In this document: piece by piece, positions 1-32,000 of the stretch
How the letters are laid out: each line of letters begins with the position of its first letter
Numbering within the stretch: position 1 is the stretch's first letter
Assembly: GCA_958295735.1 (NCBI GenBank)
Contig: OY282369.1
Coordinates: forward strand, 324,161 to 356,160
Origin: an uncultured Candidatus Cenarchaeum sp.
Lineage (GTDB): Archaea; Thermoproteota; Nitrososphaeria; Nitrososphaerales; Nitrosopumilaceae
Length of the DNA: 32,000 nucleotides
Direction of reading: 5' to 3'
Position numbers and translations under genes: made by a program
Notes under the pieces: model-generated
The model's input: only the letters and a program-made list of their open reading frames with translations
Database searches by the model: none
What the model was told of the DNA's origin: nothing

Positions 1-245
1 CGCAGTTTGGGATCCTGGACGACTGGAAGAACGCCCTGTACGTGGACGGGCCCAGCCGCGCCAGGATCGCCCGGAACGGGAACGGGAACGTGATCATGGA
101 ACCGAGGGGCGACGACATCGTCCTCAAGGACCCCGCGGGCGGCGAGGTGTGCCTGGAAAGCGGGAAAAACGCGGCGTACGACGCGGCGAAGCAGGGCGCG
201 CTGCTGGAGCACAACAGGAAGATCCTGGATGCGTGGCAGGAATAG
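1..245 (+). CDS. hypothetical protein, 3' end (5' end lies outside the window)
   Basis: Frame 3 is open from base 3 (QFGILDDWKNALYVDG...) to TAG at 243-245. The translation is non-repetitive and balanced, unlike the GC-rich spacer that follows. Confidence 0.5.
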   Translation, partial: QFGILDDWKNALYVDGPSRARIARNGNGNVIMEPRGDDIVLKDPAGGEVCLESGKNAAYDAAKQGALLEHNRKILDAWQE

Positions 246-376
246 TGCGGCACGCGGGATGCGCGCGCGGGGCAGGCAGGCGCGGGGCAGCGCGCGCGGG
301 GCCGCGGGCATCCTCCCGCTTTCCCGCTCCCGCGGCGGCCGGCCCGGCGCGCGCCCGGCGGGGCCGCGCGGGATGC

Positions 377-832
377 CTACAGCAGGGAGCGCTCGTGCAG
401 CATGTCCAGCACCGGCGCCAGCTCGTCGCGCAGCGGGCCGCCGTCGAGCGGCACGGGCCGCGCGAACGGCACGGGCAGCGTGATGGCCAGCATGTCCTGG
501 TCCGTGTGGGATATGTGCACCGTGTGCGAGCCGAACCCCGCGAACGCGACCAGCTCCTTCCACGCGGATATGCGATCCTGCACGGAGCGGATCTGCCCCT
601 CCAGCCCCCGCAGGTCGGAGGAATAGTCCCCGTCGAATATGCCGAACTTCGCCAGCCCGACCATGAGGTACCCGCCCGGTATGCCGTCGCGGTTCTCCCA
701 CATCGCCTCGATGATCTCCTGCTCCTTGTCCTTCGGGAACGCGTCCCCGTAGTCGGGGTCGAAGTAGCCGGCTATCCGCTTCTTGGAGTCGAATATCCTG
801 AAATAGTACTCCTCGCGGTCAAGGCGCCACAA
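377..832 (-). CDS. hypothetical protein (151 aa)
   Basis: Complex, non-low-complexity translation (MWRLDREEYYFRIFDSKKRIAGYFDPDYG...). Its ATG at 832 lies 1 nt after the stop of the upstream DsbA-like gene (834-836), suggesting an operon. Confidence 0.7.
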   Translation of the reverse strand: MWRLDREEYYFRIFDSKKRIAGYFDPDYGDAFPKDKEQEIIEAMWENRDGIPGGYLMVGLAKFGIFDGDYSSDLRGLEGQIRSVQDRISAWKELVAFAGFGSHTVHISHTDQDMLAITLPVPFARPVPLDGGPLRDELAPVLDMLHERSLL

Positions 833-833
833 C

Positions 834-2057
834 TCACCCCAGCCTCGAGTCCAGGAAGGACTTGAACGTGGAGTAGGGCTGCGCCCCCGTGATCATGGCG
901 TACCCGCCCTCGTCGTTCCCCACGAAGAAGGTCGGGGTGCCAGTCGCCCCGAAGCTCCCGGCCTGGTCGGCGTCGGCCCGCACCTCGGCAGCGGCCTCGG
1001 GGGACGCGGCGCACTCGGCGAACGCGGCCGCGTCGAGCCCCAGATCCTCGGCGTACTCCAGGAGCCTCGCGTCGAGGGCGCCCCCGTCCAGCCCGCCCCA
1101 CCCGCGCTGCTTCTCGAACAGGACGTCGTGGTACTCCCAGAACGCGCCCTGCTCGTCGGCGCACTCGGCGGCGGCGTGGGCCGGCGGCGCGTTGGGGTGC
1201 GTCTCCAGCGGCAGATCGCGGTACACCAGGAGGAGCCTGCCGGTGTCCACGTACTCGCTCACTATGCTGGGCATGGTCTCGCTGTAGAACCTGGCGCAGA
1301 ACGGGCACCGGAAGTCCGAGAACTCCACCATCACGAGCGGGGCATCGGGGTCGCCCATGGAGGGATCGTCGTCGACCAGCAGCGGCGTCAGGGGGCTCGG
1401 CGTCCGCCTGTCCTCCCCCCCGGAGGCGCTCATCTGCATCAGCATCGCGGCCAGATCCTCGTTGGTGACCGACGGCTGCGGATCCTGCGGATCCAGAAGA
1501 TCGGAGGCGCCGAGCAGGTAGCCCCCCAGAAAGGCGGCGACGGCCACGGCCACGGCGAGGCCCTTGGCCGTCTCCGAGGCGCCGCCGCGGCCGGGCGGGG
1601 GAGGCGGCGGCGGAAAGGCCAGGCTGTCCTGGCGCGGCGGCCGCCCGGGGACTTCTGGCGCATCCGCGGCATCGGGATCCGCTGCCGCCGGGGCGGCGGC
1701 ATCTGGGGCGCCGCGGCCGGGCGCATCGGCTTCGGGCGCGGGGGAGTCGCCGCCGGCCTCGGGCGCGGGCGCGGGGGAGTCGCCGCCGGCCTCGGGCGCG
1801 GGCGCGGGGGAGTCGCCGCCGGCCTCGGGCGCGGGCGCGGGGGAGTCGCCGCCGGCCTCGGGCGCGGGGGCGGCCTCGGGCGCGGGGGCGGCCTCGGGCG
1901 CGGGGGAGTCGCCGCCGGCCTCGGGCGCGGGGGAGTCGCCGCCGGCCTCGGGCGCGGGGGAGTCGCCGCCGGCCTCGGGCGCGGGGGAGTCGCCGCCGGC
2001 CTCGGGCGCGGGGGCGGGAGGAGTGGAATCGTGAGAGGAAGCCGCCGGAGAAACCAT
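834..2057 (-). CDS. DsbA-family thiol:disulfide oxidoreductase, membrane-anchored, with a repetitive Pro/Ala/Glu-rich N-terminal tail
   Basis: The C-terminal domain has FSDFRCPFCARF (CPFC active site) and a GTPTFFVG motif typical of the DsbA/thioredoxin fold. One TM helix (GLAVAVAVAAFLGGYLLGA). The N-terminus carries (A)PAPEAGGDSP repeats. A TATA-like 'ctatttag' on the minus strand sits ~35 nt upstream of the ATG at 2057. Confidence 0.85.
   Translation of the reverse strand: MVSPAASSHDSTPPAPAPEAGGDSPAPEAGGDSPAPEAGGDSPAPEAGGDSPAPEAAPAPEAAPAPEAGGDSPAPAPEAGGDSPAPAPEAGGDSPAPAPEAGGDSPAPEADAPGRGAPDAAAPAAADPDAADAPEVPGRPPRQDSLAFPPPPPPPGRGGASETAKGLAVAVAVAAFLGGYLLGASDLLDPQDPQPSVTNEDLAAMLMQMSASGGEDRRTPSPLTPLLVDDDPSMGDPDAPLVMVEFSDFRCPFCARFYSETMPSIVSEYVDTGRLLLVYRDLPLETHPNAPPAHAAAECADEQGAFWEYHDVLFEKQRGWGGLDGGALDARLLEYAEDLGLDAAAFAECAASPEAAAEVRADADQAGSFGATGTPTFFVGNDEGGYAMITGAQPYSTFKSFLDSRLG
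1732..2012. repeat. in-frame coding tandem repeat (33-nt, 18-nt and 27-nt units) inside the DsbA-like gene
   Basis: The unit 'gggggagtcgccgccggcctcgggcgcg' recurs 8 times (4 at 33-nt and 4 at 27-nt spacing) with two short 18-nt units between. All periods are multiples of 3. Confidence 0.9.
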
Positions 2058-2280
2058 GGTTTTCCGTGCAACGGCCTGCCGCGGGCCCTAAATAGTCTTG
2101 GGACGGCGGCGGGTGCAGGCTTGCGTCCATCGCGATCTAGGCGCGGGATCGCGGGGCGGATTGTTGCCGCCAGGCGCGGGATCGGTTCGGGCGCAAGTCT
2201 GCGCGGCGGCGGGCGCAGACTTGCGTCCGAACCGAAACGCGCCCGGCAACGGCAAACCGCCCCGCGATCCCGCGCCCGGA

Positions 2281-3876
2281 TCACGACGGACGCGGGTCTG
2301 CGCGGCGGAGGCGCGCGTTAGGCGGCCGCGGCCCGGGGGCGGGGCGGGATCCGCGGGGCCGCAGCGATGCGGCGATCCTCCGCACGGCGGCGTTCGCCTC
2401 GTCCCCGAGGGATCGGGGCGCGCCGCCGCCGGCCGCGCCGTCGAACAGCGAGGCCAAGTCGGAGACGTCCCCCTTCCCCAGCCGCGAGACCGGGAGCACG
2501 GGGAGATCCAGGAGATCGCCCGGCTCGAACTTGTGCAGGCCGTTCCCGTACTCCCGCCGGTAGTACACCTGCACGGCCGCGGACAGATCCGAGTTCAGGT
2601 AGCACAGCAGCGCCTTGATCGCGGCGGGATCGGGGGACTTGGGGTAGATGCCGTGGTACGACGCGAGGTTGAGGCACTTTGCCCTGTTGTGCACGAACCT
2701 CATGTAGTCCCTGCTGAACGCGGTGGCCAGTATCGGCGCCGGCTCCCTTTTTTCCACGGAATACCACGGGGCCCTGTGCGCGCACAGGTACCGCTCGTGC
2801 ACCCCCATGCCCTCCCCGCGCGCGATGTATTTTTGGGCGCTCTCCGACGGGCTGCCCGCGCAGCAGAACAGGTGCACCTTCTGCCCGGCGCGCCCCAGCT
2901 CCGCCATGTCGCGCCGGGTCACCGCGTACCCGCGCGCCTGGGAGGCCCTCGACACGACCGGCGCGAGGAAGCGGTCCTCTATCCCCCACTCCGCGCGCTC
3001 CCGCTCCGACACGGTGAAGAATTCGTTGGAGCCGGTGGCGATCCCCCTCTTCACGCCCGCCTCCTCGCGCAGCGGCACCAGCCCGTCCGCCAGTTCGGGG
3101 ATCCCCGCCCCGGGAAAATAGCGCTGCCACTTCGCGTCGGGATCCATGGAGCCCTGCCGCGTCCCGCGCGCCGCCGCGCGCCGCCCGAGCGCCGACGCGT
3201 CGGCGGCCCTGACGAACTTCACCCGGTGGCCCTTCCCCGGCCTCCTGTTCACCATGAGGGTTATCGTGGCGGTGGTGAGGACGCCGGCCCCGAACGCGGG
3301 CCTGCCGAAGTCGAACGTGACGAAGCTGTCTATGGTGAAGTTGCCCAGGAGGAAGCGCTTCAGGGCCTTCCCGTACCCGGTGTAGAGGAACTCCGACGGG
3401 GTTATGAACGCGATCCTCCCCCCCGCCCTCACCGATCTCCCGGCCCTGACCATGAACAGGGCGTAGATGTTTGTGAGCGCGCTGAACCTCACCCCCGCCT
3501 CCTCCGATGCCCGGCGGATCAGGCCGCGGTCGAAGCGGTGGAAGTTGAGGTAGGGCGGGTTGCACACCAGGAAGTCGACCTTTTCGGGATCGTCGTAGCC
3601 CGACAGGTAGTCCTCGTTGCGCAGCTCGAACCTCCCCGCCGCCCCGCCGGCCGTCATGTCCAGGTGGCAGGCGTTAACCATGGTCGGATCCGAGTCTATG
3701 CCGGTCACGCGGTCGGCCCCGAGCGAGAGCGATTTTTTCATGAATATCCCCAGCCCGCACGCGGGATCCAGCACGGTCCTGGCGCCCCCCGCCAGCCCGA
3801 ACCTCACCATGAACTCCGCCACCCCCGGCGGCGTGAAGAACTGCCCCCGCCGCCTGCGGCGGGCCGGATCGGTCAT
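2281..3876 (-). CDS. N6-adenine DNA methyltransferase (gamma-class, Eco57I/TaqI-like) with a C-terminal target-recognition region
   Basis: Motifs GQFFTPPGVAEFMV (X), VLDPACGLGIFM (I) and LVCNPPYLNF (IV, NPPY), plus GIATGSNEFF. The ORF is open to 4242, but the extra 122 codons are Arg/Pro/Gly-rich translated GC spacer. The ATG at 3876 (MTDPARRRRRGQFFTPP) is the conservative start and remains uncertain. Confidence 0.8.
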   Translation of the reverse strand: MTDPARRRRRGQFFTPPGVAEFMVRFGLAGGARTVLDPACGLGIFMKKSLSLGADRVTGIDSDPTMVNACHLDMTAGGAAGRFELRNEDYLSGYDDPEKVDFLVCNPPYLNFHRFDRGLIRRASEEAGVRFSALTNIYALFMVRAGRSVRAGGRIAFITPSEFLYTGYGKALKRFLLGNFTIDSFVTFDFGRPAFGAGVLTTATITLMVNRRPGKGHRVKFVRAADASALGRRAAARGTRQGSMDPDAKWQRYFPGAGIPELADGLVPLREEAGVKRGIATGSNEFFTVSERERAEWGIEDRFLAPVVSRASQARGYAVTRRDMAELGRAGQKVHLFCCAGSPSESAQKYIARGEGMGVHERYLCAHRAPWYSVEKREPAPILATAFSRDYMRFVHNRAKCLNLASYHGIYPKSPDPAAIKALLCYLNSDLSAAVQVYYRREYGNGLHKFEPGDLLDLPVLPVSRLGKGDVSDLASLFDGAAGGGAPRSLGDEANAAVRRIAASLRPRGSRPAPGPRPPNARLRRADPRPS

Positions 3877-4292
3877 CTCGTAGAGGGACGTCAGGTCGCT
3901 GTCCGGGAACGCGCCGCCCGGCGCGGCCGCCTGCTCCACGGGCAGCCGTATCCCGAGCAGCCTGGCGCGGGAGCCCACCTCCGACCGGAACCCTTCCACC
4001 GACACGCGCCCCGCGGAGTCCGCCCGCGGCGGGATCGGATCGCTCGCCACGGCCCGTCCCCCGCGGCGAGTCTTTTTAACGTGGCCGCCCGGCGCGGGGG
4101 GGGGCGCCCCGCGGCATCCGCCTCCCCGCGATCCGCGCGCGCGGGCCCGCGCGCGCGAGGCCGGCAGCCCCCGCCCCGCGGGCGCGAACCCGGATCGGCG
4201 GGGGCGCTTTCGCGCCCGCGGCCGGCGGGCGCGCGGCCCCACGCGCCCGCGCGCTTGAAATACACAAATATGCGGGCCCGGTCCCCGCGCCG

Positions 4293-4610
4293 ATGGCCAT
4301 GTCCGAGGACACTAGGAAGTACATAGACGGCCAGATAGACTACTACATCAGCGAGGCCGGGTCGTACCGCCAGATGGCCGAGGCGTACCGGCCCGAGGTG
4401 GGCTCGGTCGCGGACGCGGCGTTCGGGATAGTGGCGGGATGCATACACGCCGCGTTCCTGCAGGTCTGCCAGGGGCGGCAGCAGGGCCCCTCGCTCGTCG
4501 AGGTGCAGGAGCTGGGGCGCATGCTCAAGGAGAGGGCCCCCCTGATAAAGAGGGCCATAATGGAGAGCGGCGGGGCGGACGCGGCCGCTCCCGCGCGGGC
4601 GCGGGAATGA
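4293..4610 (+). CDS. hypothetical protein (105 aa)
   Basis: Balanced translation (MAMSEDTRKYIDGQIDYYISEAGSYRQMAEAY...). A TATA-like 'aaatacacaaatatg' at ~4258-4274 sits ~20-25 nt upstream of the ATG. Confidence 0.6.
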   Translation: MAMSEDTRKYIDGQIDYYISEAGSYRQMAEAYRPEVGSVADAAFGIVAGCIHAAFLQVCQGRQQGPSLVEVQELGRMLKERAPLIKRAIMESGGADAAAPARARE

Positions 4611-4647
4611 AAAGCCACATAAGCCGAGCGGGCGCCCCGCGCGCCGC

Positions 4648-4734
4648 ATGGAGGGGGGCAAGATCATATTCGGCCTCGGCGTCGGGGGGTCGGTGCTCCT
4701 CGCGGTGTTCAGCTTTGCGATGGCGATGCGCTAG
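4648..4734 (+). CDS. possible 28-aa hydrophobic micro-protein
   Basis: ATG..TAG ORF reading MEGGKIIFGLGVGGSVLLAVFSFAMAMR, a single TM-like segment. It sits between two same-strand genes. There is no other support. Confidence 0.25.
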   Translation: MEGGKIIFGLGVGGSVLLAVFSFAMAMR

Positions 4735-4795
4735 GCTCCCCGCGCCGCGCCGCCGCCCCGGAGGCGGGGGGTAGTTGCAGGGCAAGGGCGGCGCC

Positions 4796-5137
4796 ATGGC
4801 GGACGCGAACGAGTTCAGGATCCGCCAGATAGTCGACAACGGCAAGATGATCCAGCTGTTCCTCGTGGAGAACGTCAACACTGAGCCCATATCGCAGAAG
4901 CAGATGATAAGGGAAAAGGTGGCCAAGACGCTCGACTCGGACACGCGGGGGCAGGTCATGCCGCTGCTCGACGCCATACTGCAGGCGCAGCCCACCATAA
5001 ACATGAGGAGCTACCAGCAGACGGCGATCAACATCACGATGCCCAGCAAGAGGTACGAGCAGATGGGGCGCCCCCAGGTCGGGCAGATCGTCGCCATCGA
5101 CATGAGCGTGAAGAAGCGGCTGAACCCGTTCAGGTAG
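4796..5137 (+). CDS. hypothetical protein (113 aa)
   Basis: Complex translation (MADANEFRIRQIVDNGKMIQLFLVENVNTEPISQKQMIREK...). The first ATG is at 4796; the track ORF begins at a TTG at 4775. Confidence 0.65.
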   Translation: MADANEFRIRQIVDNGKMIQLFLVENVNTEPISQKQMIREKVAKTLDSDTRGQVMPLLDAILQAQPTINMRSYQQTAINITMPSKRYEQMGRPQVGQIVAIDMSVKKRLNPFR

Positions 5138-5138
5138 C

Positions 5139-5339
5139 GTGCGGCCCGTGTTCGGCAGGGACATAGAGGACGAGTTCAGCCACGGCATAAGCGACATCTC
5201 GGGGCGCGCGGGGCCGGACGACGCCGGCGCCGGCGCGGAGTGGTGGCCCGTGCCGGGGCTGTTCGCGCTGCTGCTGGCCGGCTTCGAGTCGTTCCTGGGG
5301 GCGGCGGGGCTCCTGCTGGCCCTGTTCAGGCTCAGGTAG
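5139..5339 (+). CDS. possible small membrane protein (66 aa, GTG start)
   Basis: Starts 2 nt after the previous stop. It has a C-terminal hydrophobic segment (WWPVPGLFALLLAGFESFLGAAGLLLALF). Support is weak. Confidence 0.3.
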   Translation: MRPVFGRDIEDEFSHGISDISGRAGPDDAGAGAEWWPVPGLFALLLAGFESFLGAAGLLLALFRLR

Positions 5340-7410
5340 CGCCGGATCGCGCCGGCTCCAGGCGCTCGAGCACCTGCCGCGGGTCGTCGAGCCGCGGCGA
5401 GCACGAAAAGTCGCGGCACACGAACGCCGAGTCGCCCGCGCCGAACTCCTTGCCCCTGAACATCTCGTACCCGGACAGGGCGGCCAGCTGGGCCGCGTCC
5501 CGCACCGTCACCACCGCGGCCTCCGGCGCGTACGCGCCGGACAGCGCCACGGCCATCCTCCCGCCGGCGCCCATCACCGTCACGTCGACGGGCCCGCCCT
5601 CGCGCGCGCAGGCGGCGCAGAGCAGGTGGCCGAACGCGAACGGGTTCTCGGCGGCCCTGCGCGCCTGCGACTCCAGCGCCTTCGCGGCCGCGGCCTCCAT
5701 CTCCGGCTCGCCCGCGATGCCGTGCAGCCGCGAGAACGCGTGCACCGCCGCCGAGCTGCCCGACGGCAGCGAGAGGTCGTGCTCGCTCCGCGGCCTGACT
5801 ATCAGGTCCTCCGCGCCCTCGGCCGTCATGTAGAAGCGCCCCCCGCCCGGATCCCAGAACCTGTCCAGGATGATGCGGCACAGCCCGCGGGCCCGCTCCA
5901 GGTAGCGGGCCTCGGGATCGACCTCGAACAGGTCCAGCAGGGCCGCCGCGTAGAACGCGTGGTCCTCCAGGTACCCGCCGATCCCGGCCCTCCCGTCCTT
6001 GTACGCCCGCATTACCGAGCCCGACGGGCCGGACAGCCGCGACTCGACGAACCGCTCGCACCGCCTGGCCGCCTCCAGGTACGCGGCGCGCCGCGAGGCG
6101 CGGTGCCCGCGGGCCAGGGCCGTTATGGCCAGGGCGTTCCACGACGCTATCGCCTTGCCGTCCAGCCCCGGCGCCTCCCGGGCCGAGTTCCTGTGCTCCA
6201 GCAGGGCATCCCTCCCGCGCCGCAGCGCCGCCTCTACCTTTTCCTCCGTCAGGCCGCACCGGAACGCCACCGCCTGCAGGCCCGCGGAGTTGCTGAGCAC
6301 CGTGGATCCCTCCCAGTTGCCGCCGTCCGTCACGCCGTAGTACAGGCAGAACGGCTCGGCGTCGGCCGCCCCCAGCAGGCGCACTACCTCGGGCTTGGTC
6401 CACGCGTAGAACGCCCCCTCCTCGCCGCCCGCGTCGGCGTCCTGCGAGGAGCAGAACCCGCCCTCCGGCGTGGCGAGCTCGCGCAGCACGTAGTCCAGCG
6501 TCCTCTCCATCACGTCCAGGTAGCGGGCGCTGCCGGTCGCCTGGTACGCCTCGGCGTAGTTCGCGGGGATCAGGGCGTTGTCGTACAGCATCTTTTCAAA
6601 GTGGGGCACGAGCCAGCGCGCGTCCGTGGAGTACCGGTGGAAGCCGCCCCCCACGTGGTCGAATATGCCGCCCCGCGCCATCCCGTCCAGCGTCTTCAGC
6701 GCGAACGCCGTGAACGCCGGGATCCCGGACAGCCGCCCGTACCGCAGCAGGAACGAGACGCAGGCGGCGTTGGGGAACTTGGGGGCGCTCCCGAACCCGC
6801 CGTGCGCCCGGTCCCCCGAGTTCAGCAGGCCGACCGCCGCCTCGTCGAGCGCGGCGCGCCCGAGCCGCTCGGGCCCCGGCCGCCCCTCCGGCCCGTCCCG
6901 CAGCGACAGGGCGAACCGCCCGGCGGCCCTCGCCACTTCGGCGGGGTTCTCGCGCCAGGCCTGCGCCATGCGCCTCAGCAGGCTGCCGAACCCGGGCCGC
7001 CCGTACGAGTCGGACGGCGGAAAGTACGTCCCCGCGTAGAAGGGCTTCAGGTCCGGCGTGAGGAAGACGCTGAGCGGCCAGCCCCCCTGCCCCGTGGCCG
7101 CCTGGCACGCCGCCTGGTATATGTGGTCGATGTCCGGCCGCTCCTCGCGGTCCACCTTCACGTTCACGAAGTGCTCGTTCATCACGGCGGCCACCCCCTC
7201 GTCCTCGAACGACTCGCGGGCCATCACGTGGCACCAGTGGCACGAGCTGTACCCCACGCTGAGGAATATCGGCTTGTTCTCCTCGCGCGCCCTCTCCAGC
7301 GCCGCGGCGTTCCAGGCGTGCCACCGCACGGGGTTGCGCGCGTGCTGCAGGAGGTACGGGCTGGACTCGCCCGCCAGGCCGTTCTCCGCGCCGCCGCTGC
7401 TGCCGTCCAC
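5332..7410 (-). CDS. thioredoxin-domain protein of the DUF255/YyaL type (thioredoxin fold plus six-hairpin glycosidase-like domain)
   Basis: NRL-type N-terminus: GESSPYLLQHARNPVRWHAWNAAALERAREENKPIFLSVGYSSCHWCHVMARESFED...GGWPLSVFLTPDLKPFYAGTYFPP. The ORF is open to 7713, but that extension is a P/R/A-rich spacer translation and overlaps a better small ORF. An in-frame GTG at 7410 (VDGSSGGAENGLAGES) is the proposed start. Confidence 0.9.
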   Translation of the reverse strand: MDGSSGGAENGLAGESSPYLLQHARNPVRWHAWNAAALERAREENKPIFLSVGYSSCHWCHVMARESFEDEGVAAVMNEHFVNVKVDREERPDIDHIYQAACQAATGQGGWPLSVFLTPDLKPFYAGTYFPPSDSYGRPGFGSLLRRMAQAWRENPAEVARAAGRFALSLRDGPEGRPGPERLGRAALDEAAVGLLNSGDRAHGGFGSAPKFPNAACVSFLLRYGRLSGIPAFTAFALKTLDGMARGGIFDHVGGGFHRYSTDARWLVPHFEKMLYDNALIPANYAEAYQATGSARYLDVMERTLDYVLRELATPEGGFCSSQDADAGGEEGAFYAWTKPEVVRLLGAADAEPFCLYYGVTDGGNWEGSTVLSNSAGLQAVAFRCGLTEEKVEAALRRGRDALLEHRNSAREAPGLDGKAIASWNALAITALARGHRASRRAAYLEAARRCERFVESRLSGPSGSVMRAYKDGRAGIGGYLEDHAFYAAALLDLFEVDPEARYLERARGLCRIILDRFWDPGGGRFYMTAEGAEDLIVRPRSEHDLSLPSGSSAAVHAFSRLHGIAGEPEMEAAAAKALESQARRAAENPFAFGHLLCAACAREGGPVDVTVMGAGGRMAVALSGAYAPEAAVVTVRDAAQLAALSGYEMFRGKEFGAGDSAFVCRDFSCSPRLDDPRQVLERLEPARSGAT

Positions 7411-7625
7411 GCGCGGCGGCAGCGCGGGCGGTATTTGAGGATGGCGGCTGGGCGGGGGCGGGGGCGGGGGCGGGAAAAGCCCGGCCCCGGCGCGGGGAGC
7501 GATACTGACGCGGCCGGCGCCCCGAGGGGCGGCGGCGGAGGAAGAGGCGCGCGGCGGCCGGGGCCGGAACGCGCGGATCGTCCCGGTTAGGCTGCCGAAA
7601 ACAGGTTGCTCGCGACTCGGGAGGC

Positions 7626-7733
7626 CTAGCGGCGCTTCTTCATCGCGGTTATGGCGAACCAGTAGACTAGCCCTGGCGCCAATCCGACAATAAGAGGAAT
7701 CCAAACCGGCCATCCGTCAGCTGCACTTGCCAT
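7626..7733 (-). CDS. possible 35-aa single-TM micro-protein
   Basis: ORF reading MASAADGWPVWIPLIVGLAPGLVYWFAITAMKKRR, with locally lower GC. A strong TATA-like 'ggatttaaataac' on the minus strand (7755-7766) lies 22-33 nt upstream of the ATG at 7733. Confidence 0.4.
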   Translation of the reverse strand: MASAADGWPVWIPLIVGLAPGLVYWFAITAMKKRR

Positions 7734-8052
7734 GGATTGGGGTCAAACCAATGTTATTTAAATCCACCTTAGGCGCCTGCCCGGTTTTCGGCATCGCGCG
7801 AAAAAACGCGCGCGCGATGATGATGTGCTCCCCCGCAGGACGCGCCGCGCGGGCGGGCGCGGGACGGCCGGGAGGACGGCGGGGGCGGGACGAAGCAACG
7901 CGGGCGGGCTCGTGTCCGAGCCCCTCGACATGGAGTCGTGCGGGAGGATCCTCCGCACGCTGCTCGGGATGGATCCCGGCGAGGACCTCCCGCCGTCCCT
8001 GACCCACTCGCTGGAGTTGAAAAGGAAAAAGGGCGGCGCGGCCCGCGGGGAC

Positions 8053-8432
8053 GGCGGCGCCCCGAAGAAGCGGGAGGGCGGGCAGGGACCGCCTGCCGGC
8101 CGGGGCGCGGGACGGGACAAAGGCGGCGCCCCGAAGAAGCGGGAGGGCGGGCAGGGACCGCCTGCCGGCCGGGGCGCGGGACGGGACAAAGGCGGCGCCC
8201 CGAAGAAGCGGGAGGGCGGGCAGGGACCGCCTGCCGGCCGGGGCGCGGGACGGGACAAAGGCGGCGCCCCGAAGAAGCGGGAGGGCGGGCAGGGACCGCC
8301 TGCCGGCCGGGGCGCGGGACGGGACAAAGGCGGCGCCCCGAAGAAGCGGGAGGGCGGGCAGGGACCGCCTGCCGGCCGGGGCGCGGGACGGGACAAAGGC
8401 GGCGCCCCGAAGAAGCGGGAGGGCGGGCAGGG
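8053..8432. repeat. perfect 69-bp tandem repeat, ~5.5 copies
   Basis: Unit 'ggcggcgccccgaagaagcgggagggcgggcagggaccgcctgccggccggggcgcgggacgggacaaa' starts at 8053, 8122, 8191, 8260, 8329 and 8398, with copies identical on inspection. Confidence 0.95.
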
Positions 8433-8598
8433 CAGGGAAACGCCGCGGAGGCGCGGCCCGGGGCGCGCCTGACGCCCGGGGGCGCGGCGGGCCGGAACGG
8501 CGGAGGACGGGAACGCGCGGGGCCGCGGCGCGTGGCGAGCGCCGCCCGGCCCGCGCGCCGGGGAGCCCTGGCCAGGGGGCCGCGGCGCGTGGTTGAGG

Positions 8599-8672
8599 TG
8601 GACTGAGGGGGATTTGAACCCCCGATTCCCCGCGTGCAAGGCGGGTGTACTACCAGGCTATACTATCAGCCC
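8599..8672 (-). tRNA. tRNA-Ala (anticodon UGC)
   Basis: Reverse complement GGGCUGAUAGUAUAGCCUGGUAGUACACCCGCCUUGCACGCGGGGAAUCGGGGGUUCAAAUCCCCCUCAGUCCA folds as a cloverleaf. It has the G3:U70 Ala identity pair, anticodon loop CUUGCAC, and T-loop UUCAAAU. A TATA-like 'gaattaaaatc' lies 24-32 nt upstream. No CCA is encoded. Confidence 0.9.
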
Positions 8673-8713
8673 ACGGCGCGGTTGCGCGCGTGCCGATTTT
8701 AATTCTTGCTAGC

Positions 8714-8761
8714 GGGCGGGCGGGCGGGCGGGCGGGCGGGCGGGCGGGCGGGCGGGCGGGC
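8714..8761. repeat. (GGGC)12 tetranucleotide microsatellite
   Basis: Twelve uninterrupted GGGC units lie between the tRNA-Ala TATA and the TATA of the 8850 gene. The paralogous copy at ~10456 has only 2 units. Confidence 0.95.
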
Positions 8762-8849
8762 GCGCCGTCCCGAAACCGCCGCGCGCCGCCGCGGGGTCCC
8801 CGGCCCCGCCCGGCAAGGGTTTTATGGGCGCCGCCCGCGGGGGGTGCTC

Positions 8850-9260
8850 ATGTCCCCTTGCGGCGCCCCCGTATGGCTGACCAAGATGGAGCGGCTGGCC
8901 GGCGACTACTACGACGAACCCGGGCGTTCCTACGGGGACGCGGCGTTCAACGCCACCCTCGCCTCCGGCGATCTCTGGCGCGGGCTGTTCGGCGAACTCG
9001 TGGAGCACGCGGAGGGGGCGCGGCCGGAAGCGGAACCGGGCGAAGTGCTCGCCATAATACAGCATGCGTATCCCGAAATATTCCGCCAGATAGTCGATTT
9101 CGCCGGCCACGTAAGCGACCGCGAATGGAACGAGGCGAAGCGGGCCGTCGAACTGGCCGTCGCCGCCGTCGACAAGGCGGGGGGCCCGGACTGCGTGATG
9201 CGGCGCCTGAGGGACGGCGCGAATTCCAGCGAGGGGCGGAAGCTGGAGGCCGAGGCATGA
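8850..9260 (+). CDS. hypothetical protein (136 aa), first gene of the cassette
   Basis: MSPCGAPVWLTKMERLAGDYYDEPGRSYGDAAFNATLASGDLWRGLFGELVEHAEG... A 'ttttat' box at 8820-8825 lies 25 nt upstream of the ATG at 8850. The stop TGA overlaps the next ATG (ATGA at 9257-9260). Confidence 0.6.
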   Translation: MSPCGAPVWLTKMERLAGDYYDEPGRSYGDAAFNATLASGDLWRGLFGELVEHAEGARPEAEPGEVLAIIQHAYPEIFRQIVDFAGHVSDREWNEAKRAVELAVAAVDKAGGPDCVMRRLRDGANSSEGRKLEAEA

Positions 9261-9427
9261 CTGCCGCTCTCGATCACCTCGACTGCACTACCTGCTACCA
9301 TTCCTTGCTGGCCCACTGGCCGGCAGGCAAGTGCAAGGCGACGAACGGCGTGCGAGGCTGCCGCTGCGCGCGCTTCGTGGGGACCGACGGCAAGAACTCC
9401 GACGACTGGCCGGGGGAGAAGGCATGA
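9257..9427 (+). CDS. small Cys/His-rich protein, tandem unit 1 of 5 (56 aa)
   Basis: MTAALDHLDCTTCYHSLLAHWPAGKCKATNGVRGCRCARFVGTDGKNSDDWPGEKA. There is an ATGA start/stop overlap at both ends. Confidence 0.6.
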   Translation: MTAALDHLDCTTCYHSLLAHWPAGKCKATNGVRGCRCARFVGTDGKNSDDWPGEKA

Positions 9428-9591
9428 CCGCCGCCGATCACCTCGACTGCACTACCTGCTACCATTCCTTGCTGGCCCACTGGCCGACCGGCAGTTGCAA
9501 AGTGTCGGACGGCATGGAAGACTGCCACTGCGAGCGCTTCGTGGGGACCGACGGCAAGAACTCCGACGACTGGCCGGGGGAGAAGGCATGA
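9424..9591 (+). CDS. small Cys/His-rich protein, tandem unit 2 of 5 (55 aa)
   Basis: MTAADHLDCTTCYHSLLAHWPTGSCKVSDGMEDCHCERFVGTDGKNSDDWPGEKA. ATGA overlaps at both ends. The unit period is 164 nt. Confidence 0.6.
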   Translation: MTAADHLDCTTCYHSLLAHWPTGSCKVSDGMEDCHCERFVGTDGKNSDDWPGEKA

Positions 9592-9755
9592 CCGCCGCCG
9601 ATCACCTCGACTGCACTACCTGCTACCATTCCTTGCTGGCCCACTGGCCGACCGGCAACTGCAAAGCGACGAACGGCGTGCAAGCCTGCGGCTGCGAGCG
9701 CTTCGTGGGGACCGACGGCAAGAACTCCGACGACTGGCCGGGGGAGAAGGCATGA
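9588..9755 (+). CDS. small Cys/His-rich protein, tandem unit 3 of 5 (55 aa)
   Basis: MTAADHLDCTTCYHSLLAHWPTGNCKATNGVQACGCERFVGTDGKNSDDWPGEKA. ATGA overlaps at both ends. Confidence 0.6.
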   Translation: MTAADHLDCTTCYHSLLAHWPTGNCKATNGVQACGCERFVGTDGKNSDDWPGEKA

Positions 9756-9919
9756 CCGCCGCCGATCACCTCGACTGCACTACCTGCTACCATTCCTTGC
9801 TGGCCCACTGGCCGACCGGCAACTGCAAAGCGACGAACGGCGTGCAAGCCTGCGGCTGCGAGCGCTTCGTGGGGACCGACGGCAAGAACTCCGACGACTG
9901 GCCGGGGGAGAAGGCATGA
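9752..9919 (+). CDS. small Cys/His-rich protein, tandem unit 4 of 5 (55 aa; nucleotide-identical to unit 3)
   Basis: Read directly from the sequence; the ORF is too short to appear in the supplied ORF track. Its DNA is identical to 9588-9755. Confidence 0.55.
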   Translation: MTAADHLDCTTCYHSLLAHWPTGNCKATNGVQACGCERFVGTDGKNSDDWPGEKA

Positions 9920-10107
9920 CCTACGGCGATCCCACGGCCTGCGCCACCTGCTACCATTCCATGCTGGCCCACTGGCCGACCGGCAGTTGCAAAGTGTCGG
10001 ACGGCATGGAAGACTGCCACTGCGAGCGCTACATACGGGACGACGGCGGGAACTCCGACGACTGGCCGGAAGCGAAGGCACGATCTACGACGACGGCCGG
10101 GACATAG
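9916..10107 (+). CDS. small Cys/His-rich protein, tandem unit 5 of 5 (63 aa, diverged ends, read-through tail)
   Basis: MTYGDPTACATCYHSMLAHWPTGSCKVSDGMEDCHCERYIRDDGGNSDDWPEAKARSTTTAGT. The core is identical to unit 2. The usual ATGA junction is ACGA here, so the ORF runs 8 extra codons to a TAG. Confidence 0.55.
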   Translation: MTYGDPTACATCYHSMLAHWPTGSCKVSDGMEDCHCERYIRDDGGNSDDWPEAKARSTTTAGT

Positions 10108-10262
10108 TCGACAATCCGGAGGCCGCCCCCGAATCGTACGGCGAGGACGGCGAGGACGAATCCGACACGATCGAGCACGGCGAGCACCCCGACTATGACG
10201 AGTTCCAAAAATGCCACGAGGAGATCGAGCAGCGCCAGGGATTCTACCACGACGACGCGGAG
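10080..10262 (+). pseudogene. acidic ORF remnant lacking a start codon (sixth position of the chain)
   Basis: Begins with ACG exactly where ATG occurs in units 1-5: (T)IYDDGRDIVDNPEAAPESYGEDGEDESDTIEHGEHPDYDEFQKCHEEIEQRQGFYHDDAERG. The frame then runs without a stop into direct-repeat copy B and the tRNA. Confidence 0.35.
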
Positions 10263-10546
10263 CGGGGCCGCGGCGCGTGGCGGGCGCCGCCCGGCCCGCG
10301 CGCCGGGGAGCCCCGGCCCGGGGGCCGCGGCGCGTGGCTGAGGTGGACTGGGGGGATTCGAACCCCCGATTCCACGCGTGCAAGGCGGGCGCACTACCGG
10401 GCCATACTGTCAGCCCACGGCGCGGTTGCGCGCGTGCCGATTTTAGTTCTTGCTAGCGGGCGGGCGCGCCGTCCCGAAACCGCCGCGCGGCGCCGCGGGG
10501 TCCCCGGCCCCGCCCGGCAAGGGTTTTATGGGCGCCGCCCGCGGGG
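10263..10546. repeat. direct repeat copy B (GC-rich segment + tRNA-Ala-like + bidirectional promoter)
   Basis: Paralog of 8518-8843. It has the same internal 'ggggccgcggcgcgtgg' doublet, the same tRNA upstream region ('gattttagttcttgctagc') and the same 'caagggttttatgggcgccgcccgcgggg'. Confidence 0.9.
10344..10416 (-). tRNA. tRNA-Ala(UGC)-like second copy, degenerate (possible pseudogene)
   Basis: 73 nt. Relative to copy 1 it has U8->C, a C:U mismatch in the anticodon stem (GCGUG versus GCGGG), a weaker D stem, and a 1-nt deletion at the T-stem/acceptor junction that leaves the 3' acceptor strand one base short. Confidence 0.55.
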
Positions 10547-10551
10547 AGCCC

Positions 10552-11103
10552 GTGGCCGTTACGGAATCCAGGAGGGTGCTCGTGGCGGGCGACGGCGCGC
10601 CGGACTTTGATCTGGAGGGGATCGACGGCGCCAGGCACTCGCTTTCGTCGTACTCTGGGTACGACGCCCTTCTCGTGGTGTTCATGTGCAACCACTGCCC
10701 CTTCGTGAAGGCGAAGGTGGAGGCCATGAAGGAGATCCACGGCAGGTTCAAGGACAGGGTGGCCGTGGTCGGGATAAACAGCAACGACGCGGCCAGGTAC
10801 CCGGACGACAGTTTCGAGAGCATGAAGAGCGTGGCGGCGGAGAAGGGAATCTCCTTCGACTACTTGGTGGACGGGACGCAGGACGTGGCCAGGAGGTACG
10901 GGGCATCCTGCACGCCGGACCCGTTCCTCTTCGACGGGGACAGGAAGCTCGTGTTCCACGGCAGGATCGACGATGCCGCGAATCCCGACGACGCGGCCAC
11001 GGAGAAGACGATGGTCAACAACATCGCGGCGCTTTTGGACGGCAGGGGGATCGAGAAGGACTTCGATCCGTCCGTCGGCTGCTCCATAAAGTGGAAGGAG
11101 TAG
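10552..11103 (+). CDS. thioredoxin-fold redoxin (AhpC/TSA-TlpA-like thiol-disulfide oxidoreductase)
   Basis: GAPDFDLEGIDGARHSLSSYSGYDALLVVFMCNHCPFVKAKV...VVGINSNDAARYPDDSFESMK...ASCTPDPFLFDGDRKLVFHGRIDD. GTG at 10552 lies 23 nt after the 'ttttat' box (10524-10529), mirroring the copy A geometry. The ATG at 10528 lies inside that box, and the track ORF start at 10450 is spacer. Confidence 0.85.
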   Translation: MAVTESRRVLVAGDGAPDFDLEGIDGARHSLSSYSGYDALLVVFMCNHCPFVKAKVEAMKEIHGRFKDRVAVVGINSNDAARYPDDSFESMKSVAAEKGISFDYLVDGTQDVARRYGASCTPDPFLFDGDRKLVFHGRIDDAANPDDAATEKTMVNNIAALLDGRGIEKDFDPSVGCSIKWKE

Positions 11104-11193
11104 GCCCGCCGGCCGCGGGCGGGGGAAGCGGGCGGCGGCCCGGCGCGTCCGCAAAACTAGACTTAAATCCAACCGCCCGGATGTCCCCGTTGC

Positions 11194-11290
11194 GGGCCGG
11201 TAGCTCAGCTTGGCTGGAGCGTTCGACTGATAGTCTCGGTCAGGATCAGAGATCGAAAGGTCGTGAGTTCGAATCTCACTCGGCCCACCA
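11194..11290 (+). tRNA. tRNA-Ile (anticodon GAU) with a 19-nt canonical intron and encoded CCA
   Basis: GGGCCGG UA GCUC..GAGC G UUCGA CUGAUA [gtctcggtcaggatcagag, 11233-11251] A UCGAA AGGUC GUGAG UUCGAAU CUCAC UCGGCCC A CCA. A TATA-like 'acttaaatcc' lies ~25-30 nt upstream. Confidence 0.85.
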
Positions 11291-11492
11291 GAATCCCTCC
11301 CGCGCGGCGGGCCGGGCGCGCGCGAAAGGGGGCATCGGCGGCGGGCGGGGACCGGCGGGCGGCGGCTGCCGGGCATGCCGGGAAAAACGCCGCGGGCGGG
11401 GGGGGCGCCGCGCCGGGATGCCGCCCGGGGCGGGCCCGCTTCCGGCGTCCCGGCCCCCGCGATCCTTCGGGCCCTTCCGCGGCCCGCCGCCG

Positions 11493-12389
11493 TCACCTCG
11501 CCGCCCCCTCGTACGCCGTCTCGAACCACTGCAGCACCGTGCCCAGATCCCCGGCGGCCAGGTCCGAGCGGGCGGGGGGCGCCCGCCCCGACGGCCCGCA
11601 CAGGACGAGGCGCACGTTCCGCCCCGCCCCCGCCCTCGCCTCGTTGACGTGCCCCGCGAACGCCCTCAGGGCCTTCTCCGTGTCCCCGAACACGGCGACC
11701 ATCATCAGCCCGCGCCGCGGCTTCCATATGCGGCCGAACAGCCGCACCAGGTCCAGGTCCAGCAGCACGCTGTCCGACTCGGACATGTCGCCGAGCAGGG
11801 CCACGCGCCAGCGCGAGCTCTTCAGGGCGGCCGCCGCCGACTCGCACAGCAGCGCGCTGGCCGGATCGGCGGCCATCAGCACGGCGTTCTTGCGGGGATC
11901 CGGATCCGGGGGGGCGGGGACGGCCGCGCGGATCGAGCCCGACATGATGCTCCTGGCCAGCGCGAGCTCCGAGCCGCCTATCCTGCCGTCGTCGTACGCC
12001 CGCCGGGCGGAGCGGTCGGCGGGGACCACCACGTCCGCCATGAGCCGCGGGACGCTGGCCCCCGAGCAGATGCAGCTGCGCACGAGCGCCTGCGCCTGGT
12101 CCTCCGAATGCGACATGACCAGCTCCTGGTACCGCTCCTGCGCGCGGTAGTAGTCGTCCGGGAACCGGTACGCCTCCGAGCCCTGGTCGACGTGCCACAC
12201 GGTGGCGCCGCCCGCGCCCCTCTTCCTGACCAGCCCCTCCGCCGCGAACACCTCCAGGTACTTGGACGCGGTGATCCTGCTCATGCCCAGCCTCGCCGAG
12301 ATCTCCACCCCCGAGAGCCCCGTCCTGGACTCGGAGAGCGCTTCCACCAGGCGCCGCCGAACGTCGTCCCTGCCGTACTCCCGGGCCAT
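11493..12389 (-). CDS. winged-helix transcriptional regulator with a C-terminal B12-binding-like domain (His ligand apparently absent)
   Basis: N-terminal wHTH: LSGVEISARLGMSRITASKYLEVFAAEGLVRKRGAGGATVWHV. The middle region resembles a B12-binding_2 helical bundle (VVVPADRSARRAYDDGRIGGSELALARSIM). The C-terminus is Rossmann-like (NAVLMAADPASALLCESAAAALKSSRWRVALLGD). The domain assignment is my pattern match and is unverified. Confidence 0.7.
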   Translation of the reverse strand: MAREYGRDDVRRRLVEALSESRTGLSGVEISARLGMSRITASKYLEVFAAEGLVRKRGAGGATVWHVDQGSEAYRFPDDYYRAQERYQELVMSHSEDQAQALVRSCICSGASVPRLMADVVVPADRSARRAYDDGRIGGSELALARSIMSGSIRAAVPAPPDPDPRKNAVLMAADPASALLCESAAAALKSSRWRVALLGDMSESDSVLLDLDLVRLFGRIWKPRRGLMMVAVFGDTEKALRAFAGHVNEARAGAGRNVRLVLCGPSGRAPPARSDLAAGDLGTVLQWFETAYEGAAR

Positions 12390-12781
12390 GCAGGCGGCGC
12401 GCTTCCGATCCGTATAAGCCTAGTTTCGGGGGCGGGGGCGGGGAGCGGGCGCCCCGTTCCCCCTCGAGGCCAGCGAGGACGGCCGCGGGTTCCTCTCGGC
12501 GGGGGCGGGGAGCGGGGAGCGGGCGCCCCGTTCCCCCCCTCCCAAGGAATGCCGGGATGCCGGATGCGGGCGCAGCCGGCAGGGGCGCACGCGGCCTAGC
12601 GCCCGGACCCCCCGCAGGCGGCAGGCAGCCGGGCGCCCAGACTCGCAGAATTCGTCCGCTATCTTTAAAGCGGCGCCCCCCCCCCCGCAGGCGGCAGGCA
12701 GCCGGGCGCCCAAGCCCCCCTCCGGGGCGCAAAAAATAACAGTTATATAGTTACCAGAATATACGGTAAAGCACGAGTAAA

Positions 12782-13165
12782 ATGCCGAAACCAGGTTTCA
12801 AGTCGATAACCGTGGCCGAGCAGGTCTACGACAAGTTCCACGAGATCTATTCGGAGAACAGGATCGCCCTCGCAATGAAGGGCGTCAACAGTTTCGCCGG
12901 ATACGTCACGTACAAGATGGAAGAGATGATGGAGAAGGACAGGGTATTCGCCAAGTACGCCCCCAGGATGGAGCGCGTATCGATGGACGATGACAGGGTC
13001 ATCCTGAAGGACAACGCACAGGACAGGATAATCGAGGTCAGCATAGAGGAAGGCGAGCCATACTGCCAGTTCTGCGAAAAGTGGGACTGTCCGCACATCG
13101 GGTTCGTCTGGTCCATCCCCGACGTATACGAGGCCCTGGACGCTCGCGGGGTCAAAAAGCACTAG
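12782..13165 (+). CDS. hypothetical protein (127 aa); possible RHH-like N-terminus and a C-terminal CxxC..CPH metal site
   Basis: MPKPGFKSITVAEQVYDKFHEIYSENRIALAMKG...EPYCQFCEKWDCPHIGF. Lower GC than its surroundings. A TATA-like 'agttatatag' lies ~25 nt upstream of the ATG. Confidence 0.7.
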   Translation: MPKPGFKSITVAEQVYDKFHEIYSENRIALAMKGVNSFAGYVTYKMEEMMEKDRVFAKYAPRMERVSMDDDRVILKDNAQDRIIEVSIEEGEPYCQFCEKWDCPHIGFVWSIPDVYEALDARGVKKH

Positions 13166-13228
13166 CTCGGCATGCACGGTACGGGCGGCGCCCAGCGCCG
13201 CCCCGCCACCTTTTTGAAATTGTTCTAG

Positions 13229-13348
13229 TGGAGGAGACGGGATTCGAACCCGCGAACCCCTGACGGGACAGGATCGCTCATCGGCAGATCTTAAGTCCTG
13301 CATGTCCAAAAGCGTCAGCTTACTTTGGCCGGGCTTGATTACTCCTCC
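13229..13348 (-). tRNA. tRNA-Leu (anticodon UAA) with two introns (D-arm non-canonical 19 nt; canonical 37/38 15 nt)
   Basis: 120-nt gene. Acceptor GGAGGAG/CUCCUCC, T-arm GCGGG UUCGAAU CCCGU, long variable arm CCCGUCAGGGGUUC. The anticodon arm CAGGA CUUAAG[A] ... UCCUG forms only after removing 13275-13289. The D stem AUC/GAU forms only after removing 13304-13322. The mature length of 86 nt fits a class II tRNA. Confidence 0.65.
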
Positions 13349-13414
13349 GGCGCGGCGGGGGCGCGCTGCCGGATTTAACGGTTTAGGGGCGGGCCCGGGG
13401 CCGGGGGCCGGGGG

Positions 13415-13526
13415 CGCCCGCCGATCCGGGCCCGCGGCGGGAGCGGCCCGGCGGCCGGAACGGCCGGGGGCGCCCGCCGATCCGGGCCCGCGGCGGGAGC
13501 GGCCCGGCGGCCGGAACGGGCGGGGG
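13415..13526. repeat. 56-bp tandem duplication in a GC-rich spacer
   Basis: 'cgcccgccgatccgggcccgcggcgggagcggcccggcggccggaacgg' occurs at 13415 and 13471. Confidence 0.85.
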
Positions 13527-13651
13527 CCCCGGGGCGGGAGCGCCCCCGCCGATCCTGCCGGCGGCAACCGGAACGGGCGATCGCCGCGGCCCGGCGGGAG
13601 GAGGGGGGCGGCAACCAAGAATTATAAGGATTTTTTTCCGAGGGGGCGCGT

Positions 13652-13725
13652 GCTTCGATAGCTCAGCCTGGTAGAGCGTTACCTTGGTAAGGTAAAGGTC
13701 ACGGGTTCGGATCCCGTTCGAAGCT
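13652..13725 (+). tRNA. tRNA-Thr (anticodon GGU)
   Basis: GCUUCGA UA GCUC AGCCUGGUA GAGC G UUACC UUGGUAA GGUAA AGGUC ACGGG UUCGGAU CCCGU UCGAAGC U. A TATA-like 'aattataagga' lies ~25-30 nt upstream. Confidence 0.9.
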
Positions 13726-14576
13726 CAGAAATTCCTGATCAGCAGCTCGTGGTGGCCCGACCTGCCGGACGAGTCGGAGTTGATCAGCCTGTTGGCGGTG
13801 AGCTTGGCCACGTTCCACCCGCCGAAGAGCCTGCGCACCGGCTCGGTGTCCGAGTTGGAGAGGACCACGCGGCACCCCGCCCCGTCCAGGCGGGCGTACT
13901 CGGAGGCCAGCCTCTCCAGGTCGGCGGCCACAAAGTCCCCCCCGGTGTACTGCGTAAAGCTGGCGGTCGCGCTCACCGGCTGGTAGGGCGGATCGAGGTA
14001 GACAAAGTCGCCCTCCCCCGCGCCGGCCAGCGCATCCGCAAAGTCGCCGGACGAGATCCGCACGTTCCCGGATCCCAGCAGCCGGCTGGCGGCCCGCAGG
14101 CCCTCCTCGTTCACTATGTTCGGGTTGGCGTACCTGCCCATCGGCACGTTGAACTTTCCGCGGCGGTTCACGCGGTACAGCCCGTTGAAGCACGTCCTGT
14201 TCAGGAACACCAAGCGGGAGCACACAGACACGGGATCCGACGGCTCCTCGCCCCGCACGCGGTAGTAGTACCCGGAACGGTCCTCCGCGTAGCCCGCGGC
14301 GTGGCCCCTGAGCGACTCTATGAGCTCGTCCACCCTGTCGCGCACCACCGTATACGCGAGGATCAGATCGGCGTTGAGATCCGAGACGAGGCAACGACGG
14401 CCGGGATCGAGCAGGAGCGTGTAGAACAGGACTGCCCCGCCGCCCAAAAAGGGCTCGAAGTACCTGCCGAACTCCCTCGGAAAGTACTCGCTCATGGCGG
14501 GAATGAGCCGCCTCTTTCCCCCGGCCCACTTTACGAACGGCCGCGGGGCCCTGTCTGCCAGATGCTGCTTGGGCAA
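13725..14576 (-). CDS. Dam-type (D12 class) N6-adenine DNA methyltransferase
   Basis: PFVKWAGGKRRLIPAM...YFEPFLGGGAVLF (SAM-binding FxGxG) and FVYLDPPYQPVS (DPPY catalytic motif). The stop codon (13725-13727) touches the discriminator base of tRNA-Thr. Confidence 0.9.
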   Translation of the reverse strand: MPKQHLADRAPRPFVKWAGGKRRLIPAMSEYFPREFGRYFEPFLGGGAVLFYTLLLDPGRRCLVSDLNADLILAYTVVRDRVDELIESLRGHAAGYAEDRSGYYYRVRGEEPSDPVSVCSRLVFLNRTCFNGLYRVNRRGKFNVPMGRYANPNIVNEEGLRAASRLLGSGNVRISSGDFADALAGAGEGDFVYLDPPYQPVSATASFTQYTGGDFVAADLERLASEYARLDGAGCRVVLSNSDTEPVRRLFGGWNVAKLTANRLINSDSSGRSGHHELLIRNF

Positions 14577-14818
14577 CGCGCGCTCTCCCGGGCGGGCCGA
14601 TTTAAGTCGTTGAGGGGCGGAGCGGGGCGTCCCCGCAACCGGCGGGCGCGCGGGGCGGCGGGCGGTCCGCTTCCCCGCCGCCCGGCGGCCCGGCGGGGCG
14701 CTTCCCGCTCCCGCGATGCCCCCGGGCCGCGGCCGGCGGACTGCACGATCGCGGAACGGCGGGGGCCGCGGGGATGCGGCGGAACGGCGGGGGCCGCGGG
14801 GCGGGATGCCCGGGGGCT

Positions 14819-14835
14819 CATGAAAATGAAAAGGG
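14819..14835 (-). terminator. T-tract after the amoA stop
   Basis: The minus strand reads TGA tcactccaccCTTTTCATTTTCat immediately downstream of amoA. Oligo-T is the usual archaeal termination signal. Confidence 0.45.
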
Positions 14836-14843
14836 TGGAGTGA

Positions 14844-15494
14844 TCAGTCCCACTTGGACCATGCGGCCATCCATCTGTACGTCCAGGTGTTCAGTTTGAC
14901 ACCTAACGCTGCCATGGTGACCGACAAGACAGCACCAGCGCCAGCACCTAACGCCACCGGACTGTTATAGAACTTCCCGACTTGGGGTTCTATTGGAGTC
15001 ATGTACGGGGGCAACGTGGGACGCGGGTACTTGAATGCCGTCTCCAGCGGGTCTGCCACTGTGATAAGATTTACCATGTTGAACAACGGCAACGACATGC
15101 CGACCAGCACGCCGCCGAACAGTATCAGCGAGTGCTTGTTCCGCTTTGTCGCCCAGTACGCCAAATCCAACAGCATCGCCGATGGAAGCCACACCGGAGT
15201 GACGATGAAGTCGTACGGGTAACCAAGTGCGAACCAAGCGCCCTTTGCCACCCAAGTGTACACCGTCATGATTAGCGCGTAGTACGTCGCCGTACCTGGA
15301 ACGCCCGTGAACGTGAGGTAGTACGTTGCGCCTACGACCAGCATCAGGGTTTGCGATATGGAGAACACCGTGTACGACGTCCATGCCCAATCAGTGTAGA
15401 AGATGTAGTCTCCTGCGTTAATTGTCAACAGGGTCGAGTTCACTGCAACCACTATTATGAACAAGTAGTGCGTGCACCGCCTAAGCCAGACCAT
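14844..15494 (-). CDS. amoA: ammonia monooxygenase subunit A (archaeal)
   Basis: 216 aa: MVWLRRCTHYLFIIVVAVNSTLLTINAGDYIFYTDWAWTSYTVFSISQTLMLVVGATYYLTFTGVPGTATYYALIMTVYTWVAKGAWFALGYPYDFIVTPVWLPSAMLLD... This is the canonical thaumarchaeal AmoA sequence and length. Confidence 0.97.
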   Translation of the reverse strand: MVWLRRCTHYLFIIVVAVNSTLLTINAGDYIFYTDWAWTSYTVFSISQTLMLVVGATYYLTFTGVPGTATYYALIMTVYTWVAKGAWFALGYPYDFIVTPVWLPSAMLLDLAYWATKRNKHSLILFGGVLVGMSLPLFNMVNLITVADPLETAFKYPRPTLPPYMTPIEPQVGKFYNSPVALGAGAGAVLSVTMAALGVKLNTWTYRWMAAWSKWD

Positions 15495-15515
15495 TGCTGG
15501 ATTGAAAAGGAGGTC

Positions 15516-15532
15516 AGTATATAAAATTTTAG
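15516..15532 (-). promoter_or_regulatory. TATA box of amoA
   Basis: The minus strand reads 'taaaattttatatact' 23-38 nt upstream of the ATG at 15494. It is an AT island in a GC-rich context. Confidence 0.55.
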
Positions 15533-15670
15533 AAGCGCTCTAGGCCGGCGCCTTTTGGCCGGATCCCGCCCCGCAGGGGCCCGCCGCGCGCCTTTTCCCC
15601 GCCGGCGGGGGCGGACGGCGGTTCCTGCGCCGGCGGGGGCGGGGCTGGAGGCACCCGCCGGCGGGACGGG

Positions 15671-15810
15671 GCCGGCTCGGGCGGGCTGCCGCGTCCCGGG
15701 CCCTCTCCGGCCGGCTCGGGCGGGCTGCCGCGTCCCTGGGAGCCCGCTCCGGGCGGGCTGCCGCGTCCCTGGGAGCCCGCTCCGGCCGGCTCGGGCGGGT
15801 TGCCGCGCGC
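15671..15810. repeat. imperfect ~34-38-bp tandem repeats in the amoA-amoX spacer
   Basis: 'ggccggctcgggcgggctgccgcgtcc' and 'gggcgggctgccgcgtccctgggagcccgctcc' recur 3-4 times. Confidence 0.8.
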
Positions 15811-15876
15811 GAACGGCCCGGCCGCAGCTGCCGCTCCCCCGCACGGGCACCGGTGCTAATGCCCACAGGCACGGAT

Positions 15877-15888
15877 AGAGAAAAATGC
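15877..15888 (-). terminator. T-tract after the amoX stop
   Basis: The minus strand reads TGAgtctccgaccctcgcATTTTTCTCT. Confidence 0.4.
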
Positions 15889-15901
15889 GAGGGTCGGAGA
15901 C

Positions 15902-16264
15902 TCAGTTGCCCACGAACAGCGAGATCAGCACCGTGCCGATCGCGGTACCGCCGAGCGTTACGCCCACGAGACCATTGCTCTTCTTTGTAGAGCCTTCCTC
16001 CGACACCTTCACGCTGAAGAGGTAGCCGATGGCTTCCACGATAGTCAGCACGATGAAGGCATAGTGGCCGCTCGGAGTGGGGTACGCCCAAGGATAGTAG
16101 TAGTATCCAGCAGCCGTACCGCCAAAGGTGGCAAGCCAAGCCGCGATGTAGGAAATCGTGATAAGACCCGTCATGTTTTCGACGCGCCGGCCGATCATTC
16201 TCTCGACGTCTGCAGAACCCGTGCCTCCGGCACCGCCCGATCCAAATCCCTTCGGAAGAGTCAT
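15902..16264 (-). CDS. amoX: AmoX (small three-TM protein conserved between amoA and amoC in archaeal amo clusters)
   Basis: 120 aa from the ATG at 16264: MTLPKGFGSGG...GLITISYIAAWLATFGGTAAGYYYYPWAYPTPSGHYAFIVLTIVEAIGYLFSV...GLVGVTLGGTAIGTVLISLFVGN. The position matches amoX. The 223-aa track ORF extends into GC spacer. A TATA box lies 20-33 nt upstream of 16264. Confidence 0.85.
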   Translation of the reverse strand: MTLPKGFGSGGAGGTGSADVERMIGRRVENMTGLITISYIAAWLATFGGTAAGYYYYPWAYPTPSGHYAFIVLTIVEAIGYLFSVKVSEEGSTKKSNGLVGVTLGGTAIGTVLISLFVGN

Positions 16265-16283
16265 TTGGACTGACGCAATACTG

Positions 16284-16297
16284 AATATATTAAAATC
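16284..16297 (-). promoter_or_regulatory. TATA box of amoX
   Basis: The minus strand reads 'gattttaatatattc' directly upstream of the ATG at 16264. Confidence 0.5.
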
Positions 16298-16747
16298 TTT
16301 CCTTGCTGAATCCGCGTTATATACTGCGCCGGGAGGCGCTCCCGCCCGCGTCTGCGAGCGGGCGCGGCAGCGGCCGGCAGGTCCCGCCCGCGGCCGCCTC
16401 CCGGAGCGGCCGGCTCCCTGGCCAGGCGCGCGGCGGAACGCGGCGGCGGGCCCCACGGGTCCAAGGCGCGCGGGCGAAGGGGCCGCGCGGCCGCTTCGTT
16501 TCCGCCAAGCGGCCAGCCGCCAGGCGCGGTTCCAGGCGCGCCCGGCCGTCGCCGGCAGGCGGCGGCATCCCATCTGCCGCGGCGCGGCCTGCGCCCCGCG
16601 GTCCCGCCCCCTCCCGCCGCGCTGCCTGCCGGCGGAACCGGCGATCGCGCATCGCGCCTAGGGCTTGGACGACCTGGCAGCTTTGGCAGCGGCGGCCCGC
16701 GCGCCGGCGGGCGGCAGCATGCAGGGCGGCATCAGGAGGCCGAAGGC

Positions 16748-16934
16748 GGGAGGCCGGCGGGGAGGGGGCGGGAGGCCGGCGGGGAGGGGGCGGGAGGCCG
16801 GCGGGGAGGGGCACGTCCGCCCCGGGGCCAGGCCGGGCAGGGCAGGCCGGCGGGGAGGTGGCGGGAGGCCGGCGGGGAGGGGCACGTCCGCCCCGGGGCC
16901 AGGCCGGGCAGGGCAGGCCGGCGGGGAGGTGGCG
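16748..16934. repeat. nested tandem repeats (22-bp x3, then 71-bp x2) in the amoX-amoC spacer
   Basis: 'gggaggccggcggggaggggg' occurs at 16748, 16770 and 16792. The 71-bp unit 'gggaggccggcggggaggggcacgtccgccccggggccaggccgggcagggcaggccggcggggaggtggc' occurs at 16792 and 16863. Confidence 0.85.
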
Positions 16935-16991
16935 CTGGCGTCCGGACGCCCGGGGTCGGCGCCTGCCGGGTCAGGGGCGCGAAGTGAAAAG

Positions 16992-17101
16992 GGCGCTGGC
17001 GCTGCCGGGGTCCGCAGGCAATCGATCCCCGCTTGCGGACGGGCCGCACCTCCACGTTGTTGAAGGCGCTGGCGCTGCCGGGGTCCGCAGGCAATCGATC
17101 C
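16992..17101. repeat. 37-bp segment duplicated at 73-bp spacing
   Basis: 'ggcgctggcgctgccggggtccgcaggcaatcgatcc' occurs at 16992 and 17065. Confidence 0.85.
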
Positions 17102-17323
17102 GGCGGCGCTGGCACGTGCCGAGTTTCGCGCGGTTCCGGCGGCCGCGAACGAACCCGGGAGCCGCCGGCGGGGCGGACGGCGGGCGCCGGGCATCCAGTA
17201 GCGCCAGGAGCGCGGTTCCGGCGGCGGCCGGTGCCGCTCCCCCGATGCGCCGTTCGGCAAACCAGAGGCCGGAGGAAAGAACAGCGGCGGCCCCTGACGG
17301 GGGGAGCGGCGGGCGGGCGGACC

Positions 17324-17427
17324 CGCGCGGCGCGCGGGCCGGAATGGCGCGGCGCTTTTCGCGAGCGGAACGGCGCCCTGTTCCCGCGGGCACCTCGCGC
17401 GGCGCGCGGGCCGGAATGGCGCGGCGC
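17324..17427. repeat. 32-bp segment duplicated at 72-bp spacing
   Basis: 'cgcgcggcgcgcgggccggaatggcgcggcgct' occurs at 17324 and 17396. Confidence 0.85.
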
Positions 17428-17636
17428 TGCCGCGGACGCTCCGCGGGACCGTCCCGCATTACGCAACGGCGCCCGCCGCGGCGCGCGGCCCGGCAGATGC
17501 TTTTCCCCCGCGTCCCCGCCGGCGGCCGCGGGCGGAAGGGCGCGCGGCCCCGCGCGGGGCCGGCCCGGAAAGGGCGGCGGCGGCCCGGCTGCGGGAGGCC
17601 GGATGCGGCGCGGATCCGCGCGCCGCGGTCACGGGG

Positions 17637-17737
17637 CCGGCAGGGGGCCGCCGGCCGGGGAGGCGGATCCTCTCCGCGGCGGCCCGCCGCCCGTCCCGCG
17701 CCGGCAGGGGGCCGCCGGCCGGGGAGGCGGATCCTCC
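17637..17737. repeat. 36-bp segment duplicated at 64-bp spacing
   Basis: 'ccggcagggggccgccggccggggaggcggatcctc' occurs at 17637 and 17701. Confidence 0.85.
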
Positions 17738-17748
17738 CCCACCGTCAG

Positions 17749-17760
17749 CAAAGAAAAAAG
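17749..17760 (-). terminator. T-tract after the amoC stop
   Basis: The minus strand reads TAAccgcaggtcgcgctttcgcacggcCTTTTTTCTTTG about 25 nt downstream of the stop at 17785-17787. Confidence 0.45.
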
Positions 17761-17784
17761 GCCGTGCGAAAGCGCGACCTGCGG

Positions 17785-18348
17785 TTATGGGATTGAGCGG
17801 CTGTACAGCTTGCCCTCTAGGGCCATCTTGTACATTTCCGCGACGTACGGGTTTTCGCCGGGCGTCTCCGCCCCGAGCTCGACCAGCCGCGCGTACACCC
17901 TGACCACGTAGGCCAAGGCGCCCATGAAGGCCACCACCACGCCCATGTTGAACATCCAGTGGTTGGGAACGGCGAAGATCTCCTCGACGAACCAAAAGTG
18001 CCACATCTCGTTGACGCCGATCGTGAACATGGTGGCAAGGTAACCGAGTATGGTCATCTTGAGCCCCGTGTTCATCGAGTTGTTCGGGCCTCTGAGTATG
18101 GGCACCCTTCTGTCGTAGATTGCGACCGCACCCCATCCCAGCGGCAGAGCCACGAAGTGGGAGTACAGCCACCAGTGCGCCGGTGTGAACGCGCTGTCCC
18201 TTATGGACGTCTGGTGCAGCGAGCCGTCGACGAAGTTGTCAACCTCGACCGACGCCGCGGTGGAACCCATTGCGATTACGATGAGCCAGATCTTTTTGAG
18301 CCTCTGGATCTCGACCTCTTTTGGGATCAATGCAGGCATTTGTGCCAT
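17785..18348 (-). CDS. amoC: ammonia monooxygenase subunit C (archaeal)
   Basis: 187 aa: MAQMPALIPKEVEIQRLKKIWLIVIAMGSTAASVEVDNFVDGSLHQTSIRDSAFTPAHWWLYSHFVALPLGWG...FTIGVNEMWHFWFVEEIFAVPNHWMFNMG. This is the canonical thaumarchaeal AmoC. Confidence 0.95.
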   Translation of the reverse strand: MAQMPALIPKEVEIQRLKKIWLIVIAMGSTAASVEVDNFVDGSLHQTSIRDSAFTPAHWWLYSHFVALPLGWGAVAIYDRRVPILRGPNNSMNTGLKMTILGYLATMFTIGVNEMWHFWFVEEIFAVPNHWMFNMGVVVAFMGALAYVVRVYARLVELGAETPGENPYVAEMYKMALEGKLYSRSIP

Positions 18349-18370
18349 TGGCTACCAGTCTGCCACGCGA

Positions 18371-18385
18371 CGTATAAGGCAATAG
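18371..18385 (-). promoter_or_regulatory. TATA-like box of amoC
   Basis: The minus strand reads 'tattgccttatacg' 24-36 nt upstream of the ATG at 18348. It lies in the AT-richer divergent amoC/amoB intergenic region. Confidence 0.4.
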
Positions 18386-18542
18386 GGCCGCGGCCCGCCC
18401 GCGAACGATCAAAAAACCACACCCGCAAAGGCGGGAGTGATGCTATTAATGCAGGAATGACACATATGAAGATAATATTTTAGGCCAGTTTTCGCCCCCT
18501 CCTCCATGCTAACCATCAATGATAAGCACTCACCCGCAAGGT

Positions 18543-18555
18543 AAAACATATAACG
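18543..18555 (+). promoter_or_regulatory. TATA box of amoB
   Basis: 'aaaacatataacg'. It is too close to the track ORF ATG at 18560, but 35-47 nt upstream of ATG 18590/18593. Confidence 0.5.
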
Positions 18556-18589
18556 TTCCATGTTGGGCGGCAAGAATCAAGGGATAGCA

Positions 18590-19159
18590 ATGATGGACAA
18601 GAAGATACTAGTGATAGGACTCGGCGCCGTACTGGCCTTGGGCACGCTCGGCTTCAACTGGATCGAGGCCGTCCTGCCCACGGTGGAGGCGCACGGCGTC
18701 CAGGCGCAGCTGCAGAGCCGCTTCGTGAGGATAGAAGACGAGACGTTCAACAGGCAGTCCCTCCAGACGGGCGAGACCCTGTGCCTCTCCGGCCAGTTCG
18801 TCAGCTTGGTGGAAAGGGACATGAGGGCGTGGAACTCCATATTCTCGGAGTCGACGAACGCCGGCAACCGCTGGGAGATCCTCTCCAGGGACCCGCCCGG
18901 AAACGTCTTTGATCTTCCAGGCAACTCCGTAGTTCCGTACGAGATATGCGCCAAGGCGCTGGAGCCTGGCCTGTACCACGTCCACACCCAGCTCAATGTG
19001 GCGCAGGTCGGCCCGGGCCTCGGCCCAGGGCAGACGGTGGTCGTTGACGGGGAGTACATCGTGAAGGAGATACCTTACGTGAACATTGCGTACCAGTCGA
19101 TCATCATCGGCGTCGGTTACGTGATCACGTTCGCGACGAGGCCCTGGCAGGTCATCTGA
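18590..19159 (+). CDS. amoB: ammonia monooxygenase subunit B (archaeal)
   Basis: MMDKKILVIGLGAVLALGTLGFNWIEAVLPTVEAHGVQAQLQSRFVRIEDETFNRQSLQTGE...: a signal/TM segment, then HGVQAQLQSRF, typical of archaeal AmoB, and a C-terminal TM. The start at 18590 is preferred over 18560 because of the TATA position. Confidence 0.95.
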   Translation: MMDKKILVIGLGAVLALGTLGFNWIEAVLPTVEAHGVQAQLQSRFVRIEDETFNRQSLQTGETLCLSGQFVSLVERDMRAWNSIFSESTNAGNRWEILSRDPPGNVFDLPGNSVVPYEICAKALEPGLYHVHTQLNVAQVGPGLGPGQTVVVDGEYIVKEIPYVNIAYQSIIIGVGYVITFATRPWQVI

Positions 19160-19165
19160 TCCCAC

Positions 19166-19177
19166 CTATTTTCATTT
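19166..19177 (+). terminator. T-tract after the amoB stop
   Basis: TGAtcccaCCTATTTTCATTT. The 'ttttcattt' core also follows amoA. Confidence 0.45.
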
Positions 19178-19276
19178 AGCCCGGAGGCCGAAGGCCGCCG
19201 GCCCCTCCATTCGGGGCCCGACTTGCGGGCAGAGGGGCGGGCCGCCCCGCGCTAGGCGCGCGGGACCTGGCGGGGG

Positions 19277-19374
19277 GGCGGGCCGGCCGCGGTGCCGCAT
19301 CGCGGCCCCTCCAGCTCCGCGACCTCGTTCCTTGCGCGACGAAGGCGGGCCGGCCGCGGTGCCGCATCGCGGCC
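19277..19374. repeat. 31-bp segment duplicated at 67-bp spacing
   Basis: 'ggcgggccggccgcggtgccgcatcgcggcc' occurs at 19277 and 19344. Confidence 0.85.
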
Positions 19375-19440
19375 TCCCCCCCCCCCCCGGCCCAAGGACG
19401 GCGCGCGGCGCCCGGAGTGCCGCGGCTTCCGCCGGCCCGC

Positions 19441-19552
19441 GCGGGGCCGGCAGGCCGCCCGTCCGCATCCCGGCGCGGGGCCGGCAGGCCGCCCGTCCGC
19501 ATCCCGGCGCGGGGCCGGCAGGCCGCCCGTCCGCATCCCGGCGCGGGGCCGG
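19441..19552. repeat. 34-bp tandem repeat, 3 full copies plus a partial
   Basis: 'gcggggccggcaggccgcccgtccgcatcccggc' starts at 19441, 19475 and 19509, with a partial copy at 19543. Confidence 0.9.
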
Positions 19553-19640
19553 CCGCCGAGCCTCCGCGGCCGCCGGGCGCACGGGCCCCGGCGGAGGCGC
19601 GGCAGAAATTGATTTTACGCCCGGGAGCGCGGCGTGCGGC

Positions 19641-19958
19641 ATGATAGCCTTCGGCATCGTCCGCCTCGACATCGGGCAGGGTTACTTTTTCGGGACGGTC
19701 GAAAGGGGCGGGGAGGAGTACAAGATCAACGTGCAGAATGAGAGGAGGGGCAAGGTGCTAAAGCTGCCCGCGGGGATGGCCCCCAAGAGGGACAGGGTCC
19801 TGGTCAGGCTCTCCGGAGGCGACGCGTTCGTGGAGGACGTGCTGCCGTACTCTGGCGAGTCCGAGTGGGTGGAGATCGACTCGGACGAAATAACTTTCTT
19901 CGTGGCCGACAACCAGGACGTCTTCGACACGCTGGAGGTGATCGACGATGGTCCCTAG
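19641..19958 (+). CDS. hypothetical protein (105 aa)
   Basis: From the ATG at 19641: MIAFGIVRLDIGQGYFFGTVERGGEEYKINVQNERRGKVLKLPAGMAPKRDRVLVRLSGGDAFVEDVLPYSGESEWVEIDSDEITFFVADNQ... The upstream 103 codons of the track ORF are translated repeats. Confidence 0.65.
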   Translation: MIAFGIVRLDIGQGYFFGTVERGGEEYKINVQNERRGKVLKLPAGMAPKRDRVLVRLSGGDAFVEDVLPYSGESEWVEIDSDEITFFVADNQDVFDTLEVIDDGP

Positions 19959-20238
19959 GGCTCCGGGGGGGCCGGCGGGCGGGGGCGCGGGGACCAGACC
20001 GGCTCGCTCGCCCGGCTCCGCGGCCTAGCCGCTCCGGCGTGGGCCGGCGGGCGGGGGCGCGGGGACGGATCCTGGCCGGAGCGCTTCGGCTATGCGTTAT
20101 GCGCGAATCCAACGCACGGGTGCCTTGCAGCAACAGGAGGAACTTGGTCGGGGGACGGCCTCCGGCAACCGGCGGCGGCGGGGGGCGGAGAGGCTGAAGC
20201 GAGGCAGCGGGCGGCCTCCGGCAACCGGCGGCGAGGTA

Positions 20239-20385
20239 GCGGCGAGTCCGGGCAGGGGAGCGGCGGGCGGCAGGGGCGGCGAGTCCGGGCAGCCTCTCCC
20301 CCAACATCTCCTTTTGGTATTCCCCGAGGGAGCGGCGGGCGGCAAAGGCGGCGAGTCCGGGCAGGGGAGCGGCGGGCGGCAAAGG
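20239..20385. repeat. interspersed short repeats in a GC-rich spacer
   Basis: 'ggcggcgagtccgggcag' occurs about 3 times and 'gggagcggcgggcggca' about 3 times. 'ggcggcctccggcaaccggcggcg' also occurs at ~20155 and ~20210. Confidence 0.7.
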
Positions 20386-20785
20386 GGCGGGGCGGCGGAA
20401 CGAAGCGGCGGGCGGGCGGAAGCGAAATGGGGCGGCGGGCGGGCGGGCAGCCTTTCGGCAGGAGGCGCGGGCAACGCGGCACGGTCAGGCGCAGGCCGTA
20501 GGCGCGCTGCCGCGGCCGAAGCACGGCATGCGGCAGGATGCACGCCGTGCAGTCCACCAAGGCCGCACGGCGGAAGCGCGGCGGACGGCACGCCGGCCCG
20601 AGCCGCCGCGGTGCGGCCAGGAACGGAGAGTCTGGCGGCCCCCGGCAGGGCCCTCGGCGTGCGGGCGGCCGGCGCCCTCCGGCAGGCAGCCTGGAAACTG
20701 GACGATCCGGCCGGTTTGGGCGCGGATCCGGGCCGATCGCGGCAAACAGAAATGTATATAACGAACAAATAGAGACCGCTGAGGC

Positions 20786-21055
20786 ATGACTCCGATACTG
20801 GGCACCTTCCTGAGCGTCCTATCCACGCTGACGGGCCAGCTTGGGCCAAACTACGACCCGCTGTTCTACGACGTGATGATCTACATCTTCGGCACCATCA
20901 TGTTCACCGTGTTCCTGCTTGGAATCATCGCGTTCTGGTTGCGCGTCCACGGGTGGGGGTACAAGGACAACCGCGAGAGGTGGATCGACGAGCTTGACAG
21001 GCACTTTGAAAGGGAAGGCATAGGCCTGATTCCGGACAACGGAAAATACTGGTAG
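20786..21055 (+). CDS. small single-TM membrane protein (89 aa)
   Basis: MTPILGTFLSVLSTLTGQLGPNYDPLFYDVMIYIFGTIMFTVFLLGIIAFWLRVHGWGYKDNRERWIDELDRHFEREG... A TATA box 'aatgtatataac' (20748-20760) lies ~27 nt upstream of the ATG. Confidence 0.7.
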   Translation: MTPILGTFLSVLSTLTGQLGPNYDPLFYDVMIYIFGTIMFTVFLLGIIAFWLRVHGWGYKDNRERWIDELDRHFEREGIGLIPDNGKYW

Positions 21056-21455
21056 CCTTTTCTCTTTTTCATTATTTTGGCGCCCCCTCAGGGCGCTTTT
21101 CGCCGCCCGTCACCTGGCTTTAGCATCCCGCCGGCAGGACCCGGCCGGCGGCGGGAAGGACTAGGCGCGGCGCGGAAAGGGAACGCGGGTCGGCGCCCGG
21201 CAGGAGCAGGCGCGAAAACGCCCTTGCCGATCCGGGCCGGCGCCCGGCGGGGGCGGCGGCGCGGAGGGACGTGCCGCGGCATGGCTCGCCTTCGCGGGAA
21301 ACAGGAACGCGTTCCTTCAGAGCAACGGCGGCGCGGAGGGACGTGCCGCGGCACGTCTCGTCCCGGCGGGGCCGGCCGCCCCGGCCGCCCGGCGCCGGCC
21401 CTGATCGCGAGGCGCCCGCGGCCGGCGCGCGCCCCCGCGGGAAGCGGCCCGCCGA

Positions 21456-21980
21456 TCACGCGTCGGGGGGGAGAAAGTCGGTGTCCTTGCTGTCGTCGTA
21501 CGACTTTGTGGTGAACTCGGCCACGTAGTGCGAGCCGTCCACCAGCGGCGCCCGTATGAACTCCCCGGCCACGCGGCCGTCCACCGTGATCCTCGACTTG
21601 GACTCCTCCATGTCGCGCAACGGAAAGTCAAACACCCACAGGAAGTGGCCTATCTCGAACGGGTACTCCTCCTCCCACGCCGCGTGGATGGTCCCGTCGT
21701 CGGAAAGCGTGTAGAGGCTCCTCTGGCATCCGCCCTCCTCGAACCCGGCGTTCGCCGGTATTACCGCCTCGTTCCCGTCCACTACGAGATCCAGCGTGGC
21801 GGTGATCCGGTACGGCGTGACCCTGTCGTTGATGCAGACCTTGAGGGGGTTGTCCCGGTCAAAGTACTGCTGGACCAGGGTGCTCCCGGCGGCCACGGAG
21901 ATCCCGATCACCGCCGTGATTATCAGGAACCTTATGGTCTGCTTCCGCTTGCGGGGATCCCCCATGCCGGGCCAGATCAT
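21456..21980 (-). CDS. membrane-anchored/secreted hypothetical protein (~174 aa)
   Basis: MIWPGMGDPRKRKQTIRFLIITAVIGISVAAGSTLVQQYF... is an N-terminal anchor, followed by a complex ~140-aa domain. An alternative ATG lies at 21965. The track start at 22040 lies in spacer. Confidence 0.7.
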   Translation of the reverse strand: MIWPGMGDPRKRKQTIRFLIITAVIGISVAAGSTLVQQYFDRDNPLKVCINDRVTPYRITATLDLVVDGNEAVIPANAGFEEGGCQRSLYTLSDDGTIHAAWEEEYPFEIGHFLWVFDFPLRDMEESKSRITVDGRVAGEFIRAPLVDGSHYVAEFTTKSYDDSKDTDFLPPDA

Positions 21981-22042
21981 GCCGCATGCCGGAGGCGAAT
22001 TCCTTAAAGCCGTTTCCCTGCCGAGGCGGCGGGCGGTCACGT

Positions 22043-22355
22043 AACCGGTTCGCCTGGCCGGGGGGGGCGCTATCCCGAAATCGGTTCGCCTGGCCGGGGG
22101 GGGCGCTATCCCGAAATCGTTTCGCCTGGCCGGGGGGGGCGCTATCCCGAAATCGTTTCGCCTGGCCGGGGGGGGCGCTATCCCGAAATCGTTTCGCCTG
22201 GCCGGGGGGGGGCGCTATCCCGAAATCGTTTCGCCTGGCCGGGGGGGGGCGCTATCCCGAAATCGTTTCGCCTGGCCGGGGGGGGGGGCGCTATCCCGAA
22301 ATCGTTTCGCCTGGCCGGGGGGGGGGGGCGCTATCCCGAAATCGTTTCGCCTGGA
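22043..22355. repeat. 36-40-bp tandem repeat (8 units plus a partial) with a stepwise lengthening poly-G tract
   Basis: The unit is 'gcgctatcccgaaatcgtttcgcctggcc' plus G(n). The G-runs I counted are 8, 8, 8, 8, 9, 9, 11 and 12. Unit starts are 22067, 22103, 22139, 22175, 22212, 22249, 22288 and 22328. Confidence 0.9.
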
Positions 22356-22398
22356 AGGCGGGGCGCCCGCGGGCCCGCGCCGGGCAGGGCCGGGGGGG

Positions 22399-22485
22399 GC
22401 GCGCCATCCCGAAATCGTTTCGCCTGGAAGGCGGATCAATGGGAGGAGATGGAGCGATCCCGAAATCGTTTCGCCTGGAAGGCGG
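22399..22485. repeat. two dispersed copies of the same repeat core
   Basis: 'atcccgaaatcgtttcgcctggaaggcgg' occurs at ~22406 and ~22457. 'ggggcgcccgcgggctgccgcaggaagcaaagccggcgc' follows, duplicated at 22484-22560. Confidence 0.8.
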
Positions 22486-22803
22486 GGCGCCCGCGGGCTG
22501 CCGCAGGAAGCAAAGCCGGCGCGGGGCGCCCGCGGGCTGCCGCAGGAAGCAAAGCCGGCGCGGGGCGCCCGCGGGCCGCGTCCCGCCAGGAGGGCGCCTC
22601 CCCCCCCACCCACTTGGTCATCTTGGGCGGGCGGCCGGAGCGGGGAAGAGGGCCGCGTCCCGCCAGGAGGGCGCCTCCCCCACCCGCCCCGCCAAGCCGC
22701 GGCGGATGGGGAGGCGCGCGGGCTACGGAAAGGGCAAGGGGCGGGCTTTGCCCGCTGGAAAATAGAAAAAGAGGTTTCCCGGTCGGCGCGCTGCGCTGCG
22801 CGG

Positions 22804-23133
22804 CTAGCCCCTTCCCTGAGCGGCGTACTTGCCGGTGCGCGACCTGAAGAACAGCGCTCCGGCTATTCCCCCGAACACGGCGCCGGCGATCGCCGAGGAA
22901 CCAAGGACGCCGCTGGCGTCAAGGTACGGCGTCCCCGAGCCGGACTGGGGGTTGGCTTCTGCGTAGTTGACCCTGTCCCGGGCGAGCCTGAGCGTCTCCT
23001 CAAGCGTGTTCTGGCCGGTCTCCCCCGCGTCGCCGACGCTGCCCATGTACTGCGCGTGGGCGAGGCCGACGAAGCCGAGGCTGGCGAACCCTATCACGGC
23101 AAGCATCCCTGCCAATAGTACAGACCTAATCAT
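22804..23133 (-). CDS. small protein with an N-terminal signal/TM and a C-terminal TM anchor (109 aa)
   Basis: MIRSVLLAGMLAVIGFASLGFVGLAHAQ... then ...SSAIAGAVFGGIAGALFFRSRTGKY. A TATA-like 'aaaggttaattaag' on the minus strand lies ~30 nt upstream of the ATG at 23133. Confidence 0.65.
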   Translation of the reverse strand: MIRSVLLAGMLAVIGFASLGFVGLAHAQYMGSVGDAGETGQNTLEETLRLARDRVNYAEANPQSGSGTPYLDASGVLGSSAIAGAVFGGIAGALFFRSRTGKYAAQGRG

Positions 23134-23230
23134 ACCGTTTACTGCCCACGTACGGGCCTCCGACTTAATTAACCTTTATCCCCGGCCGGATCCGGGCAAG
23201 GTTTAATTCGGAAGGCCGGCGGCCGGCGCC

Positions 23231-23686
23231 ATGGGCCGGCTCCACTCCCACATGCACGGCAAGTCGCATTCCATACGGCCCGCGGATGCCCCCGTATGGG
23301 ACTGGCTGGAGGGGGAGGAGGCCGGAAAGGCCGCCGAGGAGCTGGTGGTAAAGTACGCGAAGGACGGCATGTCCCCCAGCCAGATAGGCGTCAAGCTGCG
23401 CGACCAGCACGCCGTCCCCCTGGTGAAGCGGGTGGCCGGGAAGCCCATGAAGCGCATACTGGAGGATGCCGGGATCGTCCCCGAGATGCCCGAGGACCTG
23501 GAGAACATGGTGAAGAAGGCCGTGGGCCTGCAGAGGCACCTCAAGGCCAACAGGGGCGACAGGCGGAACGTCAGGTCGCTGGAGCTCATAGAGGCCAAGG
23601 TGCACAGGCTGGCCGTATACTACAAGAGGACGGGCAGGATACCCGCGGGCTGGAAGTACAAGTCGACGGTGGCCCAGCTGGAATAG
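23231..23686 (+). CDS. rps15: 30S ribosomal protein uS15 (S15P/S13e)
   Basis: MGRLHSHMHGKSHSIRP...SPSQIGVKLRDQHAVPLVK...GLQRHLKANRGDRRNVRSLELIEAKVHRLAVYYKRTGRIPAGWKY. This is the characteristic archaeal S15. A TATA-like 'ggtttaattcgg' lies ~25 nt upstream. Confidence 0.95.
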   Translation: MGRLHSHMHGKSHSIRPADAPVWDWLEGEEAGKAAEELVVKYAKDGMSPSQIGVKLRDQHAVPLVKRVAGKPMKRILEDAGIVPEMPEDLENMVKKAVGLQRHLKANRGDRRNVRSLELIEAKVHRLAVYYKRTGRIPAGWKYKSTVAQLE

Positions 23687-23697
23687 GTGGCGGGGCC

Positions 23698-25155
23698 GTG
23701 GCCAGGAGTCTCGCGGAGGCCCTGTCGCGGCTGGCCGACTCCGTGGCCGACTGCGCCAGGGCGGGCAGGCAGGTCTCCGTGACCACCCACATAGACTGCG
23801 ACGGCCTGGCAGCCGGCGGCATACTGGCGAAGGCGCTGGCCAGGGCCGGCGCGCCGTTCACGGCGTCGGCGGTCAGGGAGTTCGGCAGTTCCGCGGTCGA
23901 GGCCCTGCGGGCCGGGACCAGGGAGTTCCACATAGTGGCCGACCTGGGAAGCGGGGCGGCCTCCATGATGGATAAGGCCCTCGGGGAGGACTGGTTCGTA
24001 CTGGACCACCACCAGATACCCGACGAGGAAATGGACGACGCGAGGGTGGCCAACGCGTGGGCCTTCGGGATGGACGGCGGGACCGGCGTGTGCGCGGGCG
24101 GCATGGCGTACATGGCGGCCAAGGCCATGGACGGGGGCAACGCCGACCTGGCCCCCGCGGCCGTGGTGGCCGCGCTGGGCGACAGGCAGGACTCGGGGGA
24201 GCGCAGGTCCCTGTCCGGCGCCAACGGCGACATAGCCGCCGAGGCGGAGGAGGCAGGGCTGCTGGACGTGTCCACGGACCTGCTGCTGGTGGGCAGGGAG
24301 ACCAGGCCGCTGCCCGACGCCCTGGCGTACACGTCGAGCCCGTTCATAGAGGGGATAACGTGGAGGAGGGACGCCTGCGCGGCCCTGCTCTCGTCCGCGG
24401 GCATCCCCCTGAAGTCCGGCGGGAGGTGGCGCGTCCCGGCCGACCTCACCGAGGAGGAGAAGAGGTCGGTCGTGGAGGCCCTGGCGGGGCGCGCCGCCGG
24501 CGACTCGGTGGACGGGCTGGTGGGCAGCGCGTACACGTTCCCCGAGGAGGACGCGCTCACCTTCCTGAGGGACGCCAGGGAGTACTCCACGCTGCTCAAC
24601 GCCTGCGGCCGGACGGGCCGCACGGGGACGGGCATGGCCGTGTGCATGGGCGACCGCGGGCGGGCGCTGCGCGGGGCCGAGGAGGCCCTGAAGGAGTACA
24701 GGAAGAGCATCAGGACCCAGATGGACGCGCTCACCGGCCAGGGCTGGAAGAGGGTCGACGAGGAGGCCGGGGAGGGCCTCGTGGTGGTCAACGGGGAGGG
24801 GGTCGTCCCGGAGACGATGTCCGGCACGCTGGCCTCGCTGGTGGCCGGCGCGCCGGGCAGGGCCGGGAAGATAGTGGTCCTGTGGACCGGCTCCGGGGGG
24901 GATCCCGGGAAGGCGGCGGGGGAAAAGGGGGCGCCCGGCGGCTCGGTGAAGATCTCGTCCAGGATGTCCGCCTCCTGCAGCACGGGGGCCAACCTGGGCA
25001 GGATAATGGGCGAGGCGGCCGCCGAGTGCGGCGGGGTCGGCGGGGGGCACGCCAGGGCGGCCGGCGCCAGGATAACTAGAGACAAATTGGGCCGGTTCCT
25101 CGGGATGGTCGGAGGGCATGTCGCTAAGGTGCACGGTGCGGGTGGCGCTCAATGA
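23698..25155 (+). CDS. RecJ-like DHH-family phosphoesterase/exonuclease
   Basis: GTG start 12 nt after the rps15 stop. Motifs: DHH motif I VTTHIDCDGLAAGGILAKAL and motif III FVLDHHQIP, plus a C-terminal DHHA1-like GGGHARAAGA. The first 134 codons of the track ORF overlap rps15 out of frame and are rejected. Confidence 0.85.
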   Translation: MARSLAEALSRLADSVADCARAGRQVSVTTHIDCDGLAAGGILAKALARAGAPFTASAVREFGSSAVEALRAGTREFHIVADLGSGAASMMDKALGEDWFVLDHHQIPDEEMDDARVANAWAFGMDGGTGVCAGGMAYMAAKAMDGGNADLAPAAVVAALGDRQDSGERRSLSGANGDIAAEAEEAGLLDVSTDLLLVGRETRPLPDALAYTSSPFIEGITWRRDACAALLSSAGIPLKSGGRWRVPADLTEEEKRSVVEALAGRAAGDSVDGLVGSAYTFPEEDALTFLRDAREYSTLLNACGRTGRTGTGMAVCMGDRGRALRGAEEALKEYRKSIRTQMDALTGQGWKRVDEEAGEGLVVVNGEGVVPETMSGTLASLVAGAPGRAGKIVVLWTGSGGDPGKAAGEKGAPGGSVKISSRMSASCSTGANLGRIMGEAAAECGGVGGGHARAAGARITRDKLGRFLGMVGGHVAKVHGAGGAQ

Positions 25156-25369
25156 CGCCGGGGAGGCGCGGGCGCGCGCCGTCATGGAGGCGCTCGGCCC
25201 CGACAATTCCGGGTTCCCCGACGGGGTGTCCATGGAGATGCTGGCGGAGAAGGGATGCCTCGTCCTGCTGTTCCGCGGCGAGGGGGATGCGGGGGTCGCC
25301 GGCGCCTTGGCGTCCACCATAGACGACGCGCTGGGGCACGCCCAGGTGGCCCTCGGGGTGACCGAATGA
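25118..25369 (+). CDS. small protein, Pcc1-like (KEOPS subunit) candidate
   Basis: 83 aa: ...ALNDAGEARARAVMEALGPD...GCLVLLFRGEGDAGVAGALASTIDDALGHAQVAL. Its size and alternating pattern resemble Pcc1. It overlaps the recJ-like 3' end by 38 nt and shares an ATGA junction with serS. The family call is tentative. Confidence 0.45.
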   Translation: MSLRCTVRVALNDAGEARARAVMEALGPDNSGFPDGVSMEMLAEKGCLVLLFRGEGDAGVAGALASTIDDALGHAQVALGVTE

Positions 25370-26625
25370 TGCTGGACCCCAGACTGTACAGGGAGGAGCC
25401 GGGCAGGGTCCGCCGCATGCTGGAGGCCCGCCGCTCCGGGTTCGACCTGGACGCCCTCGTGCGGGCGGACCGCCTCATGAGGGACCGCTCCAGCGCCGTG
25501 GACGGGGCGAGGAGGAGGAGGAACGAGGCCGGGAAGACAATAGCGCGGCACAAGGGGCGGGGCGGGGAGGCCGAGCGGCTGCTGGGGGAGATGAGGGGGA
25601 TGGCCGGCCGCCTGGAGGAGGCCGAAAAGCGGAGGAGCGCCGCCGAGGCCGAGTGCATGGCGCTGGCCAGGACCATACCCAACATGCTGCACGAGTCCGT
25701 CCCGGACGGCCCCGACGGCGCCTCCAACGTCATAGTGAGGAGCTGGGGCGAGCCCCGCCCCGCGGAGGGGGCCAGGGACCACGTCAGCATAGCGGTGGGC
25801 AGGGGCCTCGTCGATCTGGAGGGGGCGGCCAGGGCGGCCGGCGCCAGGTTCTACTACCTGAAGGGGGGGCTCGTGCGGCTGAGCCAGGCCCTCGTCTCGC
25901 ACGCGCTGGACCTGCTGGAGGGAAGGGGCTACGAGCCGGTGCAGCCGCCGTACCTGATAAACCGCAGGTCGATGGAGGGGGCCGTCATAGCCGAAGACCT
26001 CGAGGGCGCCATATACGGGGTGGAGGGGGAGGACCTGTACCTGATAGGCACCTCCGAGCACGCGGTGGCCGCCATGCGCGCCGACTCCATAATGGACGGG
26101 AAGAAGCTGCCGGCCCGGTACGCCGGCGTCAGCCCCTGCTTCCGGAAGGAGGCCGGGGCGCACGGCGACCAGAAGGGGATATTCAGGGTGCACCAGTTCG
26201 ACAAGGTGGAGCAGTTCGTGTTCTCCAGGCCGGAGGAGTCGTGGGCCGAGCACGAGAGGATGCTGGGGATAGCCGAGGAGTTCTACAGGAGCTTGGGCAT
26301 ACCGTACAGGGTGGCGCTCCTCTCCAGCGGGGACACCGGCAGCGTGGCCGCCAAGACGTACGACATCGAGGCGTGGATGCCCGGGCAGGGCGCGTACAGG
26401 GAGGTGGTGTCCTGCTCCAACTGCCTGGACTTCCAGTCGAGGAGGCTGATGGTCAGGTTCAGGGACAGCACCGACGCGGCCACCTCGTACGCGCACACGC
26501 TCAACAGCACCGTGGTGGCCACCACCAGGGCCATGGTCGCCATAATGGAGAACTTCCAGGAGGACGACGGGCGCGTCCGCGTGCCCGACGCGTTGCGGGA
26601 CCGCGCGGGCGCCGACTACGTGTGA
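25366..26625 (+). CDS. serS: seryl-tRNA synthetase
   Basis: MMLDPRLYREEPGRVRRMLEARR... is the N-terminal coiled-coil arm. Class II motifs include FYYLKGGLVRL, YLIGTSEHAVAAM, VSPCFRKEAGAHG, GIFRVHQFDKVEQF, SCSNCLDFQSRRL and TLNSTVVATTR. Confidence 0.95.
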   Translation: MMLDPRLYREEPGRVRRMLEARRSGFDLDALVRADRLMRDRSSAVDGARRRRNEAGKTIARHKGRGGEAERLLGEMRGMAGRLEEAEKRRSAAEAECMALARTIPNMLHESVPDGPDGASNVIVRSWGEPRPAEGARDHVSIAVGRGLVDLEGAARAAGARFYYLKGGLVRLSQALVSHALDLLEGRGYEPVQPPYLINRRSMEGAVIAEDLEGAIYGVEGEDLYLIGTSEHAVAAMRADSIMDGKKLPARYAGVSPCFRKEAGAHGDQKGIFRVHQFDKVEQFVFSRPEESWAEHERMLGIAEEFYRSLGIPYRVALLSSGDTGSVAAKTYDIEAWMPGQGAYREVVSCSNCLDFQSRRLMVRFRDSTDAATSYAHTLNSTVVATTRAMVAIMENFQEDDGRVRVPDALRDRAGADYV

Positions 26626-26652
26626 GCTCCGGGCGGGCCACAACGGTAATTA

Positions 26653-28005
26653 TTGCCCGCGGCGCATCGGCGCGCGTTGAACGTGCTCTCCGTAGCCGGA
26701 TCCGACCCGTCGGGGGGGTCCGGCGCGCAGGGCGACGTGATGACGCTCGCCTCGCTGGGCTGCCGCGGCCTGACCGCCGTGACGGCAGTGACGAGCCAGG
26801 ACACGTCGGGGTTTGCCGGGGCCGAGCCCGTGTCCCCGAAAATGCTGGGGGCGCAGCTGGACTCGCTGCTGGCCGACTTCGACGTGGCGGCCGTAAAGGT
26901 GGGGATGCTCCTCACGGCGGCGGCCGCGCGCATAGTCGGCCGGCGCATCGCGGAATACGGCGGGCCCGTCGTCGTGGATCCCGTCGTGCGCTCCACGACG
27001 GGGGGCGTCCTGCTGCGGCGCAGCGCCCTGCCCGAGTTCAGGAGAAGCGTAGTGCCTGCCGCCACCGTGATAACGCCGAACGAGCAGGAGCTGCTCGCCG
27101 TATCCGGAAGGCCCGGCATGTGGGAAGGGGCGCGGGCGCTCGCGGGCATGGGGGCGCGCTGCGTGGTGGTGACAGGGGTGGCCGGCCCGGGGACCGTCTC
27201 GGACGTGGTGTTCGAGGGAGGAAAATCGTACCGCCTGGGCGGGCCGGCCATGGGGGACGGCCGGATACGCGGGAGCGGGTGCGCGCACTCGGCGGCGCTC
27301 GCCGCCTACCTCGGGGAGGGGCGCGGCATCGGCGAGGCGGCCCGCGCCGCGAGGCGGTTCGCCAGGCGCGCCATCAGGAGCGCGTCGCGCGCGGGCGCCG
27401 GGATCCCGGTGGCCGGCCGCGGGGCCCCGCGCCCGCCGGAGGGCGGGAGGAGGGGGCTGGCCCTGCTGGAGGCCGTGCGGGAGCTCGCCCGCACGGACGG
27501 CATCGGCAGGCACATACCGGAGTGCCAGACCAACTTCGCGTTCGCCCGGCCGGGCGCCAAATCCGTGAAAGACGTGCTCGGCCTGGACGGCCGCATAGTG
27601 CGGTGCGGCCCGCGCAGGGAGGGGGCCGCCGTAGCCGGCCGCGTGAGGTACGGCGGCTCGCGGCACGTGGCCGCCGCCGTCCTGGAGGCCGGCAGGAGGT
27701 TCCCGCAGATCCGCTCGGGGGCCAACATGCGGTACGACGAAGACGTCGTGCGGGTGATGGAGGGGGCAGGCATGTCGGTCGCGCGGTACGACAGGGCGGC
27801 CGAGCCGCGCCGCGTGCGGGAGGAGGAGGGCGCGTCGGTCCCGTGGGGGGTGCGGGAGGCGCTGGCCGGCCTCGCGGCCCCGTGCGATGCGGTCTGCCAC
27901 GCGGGGGCCCACGGCAAGGAGGCCATGGTGGTAGTGTTCGGGAGGGACCCGCCCGACGTGCTAGAGAAGATCCGCCGCGTGGCCGCGGCGGCTGGCCGGC
28001 GGTAA
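26653..28005 (+). CDS. thiDN: bifunctional ThiD (HMP/HMP-P kinase) - ThiN (thiamine-phosphate synthase) fusion
   Basis: N-terminus: LSVAGSDPSGGSGAQGDVMT...VKVGMLL...VVDPVV...ITPNEQE...GSGCAHSAALAAYL (ThiD). C-terminus: IPECQTNFAFARPGAKSVKDVLGLDGRIV...YGGSRHVAAAVL...NMRYDEDV (ThiN). The TTG start at 26653 is uncertain. Confidence 0.9.
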   Translation: MPAAHRRALNVLSVAGSDPSGGSGAQGDVMTLASLGCRGLTAVTAVTSQDTSGFAGAEPVSPKMLGAQLDSLLADFDVAAVKVGMLLTAAAARIVGRRIAEYGGPVVVDPVVRSTTGGVLLRRSALPEFRRSVVPAATVITPNEQELLAVSGRPGMWEGARALAGMGARCVVVTGVAGPGTVSDVVFEGGKSYRLGGPAMGDGRIRGSGCAHSAALAAYLGEGRGIGEAARAARRFARRAIRSASRAGAGIPVAGRGAPRPPEGGRRGLALLEAVRELARTDGIGRHIPECQTNFAFARPGAKSVKDVLGLDGRIVRCGPRREGAAVAGRVRYGGSRHVAAAVLEAGRRFPQIRSGANMRYDEDVVRVMEGAGMSVARYDRAAEPRRVREEEGASVPWGVREALAGLAAPCDAVCHAGAHGKEAMVVVFGRDPPDVLEKIRRVAAAAGRR

Positions 28006-28075
28006 GCCGTCCGCCCGCCGCGGATCTGATCCGGCGGGGGTAGCGGCGCGCCCGAGGCGGCGGGGAAGGTTGCGG

Positions 28076-28991
28076 CACGATGCGCCTAGCAGTTTATCCC
28101 GTACGTCACCGTCTGCGTTATGCTGTCCGCCTCCAGCAACCCGACCGCGGAGAGGTTTATCAGAAAGTCGACGTCCATGCTGCCGGCGGCCGGAACCCCC
28201 GACGGTATGGCCGTCCCCGGCGCCAGCGGGACGAAGCTGGCCACGGCGCGACGCTGGGAATGTAGAGCGAGTTCATTTCGAGCGCGATGCCGTAGGTGTC
28301 TAATCCCCCGAGCAGCGCGCCGGGGACGCTAAGCCATTCCGGCGCGGCCGTCCAGTTGACCAAGCTCGCGTTGACCTGCCCGCTTGGTGCCTGCTGCCAG
28401 CCCGTCAAGACGATGGAAGGCACGGACCAGGCGCCGTAAGTGATAAGCAACCGCAGATCGCCGGCGGCGTTCAGGACTATCCTGCCCGTCGGGCCGCCGT
28501 CCGCGTCCGCCGCCTCGTGCACGTAAGAGCCGGCCTCTAGGATCGCCTCCCGCTAGCACCAGCGCCCTTCCCAGCATGCGCGCGGCCTCGTACGCGGCGT
28601 ACGCAGTAGCCGCCGCGATGCCCGGCGCGGCCACCCCGGCCGCGCCGTCTATGACGTCGGCCATGTTGTTCCGCTCCGCCGCTAGCTGCACCGCGGCGAG
28701 TCCCGTCCACCGGGCGAGCGTCGGCGCCGCCTCGCCTTTTGGAATCGCGCCGATGACCACCTCGTCGCGCCTTCCCCACGCCAGGCCCGACCACTTGCCG
28801 GACTTTGACATCTCGGCCATGCCCGGGATGGTGAACTGGATGCTTGCGGAGAGCGGCCCCTTTTCAAGCTTGACGCTCGTGATCTGATCGTAGGAACAGT
28901 CCTCGACGTTTTCGCCGAGGCCGAGCTTTGTGGGGTTGCGCATCGCGATTCTCTTGCGGGTCACAAGGATGGTGTCGGGCGTCAGTGCCAC
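28076..28991 (-). pseudogene. bPH (bacterial PH, YdbT/DUF304-like) domain gene apparently broken by two frameshifts
   Basis: Coding-looking sequence continues on one strand through three frames. Frame A (28991 to ~28550): ILVTRKRIAMRNPTKLGLGENVEDCSYDQITSVKLEKGPLSASIQFTIPG... Frame B (to ~28255): GRIVLNAAGDLRLLITYGAWSVPSIVLTGWQQAPSGQVNASLVNW... Frame C (to the TAG at 28076-28078): VASFVPLAPGTAIPSGVPAAGSMDVDFLINLSAVGLLEADSITQTVTYGINC. The tail of each frame after the switch point reads as R/G/P/W junk. Confidence 0.45.
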
Positions 28992-29988
28992 CGCACCCCG
29001 TTATGTGTATACGCACAGCATACAGTCCAAAAGATCACAGTCAAAAGATCCTGCATTTAAACCAAAATTTGGTGATGGGCAAGCCCACCAAAACAGGCCC
29101 AGGGGTGAAGCGCGGCGGGTCAGGCGTGCACAAAAGAACAACGCGTGATCAGCATCACATACCAAATCCAGACTCCTTCAAGGCATCTTCAATCGATTTG
29201 CCTTCACGGTGTTTCTCGTTGTATGCTTTTTGATCTGTTATTTTATACTTGCCAAAATCTCCCAACTCTACAAAATAGTTGTCGCCGCCTTCTCCCATGG
29301 GCCCCAGATGAGATTTCCCCACGTGCACGACAATATCCTCTCCGATTTCGAACTCCGGCTCATGTGAACTGATGTAGTATTTGTCGTCTATTTTTTCTGA
29401 ATCCAGGTAGAAAGTAAACGAGTCACCGCGTTTGTAGCTTTCGCCTTCGACGTTCTTTGTGTTTGTCACAATCTCGATGGTGATTGGAATTGCCCCGTGT
29501 GTTATCCCAACATTGTCATGCCAGTCCACTGGCTTGCCAACATCCATCACTGTTCCTCTAAATGTTGCTACGACTGTGTGCTTGATCCTAGAAATATCTG
29601 TGGTTTTCCATGATGCTGAGCTTGGAACAACTATGAAATTTTCACTAATTTTTGTTATATTTGATGGGGTGTAGGAAAATTCTCCAGAATGCGGCACATA
29701 GCCATCTTCATACACGAACTGATCAAATAACACGATGCTGGCTAGGGCGATGATTATGGCAGTTATGCCAATTGAAAATATCGTCCTTTTCAACCTAATA
29801 CACCCCATTGGTTTGTTCCTTGTCGGTGGTTTTTATTGTGGCACATCCGGGAGTACAGTCAGATTTCACAATTGTGTGTGAATCTGAATCAGAATCAGAA
29901 TCAGGCGCATGACCAAGACCCGCAAAATGTCCAAGCTCGTGATTTGCTACATATTTGATGTTTTCGCCTTCCCACCAATTGTGCGGGA
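28992..29988. other. AT-rich compositional island (putative horizontally acquired DNA)
   Basis: GC is visibly far lower than anywhere else in the window, for example 'aaaagatcacagtcaaaagatcctgcatttaaaccaaaatttgg'. The island contains two ORFs with AT-rich codon usage and abuts an IS element. Confidence 0.7.
29155..29808 (-). CDS. membrane-anchored hypothetical protein (217 aa) in the AT-rich island
   Basis: An N-terminal TM (TIFSIGITAIIIALASIVLF) followed by a complex extracytoplasmic domain rich in K/E/I/N. It overlaps the upstream metzincin remnant by 14 nt. Confidence 0.7.
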   Translation of the reverse strand: MGCIRLKRTIFSIGITAIIIALASIVLFDQFVYEDGYVPHSGEFSYTPSNITKISENFIVVPSSASWKTTDISRIKHTVVATFRGTVMDVGKPVDWHDNVGITHGAIPITIEIVTNTKNVEGESYKRGDSFTFYLDSEKIDDKYYISSHEPEFEIGEDIVVHVGKSHLGPMGEGGDNYFVELGDFGKYKITDQKAYNEKHREGKSIEDALKESGFGM

Positions 29989-30022
29989 TCCCAAAAGTGG
30001 CGACCCTCCCTTCACCTGACAC
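29795..30022 (-). pseudogene. N-terminally truncated zinc metalloprotease (metzincin/matrixin-type HExxHxxGxxH)
   Basis: The 75-aa ORF contains NIKYVANHELGHFAGLGHA, then a (DS)4 linker and a Cys-containing tail. The ~100 aa that normally precede the zinc site are missing. In frame upstream there is a TGA (30050-30052), which is the transposase stop. Confidence 0.6.
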
Positions 30023-31172
30023 GATACTGTTCCCCCGTCTGCTTGTCCGTCACGATCTTGGCCCCGGGCGGCGGCAACTTCCGCCGGAATGCCAAGGCAG
30101 GCGTCTCTCTCCTCTTTTGAGGGACATGTGCCTCCTGTCGTAGTTGTACCACTTGATCAGCCTGGCCGCCGGATCCGTCTGTCCAGACGAGTTGTATATG
30201 TCCCCCGCGCGGCCCGTACGCGGGCCGCGGACGGTCTTGTGGCGCGACGCGCCGATGAACCTGGCAGCCTGCGCTGCAGCTCCCCGTGGAACCTCTCCAG
30301 CTTGCCGATGGTCTGGGGGTGGTTGATGCGTGCCAGCGCGTGCCGCATGCCAGGCCTGGCCAGCTCCTTCTCGAACTCCGTCTCGCCCCTCCTCCCGGAC
30401 TCCGACTCGTTGGCGCAGGACTGGGACCCGTGGTCGGTCATGACGGATGCGGGCCTGCCGTGCTCCTCCATCGCCTTCCCGAGGACATCCAGCGCGTGCT
30501 TCCCAGCGGCCTCCTCGAACACGCCGAAGCCGGTTATGAGGCACGAGGCATCGTCCATGCACTCGATGAACCATCTCCCGCCATACAGCATCTTGCAGTC
30601 GGTGTGCCACGCGTAGTTGGAATGCGTCCTCTCGAACCTGACCCGCTCGCGCTGCCCGCTCTTCTTGGGTTGCGCCTCCGCCATGTCCTCGCCCATCAGC
30701 ACCTTGTGTATGGTGTTGCGCGGTATATGTAGGCCGGTATCCTCCTTGTTGTCCTCCTCCAGCCCGCGTGCCCCGCACTCGTTCCTGTGCCTGCCGGAGC
30801 ACGGCAGAGTGCTCCCTGCGTCCGGGGATGCTGCCGGCCTGCCCATGCGGGCGGGGTACGCGATGTCCTTGGGCTCGCAGCCCCCGTACCTCCCCCACAG
30901 CCTCTTGACCCAGGACGCCGAGACCTTCATGGCCTCCGCCATCCGCGCGTCCGTCATCTCGCCCTCGCGCTTCTGGCGGACTACCCACCTGACGCGGCCC
31001 TCGTTCAGCTTCATGGCTCCGGCCTGCCGTGCCCCGACTTATTGCTTTGGATCGGGGCAAAGGCCGACCCCCCGCCTTCATTCCCACTCCGCGGATCACC
31101 CGTTCAGCACGCCTCCGTCGTCCGGCTTGGGCGCACGCGCGCGCGTGCAGAAGGGGGTCACTGCTTTTGGGA
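29989..31172. mobile_element. IS element (~1.2 kb, rve/DDE transposase, IS481/IS3-superfamily-like); boundaries tentative
   Basis: Candidate imperfect terminal inverted repeats: 29989 'tcccaaaagtggcgaccctcccttc' versus the reverse complement of 31149-31172, 'tcccaaaagcagtgacccccttc'. An outer 'attgtg' also matches. I found no target-site duplication. Confidence 0.5.
30050..31014 (-). pseudogene. DDE (rve-type) transposase with a C-terminal frameshift
   Basis: The 285-aa frame holds an HTH (MTDARMAEAMKVSASWVKRLW), then WHTDCKML, MTDHGSQ and HPQTIGKLERFHGEL, and then becomes junk. The conserved tail (AARLIKWYNYDRRHMSLK) lies in another frame that ends at the TGA at 30050-30052. Confidence 0.8.
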
Positions 31173-31249
31173 CTACACAATCCGGGGCCGCCGCCGCGGG
31201 CGGCCGCGCCCCGCCTCAGAATAAATAGAGAACGCGCGGGGCCGCGCCC

Positions 31250-31960
31250 GTGAGATCCGTGATACTGGCCGGCGGCCTCGGGACGAGGCTGCAGCCGTAC
31301 ACCATGTTCCTCCCCAAGCCCATGCTCCCCCTCGGCGAAAAGCCGCTCCTGGAGCACCTCGTGGACTGGAACAAGAGGAACGGCGTCCGCCACATAGTCA
31401 TGTGCGTGAGCTACCTGAGGAAGACCATACAGGACTACTTTGAGAACGGCGGGAGGTTCGGCGTGGAGATCGAGTACGCCGTCTCGGACAGGCCGCTCGC
31501 GACGGCCGGCCAGCTCAGGACGGCCGCCGGCCTGCTCGACGGCGGGGGCGGGCCGTTCGCCTGCATGTACGGCGACTCGGTATTCGATTTTGGGCTGAGG
31601 GGCATGGCGAGGCTCCACCGGAAGAGGGGCTCGTTCATCACGATGGGCCTGTACGAGTACAGGACGAGCCTCCAGTACGGGGTGATCGAGACGGACGCGG
31701 GCGGGACGGTCACGAAATGGGACGAAAAGCCCGAGATCAAGGCCCGCATAAACATGGGCTGCTACATCATGGAGCCGGGCGTCATGGACTACATACCGGC
31801 CGGAAAGCCGTACGGGATGGACGGCCTGGTGCGCGGGGCCATGGCGGCGGGCAGGCCCGTGGGCAGCTTCACCACGAAGAAGGGGTTCACGGACATCGGC
31901 GACAAGGCCTCGTACAAGAAGGCGTACCAGCGGTTCCTCGAAAAGCTGGGCAGCATATGA
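31250..31960 (+). CDS. sugar-1-phosphate nucleotidyltransferase (glucose-1-P thymidylyl/uridylyltransferase-like)
   Basis: (GTG)RSVILAGGLGTRLQPYTMFLPKPMLPLGEKPLLEHLV... carries the N-terminal GxGTRL signature. A TATA box 'agaataaatagag' (31218-31231) lies ~20 nt upstream. Confidence 0.9.
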   Translation: MRSVILAGGLGTRLQPYTMFLPKPMLPLGEKPLLEHLVDWNKRNGVRHIVMCVSYLRKTIQDYFENGGRFGVEIEYAVSDRPLATAGQLRTAAGLLDGGGGPFACMYGDSVFDFGLRGMARLHRKRGSFITMGLYEYRTSLQYGVIETDAGGTVTKWDEKPEIKARINMGCYIMEPGVMDYIPAGKPYGMDGLVRGAMAAGRPVGSFTTKKGFTDIGDKASYKKAYQRFLEKLGSI

Positions 31961-32000
31961 GCGGGATCGTAATACGGAGGGCCGCCGAGGGCGACGTCGC
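31957..32000 (+). CDS. next gene, 5' fragment (ATGA-coupled to the nucleotidyltransferase)
   Basis: The ATG at 31957 overlaps the TGA at 31958-31960 and reads MSGIVIRRAAEGDV... It is truncated by the window edge. Confidence 0.4.
   Translation, partial: MSGIVIRRAAEGDV

Follow-up and report, generated by a model that had tools for sequence, protein, structure and literature searches.

Replication template switching of the MMBIR/FoSTeS type, which Hastings and colleagues reportedly set out in 2009, is said to produce insertion with duplication, and models of this kind come mainly from eukaryotes and bacteria. Long host repeats around an insert are expected from Campbell-type integration, where a circle carrying host DNA enters by homologous recombination, as in specialised-transducing genomes. 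Adaptive tandem amplification of the poxvirus gene K3L was reportedly described by Elde and colleagues in 2012 under the name of 'genomic accordions'. Amongst thaumarchaeal integrated elements, integration takes place almost always in the 3′ part of a tRNA gene and the att sites have a median length of 17 bp (Krupovic et al. 2019, PMC6563490). The locus analysed here, within a window of 32,000 nt (the whole stretch of DNA under study), resembles these thaumarchaeal elements in that virus-related DNA lies by a tRNA gene between direct repeats, at a site that is empty in relatives. Unlike them, it has no integrase, its repeats of 285–327 nt extend over the whole tRNA gene and its flanks, and its insert measures 1.4 kb. 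We consider it likely that a virus-like cassette was captured here without an integrase, with duplication of a tRNA/promoter segment, decay of one tRNA copy and amplification of a small gene. The locus would thereby document an integrase-independent route by which an ammonia-oxidizing archaeon captures virus-like genes and wires them to a host promoter.

The locus consists of repeat copy A (8517..8843, 327 nt), a 1418-nt insert and repeat copy B (10262..10546, 285 nt). An earlier note on this DNA had placed near-identical direct repeats at 8518-8843 and 10263-10546; these are real, with the marginally different ends given above, and share ~95% identity, differing by 14 substitutions and one 1-nt deletion across ~285 aligned nt. 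Copy A comprises a 79-nt GC-rich block, the tRNA-Ala gene and a 171-nt divergent promoter region. The doublet that had been noticed inside the GC-rich block of each repeat corresponds to the 17-mer GGGGCCGCGGCGCGTGG, which is present twice per copy (four matches versus 0.04 expected), and folding of this 79-nt block, which lies 3′ of the tRNA, showed no RNA structure beyond composition (z-scores of -0.5 and +0.25). The offset between the copies is 1745 nt at the left end, as had been reported, and it falls to 1744 within the tRNA and to 1704 by the right end because a GCGG microsatellite is 40 nt longer in copy A. This tract, (GCGG)12.8 at 8712..8762, reads as GGGC repeats, lies between two divergent TATA-like boxes and is expanded in copy A only. 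At 12 of the 14 substitutions copy A has A/T and copy B has G/C. Four differences lie in the flank 3′ of the tRNA. The differences are also unevenly distributed: the first 185 nt hold 13 of them and the last ~100 aligned nt a single one, a pattern that simple decay after duplication does not predict and that is consistent with gene conversion or homologous recombination, or with promoter constraint.

Several strain-level variants are present in the sample, such as L086 and L087 (99.65% identity), and if two such variants of the tRNA-Ala locus had been collapsed, or joined into a chimera, during assembly, this structure could in principle arise. The same arrangement is present in contigs L001 (100% across 15,242 nt) and L002 (1 mismatch in 13,453 nt), which like the window contig are separately assembled HiFi contigs of sample ERZ19489113. 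The duplication is therefore not a misassembly, the outcome that the earlier note had named as a refutation. In addition, the repeats can be told apart by 15 differing positions and a 40-nt indel, the whole unit of 2 kb fits well inside a single HiFi read, and the genes around the redoxin gene are the same in every contig that carries it, all of which makes an assembly artefact exceedingly improbable. A search for contigs without the cassette, suggested on the grounds that recombination between the repeats would excise it, came back empty: neither an excised circle nor a cassette-free allele was found among the redoxin contigs, and scans of JGI metagenomes with a repeat 26-mer and a tRNA 44-mer gave no match.

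That the ancestral locus has a single tRNA upstream of the redoxin gene had been set as a test beforehand, and this arrangement was found in all eight Nitrosopumilaceae loci compared, which come from Nitrosotenuis, Nitrosopelagicus, Nitrosopumilus and marine group I single-cell genomes. Each has one minus-strand tRNA-Ala(UGC) directly upstream of the redoxin gene, followed by tRNA-Ile, an HTH regulator, a 127-aa protein, tRNA-Thr(GGU) and a Dam methylase, an order that corresponds to positions 10552-14576 of the window. Here, the AhpC/TSA-family redoxin gene (10552..11103, plus strand; PF00578, 3e-19) scores above the Pfam gathering thresholds for both PF00578 (69.6 bits versus 26) and PF08534 (57.2 versus 26.6), and its GTG start at 10552 gives an N-terminus that is collinear with the Nitrosotenuis homologue. 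The block of conserved synteny is anchored by an intron-bearing tRNA-Ile(GAU) (11194..11290, plus strand), which ARAGORN miscalls as Tyr(ata). No homologues of the cassette are present at the eight loci; together with their single tRNA, this identifies the 1.4 kb and the second repeat as an insertion, in support of the earlier proposal that the DNA between the repeats was captured or inserted. The insertion point lies between the divergent tRNA-Ala/redoxin promoter and the redoxin start codon, and the duplicated 285 bp comprise the tRNA 3′ flank, tRNA-Ala and the whole intergenic promoter, ending 5-6 nt short of that codon.

The earlier note had assigned a complete tRNA-Ala gene to each repeat, which stands for copy A and fails for copy B. 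The copy A gene, a tRNA-Ala(UGC) on the minus strand at 8597..8672, scores 64.7 bits against the Rfam covariance model RF00005 (matched at 8599-8672), well above its gathering threshold of 29 bits. Its minimum-free-energy fold is a canonical cloverleaf, and it has G3:U70, U8 and A14, with the conserved positions that are common to the eight relatives. The corresponding sequence in copy B (10342..10417, minus strand) reaches 25.5 bits, which falls short of the same threshold, and its minimum-free-energy fold is not a cloverleaf. Compared with the tRNA-Ala genes of the eight relatives it shows U8 changed to C, A14 changed to G, a C28-U42 mismatch and deletion of nucleotide 66, and by this comparison copy B has the derived state at the tRNA positions where the two copies differ. 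Having lost U8 and A14, a pair in the anticodon stem and a base in the acceptor stem, copy B is therefore a pseudogene. Once two copies were present, one would have been free to decay, and the copy beside the redoxin gene appears to have done so mainly by AT-to-GC changes; a tRNA pseudogene with this mode of decay would thus be a by-product of the capture. ARAGORN calls both copies, including the decayed one as normal, which would lead to an overcount of tRNA-Ala genes in this genome. Non-functional tRNA-like sequences that adjoin an insert are also known from the tRNA pseudogenes and fragments at attachment sites of integrative elements, but copy B, unlike a truncated att half, is still of full length and owes its decay to point mutations and a 1-nt deletion.

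Promoter activity was judged from sequence geometry alone. A putative TATA-like box, AATTAAAAT (8696..8704, minus strand), lies 23 nt upstream of the 5′ end of the copy A tRNA, and AT-rich hexamers recur 22-25 nt before the 5′ ends of tRNAs and before several start codons across the window. The plus-strand box that had been proposed for both repeats was recovered as TTTTAT, at 8820..8825, where it may serve the ATG at 8850 from a distance of 24 nt, and at 10524..10529, 22 nt before the in-frame GTG of the redoxin gene. The 26-mer around this box occurs at 8810 and 10514 only, with 0 occurrences expected by chance. The TTTTAT at 8820 belongs to the copy of the putative redoxin promoter that now faces the cassette and would probably give a leaderless transcript. 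The cassette would be read as a leaderless operon from this promoter copy, while the redoxin gene would keep the other.

The first gene of the cassette encodes a 136-aa ORFan that is predicted to be helical (8850..9260, plus strand). It is followed on the same strand by five mini-genes: unit 1 (9257..9427), which encodes a Cys/His-rich protein of 56 aa and overlaps the upstream gene by ATGA, units 2 (9424..9591), 3 (9588..9755) and 4 (9752..9919) of 55 aa each, and unit 5 (9916..10107), the most divergent, which is 8 codons longer (63 aa) through mutation of its TGA stop (ATGA to ACGA). An acidic 60-codon open frame whose start codon is lost (ATG to ACG) extends from 10083 to 10262 on the plus strand and enters repeat B. 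The frame is similar to the 3′ end of a mini-gene unit over its first 14 codons, and it is probably a relic or non-coding. A viral gene fragment was considered as the origin of this acidic tail and left unproven: the resemblance to acidic viral proteins falls short of significance, with pairwise E values of 0.004-0.012 and ~2 in a small database search. No cassette ORF matches Pfam, even at E<=5, and searches of the cassette proteins against PHROGs, PADLOC and PDB sequences returned nothing except a weak match to phrog_1311 (E=0.005).

Consistent with the earlier remark that no integrase lies inside, none of the cassette ORFs matches an integrase family, and the only ORF with an rve domain is 20 kb away (30157-31014). 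The cassette might still be what remains of an integrase-mediated provirus or integrative element at tRNA-Ala, in which the integrase and most of the element were deleted and 1.4 kb were left between attL and attR. Its position beside a tRNA gene would agree with the integration preference of thaumarchaeal elements (39 of 68 cases; PMC6563490), as would a cargo related to a virus-like element and the left flank of the tRNA, which is not syntenic with the relatives and carries restriction-modification genes in the manner of a variable island. However, the repeats are far from the short att sites of such elements, which contain the tRNA 3′ part only: they hold the entire tRNA together with 79 nt on its 3′ side and 171 nt on its 5′ side, up to the start codon of the neighbouring gene. 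With no integrase in the cassette and no tRNA-like sequence in the readable parts of the related virus-like contigs, we regard a classical element as an unlikely source.

Sequence comparison relates the captured DNA to a virus-like element of this sample. Window positions 8839-9416 have 76% nucleotide identity to L083, L084 and L085, two contigs of ~58 kb and a third of 18.9 kb, and the 136-aa protein has 66-67% identity to its homologues there (P0003). The two larger contigs have ~67% GC and all of their genes on one strand, amongst them five methylase genes, three paralogous genes for PAPS reductase (phrog_424), and genes for ribonucleotide reductase and dUTPase. In the ~20 kb of these contigs that were read, genes for a capsid, a terminase or an integrase were not seen, and 'virus' is therefore to be understood here as 'virus- or plasmid-like'. 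The neighbour of the viral 137-aa gene is matched best by a record of a Nitrosopumilaceae spindle-shaped virus (2e-32). A relationship of the ~58-kb contigs to spindle-shaped virus NMP1 was considered and dropped, as the PAPS-reductase gene alone is in common. The locus links a previously unsampled ammonia-oxidizer lineage of high GC content (70%), represented by a 3.17-Mb contig, to this ~58-kb virus-like element. Both the 136-aa and the Cys/His-rich family were found in this sample only: they are absent from 1.84 billion representative proteins, a scan of IMG/VR with the small-protein alignment gave no match, and neither did a tblastn search of deposited genomes of phages and viruses with P0003. 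Base composition was not decisive as a foreign signature, as the insert has 66% GC versus 70% for the window and the GC3 of the 136-aa gene is inside the host range.

The same gene pair, with one small gene, is also present at a second chromosomal locus (locus 2), intact in L087 and frameshifted in L086, where the aligned part of the 136-aa homologue (P0004) has 75% identity. This second copy raises the possibility that the pair is native to the host and was acquired by the virus-like element, with the cassette reaching the tRNA-Ala locus by internal segmental duplication or translocation, for instance from locus 2, and without viral DNA. The three versions of the pair are about equally divergent from each other (dS 0.21-0.38, with ~0.38 between the window and the sampled virus-like contigs), and the region upstream of the locus 2 copy is similar to that at the repeat's right end (GGCGCCGaCCGCGGGG versus GGCGCCGcCCGCGGGG), both of which are compatible with a host-native pair. 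The pair is nevertheless missing both from the eight syntenic loci of relatives and from the representative proteins searched. On the virus-like contig, moreover, the pair is embedded in a co-directional string of ATGA-coupled genes, and locus 2 looks acquired as well, because it adjoins a methylase and lies among DDE and rve transposases. We therefore hold a purely host-internal origin to be improbable. A repeat-insert-repeat structure was also sought at locus 2, where a single 64-nt repeat of 86% identity was unconvincing.

If the cassette was captured from a virus-like element, as we favour, a fragment with the 136-aa gene, the small Cys/His-rich gene and a tail of ~180 nt would have entered the host chromosome independently of an integrase, with insertion and duplication as a single event. 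Two routes fit the data here equally. In the first, replication or repair would switch template into viral DNA and then return 285 bp behind the break, which is comparable to MMBIR/FoSTeS events in that a foreign segment lies between direct target duplications and one junction falls in a short run common to donor-like sequences. This right junction (8843/8844) is in a G-run that is also found upstream of the viral and locus 2 homologues; as the comparison is with contigs of 76% identity rather than with the donor itself, microhomology there is no more than putative, and for the left junction no homologue was usable. In the second route, the partner in a Campbell-type recombination would be a circular virus-host hybrid into which the tRNA region had previously been taken up. 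This would match the repeat-insert-repeat order with long host repeats and would explain the near-identical right third of the repeats, but it requires that a hybrid molecule existed beforehand, and the 20 kb of the virus-like contigs that could be read showed no tRNA-Ala region.

During or after capture, the small gene would have been amplified from one copy to five, as it is single-copy on L083-L085 and at L086/L087. Tandem Repeats Finder describes the array with a period of 164, 5.0 copies and 91% matches, and it consists of five intact head-to-tail ORFs, 168-nt genes that overlap by ATGA and are translationally coupled. As in genomic accordions, a gene that is single elsewhere has reached five head-to-tail copies, of which two (units 3 and 4) are nucleotide-identical and the others have amino-acid changes; unlike the K3L case, the array is in an archaeal chromosome. 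Adaptive amplification accounts for it no better than neutral slippage, which does so equally well in a repeat-prone genome (31 tandem arrays per 32 kb in the window). Amino-acid changes amongst the units cluster at codons 22-37, beside conserved Cys residues, although part of this clustering is due to one central patch common to units 2 and 5, and the dN/dS of 0.4-2.5 derives from very few changes. A diversity-generating retroelement was weighed as the origin of the variable patch and set aside, since the substitutions show no specificity for adenine. It is conceivable, though doubtful, that the cassette is a domesticated viral module for which the host duplicated the tRNA/promoter segment and multiplied a zinc-binding small protein into a five-member variable-loop array against related viruses, for example for superinfection exclusion or as decoys. 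In that event, the array would be an archaeal chromosomal counterpart of the genomic accordion, and a constitutive housekeeping promoter would drive the viral genes.

For the small and 136-aa proteins, AlphaFold models reach pLDDT values of 52 and 45, respectively, too low to support a fold search. In the numbering of the 55-aa unit, C9, C25, C34, C36 and H19 of the small protein are invariant, while C12 and H14 are kept except in the degraded locus 2 copy. Our best guess is that the small protein is a putative zinc-binding protein with a variable loop, and this copy-number-expanded family of small Cys-rich ORFans is amenable to tests of metal binding and of antiviral or regulatory function.

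The source organism is an ammonia-oxidizing archaeon, with amoA, amoC and amoB at 14844-19159 (contig gene calls mapped onto the window), and the GC content of the window is ~70%. Using the redoxin protein as query, related loci were gathered from Nitrosotenuis, Nitrosopelagicus, Nitrosopumilus and marine group I single-cell genomes (64-72% identity). All eight of these Nitrosopumilaceae loci carry exactly one minus-strand tRNA-Ala(UGC) immediately upstream of the redoxin gene, as the earlier note had supposed for the ancestral state. Downstream, they share the gene order of window 10552-14576: tRNA-Ile(GAU), an HTH regulator, a 127-aa protein, tRNA-Thr(GGU) and a Dam methylase. No homologue of the cassette lies in any of the eight loci. 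The single tRNA-Ala, the conserved order and the lack of a cassette in these relatives show that the cassette and one repeat are an insertion into a conserved block. Two JGI metagenome scans with a 26-mer from the repeat and a 44-mer from the tRNA, together with the redoxin-encoding contigs, yielded no cassette-free allele.

The left flank of the tRNA-Ala in the window shows no synteny with the relatives. At 2281-4050, this non-syntenic region encodes a 589-aa Eco57I-type N6 methylase/restriction fusion (Pfam families, precomputed contig gene calls), which agrees with a variable defence island bordering the tRNA-Ala. On the conserved side, the tRNA-Tyr(ata) called by ARAGORN at 11194-11290 was rejected in favor of an intron-bearing tRNA-Ile(GAU), as Rfam alignment shows that the anticodon loop CUGAUA is followed by a 20-nt intron and the syntenic gene in relatives is tRNA-Ile(GAU).

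The cassette is bounded by the near-identical direct repeats that had been described from the sequence, at 8517-8843 (copy A) and 10262-10546 (copy B). Misassembly was ruled out because two HiFi contigs of the same sample carry the same structure (L001, 100% over 15,242 nt; L002, one mismatch over 13,453 nt) and all contigs encoding this redoxin share the same neighbors. The repeats (285-327 nt) span the whole tRNA, 79 nt past its 3' end and 171 nt past its 5' end, and stop 5-6 nt short of the start codons. Between the copies there are 14 substitutions and one 1-nt deletion, and copy A has a GCGG microsatellite expanded by 40 nt. In 12 of the 14 substitutions copy A has A/T and copy B G/C, a bias expected if constraint is relaxed while GC pressure on the genome is strong. 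Copy A alone has a (GGGC)n tract of ~12 units (8712-8762) between its divergent TATA boxes; on the plus strand this is a classic G-quadruplex-forming motif, and it alters promoter spacing by 40 nt. Each copy also contains an exact doublet of the 17-mer GGGGCCGCGGCGCGTGG with 57-nt spacing (8519-8535 and 8576-8592 in copy A; 10264-10280 and 10321-10337 in copy B). One member lies directly next to the 3' trailer of the tRNA, and the second forms the exact left edge of the long repeat. As 17 bp is the median length of thaumarchaeal att sites, the doublet may have been left by an earlier integration or excision event.

Although ARAGORN calls a minus-strand tRNA-Ala(UGC) in each repeat, and the earlier note had considered both complete, this holds for copy A alone (64.7 bits, Rfam); copy B scores 25.5 bits, under the gathering score of 29. 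Alignment with the tRNA-Ala(UGC) of the eight relatives showed that copy A keeps all conserved positions, whereas copy B shows the derived changes U8->C and A14->G. The anticodon stem of copy B also contains a C28-U42 mismatch, and the loss of nucleotide 66 leaves its A7 unpaired; only copy A is predicted to fold into a cloverleaf. Of the two genes, only that of copy A is therefore intact.

An AT-rich island (AATTAAAAT, minus strand) lies 23 nt upstream of the tRNA 5' end in each repeat. The plus-strand boxes, previously placed 23-25 nt before a start codon, are likewise present in both (TTTTAT), with a spacing of 24 nt to ATG 8850 in copy A and 22 nt to an in-frame GTG at 10552 in copy B. AT-rich hexamers precede the tRNA-Ile, tRNA-Thr, DUF255, HTH and dam genes at the same distance, and this geometry is consistent with archaeal TATA boxes and leaderless transcripts. 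Existing redoxin gene calls (window 10450-11103) differ, giving either 217 aa from TTG 10450, through repeat B, or 173 aa from GTG 10582. A start at GTG 10552 makes the N-terminus collinear with the Nitrosotenuis homologue, and promoter geometry and this homologue favor it.

The cassette encodes a 136-aa protein (8850-9260) followed by five small genes of 55-63 aa, all joined by ATGA stop/start overlaps, and a tail of ~180 nt at the right end of the insert. The 164-nt period of the array equals a 168-nt gene minus the 4-nt overlap, so the reading frame shifts from gene to gene and the units are separate genes rather than domains of one protein. Each internal ATG is preceded, at a distance of ~8-13 nt, by a GGAG-like motif. 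Where the tail should have the next ATGA, it has mutated to ACGA; unit 5 has thereby lost its stop, and a 60-codon acidic frame extending into repeat B has lost its start. The first 14 codons of this frame resemble the 3' end of a small-gene unit; a search of a small database gave no significant support (E ~2) for an origin in acidic genes further along the virus-like contig. Neither protein family matched Pfam, PHROGs, PADLOC or PDB sequences, except for one weak hit (E=0.005). A word-indexed search of 5.8 billion proteins found relatives of both only in the same sample, and when the 136-aa family was run with full HMMER against 1.84 billion cluster representatives, only the protein itself was returned. 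Both families are thus ORFans.

The relatives of the 136-aa protein from the same sample include P0003 (66-67% identical), encoded on three virus-like contigs, L083-L085 (two of ~58 kb, one of 18.9 kb; ~67% GC), where it is followed by one 57-aa homologue of the small gene. These contigs show 76% nucleotide identity to window 8839-9416. All their genes are co-directional, and they encode a ribonucleotide reductase, a dUTPase, three PAPS-reductase paralogues (phrog_424) and five DNA methylases. On L083, the PAPS-reductase-like genes (8186-9956 and 13896-14711) and five methylases lie within 20 kb, which suggests an elaborate DNA-modification module. For the PAPS-reductase gene directly upstream of P0003, the best match in the database comes from a Nitrosopumilaceae spindle-shaped virus record (35% identity, 2e-32); this gene is the sole item shared with that virus. 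A second chromosomal pair (137 aa and 57 aa), with one small gene, occurs elsewhere in the same 3.17-Mb genome (locus 2; L086 9895-10476; L087 9204-10584), behind an N6/N4 methylase and amid DDE and rve transposases. L087 has an intact 137-aa gene, whereas the strain variant L086 carries a frameshift in it.

The position and cargo of the locus are like those of a cryptic element integrated at a tRNA gene, but it is not a member of that class. Thaumarchaeal att sites are short (median 17 bp), and with a single exception the elements that target tRNA genes use the 3' part of the tRNA for recombination (PMC6563490). Here, no cassette ORF matches an integrase family, in line with the earlier reading, and the 285-327-nt repeats cover the whole tRNA and its flanks, so the classical model fails on two defining features. 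A better fit is capture without an integrase, in which the target was duplicated, and subsequent tandem amplification. The right junction (8843/8844) falls within a G-run that separates the TATA box from the start codon, and this G-run is also found upstream of the viral and locus-2 homologues with the same geometry (TATA, 24 nt, start). Replication or repair may have switched template into viral DNA and returned 285 bp behind the break. Alternatively, the chromosome may have recombined homologously with a circular hybrid in which the tRNA region was already present. The uneven distribution of repeat mismatches (13 in the first 185 nt, one in the last ~100 aligned nt) agrees with this second route, with gene conversion or with promoter constraint. 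By either route, the cassette and the redoxin gene would each retain a promoter; plain insertion here would have severed the redoxin gene from its own. Capture with target duplication and tandem amplification are each known separately, and their combination in an ammonia-oxidizing archaeon is new.

The small gene is present in five copies at this locus versus one everywhere else. Units 3 and 4 are identical, and the central patch of unit 2 is the same as in the divergent unit 5, a pattern suggestive of a gene-conversion tract. Among units 1-4, every amino-acid change is confined to codons 22-37, where the residues G23, C25, G30, C34 and C36 between them do not vary; pairwise dN/dS values of 0.4-2.5 rest on very few changes. 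C9, H19, C25, C34 and C36 are invariant throughout (55-aa unit numbering), and C12 and H14 are missing only from the degraded 57-aa copy at locus 2. These residues suggest small, putatively metal-binding proteins with a variable loop; the AlphaFold model has a pLDDT of 52.

The genome has a strong tendency to tandem repetition: the 32 kb of the window hold 31 arrays, several of them perfect. One (22049-22354; 36-nt unit, 8.2 copies, 98% identity) was rejected as a CRISPR array because its units run head to tail without spacers. Just left of repeat A, a perfect 69-nt repeat (8053-8432; 5.5 copies, 100% identity) encodes the 23-aa basic Gly/Pro-rich repeat GGAPKKREGGQGPPAGRGAGRDK within a 180-aa ORF (7930-8472) that has no family match. 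At ~29000-30020, a 1-kb low-GC island (44% versus 70%) contains one minus-strand ORF (217 aa) that matches no family convincingly. The island adjoins an rve-family (integrase-core) transposase ORF (30157-31014) that has a 67%-identical relative at locus 2, and it looks like a recent horizontal acquisition.

Follow-up and report, generated by a model that had tools for sequence, protein, structure and literature searches.

In a gene accordion, a gene involved in conflict is tandemly amplified and then diversified, e.g., K3L of poxviruses, and the CUP1 arrays of yeast are a known case of amplification for gene dosage. To our knowledge, little is known about the viruses of sponge-type, high-GC ammonia-oxidising archaea. 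The locus described here, five short genes in tandem within a 32-kb stretch of archaeal chromosomal DNA (the window), resembles gene accordions in the tandem gain of a small virus-derived gene, followed by amino-acid changes and recombination among the copies. It differs from them in that the array resides in a host chromosome and not in a virus, that five copies were present in all contigs seen, and that there is no known selective agent. As under concerted evolution, the inner copies are identical, the edge copies are the most diverged and a short conversion patch is present. Unlike the general case, however, each repeat comprises precisely one gene with a translational-coupling junction as its boundary, and the reading frame therefore shifts by 2 nt per unit. 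The arrangement also recalls elements integrated at tRNA genes, as the 1.4-kb cassette that contains the array is bracketed by two direct repeats, one with a good tRNA-Ala and the other with a decayed copy. On the other hand these repeats are about 300 bp long and comprise the whole tRNA with both flanks instead of a short stretch of its 3' end, no integrase lies between them, and the insert measures only 1.4 kb.

At the protein level the closest described sequences are the bacterial P0009 (182 aa, GCA_044328205.1), gp83 of Rhodococcus phage Tonitrus and the phage family phrog_1311, all of them uncharacterised and without known function. Their ligand spacing is that of the archaeal units, i.e., C-x(1-2)-C-x-H-x4-H-x(4-6)-C-x(5-12)-C-x-C-x2-[FY]. 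The statistical links to these sequences are weak (for gp83, hhalign of the archaeal family against its four repeats gave a probability of 61% and E = 8e-5). The genes of the actinobacterial relatives and the small gene of the archaeal element described below all have as neighbours genes of mobile elements for early functions, replication or DNA modification. The bacterial motif is part of larger proteins, in gp83 four times in one chain, whereas the archaeal unit is a stand-alone 55-aa gene present five times, and the bacterial contexts lack the 137-aa partner gene. Judged from its sequence, the small protein carries an uncatalogued Cys/His motif that it shares with actinobacterial phages. 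As the motif is also multiplied within a single chain in one such phage protein, repetition may matter for function.

Five ORFs of 55-63 aa are arranged head-to-tail on the plus strand at 9257-10107 and overlap by ATGA. TRF, applied to the window, delimits one tandem array at 9253-10080 (period 164 nt, 5.0 copies, 91% matches), and a 29-nt unit motif has five occurrences in the window where 0 are expected. All internal junctions have the sequence GGCATGA, so that the start of each unit overlaps the preceding stop. TRF, ORF calls and reading of the junctions thus bear out the five ATGA-coupled mini-genes with a 164-nt period described in the initial annotation. That these are separate coupled genes and not one repeat protein, as was also proposed, agrees with the homologues, 57-aa genes on their own that occupy this ATGA-coupled position; a single frameshifted polyprotein was rejected, as TGA ends each unit. 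A 3-nt insertion brings unit 1 to 167 nt. In unit 5 the ATGA junction is mutated to ACGA and its ORF consequently extends to the TAG at 10105-10107. The ATGA-coupled 136-aa gene upstream, the truncated gene downstream and the tRNA-bearing direct repeats on either side are additional to what the initial annotation described, as is the derivation from a virus-like element set out below. The features of the cassette and its surroundings are as follows.

8517-8842, no strand: direct repeat copy 1 (left bracket), with tRNA-Ala, a (GCGG)n run and a promoter-like segment
8597-8672, minus strand: intact tRNA-Ala(UGC) (ARAGORN; Rfam tRNA model 64.7 bits)
8820-8825, plus strand: TATA-like TTTTAT, 24 nt before the ATG at 8850, box centre about 27 nt upstream
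8850-9260, plus strand: 136-aa partner gene, predicted all-helical, its stop overlapping the start of unit 1 (ATGA)
9257-9427, plus strand: unit 1, 56 aa, core AGKCKATNGVRGCRCA
9424-9591, plus strand: unit 2, 55 aa, flanks as in unit 3, core identical to unit 5 (conversion patch)
9588-9755, plus strand: unit 3, 55 aa
9752-9919, plus strand: unit 4, 55 aa, identical to unit 3
9916-10107, plus strand: unit 5, 63 aa, the most diverged and oldest copy
10080-10261, plus strand: small acidic gene fragment, ACG at the start-codon site and no other canonical start, 3' end cut off by repeat copy 2
10262-10546, no strand: direct repeat copy 2 (right bracket), pairing with 8517-8842 at 92-99% identity
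10342-10417, minus strand: decayed tRNA-Ala (pseudo-tRNA), called by ARAGORN, under the Rfam gathering score
10524-10529, plus strand: TATA-like box, copy 2, with the same spacing to the GTG at 10552 of the redoxin gene
10552-11103, plus strand: AhpC/TSA redoxin, a host gene directly behind repeat copy 2 (Pfam AhpC-TSA, E = 2.7e-19)

The residues C9, C12, H14, H19, C25, C34 and C36, which had been pointed out as conserved, are present in all five units. Across the wider family (seven sequences including one bacterial) C9, H19, C25, C34 and C36 alone are invariant, i.e., five candidate Cys/His ligands where a generic zinc-binding mini-domain has at least four. In an HMMER scan of 1.84 billion proteins, P0006 (E = 2e-20) and P0007 (E = 2e-15) were the only close relatives, and P0009 (E = 7e-5) was the single bacterial domain match. 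The family had been described as unrecognised, and this holds for Pfam, NCBIfam, PADLOC and the PDB. The units, P0006, P0007, P0009 and the 136/137-aa partner were without a match to Pfam, NCBIfam or PADLOC at E up to 0.1-1, a scan that covered zinc-finger, TRASH/YHS, metallothionein and defence families; the 136-aa partner had no PHROG match either, and sequence and profile searches of the PDB gave nothing meaningful. A TRASH/YHS domain, suggested by the string CYHS, was rejected as there was no Pfam match. Weak full-length matches to phrog_1311 were obtained for five of six members of the small-gene family (E = 0.005-0.07) and none for P0007. A word-indexed protein search with one unit returned the unit itself only, and searches with the family alignment added nothing to the HMMER matches. 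Pattern scans gave two spurious 16-aa matches and no true relative in GTDB species genomes, and no relative in IMG/VR and JGI metagenomes. P0009 and P0006 had no match among GenBank phages by tblastn. With the P0009 domain and E up to 10 the same phages gave weak leads, of which only Tonitrus gp83, itself an orphan in the search, was informative. Among PLSDB plasmids tblastn of P0009 gave a single match, to an unannotated Streptomyces plasmid (E = 4e-16). The AF2 models (pLDDT 54 for the unit and 45 for the partner) are too uncertain for fold comparison.

The gene order 137-aa gene, 57-aa Cys/His gene and small acidic gene is found once in virus-like contigs of about 58 kb from the same metagenome, and the ATGA-coupled 137-aa gene always precedes the small gene. 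P0006 is located in contigs of 57,908 and 58,016 bp; it lies 7.6 kb after the start of one of them, and in the other about 13.5 kb from the matching end. The virus-like contigs carry about 40 overlapping genes in one direction. The 20 kb read encode the large subunit of ribonucleotide reductase, a dUTPase, at least six DNA methyltransferases and three PAPS-reductase-like proteins, a set such as viral replication modules typically have; these 20 kb showed neither a capsid nor a terminase gene. By tblastx the gene module is the only part shared between window and element. The 136-aa partner has 67-70% amino-acid identity to the 137-aa genes ahead of the small gene in L005 and L008. The acidic fragment, which has coding-type GC by codon position (0.72/0.30/0.87), is similar to the 97-aa acidic gene of the element in a weak but collinear manner (xxxDDG..., G.HPDYD...). 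The GC content of the cassette is 66.4% (codon positions 0.62/0.50/0.85) and that of the element 66.6% (0.64/0.50/0.86), compared to 69.7% for the rest of the window and a GC3 of 0.90-0.97 in most host genes (amoA, 0.73). As both GC content and codon pattern are those of the element and not of the host, they were counted for an origin from the element. In L008/L009 and L005 the DNA ahead of the 137-aa gene is homologous to the last 45-65 nt or so of repeat copy 1, and the element (L005) carries TATTTA as far from the start of its 137-aa gene as TTTTAT is from that of the 136-aa gene in the window. The spacing of the TTTTAT box fits the geometry of leaderless transcripts, and the box may serve as a promoter. 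A second, decaying copy of the module is found on the 3.17-Mb contig of the same genome; there C12 and H14 are lost from the small protein, and one strain has the partner gene as a pseudogene.

Taken together, it is shown or strongly supported that the cassette is a three-gene fragment from a tightly packed operon of small genes in a virus-like element of about 58 kb that lives alongside this ammonia-oxidising archaeon, that the array is the amplified middle gene of this fragment, encoding the Cys/His mini-protein and now residing in the host chromosome, and that the promoter-like box ahead of the chromosomal fragment is shared with the element. The locus thereby ties the host chromosome to a virus-like replicon of the same sample and shows gene flow between the two. 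For the explanation as a whole, i.e., element origin, array formation, later change and function, a probability of about 60% appears reasonable. Neither an integrase nor an attachment site was identified, the element having been read over 20 kb, and a search for an empty site by means of the redoxin protein found array-carrying contigs only. The pseudo-tRNA in the right repeat has the change U8C and the mismatches C28-U42 and A7-C66.

In the element RGGCATGA occurs at five gene junctions, and the array in the window has it at every one of its junctions. The recurrent junction of the element, (C/T)GA(A/G)GGC-ATGA, encodes '...EA/KA stop' overlapping 'Met-Thr/Asn'. As RGGCATGA flanks each unit, duplications that are exact to the gene have a simple route. 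The motif stands at both ends of the small gene in the chromosomal fragment, and if the two 9-nt AGGCATGAC junctions recombined unequally, or replication slipped between them, exactly one gene would therefore be duplicated. Such a duplication would yield the 164-nt period (168 minus the 4-nt overlap), the rotating frames and the ATGA at each joint. We infer this formation route from the junctions. If correct, it makes the locus a clean case of a translational-coupling junction that serves as a recombination site for gene-exact duplications, and probably for deletions as well.

Later the inner copies would have been homogenised by unequal exchange while the edge copies diverged, and a conversion patch of 34-69 nt carried the core between units 5 and 2. 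These changes are partly shown: statistics support both the conversion tract and the clustered differences. Full identity, as had been noted, is seen between units 3 and 4. Units 2 and 3 have 10 differences, all within 34 nt (unit positions 70-103), and none of 200,000 random placements gave a span as small; units 1 and 3 also have 10 differences, with 8 of them in the core (binomial P = 0.003). Units 2 and 5 have 23 differences, yet share an identical tract of 69 nt over the core (P = 1.5e-5), which supports the gene conversion suggested by the initial annotation. Its description of identical flanks around a variable core calls for revision; unit 5 is diverged by about 20% along its entire length (33 of 168 aligned nt) and not in the core alone. 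The flanks of unit 5 have states shared with the element and with the second locus (M16, RY, R41). The CKATNGV core of unit 1 and units 3-4 is the ancestral type, because the mobile element has the same core. The pattern is largely one of recent homogenisation together with one conversion patch from an old, generally diverged copy. A target of a diversity-generating retroelement, with adenine-directed mutagenesis, was also considered and rejected: among the changes from unit 3 to unit 2 are not just A>G and A>T but also C>T, G>A, C>G, C>A and G>C, so that there is no specificity for A. No reverse transcriptase family was found among the called genes with Pfam marks (window 1-19.9 kb) or nine further ORFs scanned.

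In unit 5 all seven Cys/His codons are unchanged although 22 of 55 codons have changed (P ~0.02), and five of the ligand positions show no change even in the bacterial prophage protein. The dN/dS values, based on small counts, lie near 1 for the small gene, with pairs ranging over 0.4-2.5, and at 0.56-0.96 for the partner gene; these values fit relaxed constraint as well as positive selection. A tentative proposal, put forward at well below even odds, is that each unit is a small metal-binding protein, probably for zinc, made by coupled translation and acting with the 137-aa partner in virus-host conflict or regulation. Translation would proceed by termination-reinitiation coupling, C9, H19, C25, C34 and C36 are the predicted ligands with C12 and H14 possibly contributing, and the loop between C25 and C34 would form an exposed recognition surface. 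Metal binding and a variable-ligand or immunity-type role, which the initial annotation had also suggested, are putative. It is tempting to speculate further, although this is rather unlikely, that the host has kept and multiplied the viral mini-protein and its partner as loop variants against the related 58-kb virus, i.e., as a home-grown superinfection-immunity array. The variants could, for example, act as decoys for the viral partner or its target, and the ATGA junction of the element would provide a built-in cassette boundary for precise deletion, duplication or swap of single genes. Provided that the copies are expressed, a new putative metal-binding mini-domain could be studied in the five loop variants as a small and tractable system.

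The alternative that survives best, unlikely but to be taken seriously, is that the locus is a neutral relic, a dead fragment of an old integration, with copies that result from a strong tendency of this genome to expand tandem repeats and with ORFs kept open solely by the scarcity of stop codons at 66-70% GC. The 31 TRF rows in the window, many of them perfect GC-rich arrays, are in line with this, as are the decay on either side of the array (the pseudo-tRNA and the start-less, truncated acidic gene), the dN/dS near 1, the decay of the second locus with its pseudogenised partner in one strain, and the lack of sequence variation among the contigs that carry the array. However, the other tandem repeats of the window are non-coding with periods of at most 75 nt, whereas in the array all five starts, four coupled stops and 35 Cys/His codons are intact. 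Against a relic are also the retention of every ligand in the otherwise diverged unit 5 and the intact 136-aa partner with a promoter-like geometry as in the element.

It is improbable that the units are copper or zinc buffers or chaperones multiplied for dosage like CUP1 in yeast, serving the nearby copper enzyme ammonia monooxygenase or metal protection. The seven Cys/His in 55 residues, the location of amoA, amoC and amoB at 5-9 kb from the cassette and the three thioredoxin-fold genes around it are in line with such a role. However, all relatives reside in the virus-like element or in actinobacterial prophage or phage regions and none beside metal genes, there is no match to a Pfam metal-binding domain, the composition of the cassette is that of the element, and simple dosage leaves the diverged cores unexplained. 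Also, the protein is unlike metallothioneins, which are very rich in Cys clustered as CxC/CxxC and have few or no aromatic residues, as it contains 5 Cys in 55 residues (9%) as well as W, Y, F and H.

Even less probable is that the units are precursors of ribosomally synthesised natural products, with a conserved N-terminal leader, a variable core rich in Cys, Ser and Thr, a conserved tail as follower and the 136-aa protein as recognition or modification factor. Tandem short genes with conserved ends, a variable middle containing Cys, Thr and Ser, and a conserved, putatively co-transcribed partner do recall such precursors, but the conserved Cys/His positions span the supposed core, and the motif is found inside larger proteins (P0009 and, in four repeats, Tonitrus gp83), unlike a cleaved precursor. 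Moreover, neither the genes called up to about 10 kb away nor the 20 kb read of the element include a maturation enzyme family, and there is no lanthipeptide synthetase, YcaO, radical SAM or similar enzyme beside the window locus, in those 20 kb or beside the second locus.

That the array is an assembly expansion, or that the true gene is on the minus strand, where ORFs of 152 and 198 aa are present in high-GC DNA that yields many spurious ORFs, is hardly credible: the minus-strand ORFs are rich in Arg, Ser and Pro and cross the units in rotating frames, the plus-strand homologues are conserved out to distant relatives with indels in multiples of 3, GC3 is high as in the host in each proposed plus-strand frame (0.83-0.88), and a long-read metagenome assembly has the same array of five units in separate contigs, at 100% and 99.993% identity.

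The five-unit array is real: a small, uncatalogued gene for a Cys/His protein has been amplified in tandem. Tandem Repeats Finder reports one array at 9253–10080 with a period of 164 nt, 5.0 copies and 91% matches, and together with the ORF list this bears out the initial annotation, which had described five ORFs overlapping by ATGA at a 164-nt period. The junctions between units all read GGCATGA, where the start codon overlaps the stop codon of the preceding unit. The array is part of a 1.4-kb cassette located between direct repeats:

8517–8842, direct repeat, left copy (92–99% identical to the right copy)
8843–10261, cassette
8850–9260, plus strand, 136-aa partner gene, its end overlapping the start of unit 1 (ATGA)
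9257–9427, plus strand, unit 1 ORF
9424–9591, plus strand, unit 2 ORF
9588–9755, plus strand, unit 3 ORF
9752–9919, plus strand, unit 4 ORF
9916–10107, plus strand, unit 5 ORF
10080–10261, plus strand, acidic gene fragment with a clearly coding-type GC pattern (codon positions 0.72/0.30/0.87)
10262–10546, direct repeat, right copy

Two explanations, an assembly artefact and a gene on the opposite strand, had been raised in advance, and both can be rejected. The identical five-unit array is found in separate contigs of the long-read metagenome assembly ERZ19489113 (100% and 99.993% identity) and each unit protein is recorded on the same five contigs, which makes an artefact unlikely. With respect to strand, the GC content at codon positions 1/2/3 is about 0.54/0.55/0.85 in each proposed unit frame, i.e., the high third-position value seen in the host genes of the window, and homologues elsewhere conserve the amino acids of the plus frames and differ by indels that are multiples of three. 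The long minus-strand ORFs over the array are rich in Arg, Ser and Pro and cross the units in rotating frames. The genes of the array are thus on the plus strand.

Decay is evident around the array. At the junction after unit 5 the ATGA is mutated to ACGA, and unit 5 reads on to a TAG at 10105–10107. The acidic gene fragment lacks a start codon and runs directly into the repeated DNA. A minus-strand tRNA-Ala(UGC) is present in each direct repeat. The left one, at 64.7 bits, is the only one to reach the Rfam threshold; the right one carries U8C and two stem mismatches and is therefore a pseudo-tRNA. Both repeats end in a promoter-like TTTTAT box centred about 27 nt before a start codon, which is the ATG at 8850 for the left repeat and, for the right one, the GTG at 10552 with which an AhpC/TSA redoxin gene begins; the redoxin gene now lies directly behind one copy of the promoter-like segment of the cassette. 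A (GCGG) run at 8712–8762 has 12.8 copies in the first repeat and about 2 in the second, indicating a microsatellite that expanded after the duplication.

Neither the unit nor the 136-aa protein has a match in Pfam, NCBIfam, PADLOC or PDB, and the initial annotation did not recognize the family either. HMMER, run in full against 1.84 billion representative proteins, returned only three real relatives, P0006 (57 aa, E = 2e-20), P0007 (57 aa, E = 2e-15) and one domain of the 182-aa protein P0009 (E = 7e-5). P0006 is encoded on two contigs (57,908 and 58,016 bp) of the metagenome to which the window belongs. In one of them the gene lies 7.6 kb from the start; in the other its distance from the corresponding end is about 13.5 kb, which may reflect a circular or permuted replicon. 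The 20 kb read of this element (L014, 1–20414) holds about 40 co-directional, overlapping genes, including those for a ribonucleotide reductase (RNR) large subunit, a dUTPase, at least six DNA methyltransferases and three PAPS-reductase-like proteins, and resembles the part of a viral genome that serves replication and DNA modification; these 20 kb of the approximately 58 kb contain no capsid genes. The methyltransferases, PAPS-reductase-like proteins, RNR and dUTPase suggest heavy DNA modification, possibly serving to evade host restriction systems. P0007 is found on the 3.17-Mb contig that also carries the window proteins, and on shorter contigs; it lies next to a methyltransferase and transposases (locus 2, a second chromosomal copy of the module, at 7591–8174 in the strain variants L008 and L009).

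In all three places where P0006 or P0007 was found, the small gene occurs once and follows a 137-aa gene to which it is coupled by ATGA; the product of this 137-aa gene is 67–70% identical to the 136-aa protein of the window. This module is the sole strong similarity between window and element in tblastx. The acidic gene fragment is collinear with a 97-aa acidic gene of the element (xxxDDG at the N-terminus, G.HPDYD...EE mid-protein). The cassette has 66.4% GC (codon positions 0.62/0.50/0.85) and the element 66.6% (0.64/0.50/0.86), while the window outside the cassette has 69.7%, with third-position GC of 0.90–0.97 in most host genes. We conclude from these comparisons that the cassette is a fragment of an element of the ~58-kb type and that the array's gene derives from a virus-like element of a high-GC ammonia-oxidizing archaeon. 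The truncation of the chromosomal copies and the decay around them favour a transfer from the element into the chromosome.

The initial annotation had described identical flanks around a mosaic variable core. The pattern is real, as is the identity of units 3 and 4, but it is largely accounted for by homogenization plus a single patch conversion. Units 2 and 3 differ at 10 positions, all inside a span of 34 nt (none of 200,000 random placements was as tight), and of the 10 differences between units 1 and 3 eight are in the core (P = 0.003). Unit 5 has 23 differences from unit 2, yet the two share an identical tract of 69 nt across the core (P = 1.5e-5), in agreement with the earlier observation that unit 5 contains the core of unit 2. 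In unit 5 the differences are not confined to the core: it diverges from unit 3 by about 20% over its whole length. The flanks of unit 5 retain states common to the element and locus 2 (Met16, Arg-Tyr 38–39, Arg41), which makes it the oldest copy. Units 1, 3 and 4 have the same CKATNGV core as the element, so that this core is the ancestral type. Unit 2 is unit 3 with a conversion patch of 34–69 nt from unit 5. Identical inner copies and diverged edge copies are the pattern that unequal crossing-over produces.

A plausible route to the array can be read from the sequence. From the 137-aa gene on, the operon of the element has near-identical junctions (cgaGGCATGAc, cgaaGGCATGAa, cgaGGCATGAa, tgaaGGCATGAc); in 16 kb of the element, five gene junctions carry RGGCATGA, which in the window is essentially confined to the array. 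Between the small gene and the acidic gene the element has a 142-aa gene with GGGCGAAG at both its boundaries. Recombination between the two GGGCGAAG copies would yield the junction that follows unit 5, GCGAAGGCA(T>C)GA. With AGGCATGAC at both ends of the small gene, unequal exchange or slippage between these two 9-nt repeats would then duplicate exactly one gene. The period of 164 nt, the frame rotation from unit to unit and the ATGA overlaps would all follow from this. The array would be the product of known processes, namely concerted evolution, patch conversion and a gene-exact duplication at a coupling junction, and is not a new kind of system.

Most substitutions are non-synonymous. Pairwise dN/dS (Nei-Gojobori) is 0.4–2.5 for the whole small gene, 0.9–4.8 for core residues 22–37, 0.4–1.6 for the flanks and 0.56–0.96 for the partner gene, values that with small counts and strong codon bias are compatible with either positive selection or relaxed constraint. 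Retroelement-driven mutagenesis is ruled out, since the substitutions show no specificity for adenines. Some purifying selection can be seen: unit 5 keeps each of its seven Cys/His codons despite changes in 22 of 55 codons (P ~0.02, own calculation), and C9, H19, C25, C34 and C36 are invariant as far as the bacterial protein. The serious alternative is that the array is a neutral relic. This agrees with the decay on both sides of the array, dN/dS near 1, the abundance of tandem repeats in the genome and the state of locus 2, where the small protein lacks C12 and H14 and the 137-aa gene is pseudogenized in one strain (GTG start, 1-nt deletion and premature TAG in L009; intact in L008).

The unit motif, C-x2-C-x-H-x4-H-x5-C-x8-C-x-C-x2-F, points to a small metal-binding domain, probably for zinc, typical of early regions of mobile elements, in which the C25–C34 loop would be exposed; AF2 models of unit and partner are of low confidence. 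The motif recurs in P0009, near DnaB, methylase, HNH and WhiB genes in an actinobacterial prophage-like region, and four times in tandem within one chain in gp83 of Rhodococcus phage Tonitrus (L012, 2093–2827; PP978825.1, 56551–57285), whereas the array units are separate genes. With the family profile the best gp83 repeat reaches 15.4 bits, and hhalign of the archaeal family against the four repeats gives 61% probability and E = 8e-5. Neither Pfam nor PHROG has a family that gp83 matches, and 50,697 phage records contain no relative of it. Five members of the unit family match the phage protein family phrog_1311 weakly. The statistical support for these recurrences is modest. Our preferred guess, at a probability of roughly 30%, is that the unit and its 137-aa partner would have a binding or regulatory role in virus-host conflict. 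Metal buffering by gene dosage beside the amo genes (amoA, amoC and amoB, 5–9 kb from the cassette) is unlikely given the mobile-element contexts and composition, and so is an array of natural-product precursors, since no maturation enzyme is encoded among the genes called within about 10 kb or in the 20 kb of the element, and since the motif also forms part of larger proteins.

The host is an ammonia oxidizer of 70% GC, and raised GC content and many restriction-modification genes have been described for sponge-associated Thaumarchaeota (PMC7848895). A Dam-type methyltransferase gene (13725–14576) borders the ammonia monooxygenase cluster (14844–19159; amoA, a 98-aa gene, amoC, amoB), which is 5 kb away from the array, and an Eco57I-type methyltransferase/restriction gene lies at 2281–4050. 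Three thioredoxin-fold genes are found within 10 kb around the array (DsbA-like, Thioredox_DsbH-like and AhpC/TSA redoxin; 834–2057, 5332–7410 and 10552–11103). The window is rich in perfect or near-perfect, apparently non-coding GC-rich tandem repeats (8053–8432, 1727–2024, 19439–19553, 22049–22354 and 22482–22576), such as 69 bp x 5.5 at 100% identity immediately left of the cassette and 36 bp x 8.2, and gene callers report some of them as ORFs (e.g., a 180-aa call at 7930–8472). A low-GC island at 29000–30000 (44% against about 70%) encodes a 217-aa membrane-anchored protein (29155–29808, minus strand) without a Pfam match, adjoined by an integrase-core (rve) transposase-like ORF (30157–31014), and is probably a recent foreign insertion. 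A 97-nt intron-containing tRNA at 11194–11290 is called by ARAGORN as tRNA-Tyr with an odd anticodon; it scores 54.4 bits in Rfam and has a 20-nt insertion in the anticodon loop.

Follow-up and report, generated by a model that had tools for sequence, protein, structure and literature searches.

Ancestral gene-by-gene transcription signals at a Cenarchaeum amo locus with spacers of GC-rich, probably non-coding filler

The amo genes of the 32,000-nt stretch of DNA analysed here (the window) very probably represent a standard Nitrosopumilaceae amo locus, i.e. four ancestral monocistronic units, whose spacers consist of accumulated non-coding filler. Judging from the sequence signals around them, amoA, amoX, amoC and amoB most likely each form a monocistronic unit of their own. 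This per-gene layout is ancestral to the family and has already been published; it is not new. The window comes from a sponge-associated archaeon of the genus Cenarchaeum, whose genome is a single 3.17-Mb contig with 70% GC, and the GC-rich DNA that separates its amo genes is the same filler that lies between genes throughout that genome.

The gene order in the window is amoA(-), amoX(-), amoC(-) and a divergent amoB(+), as the first-pass annotation had proposed; open reading frames, Pfam matches and synteny agree on this. The amoA gene (14844..15494, minus strand) encodes a protein of 216 aa that matches the Pfam family Archaeal_AmoA (PF12942, E 1.4e-118) and is 100% identical to AmoA of three genus mates. 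The 120-aa product of amoX (15902..16264, minus strand) had no match in a Pfam search; the syntenic gene is 74-94% identical in Nitrosopumilaceae relatives, and two more distant genomes carry a gene of ~50% identity in the same position. A conserved ATGACT, together with the promoter, places the start of amoX at 16264. The amoC gene (17785..18348, minus strand; 187 aa; Pfam AmoC, PF04896) shows 95-100% identity in Nitrosopumilaceae relatives. The amoB open reading frame (18560..19159, plus strand; Pfam Monooxygenase_B) has an alternative start at 18590, kept in relatives, from which a protein of 189 aa would be produced (18590..19159, plus strand); the first ATG, at 18560, lies only 4-5 nt past the TATA box and is probably unused. 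All four genes are full-length, intact and adjacent, and AmoA and AmoC share 94-100% identity with the proteins of most family relatives. The arrangement, in which A, X and C follow one another on the same strand and B points away from C, is also found in eight other genomes (G001, G003, G006, G016, G023, G013, G008 and G018).

The same-strand genes are separated by spacers of 407 nt (amoA-amoX, 76% GC) and 1520 nt (amoX-amoC, 80% GC), so that both the lengths and the repeat content first attributed to them are borne out. The amoC-amoB gap (50% GC) measures 211 nt to the first ATG and 241 nt to the conserved start. In compact free-living genomes, 94-190 nt lie between amoA, amoX and amoC, and ~245-275 nt between amoC and amoB; the first-pass annotation was right that the genes lie near one another in Nitrosopumilus-type genomes. 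Only the amoC-amoB gap of the present locus is ancestral in length, and its spacers are 4-13 times longer than those of marine free-living strains. Compact spacers are typical of the family, but they do not define it. In other long-spacer relatives the amoA-amoX and amoX-amoC gaps measure 183/826 and 480/1627 nt, in the sister genomes G002 and G004 amoX and amoA lie 6.1 and 8.7 kb apart and amoC and amoX 23.2 and 25.6 kb, and in two further genomes (G015 and G010) the amo genes are scattered. All the Cenarchaeum genomes examined have a lengthened amoX-amoC gap. Comparably long spacers in relatives had been named beforehand as something that would refute the proposal; they are indeed the norm in the genus and in other high-GC or large-genome relatives (which we take to be host-associated), but not in compact free-living genomes.

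The most similar cluster is that of G001, which we take to be the published Cenarchaeum symbiosum A. It shares the order and orientation of the genes as well as enlarged gaps (360 and 1429 nt), but its spacers have 56-65% GC and no sequence in common with those described here, and its amoC-amoB gap is 2.2 kb long, compared with the ancestral ~240 nt of the present locus. DNA similarity to other Cenarchaeum genomes comprises each coding sequence together with ~40-50 nt of promoter and ~20 nt of terminator; the spacers lack DNA similarity to these genomes, and there is no homology between species. Extra DNA between intact genes and signals is also seen in IS-interrupted or dispersed amo clusters, e.g. 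fosmid 19c08 (PMC3379541) and genomes G009, G015 and G022, which carry IS transposases within their amo spacers. The additional DNA of the present locus differs from these in having no transposase, dispersed copies or terminal repeats.

Each of the four genes is preceded by an AT-rich box, as first noted; the boxes lie 20-47 nt upstream of the starts, align across relatives as BRE/TATA elements, and keep a fixed distance wherever the gene start was aligned. The amoA element ctAAAATTTTATATAc (15516..15532, minus strand) ends 22 nt before the ATG, and the same box occurs at the same distance in 19/19 genomes. That of amoX (AAAGATTTTAATATATT; 16282..16300, minus strand) is positionally conserved in all 17 genomes whose match extends to the amoX start. 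The TATA box of amoC (ttgCCTTATACg; 18371..18385, minus strand), 23-37 nt before the ATG, aligns with an invariant ATATAA block of the relatives, although its form in this genome (CCTTATAC) is weaker than theirs. The amoB element aaGGTAAAACATATAACgtt (18538..18557, plus strand) is conserved in relatives, and the ATG at 18590 has a GGGATA motif ahead of it. With 22-24 nt from the end of the box to the ATG, the mRNAs of amoA, amoX and amoC would be leaderless or nearly so, while a distance of 34-52 nt in amoB suggests a short leader. Upstream of the amoB promoter there is another conserved block (cATGCTAAcCATcaATGATAAg; 18505..18526, plus strand), a candidate regulator site, whose columns are invariant across 10 genomes despite the GC drift in this one.

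The opposite ends of the genes are equally well marked. A bipartite oligo-T tract lies 10-35 nt past each of the four stops, and each gene has a conserved tract of the archaeal intrinsic terminator type (at least 5 T, or bipartite). The tract of amoA, in mRNA sense cccTTTTCATTTTCa (14818..14834, minus strand), lies 11 nt past the stop, and the motif TTTTCATTTT is conserved 3' of amoA in most of 19 genomes. Those of amoX (cATTTTTCTCTATc; 15874..15887, minus strand) and amoB (ctaTTTTCATTTag; 19164..19180, plus strand) were recognized by an AT-box scan and by comparison with relatives. Downstream of amoC (17750..17779, minus strand), a small hairpin (17760-17779) is followed by a T-run (17750-17759); this combination occurs 3' of amoC in 11/13 genomes, with differing stem sequences. 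The oligo-T tracts, which the first-pass annotation had placed after every stop, were found at matching distances in all 19 relatives examined. The core 'ttttcattt', described as common to the 3' ends of amoA and amoB, is present at both and occurs just 13 times in the whole 3.17-Mb genome.

Each GC-rich spacer was scanned for 12-nt windows containing nine or more A/T. Only two AT boxes were detected per spacer, one directly past the upstream stop and the other directly before the next start; by our own estimate, ~0.02 such windows per 1.5 kb would be expected by chance at ~17% A+T. The boxes flank amoA at 14818-14834 and 15513-15536, amoX at 15874-15887 and 16276-16304, amoC at 17747-17761 and 18373-18384, and amoB at 18538-18557 and 19164-19180. 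Genome-wide, an AT box lies within 70 nt of only 23% of filler boundaries, compared with 16.5% of random windows. The two-box pattern is therefore not general in this genome, and the amo genes are unusual in keeping very AT-rich signals.

Wherever the gene start was aligned, the spacing between promoter box and ATG is constant across genomes whose spacers range from 94 nt to >20 kb. As the same signals are present in compact genomes with spacers of 94-190 nt, the four units must pre-date the spacers. Of the original proposal, that GC-rich spacers split the cluster into four independent units, the independence is upheld by conservation; the splitting is not, since compact genomes carry the same signals. 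In bacteria, the homologous subunit genes also lie side by side, and amoCAB and pmoCAB are co-transcribed as operons. In archaea, by contrast, every one of these genes carries a promoter and a terminator of its own, and amoB is oriented divergently. Here, the gaps of 407 and 1520 nt each contain a terminator-like and a promoter-like box, which does not correspond to a polycistronic operon. Bartossek et al. 2012 (PMC3379541), whose comparison included C. symbiosum, inferred separate amo promoters, with transcription of amoA from its own promoter and individual TATA/BRE elements for amoB, amoC and amoX, and described a GGGAT-type motif ahead of the amoB start. The present locus agrees with that description both in the TATA/BRE of amoA and amoC, which lies 23-24 nt upstream, and in the separate elements of amoX and amoB with GGGAT before the amoB start. 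It differs in that the signals form lone AT islands in filler of 80-87% GC; terminators and spacer content are not treated in that paper.

It is unlikely, given these conserved signals, that amoC-amoX-amoA are still largely co-transcribed as an operon with internal promoters, by read-through of weak T-tracts and T-poor spacers, the latter then being long structured intercistronic RNA. The three genes do share one strand, and past each terminator the spacers offer no more T-runs or AT boxes to halt the polymerase. Archaeal oligo-T terminators can be leaky, so that some read-through across the amo spacers may occur. Such a transcript would nevertheless have to cross a conserved bipartite T-tract past each stop, besides the amoC hairpin, and each gene has a conserved promoter of its own; moreover, sister genomes accommodate 6-26 kb of DNA, and IS elements, between these genes. 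Under ammonia limitation, amoA and amoB transcripts drop in marine strains, while amoC stays high (10.1101/175141), so that in relatives amoC responds unlike amoA. For these reasons we favour four separate units. The large inserts had been said to raise questions about stoichiometry, but these call for no new answer: among ammonia-oxidising archaea (AOA), the Nitrososphaeraceae lack amo operons (PMC10030591), and marine amoC is regulated apart (10.1101/175141). Subunit balance would depend on how strong each promoter is and on trans-acting regulation, as in AOA with dispersed amo genes. With amo signals identical at 100 nt or 25 kb, the comparison argues that the archaeal AMO subunit genes are transcribed independently and that clustering is not needed for AMO stoichiometry.

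The filler core between amoA and amoX (15565..15853) has 87% GC, contains 33-39-nt tandem repeats, and falls at the 53rd length percentile of such segments. The amoX-amoC core (16326..17730, 83% GC) is at the 96.6th percentile, with 61 segments at least as long; it includes two tandem 71-nt units (16770..16911; 97% identical) within an array of 22-nt period, and showed no AT-rich box, codon periodicity, or Pfam or Rfam match. Downstream of amoB, filler of 86% GC (19179..19603) carries 34-nt and 67-nt repeats. At this locus the filler sits strictly between one terminator and the next promoter. Genome-wide, an HMM delimited 1818 segments of it, constituting 23.4% of the genome at 83% GC, and a count of islands with 78% GC or more gave 2936. 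The spacers show neither codon periodicity nor Pfam or Rfam matches, and have just weak low-complexity matches elsewhere in the genome (69-79% identity), which sets them apart from dispersed repeats of the REP/MITE type. Intergenic filler (83% GC) far exceeds coding DNA (66% GC) in GC content, whereas prokaryotes usually show the opposite, and the GC3 of the genome is 92% (0.92), near the filler value of 83%. Composition and lack of conservation suggest that the filler is neutral and non-coding. It has built up throughout the genome, and would persist only where selection leaves the DNA free, from the terminator of one gene to the promoter of the next, growing by local tandem duplication and also through ~72-nt insertions that resemble off-target CRISPR spacer integration. 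Sponge AOA have been described as having larger and more GC-rich genomes with a lower coding density (PMC9289680, PMC7848895), and Cenarchaeum genomes span 1.8 to 3.9 Mb.

Selection for the spacers at the amo locus, as insulators, as G-quadruplex or chromatin-organising DNA, or as non-coding RNA genes tuning subunit ratios, appears quite improbable. Parts of them do have a strong one-strand G-skew (GGGAGG-type repeats, +0.35 at 16700-16900), and it is the amoX-amoC gap that is larger in all Cenarchaeum genomes examined. However, DNA of this kind accounts for 23% of the genome, and the amo cores do not stand out in length among its 1818 segments; no sequence is kept between species, there is neither an internal promoter-like AT box nor an Rfam match, and transposases occupy the same gaps in relatives. 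An origin of the spacers in mis-assembled low-complexity reads can be considered, as GC-rich tandem repeats are error-prone to assemble, but is highly improbable: a separately named contig (L050) aligns over 16,651 nt without gaps and with a single mismatch (the same reads may underlie both), the whole genome is contained in one contig, and G001 and three other genus genomes are enlarged at the same places.

Some of the filler has a structure reminiscent of CRISPR arrays. Two identical 37-nt direct repeats (16992-17028 and 17065-17101; together 16992..17101, without assigned strand) flank a 36-nt insert (17029-17064) that recurs just once elsewhere, at 242686-242721 of the genome. A 33-nt perfect direct repeat (17324..17428, likewise unstranded) flanks a 39-nt insert, giving a period of 72. 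The CRISPR of this genome has a repeat of 36 nt and a period of 71.6, and the ~72-nt units therefore match one repeat plus one spacer. Repeat pairs spaced 70-72 nt are in excess genome-wide, with repeat lengths peaking at 36-37 nt. Eight inserts, including 17029-17064, have a unique donor bounded exactly at the insert ends, compared with 0/9 control matches. Cas1 (E 5.5e-87) is encoded in a 675-codon open frame adjoining a 391-repeat array. Off-target ('neo-CRISPR') spacer integration by Cas1-Cas2 has been described for E. coli type I-E. The units observed here share with it the duplication of a 36-37-nt target around a 34-36-nt insert, copied from elsewhere in a genome that has cas1 and large arrays. 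They differ in being natural scars in archaeal non-coding chromosomal DNA, and in that the flanks of the eight donors, whose orientation is not fixed, show no common sequence or evident PAM. Comparison with matching contigs revealed no empty-site allele or strain variant of these units. We infer an integrase origin for them. At least ~170 candidates exist genome-wide and 3-4 in the amoX-amoC spacer, of which they account for just ~15-25%. We tentatively suggest that the amo spacers reflect a genome-wide non-coding expansion, to which a CRISPR adaptation enzyme inserting spacer-sized self DNA outside arrays may have contributed in part.

For annotation, these results mean that amoB most likely starts at 18590 rather than 18560, that amoA, amoX and amoC are probably leaderless, and that the long open reading frames in the spacers are spurious. 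For the biology of ammonia oxidisers they are confirmation rather than news. The more interesting question is why Cenarchaeum genomes amass very GC-rich intergenic DNA, and whether a CRISPR integrase has any share in this. If it has, the off-target activity of an immune system would add measurably to the growth of the genome in a host-associated archaeon.

Four amo genes were identified in the window, which covers positions 324161-356160 of a single-contig genome (3,166,131 bp, 69.9% GC). An ORF listing, Pfam and tblastn located amoA (14844-15494, minus strand), amoC (17785-18348, minus strand) and amoB (plus strand), while amoX (15902-16264, minus strand) was recognized by the ORF listing and tblastn. 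The first ATG of the amoB ORF (18560) lies only 4-5 nt past the TATA box; the start retained in relatives is 18590, after the sequence GGGATA, and 199-aa annotations of amoB are probably 10 codons too long. The coding regions have a GC content of 55-61% and are separated by spacers of 407 nt (amoA-amoX; 76% GC), 1520 nt (amoX-amoC; 80% GC) and, depending on the amoB start, 211 or 241 nt (amoC-amoB; 50% GC). The AmoA protein is 100% identical in three further genomes of the genus, which is taken to be Cenarchaeum; a fourth relative within it is G001 (taken as C. symbiosum A).

The GC3 values of the amo genes (amoA 0.73, amoX 0.70, amoC 0.84, amoB 0.86) are well below the genome mean of 0.92. 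Among relatives with 94-100% identical AmoA, the GC3 of amoA follows genome GC (0.39, 0.52, 0.67, 0.73, 0.80 and 0.81). Since the values for amoA and amoX are atypically low, a crude codon-usage gene caller overlooked both genes; for segmenting the genome it was replaced by a two-state composition HMM.

The GC-rich spacers between 14.5 and 20.8 kb were scanned for 12-mers containing at least nine A/T residues. In each spacer, matches were confined to a box immediately past the stop codon of the preceding gene and another immediately ahead of the following start; the 1520-nt spacer contains exactly two (16276-16304 and 17747-17761), compared with an estimated chance expectation, at about 17% A+T, of approximately 0.02 such windows per 1.5 kb. 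Thus, the AT-rich box before each start and the oligo-T tract after each stop described in the first-pass annotation lie where it had placed them, far above chance. Two AT boxes around every GC-rich spacer do not constitute a genome-wide rule, as such a box was found at 23% of boundaries vs 16.5% of random windows.

Alignment of the regions upstream of each start, taken from the 20-kb amo loci of 18 relatives, revealed a conserved element for each gene. In all 19 genomes the amoA element, ctAAAATTTTATATAc, stops 22 nt short of the ATG; amoX is preceded by a box of the aAGAAAGAyTTAAAAg type (ending ~20-22 nt before the ATG), amoC by CTTaCTTTATAT (ending ~23 nt before it), and amoB by GGTAAAACATATAAC, 34-52 nt before the ATG, followed by GGGATAAC just ahead of it. 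A further block (18505-18526; consensus ATGTTAAnCATTGATGTTAA, with two ATGnTAA half-sites) precedes the amoB BRE/TATA by about 15 nt. Across 10 genomes its columns do not vary, in spite of the GC drift of the genome studied here, which makes it a candidate site for the binding of a regulator. Among the amo spacers, only the amoC-amoB gap is still at ancestral length.

In nearly all genomes compared, a bipartite oligo-T tract is present 10-35 nt past each amo stop codon, and at amoA and amoB it usually reads cTTTTCATTTT; in the window the tracts of amoA, amoX and amoB lie at 14818-14834, 15874-15887 and 19164-19180. The terminator of amoC (17750-17779 in the window) consists of a 4-6-bp hairpin followed by a T-run, an arrangement found in 11 of 13 genomes. 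The stems differ between genomes (GUGC/GCAC, GCGC/GCGC and AUGC/GCAU in relatives, GGUCGC-type in the window), which suggests compensatory change. In shape this terminator is bacterial-style. No hairpin accompanies the T-tracts of amoA, amoX and amoB.

The core "ttttcattt" noted in the first pass is indeed common to the 3' ends of amoA and amoB, and occurs only 13 times in the genome, both strands considered. The motif TTTTCATTT has 13 sites in the genome, with six copies located 3' of long ORFs, namely amoA and amoB, genes for an IscA/HesB-type Fe-S assembly protein and a nirK-like multicopper oxidase, cdvA and a gene whose 559-aa product has no Pfam match. This set overlaps the co-expression module that has been published for core ammonia-oxidation genes (10.1101/175141). 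A role of TTTTCATTT as the mark of an ammonia-oxidation regulon was considered and rejected, because the orthologues of the Fe-S gene, the multicopper oxidase gene and cdvA in relatives carry generic bipartite T-tracts. We read TTTTCATTT as the ordinary strong terminator of the family, whose exact sequence appears to be conserved only at amoA and amoB.

The same promoter and terminator elements are equally present in compact genomes of low GC content (34-42%), which look free-living. The gaps in these genomes (A-X 109-186, X-C 94-120 and C-B 244-275 nt) confirm the Nitrosopumilus-type compactness described in the first pass, and the shared signals imply that the four-unit architecture is older than the spacers. 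In a comparison of thaumarchaeal amo upstream regions that included C. symbiosum, Bartossek et al. 2012 (PMC3379541) described TATA/BRE elements shared by the upstream regions of amoB, amoC and amoX, as well as a GGGAT motif before amoB. By these sequence comparisons the four units are most likely independent, and they are ancestral and previously described; some transcriptional read-through across the spacers may occur. The initial proposal that GC-rich spacers split the cluster into four units is partly supported: the conserved signals speak for independent units, but not for their creation by the spacers, since compact genomes carry the same signals.

The GC-rich spacers are not peculiar to amo and are ordinary for both the genome and the genus. 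The genome contains 2936 islands with a GC content of 78% or higher, and the two-state HMM delimited 1818 GC-rich segments, which constitute 23.4% of the genome (mean GC 83% vs 66% elsewhere). The segment between the amoX terminator and the amoA promoter (15565-15853, 289 nt) falls at the 53rd length percentile of these, and the corresponding amoX-amoC segment (16326-17730, 1405 nt) at the 96.6th, with 61 segments as long or longer. The spacers look non-coding: they lack codon periodicity (genome-wide GC3 ~0.92), their composition is near that of weakly selected sites, their longest ORFs have no Pfam match, and an Rfam search returned only tRNA-like matches, every one outside the amo locus. 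When the locus is compared with those of four other Cenarchaeum genomes, DNA similarity is confined to each CDS together with ~40-50 nt on the promoter side and ~20 nt on the terminator side; a tblastx comparison with the spacers of relatives yielded low-complexity matches of 12-17 aa only and no remnants. Sponge-associated Thaumarchaeota have bigger genomes, lower coding density and elevated GC (PMC9289680; PMC7848895); a limited literature search found no published description of such extreme intergenic composition.

With regard to the origin of the spacers, a dispersed repeat family of the REP or MITE type was rejected, as they have no good distant copies in the genome. They are rich in local duplications, several with a period of 71-73 nt, in which unrelated sequence of 35-39 nt separates the two copies of a perfect 33-37-nt direct repeat; those in the amoX-amoC spacer include a 73-nt unit at 16992-17101 and a 72-nt unit at 17324-17428. 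Three CRISPR arrays are present in the genome (G000:C1:2941287-2983428; ~40 kb in total). Their 36-nt repeat occurs 69, 70 and 391 times, with a mean period of 71.6 nt, and the largest array adjoins cas1 (a 675-codon open frame with a Cas1 domain, possibly a Cas4-Cas1 fusion). Elsewhere in the genome, filler-containing direct-repeat pairs show a sharp peak at 70-72 nt spacing (197 runs vs ~25-50 in most neighbouring bins), single-pair loci are concentrated at 69-74 nt (172 vs 29-57 in adjacent bins), and repeat length peaks at 36-37 nt. Eight fillers each have a unique full-length match in the genome, with similarity ending exactly at the filler edges, one being 17029-17064 in the amoX-amoC spacer (donor at genome positions 242686-242721); none of nine control matches had such bounded ends, all running on into the flanks. 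The ~72-nt units fit off-target Cas1-Cas2 integration as a putative source, and make up perhaps a fifth of the 1520-nt spacer. No common PAM was found beside the eight donors, and no empty-site allele or strain variant was detected: the exact AmoX protein had no database match, and the only same-species contig found (L050) matches the window over 16,651 nt with a single mismatch.

Comparably long spacers in related genomes, named in the first pass as a finding that would count against its proposal, proved to be the norm within this clade. They measure 360, 1429 and 2241 nt in G001, 183, 826 and 241 nt in the related genome G003, and 480, 1627 and 703 nt in another, G009; we take such high-GC or large-genome relatives to be host-associated. 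The two largest genomes of the genus retain the gene order with amoX-amoA distances of 6.1 and 8.7 kb and amoC-amoX distances of 23.2 and 25.6 kb, and in G015 and G010 the amo genes are dispersed around the chromosome. Transposases of the rve type reside within the amo spacers of G009 and G015, and a DDE transposase lies between amoX and amoB in G022; for the insert between amoX and amoA in G002, a Pfam search of its ORFs was uninformative. These arrangements argue that the amo genes are evolutionarily separable.

Other features of the loci were also observed. A Dam-like (D12 class) adenine methyltransferase is encoded directly downstream of amoA in the window (13725-14576), and a D12-class enzyme is found 3' of amoA in at least five Cenarchaeum or other high-GC relatives (L032, L038, L039, L049 and L051). 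Several low-GC relatives carry GATC-containing boxes a short way 5' of the promoters of amoA and amoX. In L049, a 75-kb contig from the sample of G003, the gene called in place of amoC (6441-6731) encodes only 96 aa with a weak AmoC match, and may represent a truncated amoC of a co-occurring strain. The order-level relative G038 has three far-apart amoC copies with equal scores, each 91% identical to the AmoC of the window; multiple amoC copies are known from soil AOA.

Separate transcription of AMO subunits, said in the first-pass annotation to raise questions about the control of stoichiometry, is the rule in AOA. Nitrososphaeraceae are without a conserved amo operon, yet every one of their subunit genes ranks with the most highly transcribed, and these genes are co-regulated (PMC10030591). 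Under ammonia limitation, amoA and amoB transcripts of Ca. Nitrosopelagicus brevis drop while amoC remains high (10.1101/175141), and the same response is cited there for N. maritimus. This divergence of amoC from amoA and amoB provides direct evidence of independent control within a compact cluster.

Follow-up and report, generated by a model that had tools for sequence, protein, structure and literature searches.

Four small genes downstream of amoB in Cenarchaeum and their very probable correspondence to the secondary amo cluster of the Nitrosopumilaceae

Four small genes separate amoB from rps15 in the window, that is, the whole stretch of 32,000 nucleotides analyzed here from an uncultured Cenarchaeum, and the locus raises the question of whether they encode accessory subunits of AMO. 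The original prediction had proposed all four as candidates for such subunits and had guessed from their position that AmoY and AmoZ might be among them. Our analysis, which covered orthology, conservation, linkage, topology by hydropathy and purifying selection, indicates that they are very probably the Cenarchaeum copies of the conserved "secondary amo cluster" of the Nitrosopumilaceae, which would make them AmoY, AmoZ, most probably AmoE, and a protein of the Nmar_1504 type. They would be ordinary, already described companions of archaeal AMO; the identification is not new, and only AmoE is a recent report.

Organization and authenticity of the locus

The host genome comprises 3.17 Mb at ~70% GC, and the four ORFs, referred to as c105, c89, c174 and c109, are single-copy genes found exactly at the coordinates stated (Table 1). 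Their called starts are supported, since the family alignments show conservation from M1 through the first residues. The start of amoB is probably M11 at position 18590, giving a protein of 189 aa; public gene calls also give 189 aa, and its His positions run +10 relative to NmAmoB. Among PDB sequences (a set without the N. maritimus AMO entries), the amoB product matched only 4o65 and bacterial PmoB.

Table 1. Genes and putative regulatory elements of the amo region (positions within the window)
Feature	Positions	Strand	Description
amoA	14844-15494	-	Primary cluster, divergent from amoB
amoX	15902-16264	-	120 aa; primary cluster
amoC	17785-18348	-	Primary cluster
amoB	18560-19159	+	Pfam and NCBIfam AmoB matches; 4o65 at 1e-47
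AT-rich box AAATTGATTTTA	19606-19617	+	TATA-like, 30 nt upstream of c105 start
c105	19641-19958	+	105 aa; Nmar_1504-type orthologue
AT-rich box AAATGTATATAAC	20750-20762	+	TATA-like, 30 nt upstream of c89/amoY start
c89	20786-21055	+	89 aa; amoY (AmoF)
T-rich tract	21065-21079	+	17 nt past c89 stop; archaeal terminator-like
c174	21456-21980	-	174 aa; probable amoE, Nmar_1505 position
Weak AT patch ctttaaggaatt	about 21998-22009	-	~18-29 nt upstream of c174 start
T-rich tract	22759-22770	-	~40 nt past c109 stop; terminator-like
c109	22804-23133	-	109 aa; amoZ (AmoG)
AT-rich box	23163-23173	-	35 nt upstream of c109/amoZ start
rps15	23231-23686		Divergent from c109

Many long overlapping ORFs occupy all frames of this region, which lends some color to the idea that the four ORFs are spurious open frames arising from high GC. 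Nevertheless, that idea is refuted by the presence, in dozens of genomes of low GC, of homologues with 45-97% identity, by dN/dS values far below 1 and by independent gene calls in public records, and we regard it as almost certainly wrong. The four ORFs are thus confirmed as real genes under purifying selection. Homologues were found in 35 to 61 of the 61 family genomes, and dN/dS against the Cenarchaeum relatives ranged from 0.03 to 0.21, with c105 measured by pN/pS instead (0.23-0.26, dS saturated). The public gene calls reproduce the same series of 104, 174, 89 and 110 aa; the calls came from 10 listed places, N. maritimus being absent from these. Every name returned by the protein homologue search was "hypothetical protein," and when Pfam, NCBIfam and PDB were searched with each of the four proteins singly, nothing rose above threshold; the weak matches (Cas_Csa4, FixQ, glycine zipper and designed "Bagel" propellers) were dismissed as noise.

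The gene order was surveyed by tblastn across 80 named loci, 68 of them usable and none from N. maritimus. The usual Nitrosopumilaceae order, amoA-X-C-B-c105-c174-c89-c109-rps15, was observed in 61/68 loci, with the strands amoB+ c105+ c174+ c89- c109- rps15+. Compared with this canonical order, the c174-c89 pair is inverted in the window, and GC-rich repeats have enlarged the spacers (spacer GC, 73-82%). The inverted c89-c174 segment is flanked by short (16-26 nt), GC-rich inverted repeats; by our estimate about one such pair is expected by chance, and we do not propose them as the mechanism of the inversion.

Each gene had been predicted to carry its own TATA box. This holds for c105, c89 and c109, which have an AT-rich box 30-35 nt upstream, that of c109 sitting in the 97-bp divergent spacer it shares with rps15, but not for c174, whose upstream patch falls below 7/8 A/T and gives no clear TATA box. 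AT-rich octamers within the spacers occur at gene ends only. A scan for bacterial sigma-70 promoters and terminators gave nothing beyond chance and is irrelevant to archaea. Each gene appears to be transcribed separately, with an AT-rich box ~30 nt ahead of it and long spacers of GC-rich repeats between the genes. The topologies foreseen for the four products (c105 soluble, c89 with one TM, c174 with an anchor plus a domain, c109 with a signal peptide plus a TM) agree with hydropathy. The accompanying description of the products as small membrane or secreted proteins therefore fits c89, c174 and c109 but not c105, which has neither a signal peptide nor a TM helix.

Identification of AmoY and AmoZ

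As judged from its sequence, c89 is AmoY, called AmoF in the cryo-EM nomenclature. It shares 92% identity over 89/89 residues with ABX13402.1 (A9A4U8_NITMS) of N. maritimus SCM1, and its His55 and His73 fall exactly at positions 55 and 73 of NmAmoF in the list of the molecular dynamics (MD) set-up given by a 2026 cryo-EM preprint (10.64898/2026.08.31.748207). Against the same list, positions 9 and 121 of AmoA are the same, AmoC shows a constant offset of -3, and His67 of AmoD fits with the 120-aa start. AmoY corresponds to Nmar_1506 and NVIE_004540. The c89 cluster includes ABX13402.1/A9A4U8 and the c105 cluster ABX13400.1/A9A4U6; these accessions lie two apart, as do Nmar_1506 and Nmar_1504, which anchors the locus to N. 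maritimus. The anchor was taken from the accession numbers in the clusters because N. maritimus is absent from the surveyed loci and places.

Kyte-Doolittle hydropathy gives c89 a single TM (residues 25-56), with a short N-terminus predicted outside and a charged 36-aa C-terminus predicted inside, and the protein fits the size class of AmoY, which is small (~9-10 kDa), helical and single-TM. It was present in 60/61 family genomes at 70-97% identity, with a dN/dS of 0.03. Its profile found matches in the three AOA families of the class (79/80, 3/3 and 3/3) and none (0/64) in the other nine families.

Next to it in the family stands c109, which is assigned as AmoZ (AmoG) by synteny and profile homology; no named N. 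maritimus record appeared in its cluster. Homologues of c109 were found in all 61 family genomes, and in 62/68 loci they are the fourth gene after amoB, beside amoY (110 aa in public calls). The Hodgskiss supplementary table likewise lists amoY as third and amoZ as fourth gene after amoB in Nitrosopumilus, and has them move up to second and third when a spacer gene is absent. Beyond the family, the c109 profile reached, in Nitrosocaldus-type and Nitrososphaeraceae genomes, the gene that adjoins amoY, in agreement with the published layouts. Matches adjoining those of the c89 profile were obtained in the genomes G152 (435196-435510), G165, G172 (301713-301991) and G157. amoB, the c89-like and the c109-like gene are adjacent in G152, as for the N. 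cavascurensis tags; the c109-like gene lies directly upstream of the c89-like gene in G172 and G157, as for NVIE_004550/004540; and the two are 4 kb apart in G155, as for NFRAN_RS03800/03825. Several Nitrosopumilus-type genomes hold additional c109 paralogues, as published for amoZ.

The protein carries a signal-like segment (residues 1-27, AxA|QY), a soluble segment of ~48 aa and a C-terminal TM (76-96, Kyte-Doolittle), followed by an invariant GKYAA.GRG tail; the signal-like segment and TM are conserved in the family alignment. AmoZ corresponds to Nmar_1507 and to NVIE_004550, and in N. viennensis a disulfide is predicted in its soluble domain. Such a bond cannot form in c109, which has no Cys, nor do any of the 23 aligned family sequences. 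A Nitrosocaldus-type homologue does contain Cys; the feature differs between lineages and does not define the family.

With homology to AmoY found for c89, AmoZ recognized in c109 and linkage to amoB conserved in 61/68 loci, the two observations that would speak against the original prediction, a lack of detectable homology to AmoY/AmoZ and a lack of conserved linkage in other AOA genomes, were not made. The prediction is nonetheless borne out only in part, because c105 is of the soluble Nmar_1504 type, placed outside the complex by the preprint, and because c174 is neither AmoY nor AmoZ and most probably corresponds, by position and architecture, to AmoE, a further subunit that the original prediction did not consider.

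A probable AmoE and an Nmar_1504-type protein

c174 is most probably AmoE. Position and architecture are the grounds for this assignment, as no locus tag for AmoE is stated in the preprint (10.64898/2026.08.31.748207). In that work, NmAmoE has one TM helix plus a C-terminal domain, and AmoA to AmoG are placed in one gene cluster from which Nmar_1504 alone is excluded (10.64898/2026.08.31.748207). Consistent with this description, c174 has an N-terminal TM (residues 14-37, Kyte-Doolittle) and a domain of ~135 aa with invariant Cys49 and Cys85. It occurs in 59/61 family genomes at 45-80% identity and, in 66/68 loci, follows amoB in second place, flanked by the Nmar_1504-type gene and amoY.

Outside the Nitrosopumilaceae, we found only relatives of c174 that retain His and are unlinked. 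Its ectodomain aligns with a wider His-rich family with an hhalign probability of 99.9% (E 1e-33), so that homology is established and, at the level of sequence, the AmoE ectodomain appears as a His-depleted offshoot of an unnamed, widespread, membrane-anchored and extracytoplasmic family. Members of this family, whose motifs are C..HIHPHL..IPANIGI..C.RPLHTHD..G.IHVE, are present in Nitrososphaerales, Nitrosocosmicus, DPANN archaea and CPR bacteria; their deep alignment comprises 359 representatives, and the Nitrosocosmicus paralogue is among those that retain His. The ancestral family may be one of metal-binding, possibly copper-binding, proteins. On this view, the Nitrosopumilaceae took up a degenerate copy that serves AMO only as a structural subunit, whereas in soil AOA the paralogues that keep their His may still act on AMO or in the supply of copper; we offer this scenario tentatively and consider it unlikely. 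No PDB sequence (in a set without the N. maritimus AMO entries 9XJ2/9XGS) was matched by the profiles built for c105, c174 or the wide family, and the AF2 models of c105 and c174, built from shallow alignments, are of low confidence (pLDDT 60 and 51, respectively).

Finally, c105 is the Nmar_1504 orthologue by sequence, with 62% identity to ABX13400.1/A9A4U6 of N. maritimus. It contains no Cys, no His and no hydrophobic segment (Kyte-Doolittle), is predicted to be mostly beta, and has six strands plus one helix in its AF2 model. Genes of this type come first after amoB in 57/68 loci and occur in 35/61 family genomes. Within the genus Cenarchaeum, c105 has been lost in some species. A TAG inside the copy of the C. 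symbiosum-type genome G028 was also considered; it is confined to an N-terminal extension and leaves the ORF intact.

Roles of the four proteins and comparison with known AMO components

AmoY and AmoZ (AmoF and AmoG) have been described as a pair that clamps neighboring AMO protomers and holds the trimer together (10.64898/2026.08.31.748207). With their roles in the complex taken from the literature, c89 and c109, both single-pass membrane proteins whose N-terminus lies outside and whose charged C-terminus lies inside, would act as this clamp. c174 would be a membrane-anchored subunit specific to the Nitrosopumilaceae, with a disulfide-containing extracytoplasmic domain and a role likewise drawn from the literature, and c105 a small, soluble, beta-rich protein that travels with the cluster and is not in the purified complex.

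A narrower view would accept only c89 and c109 as AMO subunits and treat c174 and c105 as syntenic hitch-hikers whose functions have nothing to do with ammonia oxidation, kept near amoB by chance or shared regulation. This view can draw on the distribution of c105, a gene that 26/61 family genomes and three Cenarchaeum relatives lack and that has an internal stop in locus L033; on the exclusion of Nmar_1504 from the complex and the unstated AmoE locus tag in the preprint (10.64898/2026.08.31.748207); and on the absence, after c174 and c105, of the clear T-rich terminators seen for the other genes, c174 also lacking a clear TATA-like box. However, c174 nearly always lies between amoB and amoY, it has precisely the architecture reported for NmAmoE, the one gene that the preprint sets apart from the cluster is Nmar_1504, and both c174 and c105 are under purifying selection. 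We therefore consider the narrower view distinctly unlikely.

For c105, the preprint reports that Nmar_1504 is soluble and not incorporated in the AMO complex, and proposes that it works outside the membrane on the cupredoxin domain of AmoB, on the evidence of a structural resemblance, in which a proposed cupredoxin-like beta-barrel is likened to the C-terminal domain of bacterial AmoB, and an in vitro pull-down with AmoB cupredoxin domains (10.64898/2026.08.31.748207). The beta-rich AF2 model and the position directly after amoB are in line with such a function. In contrast, a signal peptide or hydrophobic segment was found in 0/14 aligned family members, and the window protein has neither Cys nor His, which suggests that the protein resides in the cytoplasm and lacks copper ligands. 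Moreover, a PDB sequence search with the family profile at a threshold as loose as E 10 brought up no PmoB/AmoB chain; Foldseek, run on a weak model, returned no cupredoxin (best E 0.5, TM <0.3); and the distribution of the gene is patchy. An action of c105 on AmoB outside the membrane thus seems unlikely to us, and we favor a soluble companion of the cluster.

Overall, assignment of the four genes to the secondary amo cluster would give a correct annotation to four "hypothetical" genes, as an accessory part of a key nitrification enzyme in a sponge symbiont. Cenarchaeum keeps the accessory AMO genes intact and under selection despite the reshuffling, the loss of c105 from some species and the GC-rich, repeat-filled spacers. 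Only one result reaches beyond this locus: the kinship of the AmoE ectodomain with an uncharacterized His-rich family, which offers a handle on the origin of a lineage-specific subunit.

Compared with the known components, c89 resembles AmoY in its length of 89 aa, its 92% identity, His55/His73, its single TM helix, its neighbors and its AOA-wide distribution; it differs in being inverted, jointly with c174, in strand and order with respect to amoB and in being flanked by GC-rich spacers of 400-830 bp instead of ~100 bp, and in the window it comes second after amoB. c109 shares with AmoZ the place beside amoY in the family, the divergent orientation to rps15, the combination of signal peptide, soluble segment and C-terminal TM, and a profile that matches the amoY-adjacent gene in other AOA families. 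It differs by its lack of cysteines and by no longer adjoining amoY in the window, because c174 intervenes; in G028, the gene is 260 kb away. c105 shows no substantial difference from the Nmar_1504 protein, which it matches in identity (62%), length, place right after amoB and solubility. Lastly, c174 resembles AmoE in having one TM helix plus a C-terminal domain, in the location of its gene inside the amo cluster and in its restriction to the Nitrosopumilaceae, where the linked, His-depleted clade is found in 59/61 family genomes; the difference is that its domain proves to be no orphan and is related, in His-depleted form, to a family that is widespread but unnamed.

Layout and conservation of the four genes

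The original prediction had described four small open reading frames between amoB and rps15; all four were found at their predicted positions, and hydropathy upheld the proposed topologies. The 105-aa protein (c105) is soluble, and the 89-aa protein (c89) has a single transmembrane (TM) helix at residues 25 to 56. The 174-aa protein (c174) begins with a TM helix (residues 14 to 37), followed by a domain of about 135 aa with two invariant cysteines, and the 109-aa protein (c109) carries a signal-like N terminus (residues 1 to 27, ending AHA before QY) and a C-terminal TM helix (residues 76 to 96). In whole-genome searches of 61 Nitrosopumilaceae genomes, c109 was present in all 61, c89 in 60 (70 to 97% identity), c174 in 59 and c105 in 35. 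Against Cenarchaeum orthologues, dN/dS ranged from 0.03 for c89 through 0.12 for c109 to 0.13 to 0.21 for c174; for c105, dS was saturated and pN/pS was 0.23 to 0.26. Given these ratios and the homologues across family genomes, the reading of the frames as GC artefacts was rejected.

The genome that contains the window (G000:C1:324161-356160) is one contig of 3.17 Mb with a GC content of about 70%, and its closest named relatives are Cenarchaeum MAGs. The spacers are built from tandem repeats and have a higher GC content (73 to 82%) than the genes (55 to 67%). Within them, AT-rich octamers are confined to sites about 30 nt 5' of gene starts or immediately 3' of stops. This placement supports the view that c105, c89 and c109 may form separate transcription units; c174 has a weak AT box only.

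Features of the amo cluster and its surroundings (window positions)
Feature	Position	Strand	Detail
Dam-like methyltransferase	13652-14576		beside amoA
amoA	14844-15494	-	
amoX	15902-16264	-	120 aa, start MTLPKGF at 16264, rather than ~92-aa core
amoC	17785-18348	-	
amoB	18560-19159	+	true start probably M11 (18590), giving 189 aa
Spacer	19160-19640		all four spacers 400-830 bp
Tandem repeat	19439-19553		34 bp x3.4
c105	19641-19958		
Spacer	19959-20785		
c89	20786-21055		
Spacer	21056-21455		
c174	21456-21980		
Spacer	21981-22803		
Tandem repeat	22049-22354		36 bp x8.2
Tandem repeat	22482-22576		39 bp x2.4
c109	22804-23133		
DHH phosphoesterase, Pcc1, seryl-tRNA synthetase	23686-26625		3' of rps15

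Gene order around amoB

AmoY (Nmar_1506/NVIE_004540) and AmoZ (Nmar_1507/NVIE_004550) are encoded in Nitrosopumilaceae as a pair lying one or two genes from amoABCX, with C. symbiosum as the exception (Hodgskiss et al. 2023, PMC10030591). In the supplementary table of that study, the numbering of the N. oxyclinae RefSeq tags (amoB RS08070, amoY RS08085, amoZ RS08090) indicates that two genes separate amoB from amoY, and a single gene does so in Nitrosotenuis DW1. Nine window proteins were compared by tblastn with 80 named loci, 68 of which had enough downstream sequence. The order amoA(-) amoX(-) amoC(-) amoB(+) c105(+) c174(+) c89(-) c109(-) rps15(+) was observed in 61 of the 68. This arrangement recurs in the independent gene calls of ten public Nitrosopumilus records, which read rps15, 110 aa, 89 aa, 174 aa, 104 aa, amoB (189 aa), amoC, amoX (120 aa), amoA and a Dam-like methyltransferase. 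Therefore, c89 and c109 are the third and fourth genes after amoB, as amoY and amoZ demand, which leaves c105 and c174 as the one or two genes in between. Since the methyltransferase and the genes 3' of rps15 are also neighbors in the Nitrosopumilus records, the entire block of about 12 kb is ancestral to Nitrosopumilaceae. Its amoA-rps15 portion spans 8.4 kb in the window versus about 4.5 kb in Nitrosopumilus.

Within Cenarchaeum, the accessory genes were rearranged differently in each genome examined. Relative to the canonical order, the c174-c89 pair (20786-21980) is inverted in the window, and the search for inverted repeats on either side of it yielded no convincing pair. In one relative (L014) c109 is flipped and c105 lost, in two others (L011 and L012) 5 to 10 kb lie between amoB and c174, and in the C. 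symbiosum-type genome (G028) c109 is 260 kb away.

c105 and c174

A 2026 preprint in which AMO from N. maritimus was solved by cryo-EM describes Nmar_1504 as a soluble beta-barrel encoded in the cluster but outside the complex, and leaves AmoH unassigned (10.64898/2026.08.31.748207). c105, of the Nmar_1504 type, has no TM helix, signal peptide, cysteine or histidine, and neither do its homologues throughout the family alignment. Lacking any export signal, it is probably cytoplasmic, a location hard to reconcile with acting on the AmoB domain outside the cell. Its AF2 model is beta-rich and weak (pLDDT 60, pTM 0.56); Foldseek with this model retrieved no PmoB/AmoB chain (best E 0.5), nor did its sequence profile against the PDB, so that neither could confirm the proposed cupredoxin likeness. 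The gene is missing from 26 of the 61 Nitrosopumilaceae genomes, was lost in three Cenarchaeum relatives, has an internal stop codon in one locus (L033, 9985-10281) and is truncated in another (L052, 4481-4675). The patchy presence, the losses and the stop suggest that many lineages can do without it.

AmoE is not assigned a locus tag in the preprint; position between the Nmar_1504-type gene and amoY, architecture and family-restricted distribution strongly suggest that c174 is AmoE. An exhaustive profile search with a cutoff of E <= 1e-3 yielded 359 cluster representatives, most of them 150 to 210 aa long. In the alignment of this wider family, an N-terminal TM anchor precedes the motifs C..HIHPHL..IDG..IPANIGI..C.RPLHTHD..G.IHVE..FTLG.FF.VW..VNG. 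The amoYZ-linked AmoE clade retains the two cysteines and IPAN.G, and most histidines are gone (YRITATL, CQRSLYTL). The histidines are kept in unlinked paralogues of some Nitrosopumilaceae genera and in Nitrososphaeraceae proteins, with Nitrosocaldus-type proteins intermediate. Profile-profile comparison with hhalign (window 21456-21980, loci L091-L102, P0136-P0206) aligned the AmoE type with the wider family over 152 columns (probability 99.9%, E 1.3e-33). Judged from these profiles, the ectodomain of the AmoE type shares ancestry with an unnamed family of membrane-anchored proteins of about 160 to 200 aa that have conserved Cys and His-rich motifs (HIHPHL, HTHD, IHVE); the family has no model in Pfam or NCBIfam and no solved structure in the PDB. 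The family ranges over soil AOA, DPANN archaea and CPR bacteria, with members named from Nitrososphaerales, Nitrosocosmicus, Aenigmarchaeota, Nanoarchaeota and Parcubacteria-type bacteria.

AmoY and AmoZ compared with known systems

The 90% cluster of c89 orthologues includes N. maritimus SCM1 ABX13402.1 (A9A4U8_NITMS; 92% identity to c89), and the cluster of c105 orthologues includes ABX13400.1 (A9A4U6; 62% identity to c105), two accessions apart, matching the Nmar_1506/Nmar_1504 spacing. As a second, independent check, the per-subunit histidines in the molecular dynamics set-up of the preprint, in which AmoD, AmoF and AmoG denote AmoX, AmoY and AmoZ, were compared with the window proteins (10.64898/2026.08.31.748207). 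The positions were reproduced: 55 and 73 in AmoF and c89, 9 and 121 in both AmoA proteins, and 67 in AmoD and in AmoX with the 120-aa start, the length also found in public gene calls. AmoC histidines 48, 61, 67, 120 and 133 correspond to 45, 58, 64, 117 and 130 in the window (constant -3), and AmoB histidines 35, 130 and 132 to 45, 140 and 142. This offset of exactly +10 suggests that M11 is probably the true amoB start, and the resulting length equals that in the public Nitrosopumilus calls.

The c89 profile matched 79 of 80 Nitrosopumilaceae, 3/3 Nitrosocaldus-type and 3/3 Nitrososphaeraceae genomes, but gave no hit among the 64 genomes sampled from the class's nine remaining families, a confinement that agrees with the published description "unique to AOA". 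Overall, the proposal that these genes encode accessory AMO subunits was essentially right for c89 and c109, which are AmoY and AmoZ, extends to a third gene, c174, and was wrong for c105.

The accessory amo system is already known. The Nitrosocaldus-type genome G152 carries a c109-like gene, a c89-like gene and amoB side by side (435196-437235) in the order amoZ-amoY-amoB, the same as in the N. cavascurensis tags. Two Nitrososphaeraceae genomes (G172 and G157) have the c109-like gene as the immediate upstream neighbor of the c89-like gene, like NVIE_004550/NVIE_004540, whereas 4 kb separate the pair in G155, as is the case for NFRAN_RS03800 and RS03825.

Follow-up and report, generated by a model that had tools for sequence, protein, structure and literature searches.

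Two bacterial systems that pair a metzincin with a co-encoded surface-anchored protein are the closest described counterparts of the archaeal locus analyzed here, and the locus shares several features with each of them: (i) in the Mtz-Tim system of Listeria monocytogenes, the gene for a small secreted metzincin is followed by the gene for a membrane-anchored protein, the resemblance of this protein to TIMPs lies in the predicted structure and not in the sequence, and the pair occurs patchily and in mobile-element contexts (PMC8235301), and (ii) in the karilysin-potempin A (KLIKK) system of Tannerella forsythia, an MMP-like domain is accompanied by a co-encoded, surface-anchored OB-fold beta-barrel (PMC9890683; PDB 8b2q). 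The vertebrate TIMPs and the NTR module (MEROPS I35; agrin NtA, PCOLCE NTR, C345C) are a third point of reference: the protease encoded next to our archaeal protein belongs to the family that TIMPs naturally inhibit, and TIMPs and related modules are the top, though weak, Foldseek matches of the model of our protein. MMP-like genes have been noted in Nitrosopumilales (PMC12587646). The mobile element at the locus resembles IS481 elements with adjacent deletions in its DDE/rve transposase, terminal inverted repeats, many copies and a neighboring gene cut at the IS end, as well as in the long target duplication of a sister copy.

The locus lies in a 32,000-nucleotide stretch of an uncultured Candidatus Cenarchaeum sp. 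genome, referred to below as the window, and all coordinates are window positions. Its core is an AT-rich block, a clear case of gene transfer and decay, in which the gene of a 217-aa protein, p217, is intact and the final 61 codons remain of a matrixin-like metzincin of about 200 aa. The features of the locus are as follows.

26653-28005, plus strand: thiDN, left flank of the insert
28003-31198, no strand: composite insert of 3.2 kb, specific to this lineage; the genes on either side, thiDN and NTP-transferase, are adjacent in genomes G002 and G004
28076-28991, minus strand: GC-rich pseudogene, left neighbor of the AT-rich block, with a bPH_3-like N-terminus truncated at profile position 21
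28992-29154, minus strand: left edge of the AT-rich block, 3' of p217, with several oligo-T runs on the coding strand (read from the sequence)
29155-29808, minus strand: p217, intact 217-aa gene; N-terminal TM helix and beta-rich OB-like ectodomain in the AF2 model
29795-29980, minus strand: metzincin stump, the last 61 codons and stop of the protease, overlapping the p217 start by 14 nt
29830-29837, minus strand: TATA-like box AATAAAAA, -29 to -22 from the p217 ATG, within the protease stump
29909-29941, minus strand: zinc-binding motif HELGHFAGLGH within the stump (coordinates computed from codon positions)
29982-31179, minus strand: degenerate IS481-family element, 1198 bp long; sister copies (88% and 92% identical) share both of its exact end points
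31250-31960, plus strand: NTP-transferase (nucleotidyltransferase) gene, right flank of the insert

Composition and insertion site of the AT-rich block

The block extends from 28992 to 29981 and has 43-46% GC, compared with 69.9% for the genome. Its two 500-bp windows, 29001-29500 and 29501-30000, have 46.0% and 42.6% GC, respectively, and the flanks have 66-78%; for all 500-bp windows of the genome, the mean is 69.9%, the SD 7.5, and the 1% quantile 46.8%. An earlier sequence-only reading described it as the sole such block in the window, and indeed nothing else in the window falls below 50% GC; genome-wide there are 52 stretches below this value, so the block is not unique in the genome. The deviant codon usage noted in that reading is equally evident, with GC3 values of 0.46 for p217 (range 0.36-0.46 for the block) and 0.355 for the protease stump, both below the 0.1% quantile (0.52) of approximately 1400 long genome ORFs, whose median is 0.886. 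The island had been drawn as 28992-30022; its AT-rich core stands, and its right border moves to 29981, since 29982-30022 is IS sequence. At the left edge, the segment 28992-29154 has no homology to other cassette loci by blastn, and similarity to relatives begins only at 29171; its oligo-T runs may form an archaeal terminator, judging by the sequence.

The block makes up the middle third of the 3.2-kb insert, and the remainder consists of the frameshifted GC-rich pseudogene and a dead IS. A distance of about 50 bp separates thiDN from the nucleotidyltransferase gene in G002 and G004, which are GC-rich and belong to the same genus, so that 28003-31198 is identified as a lineage-specific insert; furthermore, window positions 27483-28002 and 31199-31953 map to positions of locus L014 that are just 28 bp apart. 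The two empty-site genomes have 71-73% GC at this locus and are distant (about 75% nucleotide identity in the flanking gene), and the timing of the insertion is therefore only loosely bounded. The pseudogene matches Pfam bPH_3 (E=2.4e-7) at profile positions 21-72 only, and its distal part is a member of family-a, of which this genome has about 36 copies (blastn: 36 merged, 65-78% identity). As for integration signals, no tRNA gene was found in 24000-32000 and no Rfam match in 27500-31500. A genome-wide link of the 52 low-GC islands to IS481-like loci or to the 36-copy family-a genes was considered and dropped as unconvincing: 9 of 52 islands lie within 2 kb of an IS481-like locus and 5 of 52 within 2 kb of a family-a gene, with random placement giving 3.9 and 3.7, respectively, and a maximum of 10.

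The extreme composition together with the empty site in two same-genus genomes upholds the foreign origin that had been proposed, and a search of relatives for AT-rich orthologs at the same locus, which would have pointed to vertical inheritance, returned none. Vertical inheritance, with the block surviving from a low-GC ancestor, unaffected by the lineage's rise to high GC, and being precisely lost from the relatives, is in our view highly improbable. The genus spans about 43% to 73% GC at the thiDN/NTP-transferase locus, which makes an AT-rich ancestor conceivable; however, the GC3 of every other gene here is about 0.89, two same-genus genomes have a compact spacer of about 50 bp at the site, and in the p217 tree the window copy groups among Nitrosopumilus-type sequences, apart from the only same-genus paralog.

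The IS481-like element and the truncated metzincin

The element at 29982-31179 has imperfect terminal inverted repeats (about 29982-30006 and about 31155-31179) and a transposase broken by two 1-nt deletions, at about 30263 and about 30115. Its GC3 of 0.87 is of the native kind, and 38 related loci in the genome make the IS481-like family multi-copy. The transposase narrowly passes Pfam rve (32.8 bits, cut-off 32.6); it matches NCBIfam IS481 with E=9.5e-36, but the 123.8 bits are below the curated equivalog cut-off of 224. The flanks of the window copy, AATTG and ATCCG, show no target-site duplication; in the sister copy located at genome position 1634k, the duplication is 13 bp long.

The stump is truncated exactly at the IS terminus, in agreement with the sequence-only reading, in which the protease N-terminus was replaced by the end of an IS element. 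The missing half, about 140 residues, had been reported absent across the IS; it is found neither there nor anywhere else in the 3.17-Mb genome (tblastn, E<=10), and this, together with the absence of a target-site duplication, bears out the earlier view that the event was not a simple insertion. Only the last 61 of about 200 residues remain, and the catalytic domain is incomplete, lacking the N-terminal beta-sheet and helix A as well as the signal peptide. The 75-aa ORF described before (29795-30022, minus strand) owes its GTG start and first 14 codons to the IS, and only 29798-29980 is metzincin. The HELGHFAGLGH motif is present as claimed, and its residues H, E, H, G and H are invariant in alignment A2; the Met-turn of the stump, however, reads HTIVK, whereas in each of 13 relatives Met occupies one or both of these two positions. 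The catalytic signature of the stump is therefore not fully intact.

The assignment to matrixin-like proteases was tested on intact relatives. With residues 142-200 of one of them, L010, the stump shares 74% identity (tblastn); DNA homology between the two extends to 29981. Against Pfam Peptidase_M10 (PF00413; cut-off 24 bits), the intact L010 protein scores 25.4 and the window stump 21.1. The best matches of the AF2 model of the intact protease are karilysin (4in9, 8b2q), MMP-13, MMP-8 and MMP-11 (E 2e-5, TM 0.72-0.75). Gallidermin matches of the stump fell below the cut-offs and were dismissed.

One junction of the block coincides with a multi-copy IS and the other lies beside a member of a multi-copy gene family, as would be the case for an assembly artifact in which a piece of a co-occurring low-GC Nitrosopumilus genome was misjoined at a repeat. 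We consider such an artifact very unlikely. With differences of 8-12% for the nearest IS copies and 22-35% for the family-a copies, these repeats are too dissimilar to induce a misjoin; both flanks have the host composition within a single 3.17-Mb contig; and the boundary between stump and IS terminus is exact to the base, as at a real IS junction.

Distribution and conservation of p217 and its partner protease

The 21 homologs of p217 have 39-66% identity; the best match shares 66% amino acid and about 70% nucleotide identity, and no near-identical donor sequence was observed. Matches occur in 28 of the 401 genomes of the family Nitrosopumilaceae, often in several copies each, and the p217 family forms 68 clusters among 1.84 billion representative proteins. 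All 18 genome matches are MAGs, 17 of them labeled Nitrosopumilus or Nitrosopumilaceae and one only 'bacterium', and the named relatives mostly have 32-46% GC. Within the genus, p217 was not found in G001, G002 and G004, and G003 has only a 31%-identical paralog at another locus. A host animal or unrelated microbes had been suggested as the donor; since the named relatives are Nitrosopumilus or Nitrosopumilaceae MAGs with a recurrent metzincin-p217 pair, we infer instead a low-GC member of the organism's own family. The block has all the traits of a genomic islet, namely deviant composition, an empty site in relatives and homologs in a compositionally matching lineage. With regard to a viral vehicle, no p217 relative was present in IMG/VR viral contigs, and there was no PHROG or PADLOC match. 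The domain associations of distant p217 relatives proved uninformative, a single large match being probably spurious, and a search for the gene context of the distant representative P0042 found only contigs shorter than 1 kb.

The 217-aa ORF with an N-terminal anchor and no known family withstood all searches, as no credible match was found in Pfam, NCBIfam, PADLOC or PHROG (Crb2_Tudor, at 16.9 bits against a cut-off of 26, was dismissed). It is, however, not the isolated protein it had been taken for, but the conserved downstream partner of a matrixin-like protease family. At no fewer than 12 loci, the protease and p217 are co-oriented in this order and overlap or lie at most 12 nt apart; the protease is directly upstream of p217 in L002, L005/6, L010, L022, L024, L031, L033, L034 and L042, and the same order holds for the distant pairs L054, L055, L057 and L058, the loci including pairs in which the match of p217 to the profile is only at E 1e-12 to 1e-16. 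In the clade of the window copy (support 100/99), only L010 has an intact protease, and p217 remains intact next to a protease with a frameshift (L011), with stops (L009), or reduced to an N-terminal remnant (L001/L018) or, in the window, to a C-terminal one. Often, p217 is present without any protease gene, which is not what a dedicated inhibitor of a cis-encoded enzyme alone would predict.

The hydrophobic N-terminal helix of p217 (residues 13-30 in the model) is conserved throughout alignment A1 and is a TM helix, not a lipobox. None of the 36 invariant columns of A1 is altered in the window copy, and of 53 near-invariant columns it departs from 2, a number within the range of the family. 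Synonymous sites are saturated, and pairwise dN/dS was therefore rejected in favor of dN branch lengths: that of p217 approximately equals those of its relatives, and that of the protease stump is about three times longer than those of the stump's relatives. The ancestral ATG start is now TTG at 29793, and an ATG at 29808 adds five codons. The TATA-like box upstream of this ATG is a candidate internal promoter by its sequence and position; a neighboring native gene has the same box-start geometry (box 31220-31227, start 31250). At the box position, relatives with an intact protease have ATCAAAA, and the window and L009, in which the protease is broken, have an unbroken A/T run.

These observations bear on the reading of the whole block as inert debris, in which p217 has no expression or use in this genome and owes its intactness only to the short time elapsed. 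No neighboring module is whole (pseudogene frameshifted, protease reduced to a stump, IS dead), the ancestral start is lost and the block is barely ameliorated; yet p217 retains every family-invariant residue with no excess of amino acid change, unlike the adjacent 61-codon stump, an in-frame ATG with a well-placed TATA-like box is available, and four other lineages of the same clade keep p217 after loss of the protease. On balance, we regard inert debris as unlikely, though it deserves serious consideration.

The AF2 model of p217 has a mean pLDDT of 82.6, with low confidence at residues 24-36, and a long, partly conserved linker with a PSDITKAN motif joins the TM helix to the folded domain. 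In Foldseek, the first five places are taken by agrin NtA and the PCOLCE NTR domain; TIMP-2 and the NTR domains of C3/C4 come next. These matches are weak (probability 0.99, TM about 0.5, E about 0.02 at best, 0.02-0.15 for the NTR domains and TIMP-2, and 0.02-0.3 overall), and generic OB-folds (PriB, SSB, RPA) score nearly as well. No TIMP/NTR profile of Pfam or NCBIfam matched p217, and its A1 profile had zero sequence matches among PDB chains at E<=10. None of the 36 invariant and 17 near-invariant columns of A1 is a cysteine, nor is there an N-terminal Cys, so that the zinc-chelating mechanism of TIMPs cannot apply to p217.

Proposed history and function in the light of known systems

We consider it probable that the AT-rich block, a fragment of a protease-p217 cassette, was acquired horizontally, with the protease cut by an IS-associated event and p217 kept. 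The proposed direction and order of events are as follows. A two-gene cassette circulates patchily among low-GC Nitrosopumilaceae, with a first gene for a small, secreted, prodomain-less matrixin-like (MMP/karilysin-like) zinc protease and a second, overlapping or a few nucleotides downstream, for a membrane-anchored protein of about 200 aa with an OB/NTR-like ectodomain, p217. A fragment of it now lies in the 3.2-kb insert within the otherwise about 50-bp spacer between thiDN and the NTP-transferase gene, with the IS481-like element at its upstream end. An IS-associated deletion or rearrangement would then have deprived the protease of its promoter, its signal peptide and some 140 residues at the N-terminus, leaving the 61-codon stump to drift next to its intact orphan partner, which probably can still be transcribed from the TATA-like box in the stump.

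In the intact cassette, p217 is envisaged to bind the co-secreted protease on the outer face of the membrane, where it would either (i) inhibit the enzyme and so protect the surface of the producing cell, in the manner of potempin A with karilysin, or (ii) serve as an anchored partner processed by the protease, as is Listeria Tim. From the model and by analogy, p217 is most likely the membrane-anchored inhibitor or partner of the protease. A role other than inhibition, with p217 as an anchored pro-form or substrate cleaved to release an active TIMP-fold fragment, or as a tether holding the protease at the surface, seems rather doubtful. The gene order matches that of Listeria mtz-tim, where Mtz cleaves Tim (PMC8235301), the linker with the PSDITKAN motif could be a cleavage site, and the AF2 confidence is low over residues 24-36; but the retention of p217 after repeated protease loss is hard to explain if cleavage is needed. 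More speculatively, and with little probability in our judgment, the p217 family might be hitherto undescribed archaeal cysteine-free inhibitors, of the TIMP/NTR fold, that act on secreted MMP-like proteases lacking a prodomain, the protease a weapon or a surface-remodeling tool among co-occurring ammonia-oxidizing archaea, and orphan p217, retained once the protease is lost, an 'immunity' against the proteases that neighbors release; if true, this would explain both the patchy, multi-copy, island-associated occurrence of p217 and the repeated loss of the protease alone.

The block thus represents a clean and, in principle, datable import of genes from low-GC relatives into an extremely GC-rich, IS-laden and probably symbiotic ammonia oxidizer, and illustrates the erosion of imported genes by IS elements. 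It also draws attention to p217 as a small, unannotated family of Nitrosopumilaceae that is a conserved partner of archaeal MMP-like proteases.

Comparison with the known systems revealed differences from each. Listeria Tim, a bacterial protein, carries a lipobox and is a lipoprotein; p217 is instead anchored by an archaeal N-terminal TM helix and shows no sequence similarity to Tim; the Listeria pair is under the control of a CI/Cro switch, its Tim is cleaved by Mtz rather than being a shown inhibitor (PMC8235301), and the protease, present there, is destroyed in the window. Karilysin is the best structural match of the intact relatives of the window stump, but differs from the archaeal protease in its short prodomain and T9SS C-terminal domain; potA is located upstream of its protease and p217 downstream, and potempin A is a lipoprotein of 98-132 residues with no sequence relation to p217 found (PMC9890683). 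Potempin A protects the surface of its own producer (PMC9890683), and by analogy p217 may do the same. In contrast to TIMPs, p217 is archaeal and membrane-anchored, has no Cys1, conserved disulfides or profile match, and its fold match is below Foldseek significance. The window element differs from IS481 elements with adjacent deletions by its two frameshifts, the missing target duplication and a score below the curated cut-off. Overall, p217 may be an archaeal counterpart of the TIMP or potempin-type inhibitors. As the concept of a protease-inhibitor pair already exists for the bacteria Listeria and Tannerella, the advance would be incremental; if inhibition were shown, it would extend the principle of MMP-inhibitor pairing to Archaea and provide a handle on the role of secreted proteases in marine ammonia oxidizers.

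Composition and structure of the insert

The window is GC-rich nearly throughout (63-86% GC in 500-bp bins), and the bins spanning 29001-30000 have 46.0% and 42.6% GC. The window occupies positions 324161-356160 of a single 3,166,131-bp contig with 69.9% GC, in which only ~1% of 500-bp windows are below 46.8% GC and 52 merged stretches are below 50% GC; the block is the sole one of this kind in the window and one of some fifty genome-wide. The GC3 values of the p217 gene, encoding an intact 217-aa membrane-anchored protein, and of the protease remnant are 0.46 and 0.355, respectively, versus a median of 0.886 and a 0.1% quantile of 0.52 for ~1400 long genome ORFs with a gene-like GC1/2/3 pattern. 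The neighboring genes have host-typical GC3: 0.87 for the IS transposase, 0.93 for thiDN, and 0.93 for the NTP-transferase gene. Therefore, the AT-rich block recognized in the sequence-only reading is real and far beyond chance.

The insert between thiDN and the NTP-transferase gene is a composite of (i) a bPH-like pseudogene in its left third, (ii) the AT-rich fragment in the middle, and (iii) a dead IS element on the right.

Features of the insert (window coordinates)
28076-28991: GC-rich, N-terminally truncated bPH-like pseudogene; its distal part is a member of a ~36-copy family
29155-29808, minus strand: p217, 217-aa ORF
29795-30022, minus strand: 75-aa ORF with the HELGHFAGLGH motif, sharing 14 nt with p217
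30157-31014, minus strand: 285-aa rve/IS481-like transposase ORF

The AT-rich DNA is homologous to related protease-p217 cassettes as far as 29981, the last base before the IS, and full-length protease relatives match by tblastn only via residues 142-200, at 29798-29980. These two limits indicate that the GTG start and the first 14 codons of the 75-aa ORF are IS sequence, and that 61 protease codons are left. The island had been placed at 28992-30022, with a 75-aa protease C-terminus carrying the full zinc motif; the block and the motif hold, whereas the right border moves to 29981, next to the IS, and the protease part is shorter.

Several GC-rich repeats are related to the left part of the insert. 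A gene segment of ~650 bp (28080-28731) has ~36 repeats in the genome at 65-78% identity, several of which form series at 7-20 kb spacing, e.g., at genome positions 538-589 kb and 2783-2881 kb. For an intact 285-aa copy of this family (L047:1447-2304, in another stretch of the genome), searches of Pfam, PADLOC and PHROG gave no match. A type III restriction-modification pair (N6_N4_Mtase, E 7e-37; ResIII, E 2e-19) is encoded in a second AT-rich island, which is larger (genome 2658400-2662800, L047:2400-6800; 35-46% GC). Like the window island, it lies between a copy of this family and an IS481-like element.

Two sister copies of the IS, detected by blastn at 88% and 92% identity, set its limits at exactly 29982 and 31179, and its termini are imperfect inverted repeats. 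At two places, near 30263 and 30115, the window copy lacks a single nucleotide present in both sisters; these 1-nt deletions split the transposase into three frames. Unlike the sister at 1.634 Mb, which bears a flanking 13-bp direct repeat, the window copy has unrelated flanks and no direct repeat. On the right-hand side, host-type sequence resumes within 7-20 bp of the IS and can be aligned to the promoter of the NTP-transferase gene in same-genus genomes. A whole-genome search gave no credible counterpart of protease residues 1-140. The genome-wide absence of the missing half and the unrelated flanks support the earlier proposal of a deletion or rearrangement linked to the IS, instead of a simple insertion, in which the IS end would have replaced the protease N-terminus. 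Either the IS may have come first, with an adjacent deletion later cutting into the cassette, or the foreign DNA may have arrived as a fragment already joined at the IS end. In total, 38 merged IS481-like transposase loci, many of them fragmentary, were found in the genome by tblastn; this abundance is in line with relaxed selection under a host-restricted or symbiotic lifestyle.

Empty site and probable source of the AT-rich fragment

The empty site was sought in four genomes of the same genus (G001-G004). In G002 and G004, which are GC-rich (71-73% GC at the locus), thiDN and the NTP-transferase gene are direct neighbors in the same orientation, with 28-35 bp between the aligned segments, and the spacer of ~50 bp has the same TATA-box arrangement as the window, where the spacer is 3.24 kb. 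The p217 gene was not found in G001, G002 and G004, and G003 has only a paralogue, 31% identical, at a different locus. No AT-rich orthologue at the same locus was detected in the four genomes, which argues for acquisition rather than vertical descent. The GC content at the NTP-transferase locus varies unusually widely within the genus: 43.5% in G003, 58.8% in G001, and 71-73% in G002 and G004.

Homologs of p217 are rare: 21 were found in a collection of 5.8 billion proteins (39-66% identity, all ~200 aa, none named), and a profile search of 1.84 billion representatives yielded only 68 clusters. Within the organism's own family, 28 of the 401 genomes have a match, concentrated in a few genera and often in 2-5 copies. 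The 18 hits among species-representative genomes all come from MAGs, 17 titled Nitrosopumilus or Nitrosopumilaceae and one titled only "bacterium". The host contigs mostly have 32-46% GC, and in GC-richer hosts (52-61%) p217 again has a higher AT content than the DNA around it. In the maximum-likelihood tree, the window copy falls in a clade (support 100/99) with L010, L011, L009, and L001/L018, the last from a Nitrosopumilus MAG. This distribution, the host GC content and the tree placement point to low-GC members of the same family, Nitrosopumilaceae, as the probable donor pool; no near-identical donor sequence was found among the homologs, and the viral contigs searched contained no p217 copy.

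The p217 neighborhoods are variable regions of a typical kind, with transposases of the IS1595, IS4 and IS6 types as well as HNH and AbiV. In a Nitrosopumilus MAG (L002:3574-8782), an intact cassette lies between two diverged, directly oriented IS6/IS240-type transposase genes; their shared segments are only 74-89% identical, so that the composite-transposon-like layout would be an old one at best.

The feature is an islet of horizontal origin that an IS has eroded; it carries the remnant of a metzincin-plus-anchored-partner module. The earlier interpretation is largely borne out: the foreign origin is upheld by the empty site and composition, whereas an animal host or unrelated microbes give way to low-GC relatives as donors, and the borders are corrected.

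The protease-p217 gene pair

In the related loci, the gene immediately preceding p217, in the same orientation, encodes the matrixin-like protease, with spacing from an overlap up to a 12-nt gap. This order is held in four diverged pairs (L054, L055, L057, L058), whose p217 proteins match the family profile only at E 1e-12 to 1e-39. Frequently, the protease gene has decayed beside an intact p217, and some further p217 loci have no protease trace at all.

State of the protease gene at p217 loci
L010: intact, the sole intact one in the window's clade
L011: frameshifted; p217 intact
L009: stop codons and truncation; p217 intact
L001/L018: internal deletion, ~50 N-terminal codons left; p217 intact
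Window: N-terminus lost; p217 intact
L004, L026: C-terminal stump left

In three independent loci (L004:5798-5989, L009:133-339, window 29798-29980), the stumps start near the same residue (~132-142 of ~200), directly upstream of an intact p217; this could reflect selection for a p217 promoter in the protease 3' end, or coincidence.

In the alignment, the full-length proteases, of ~200 aa, begin with a signal-peptide-like segment and share four conserved cysteines, the zinc motif, and a Met-turn of the form HT[M/A][M/I/N]K. The best relative, L010, is above the Pfam matrixin threshold (25.4 vs 24 bits), and its AF2 model (pLDDT 77.5) matches the catalytic domains of karilysin and MMP-13/-8/-11 (TM 0.72-0.75, normalised to the target; E 2e-5). 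The window stump reads HTIVK, with both candidate Met-turn methionines lost, and has further unique substitutions, e.g., QTNG where relatives have QING. Its nonsynonymous branch is ~3x those of L010 and L011 (0.11 vs 0.035-0.04); the stump is a drifting pseudogene.

For p217, by contrast with the stump, the nonsynonymous branch has about the same length as in its relatives (0.15 vs 0.13-0.14), and all 36 invariant columns of the family, which has zero conserved cysteines, are kept; the gene shows no sign of relaxation. Searches of Pfam, NCBIfam, PADLOC and PHROG gave nothing credible, and no PDB entry matched by sequence. In the alignment, a hydrophobic helix at the N-terminus is followed by a conserved PSDITKAN linker and an ectodomain of strong conservation, in agreement with the initial description as an anchored protein of no recognised family. 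The AF2 model (pLDDT 82.6; >90 across most of residues 80-210) predicts an all-beta domain after the TM helix. Its top Foldseek PDB matches are the agrin NtA, the PCOLCE NTR domain, TIMP-2 (including MMP complexes), and complement C3/C4 NTR domains, interleaved with PriB, SSB and RPA OB-folds, all weak (E 0.02-0.3, TM ~0.5). Taken alone, the NTR/TIMP-like match is only suggestive; considered with the constant neighbor, an MMP/karilysin-like protease gene, it makes a coherent lead.

In intact cassettes, the prodomain-less protease would be secreted, and its partner, anchored in the membrane with the OB-like domain outside, would bind it. A role of p217 in inhibition or self-protection is tentatively proposed; that it is a processed substrate or a tether of the protease seems rather unlikely.

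The p217 gene may start at TTG 29793, aligned to the relatives' ATG, or at ATG 29808, five codons upstream. A AATAAAAA box lies 22-29 nt upstream of ATG 29808, inside the stump, with the same geometry as in the adjacent native gene. At this position, relatives with intact protease have ATCAAAA, and an uninterrupted A/T run is present in the window and in L009 with its decapitated protease, which hints at promoter capture by p217, in two cases only. The orphan p217 may be useful, e.g., against proteases of co-resident relatives, or may simply not have decayed yet.

The main significance lies in the unannotated archaeal partner family more than in the island itself. MMP-like genes in Nitrosopumilales have been mentioned in passing (PMC12587646). 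Two known bacterial systems share the logic of the archaeal pair. Potempin A of T. forsythia, a surface-anchored OB-fold inhibitor co-encoded with karilysin, guards the producer's own surface (PMC9890683), and shares with the archaeal pair the combination of an MMP-like protease and an anchored partner. In the Listeria Mtz-Tim system of mobile-element origin, the metzincin gene is directly followed, as in the archaeal cassettes, by that of an anchored partner, here a TIMP-like lipoprotein, and Mtz cleaves Tim (PMC8235301).
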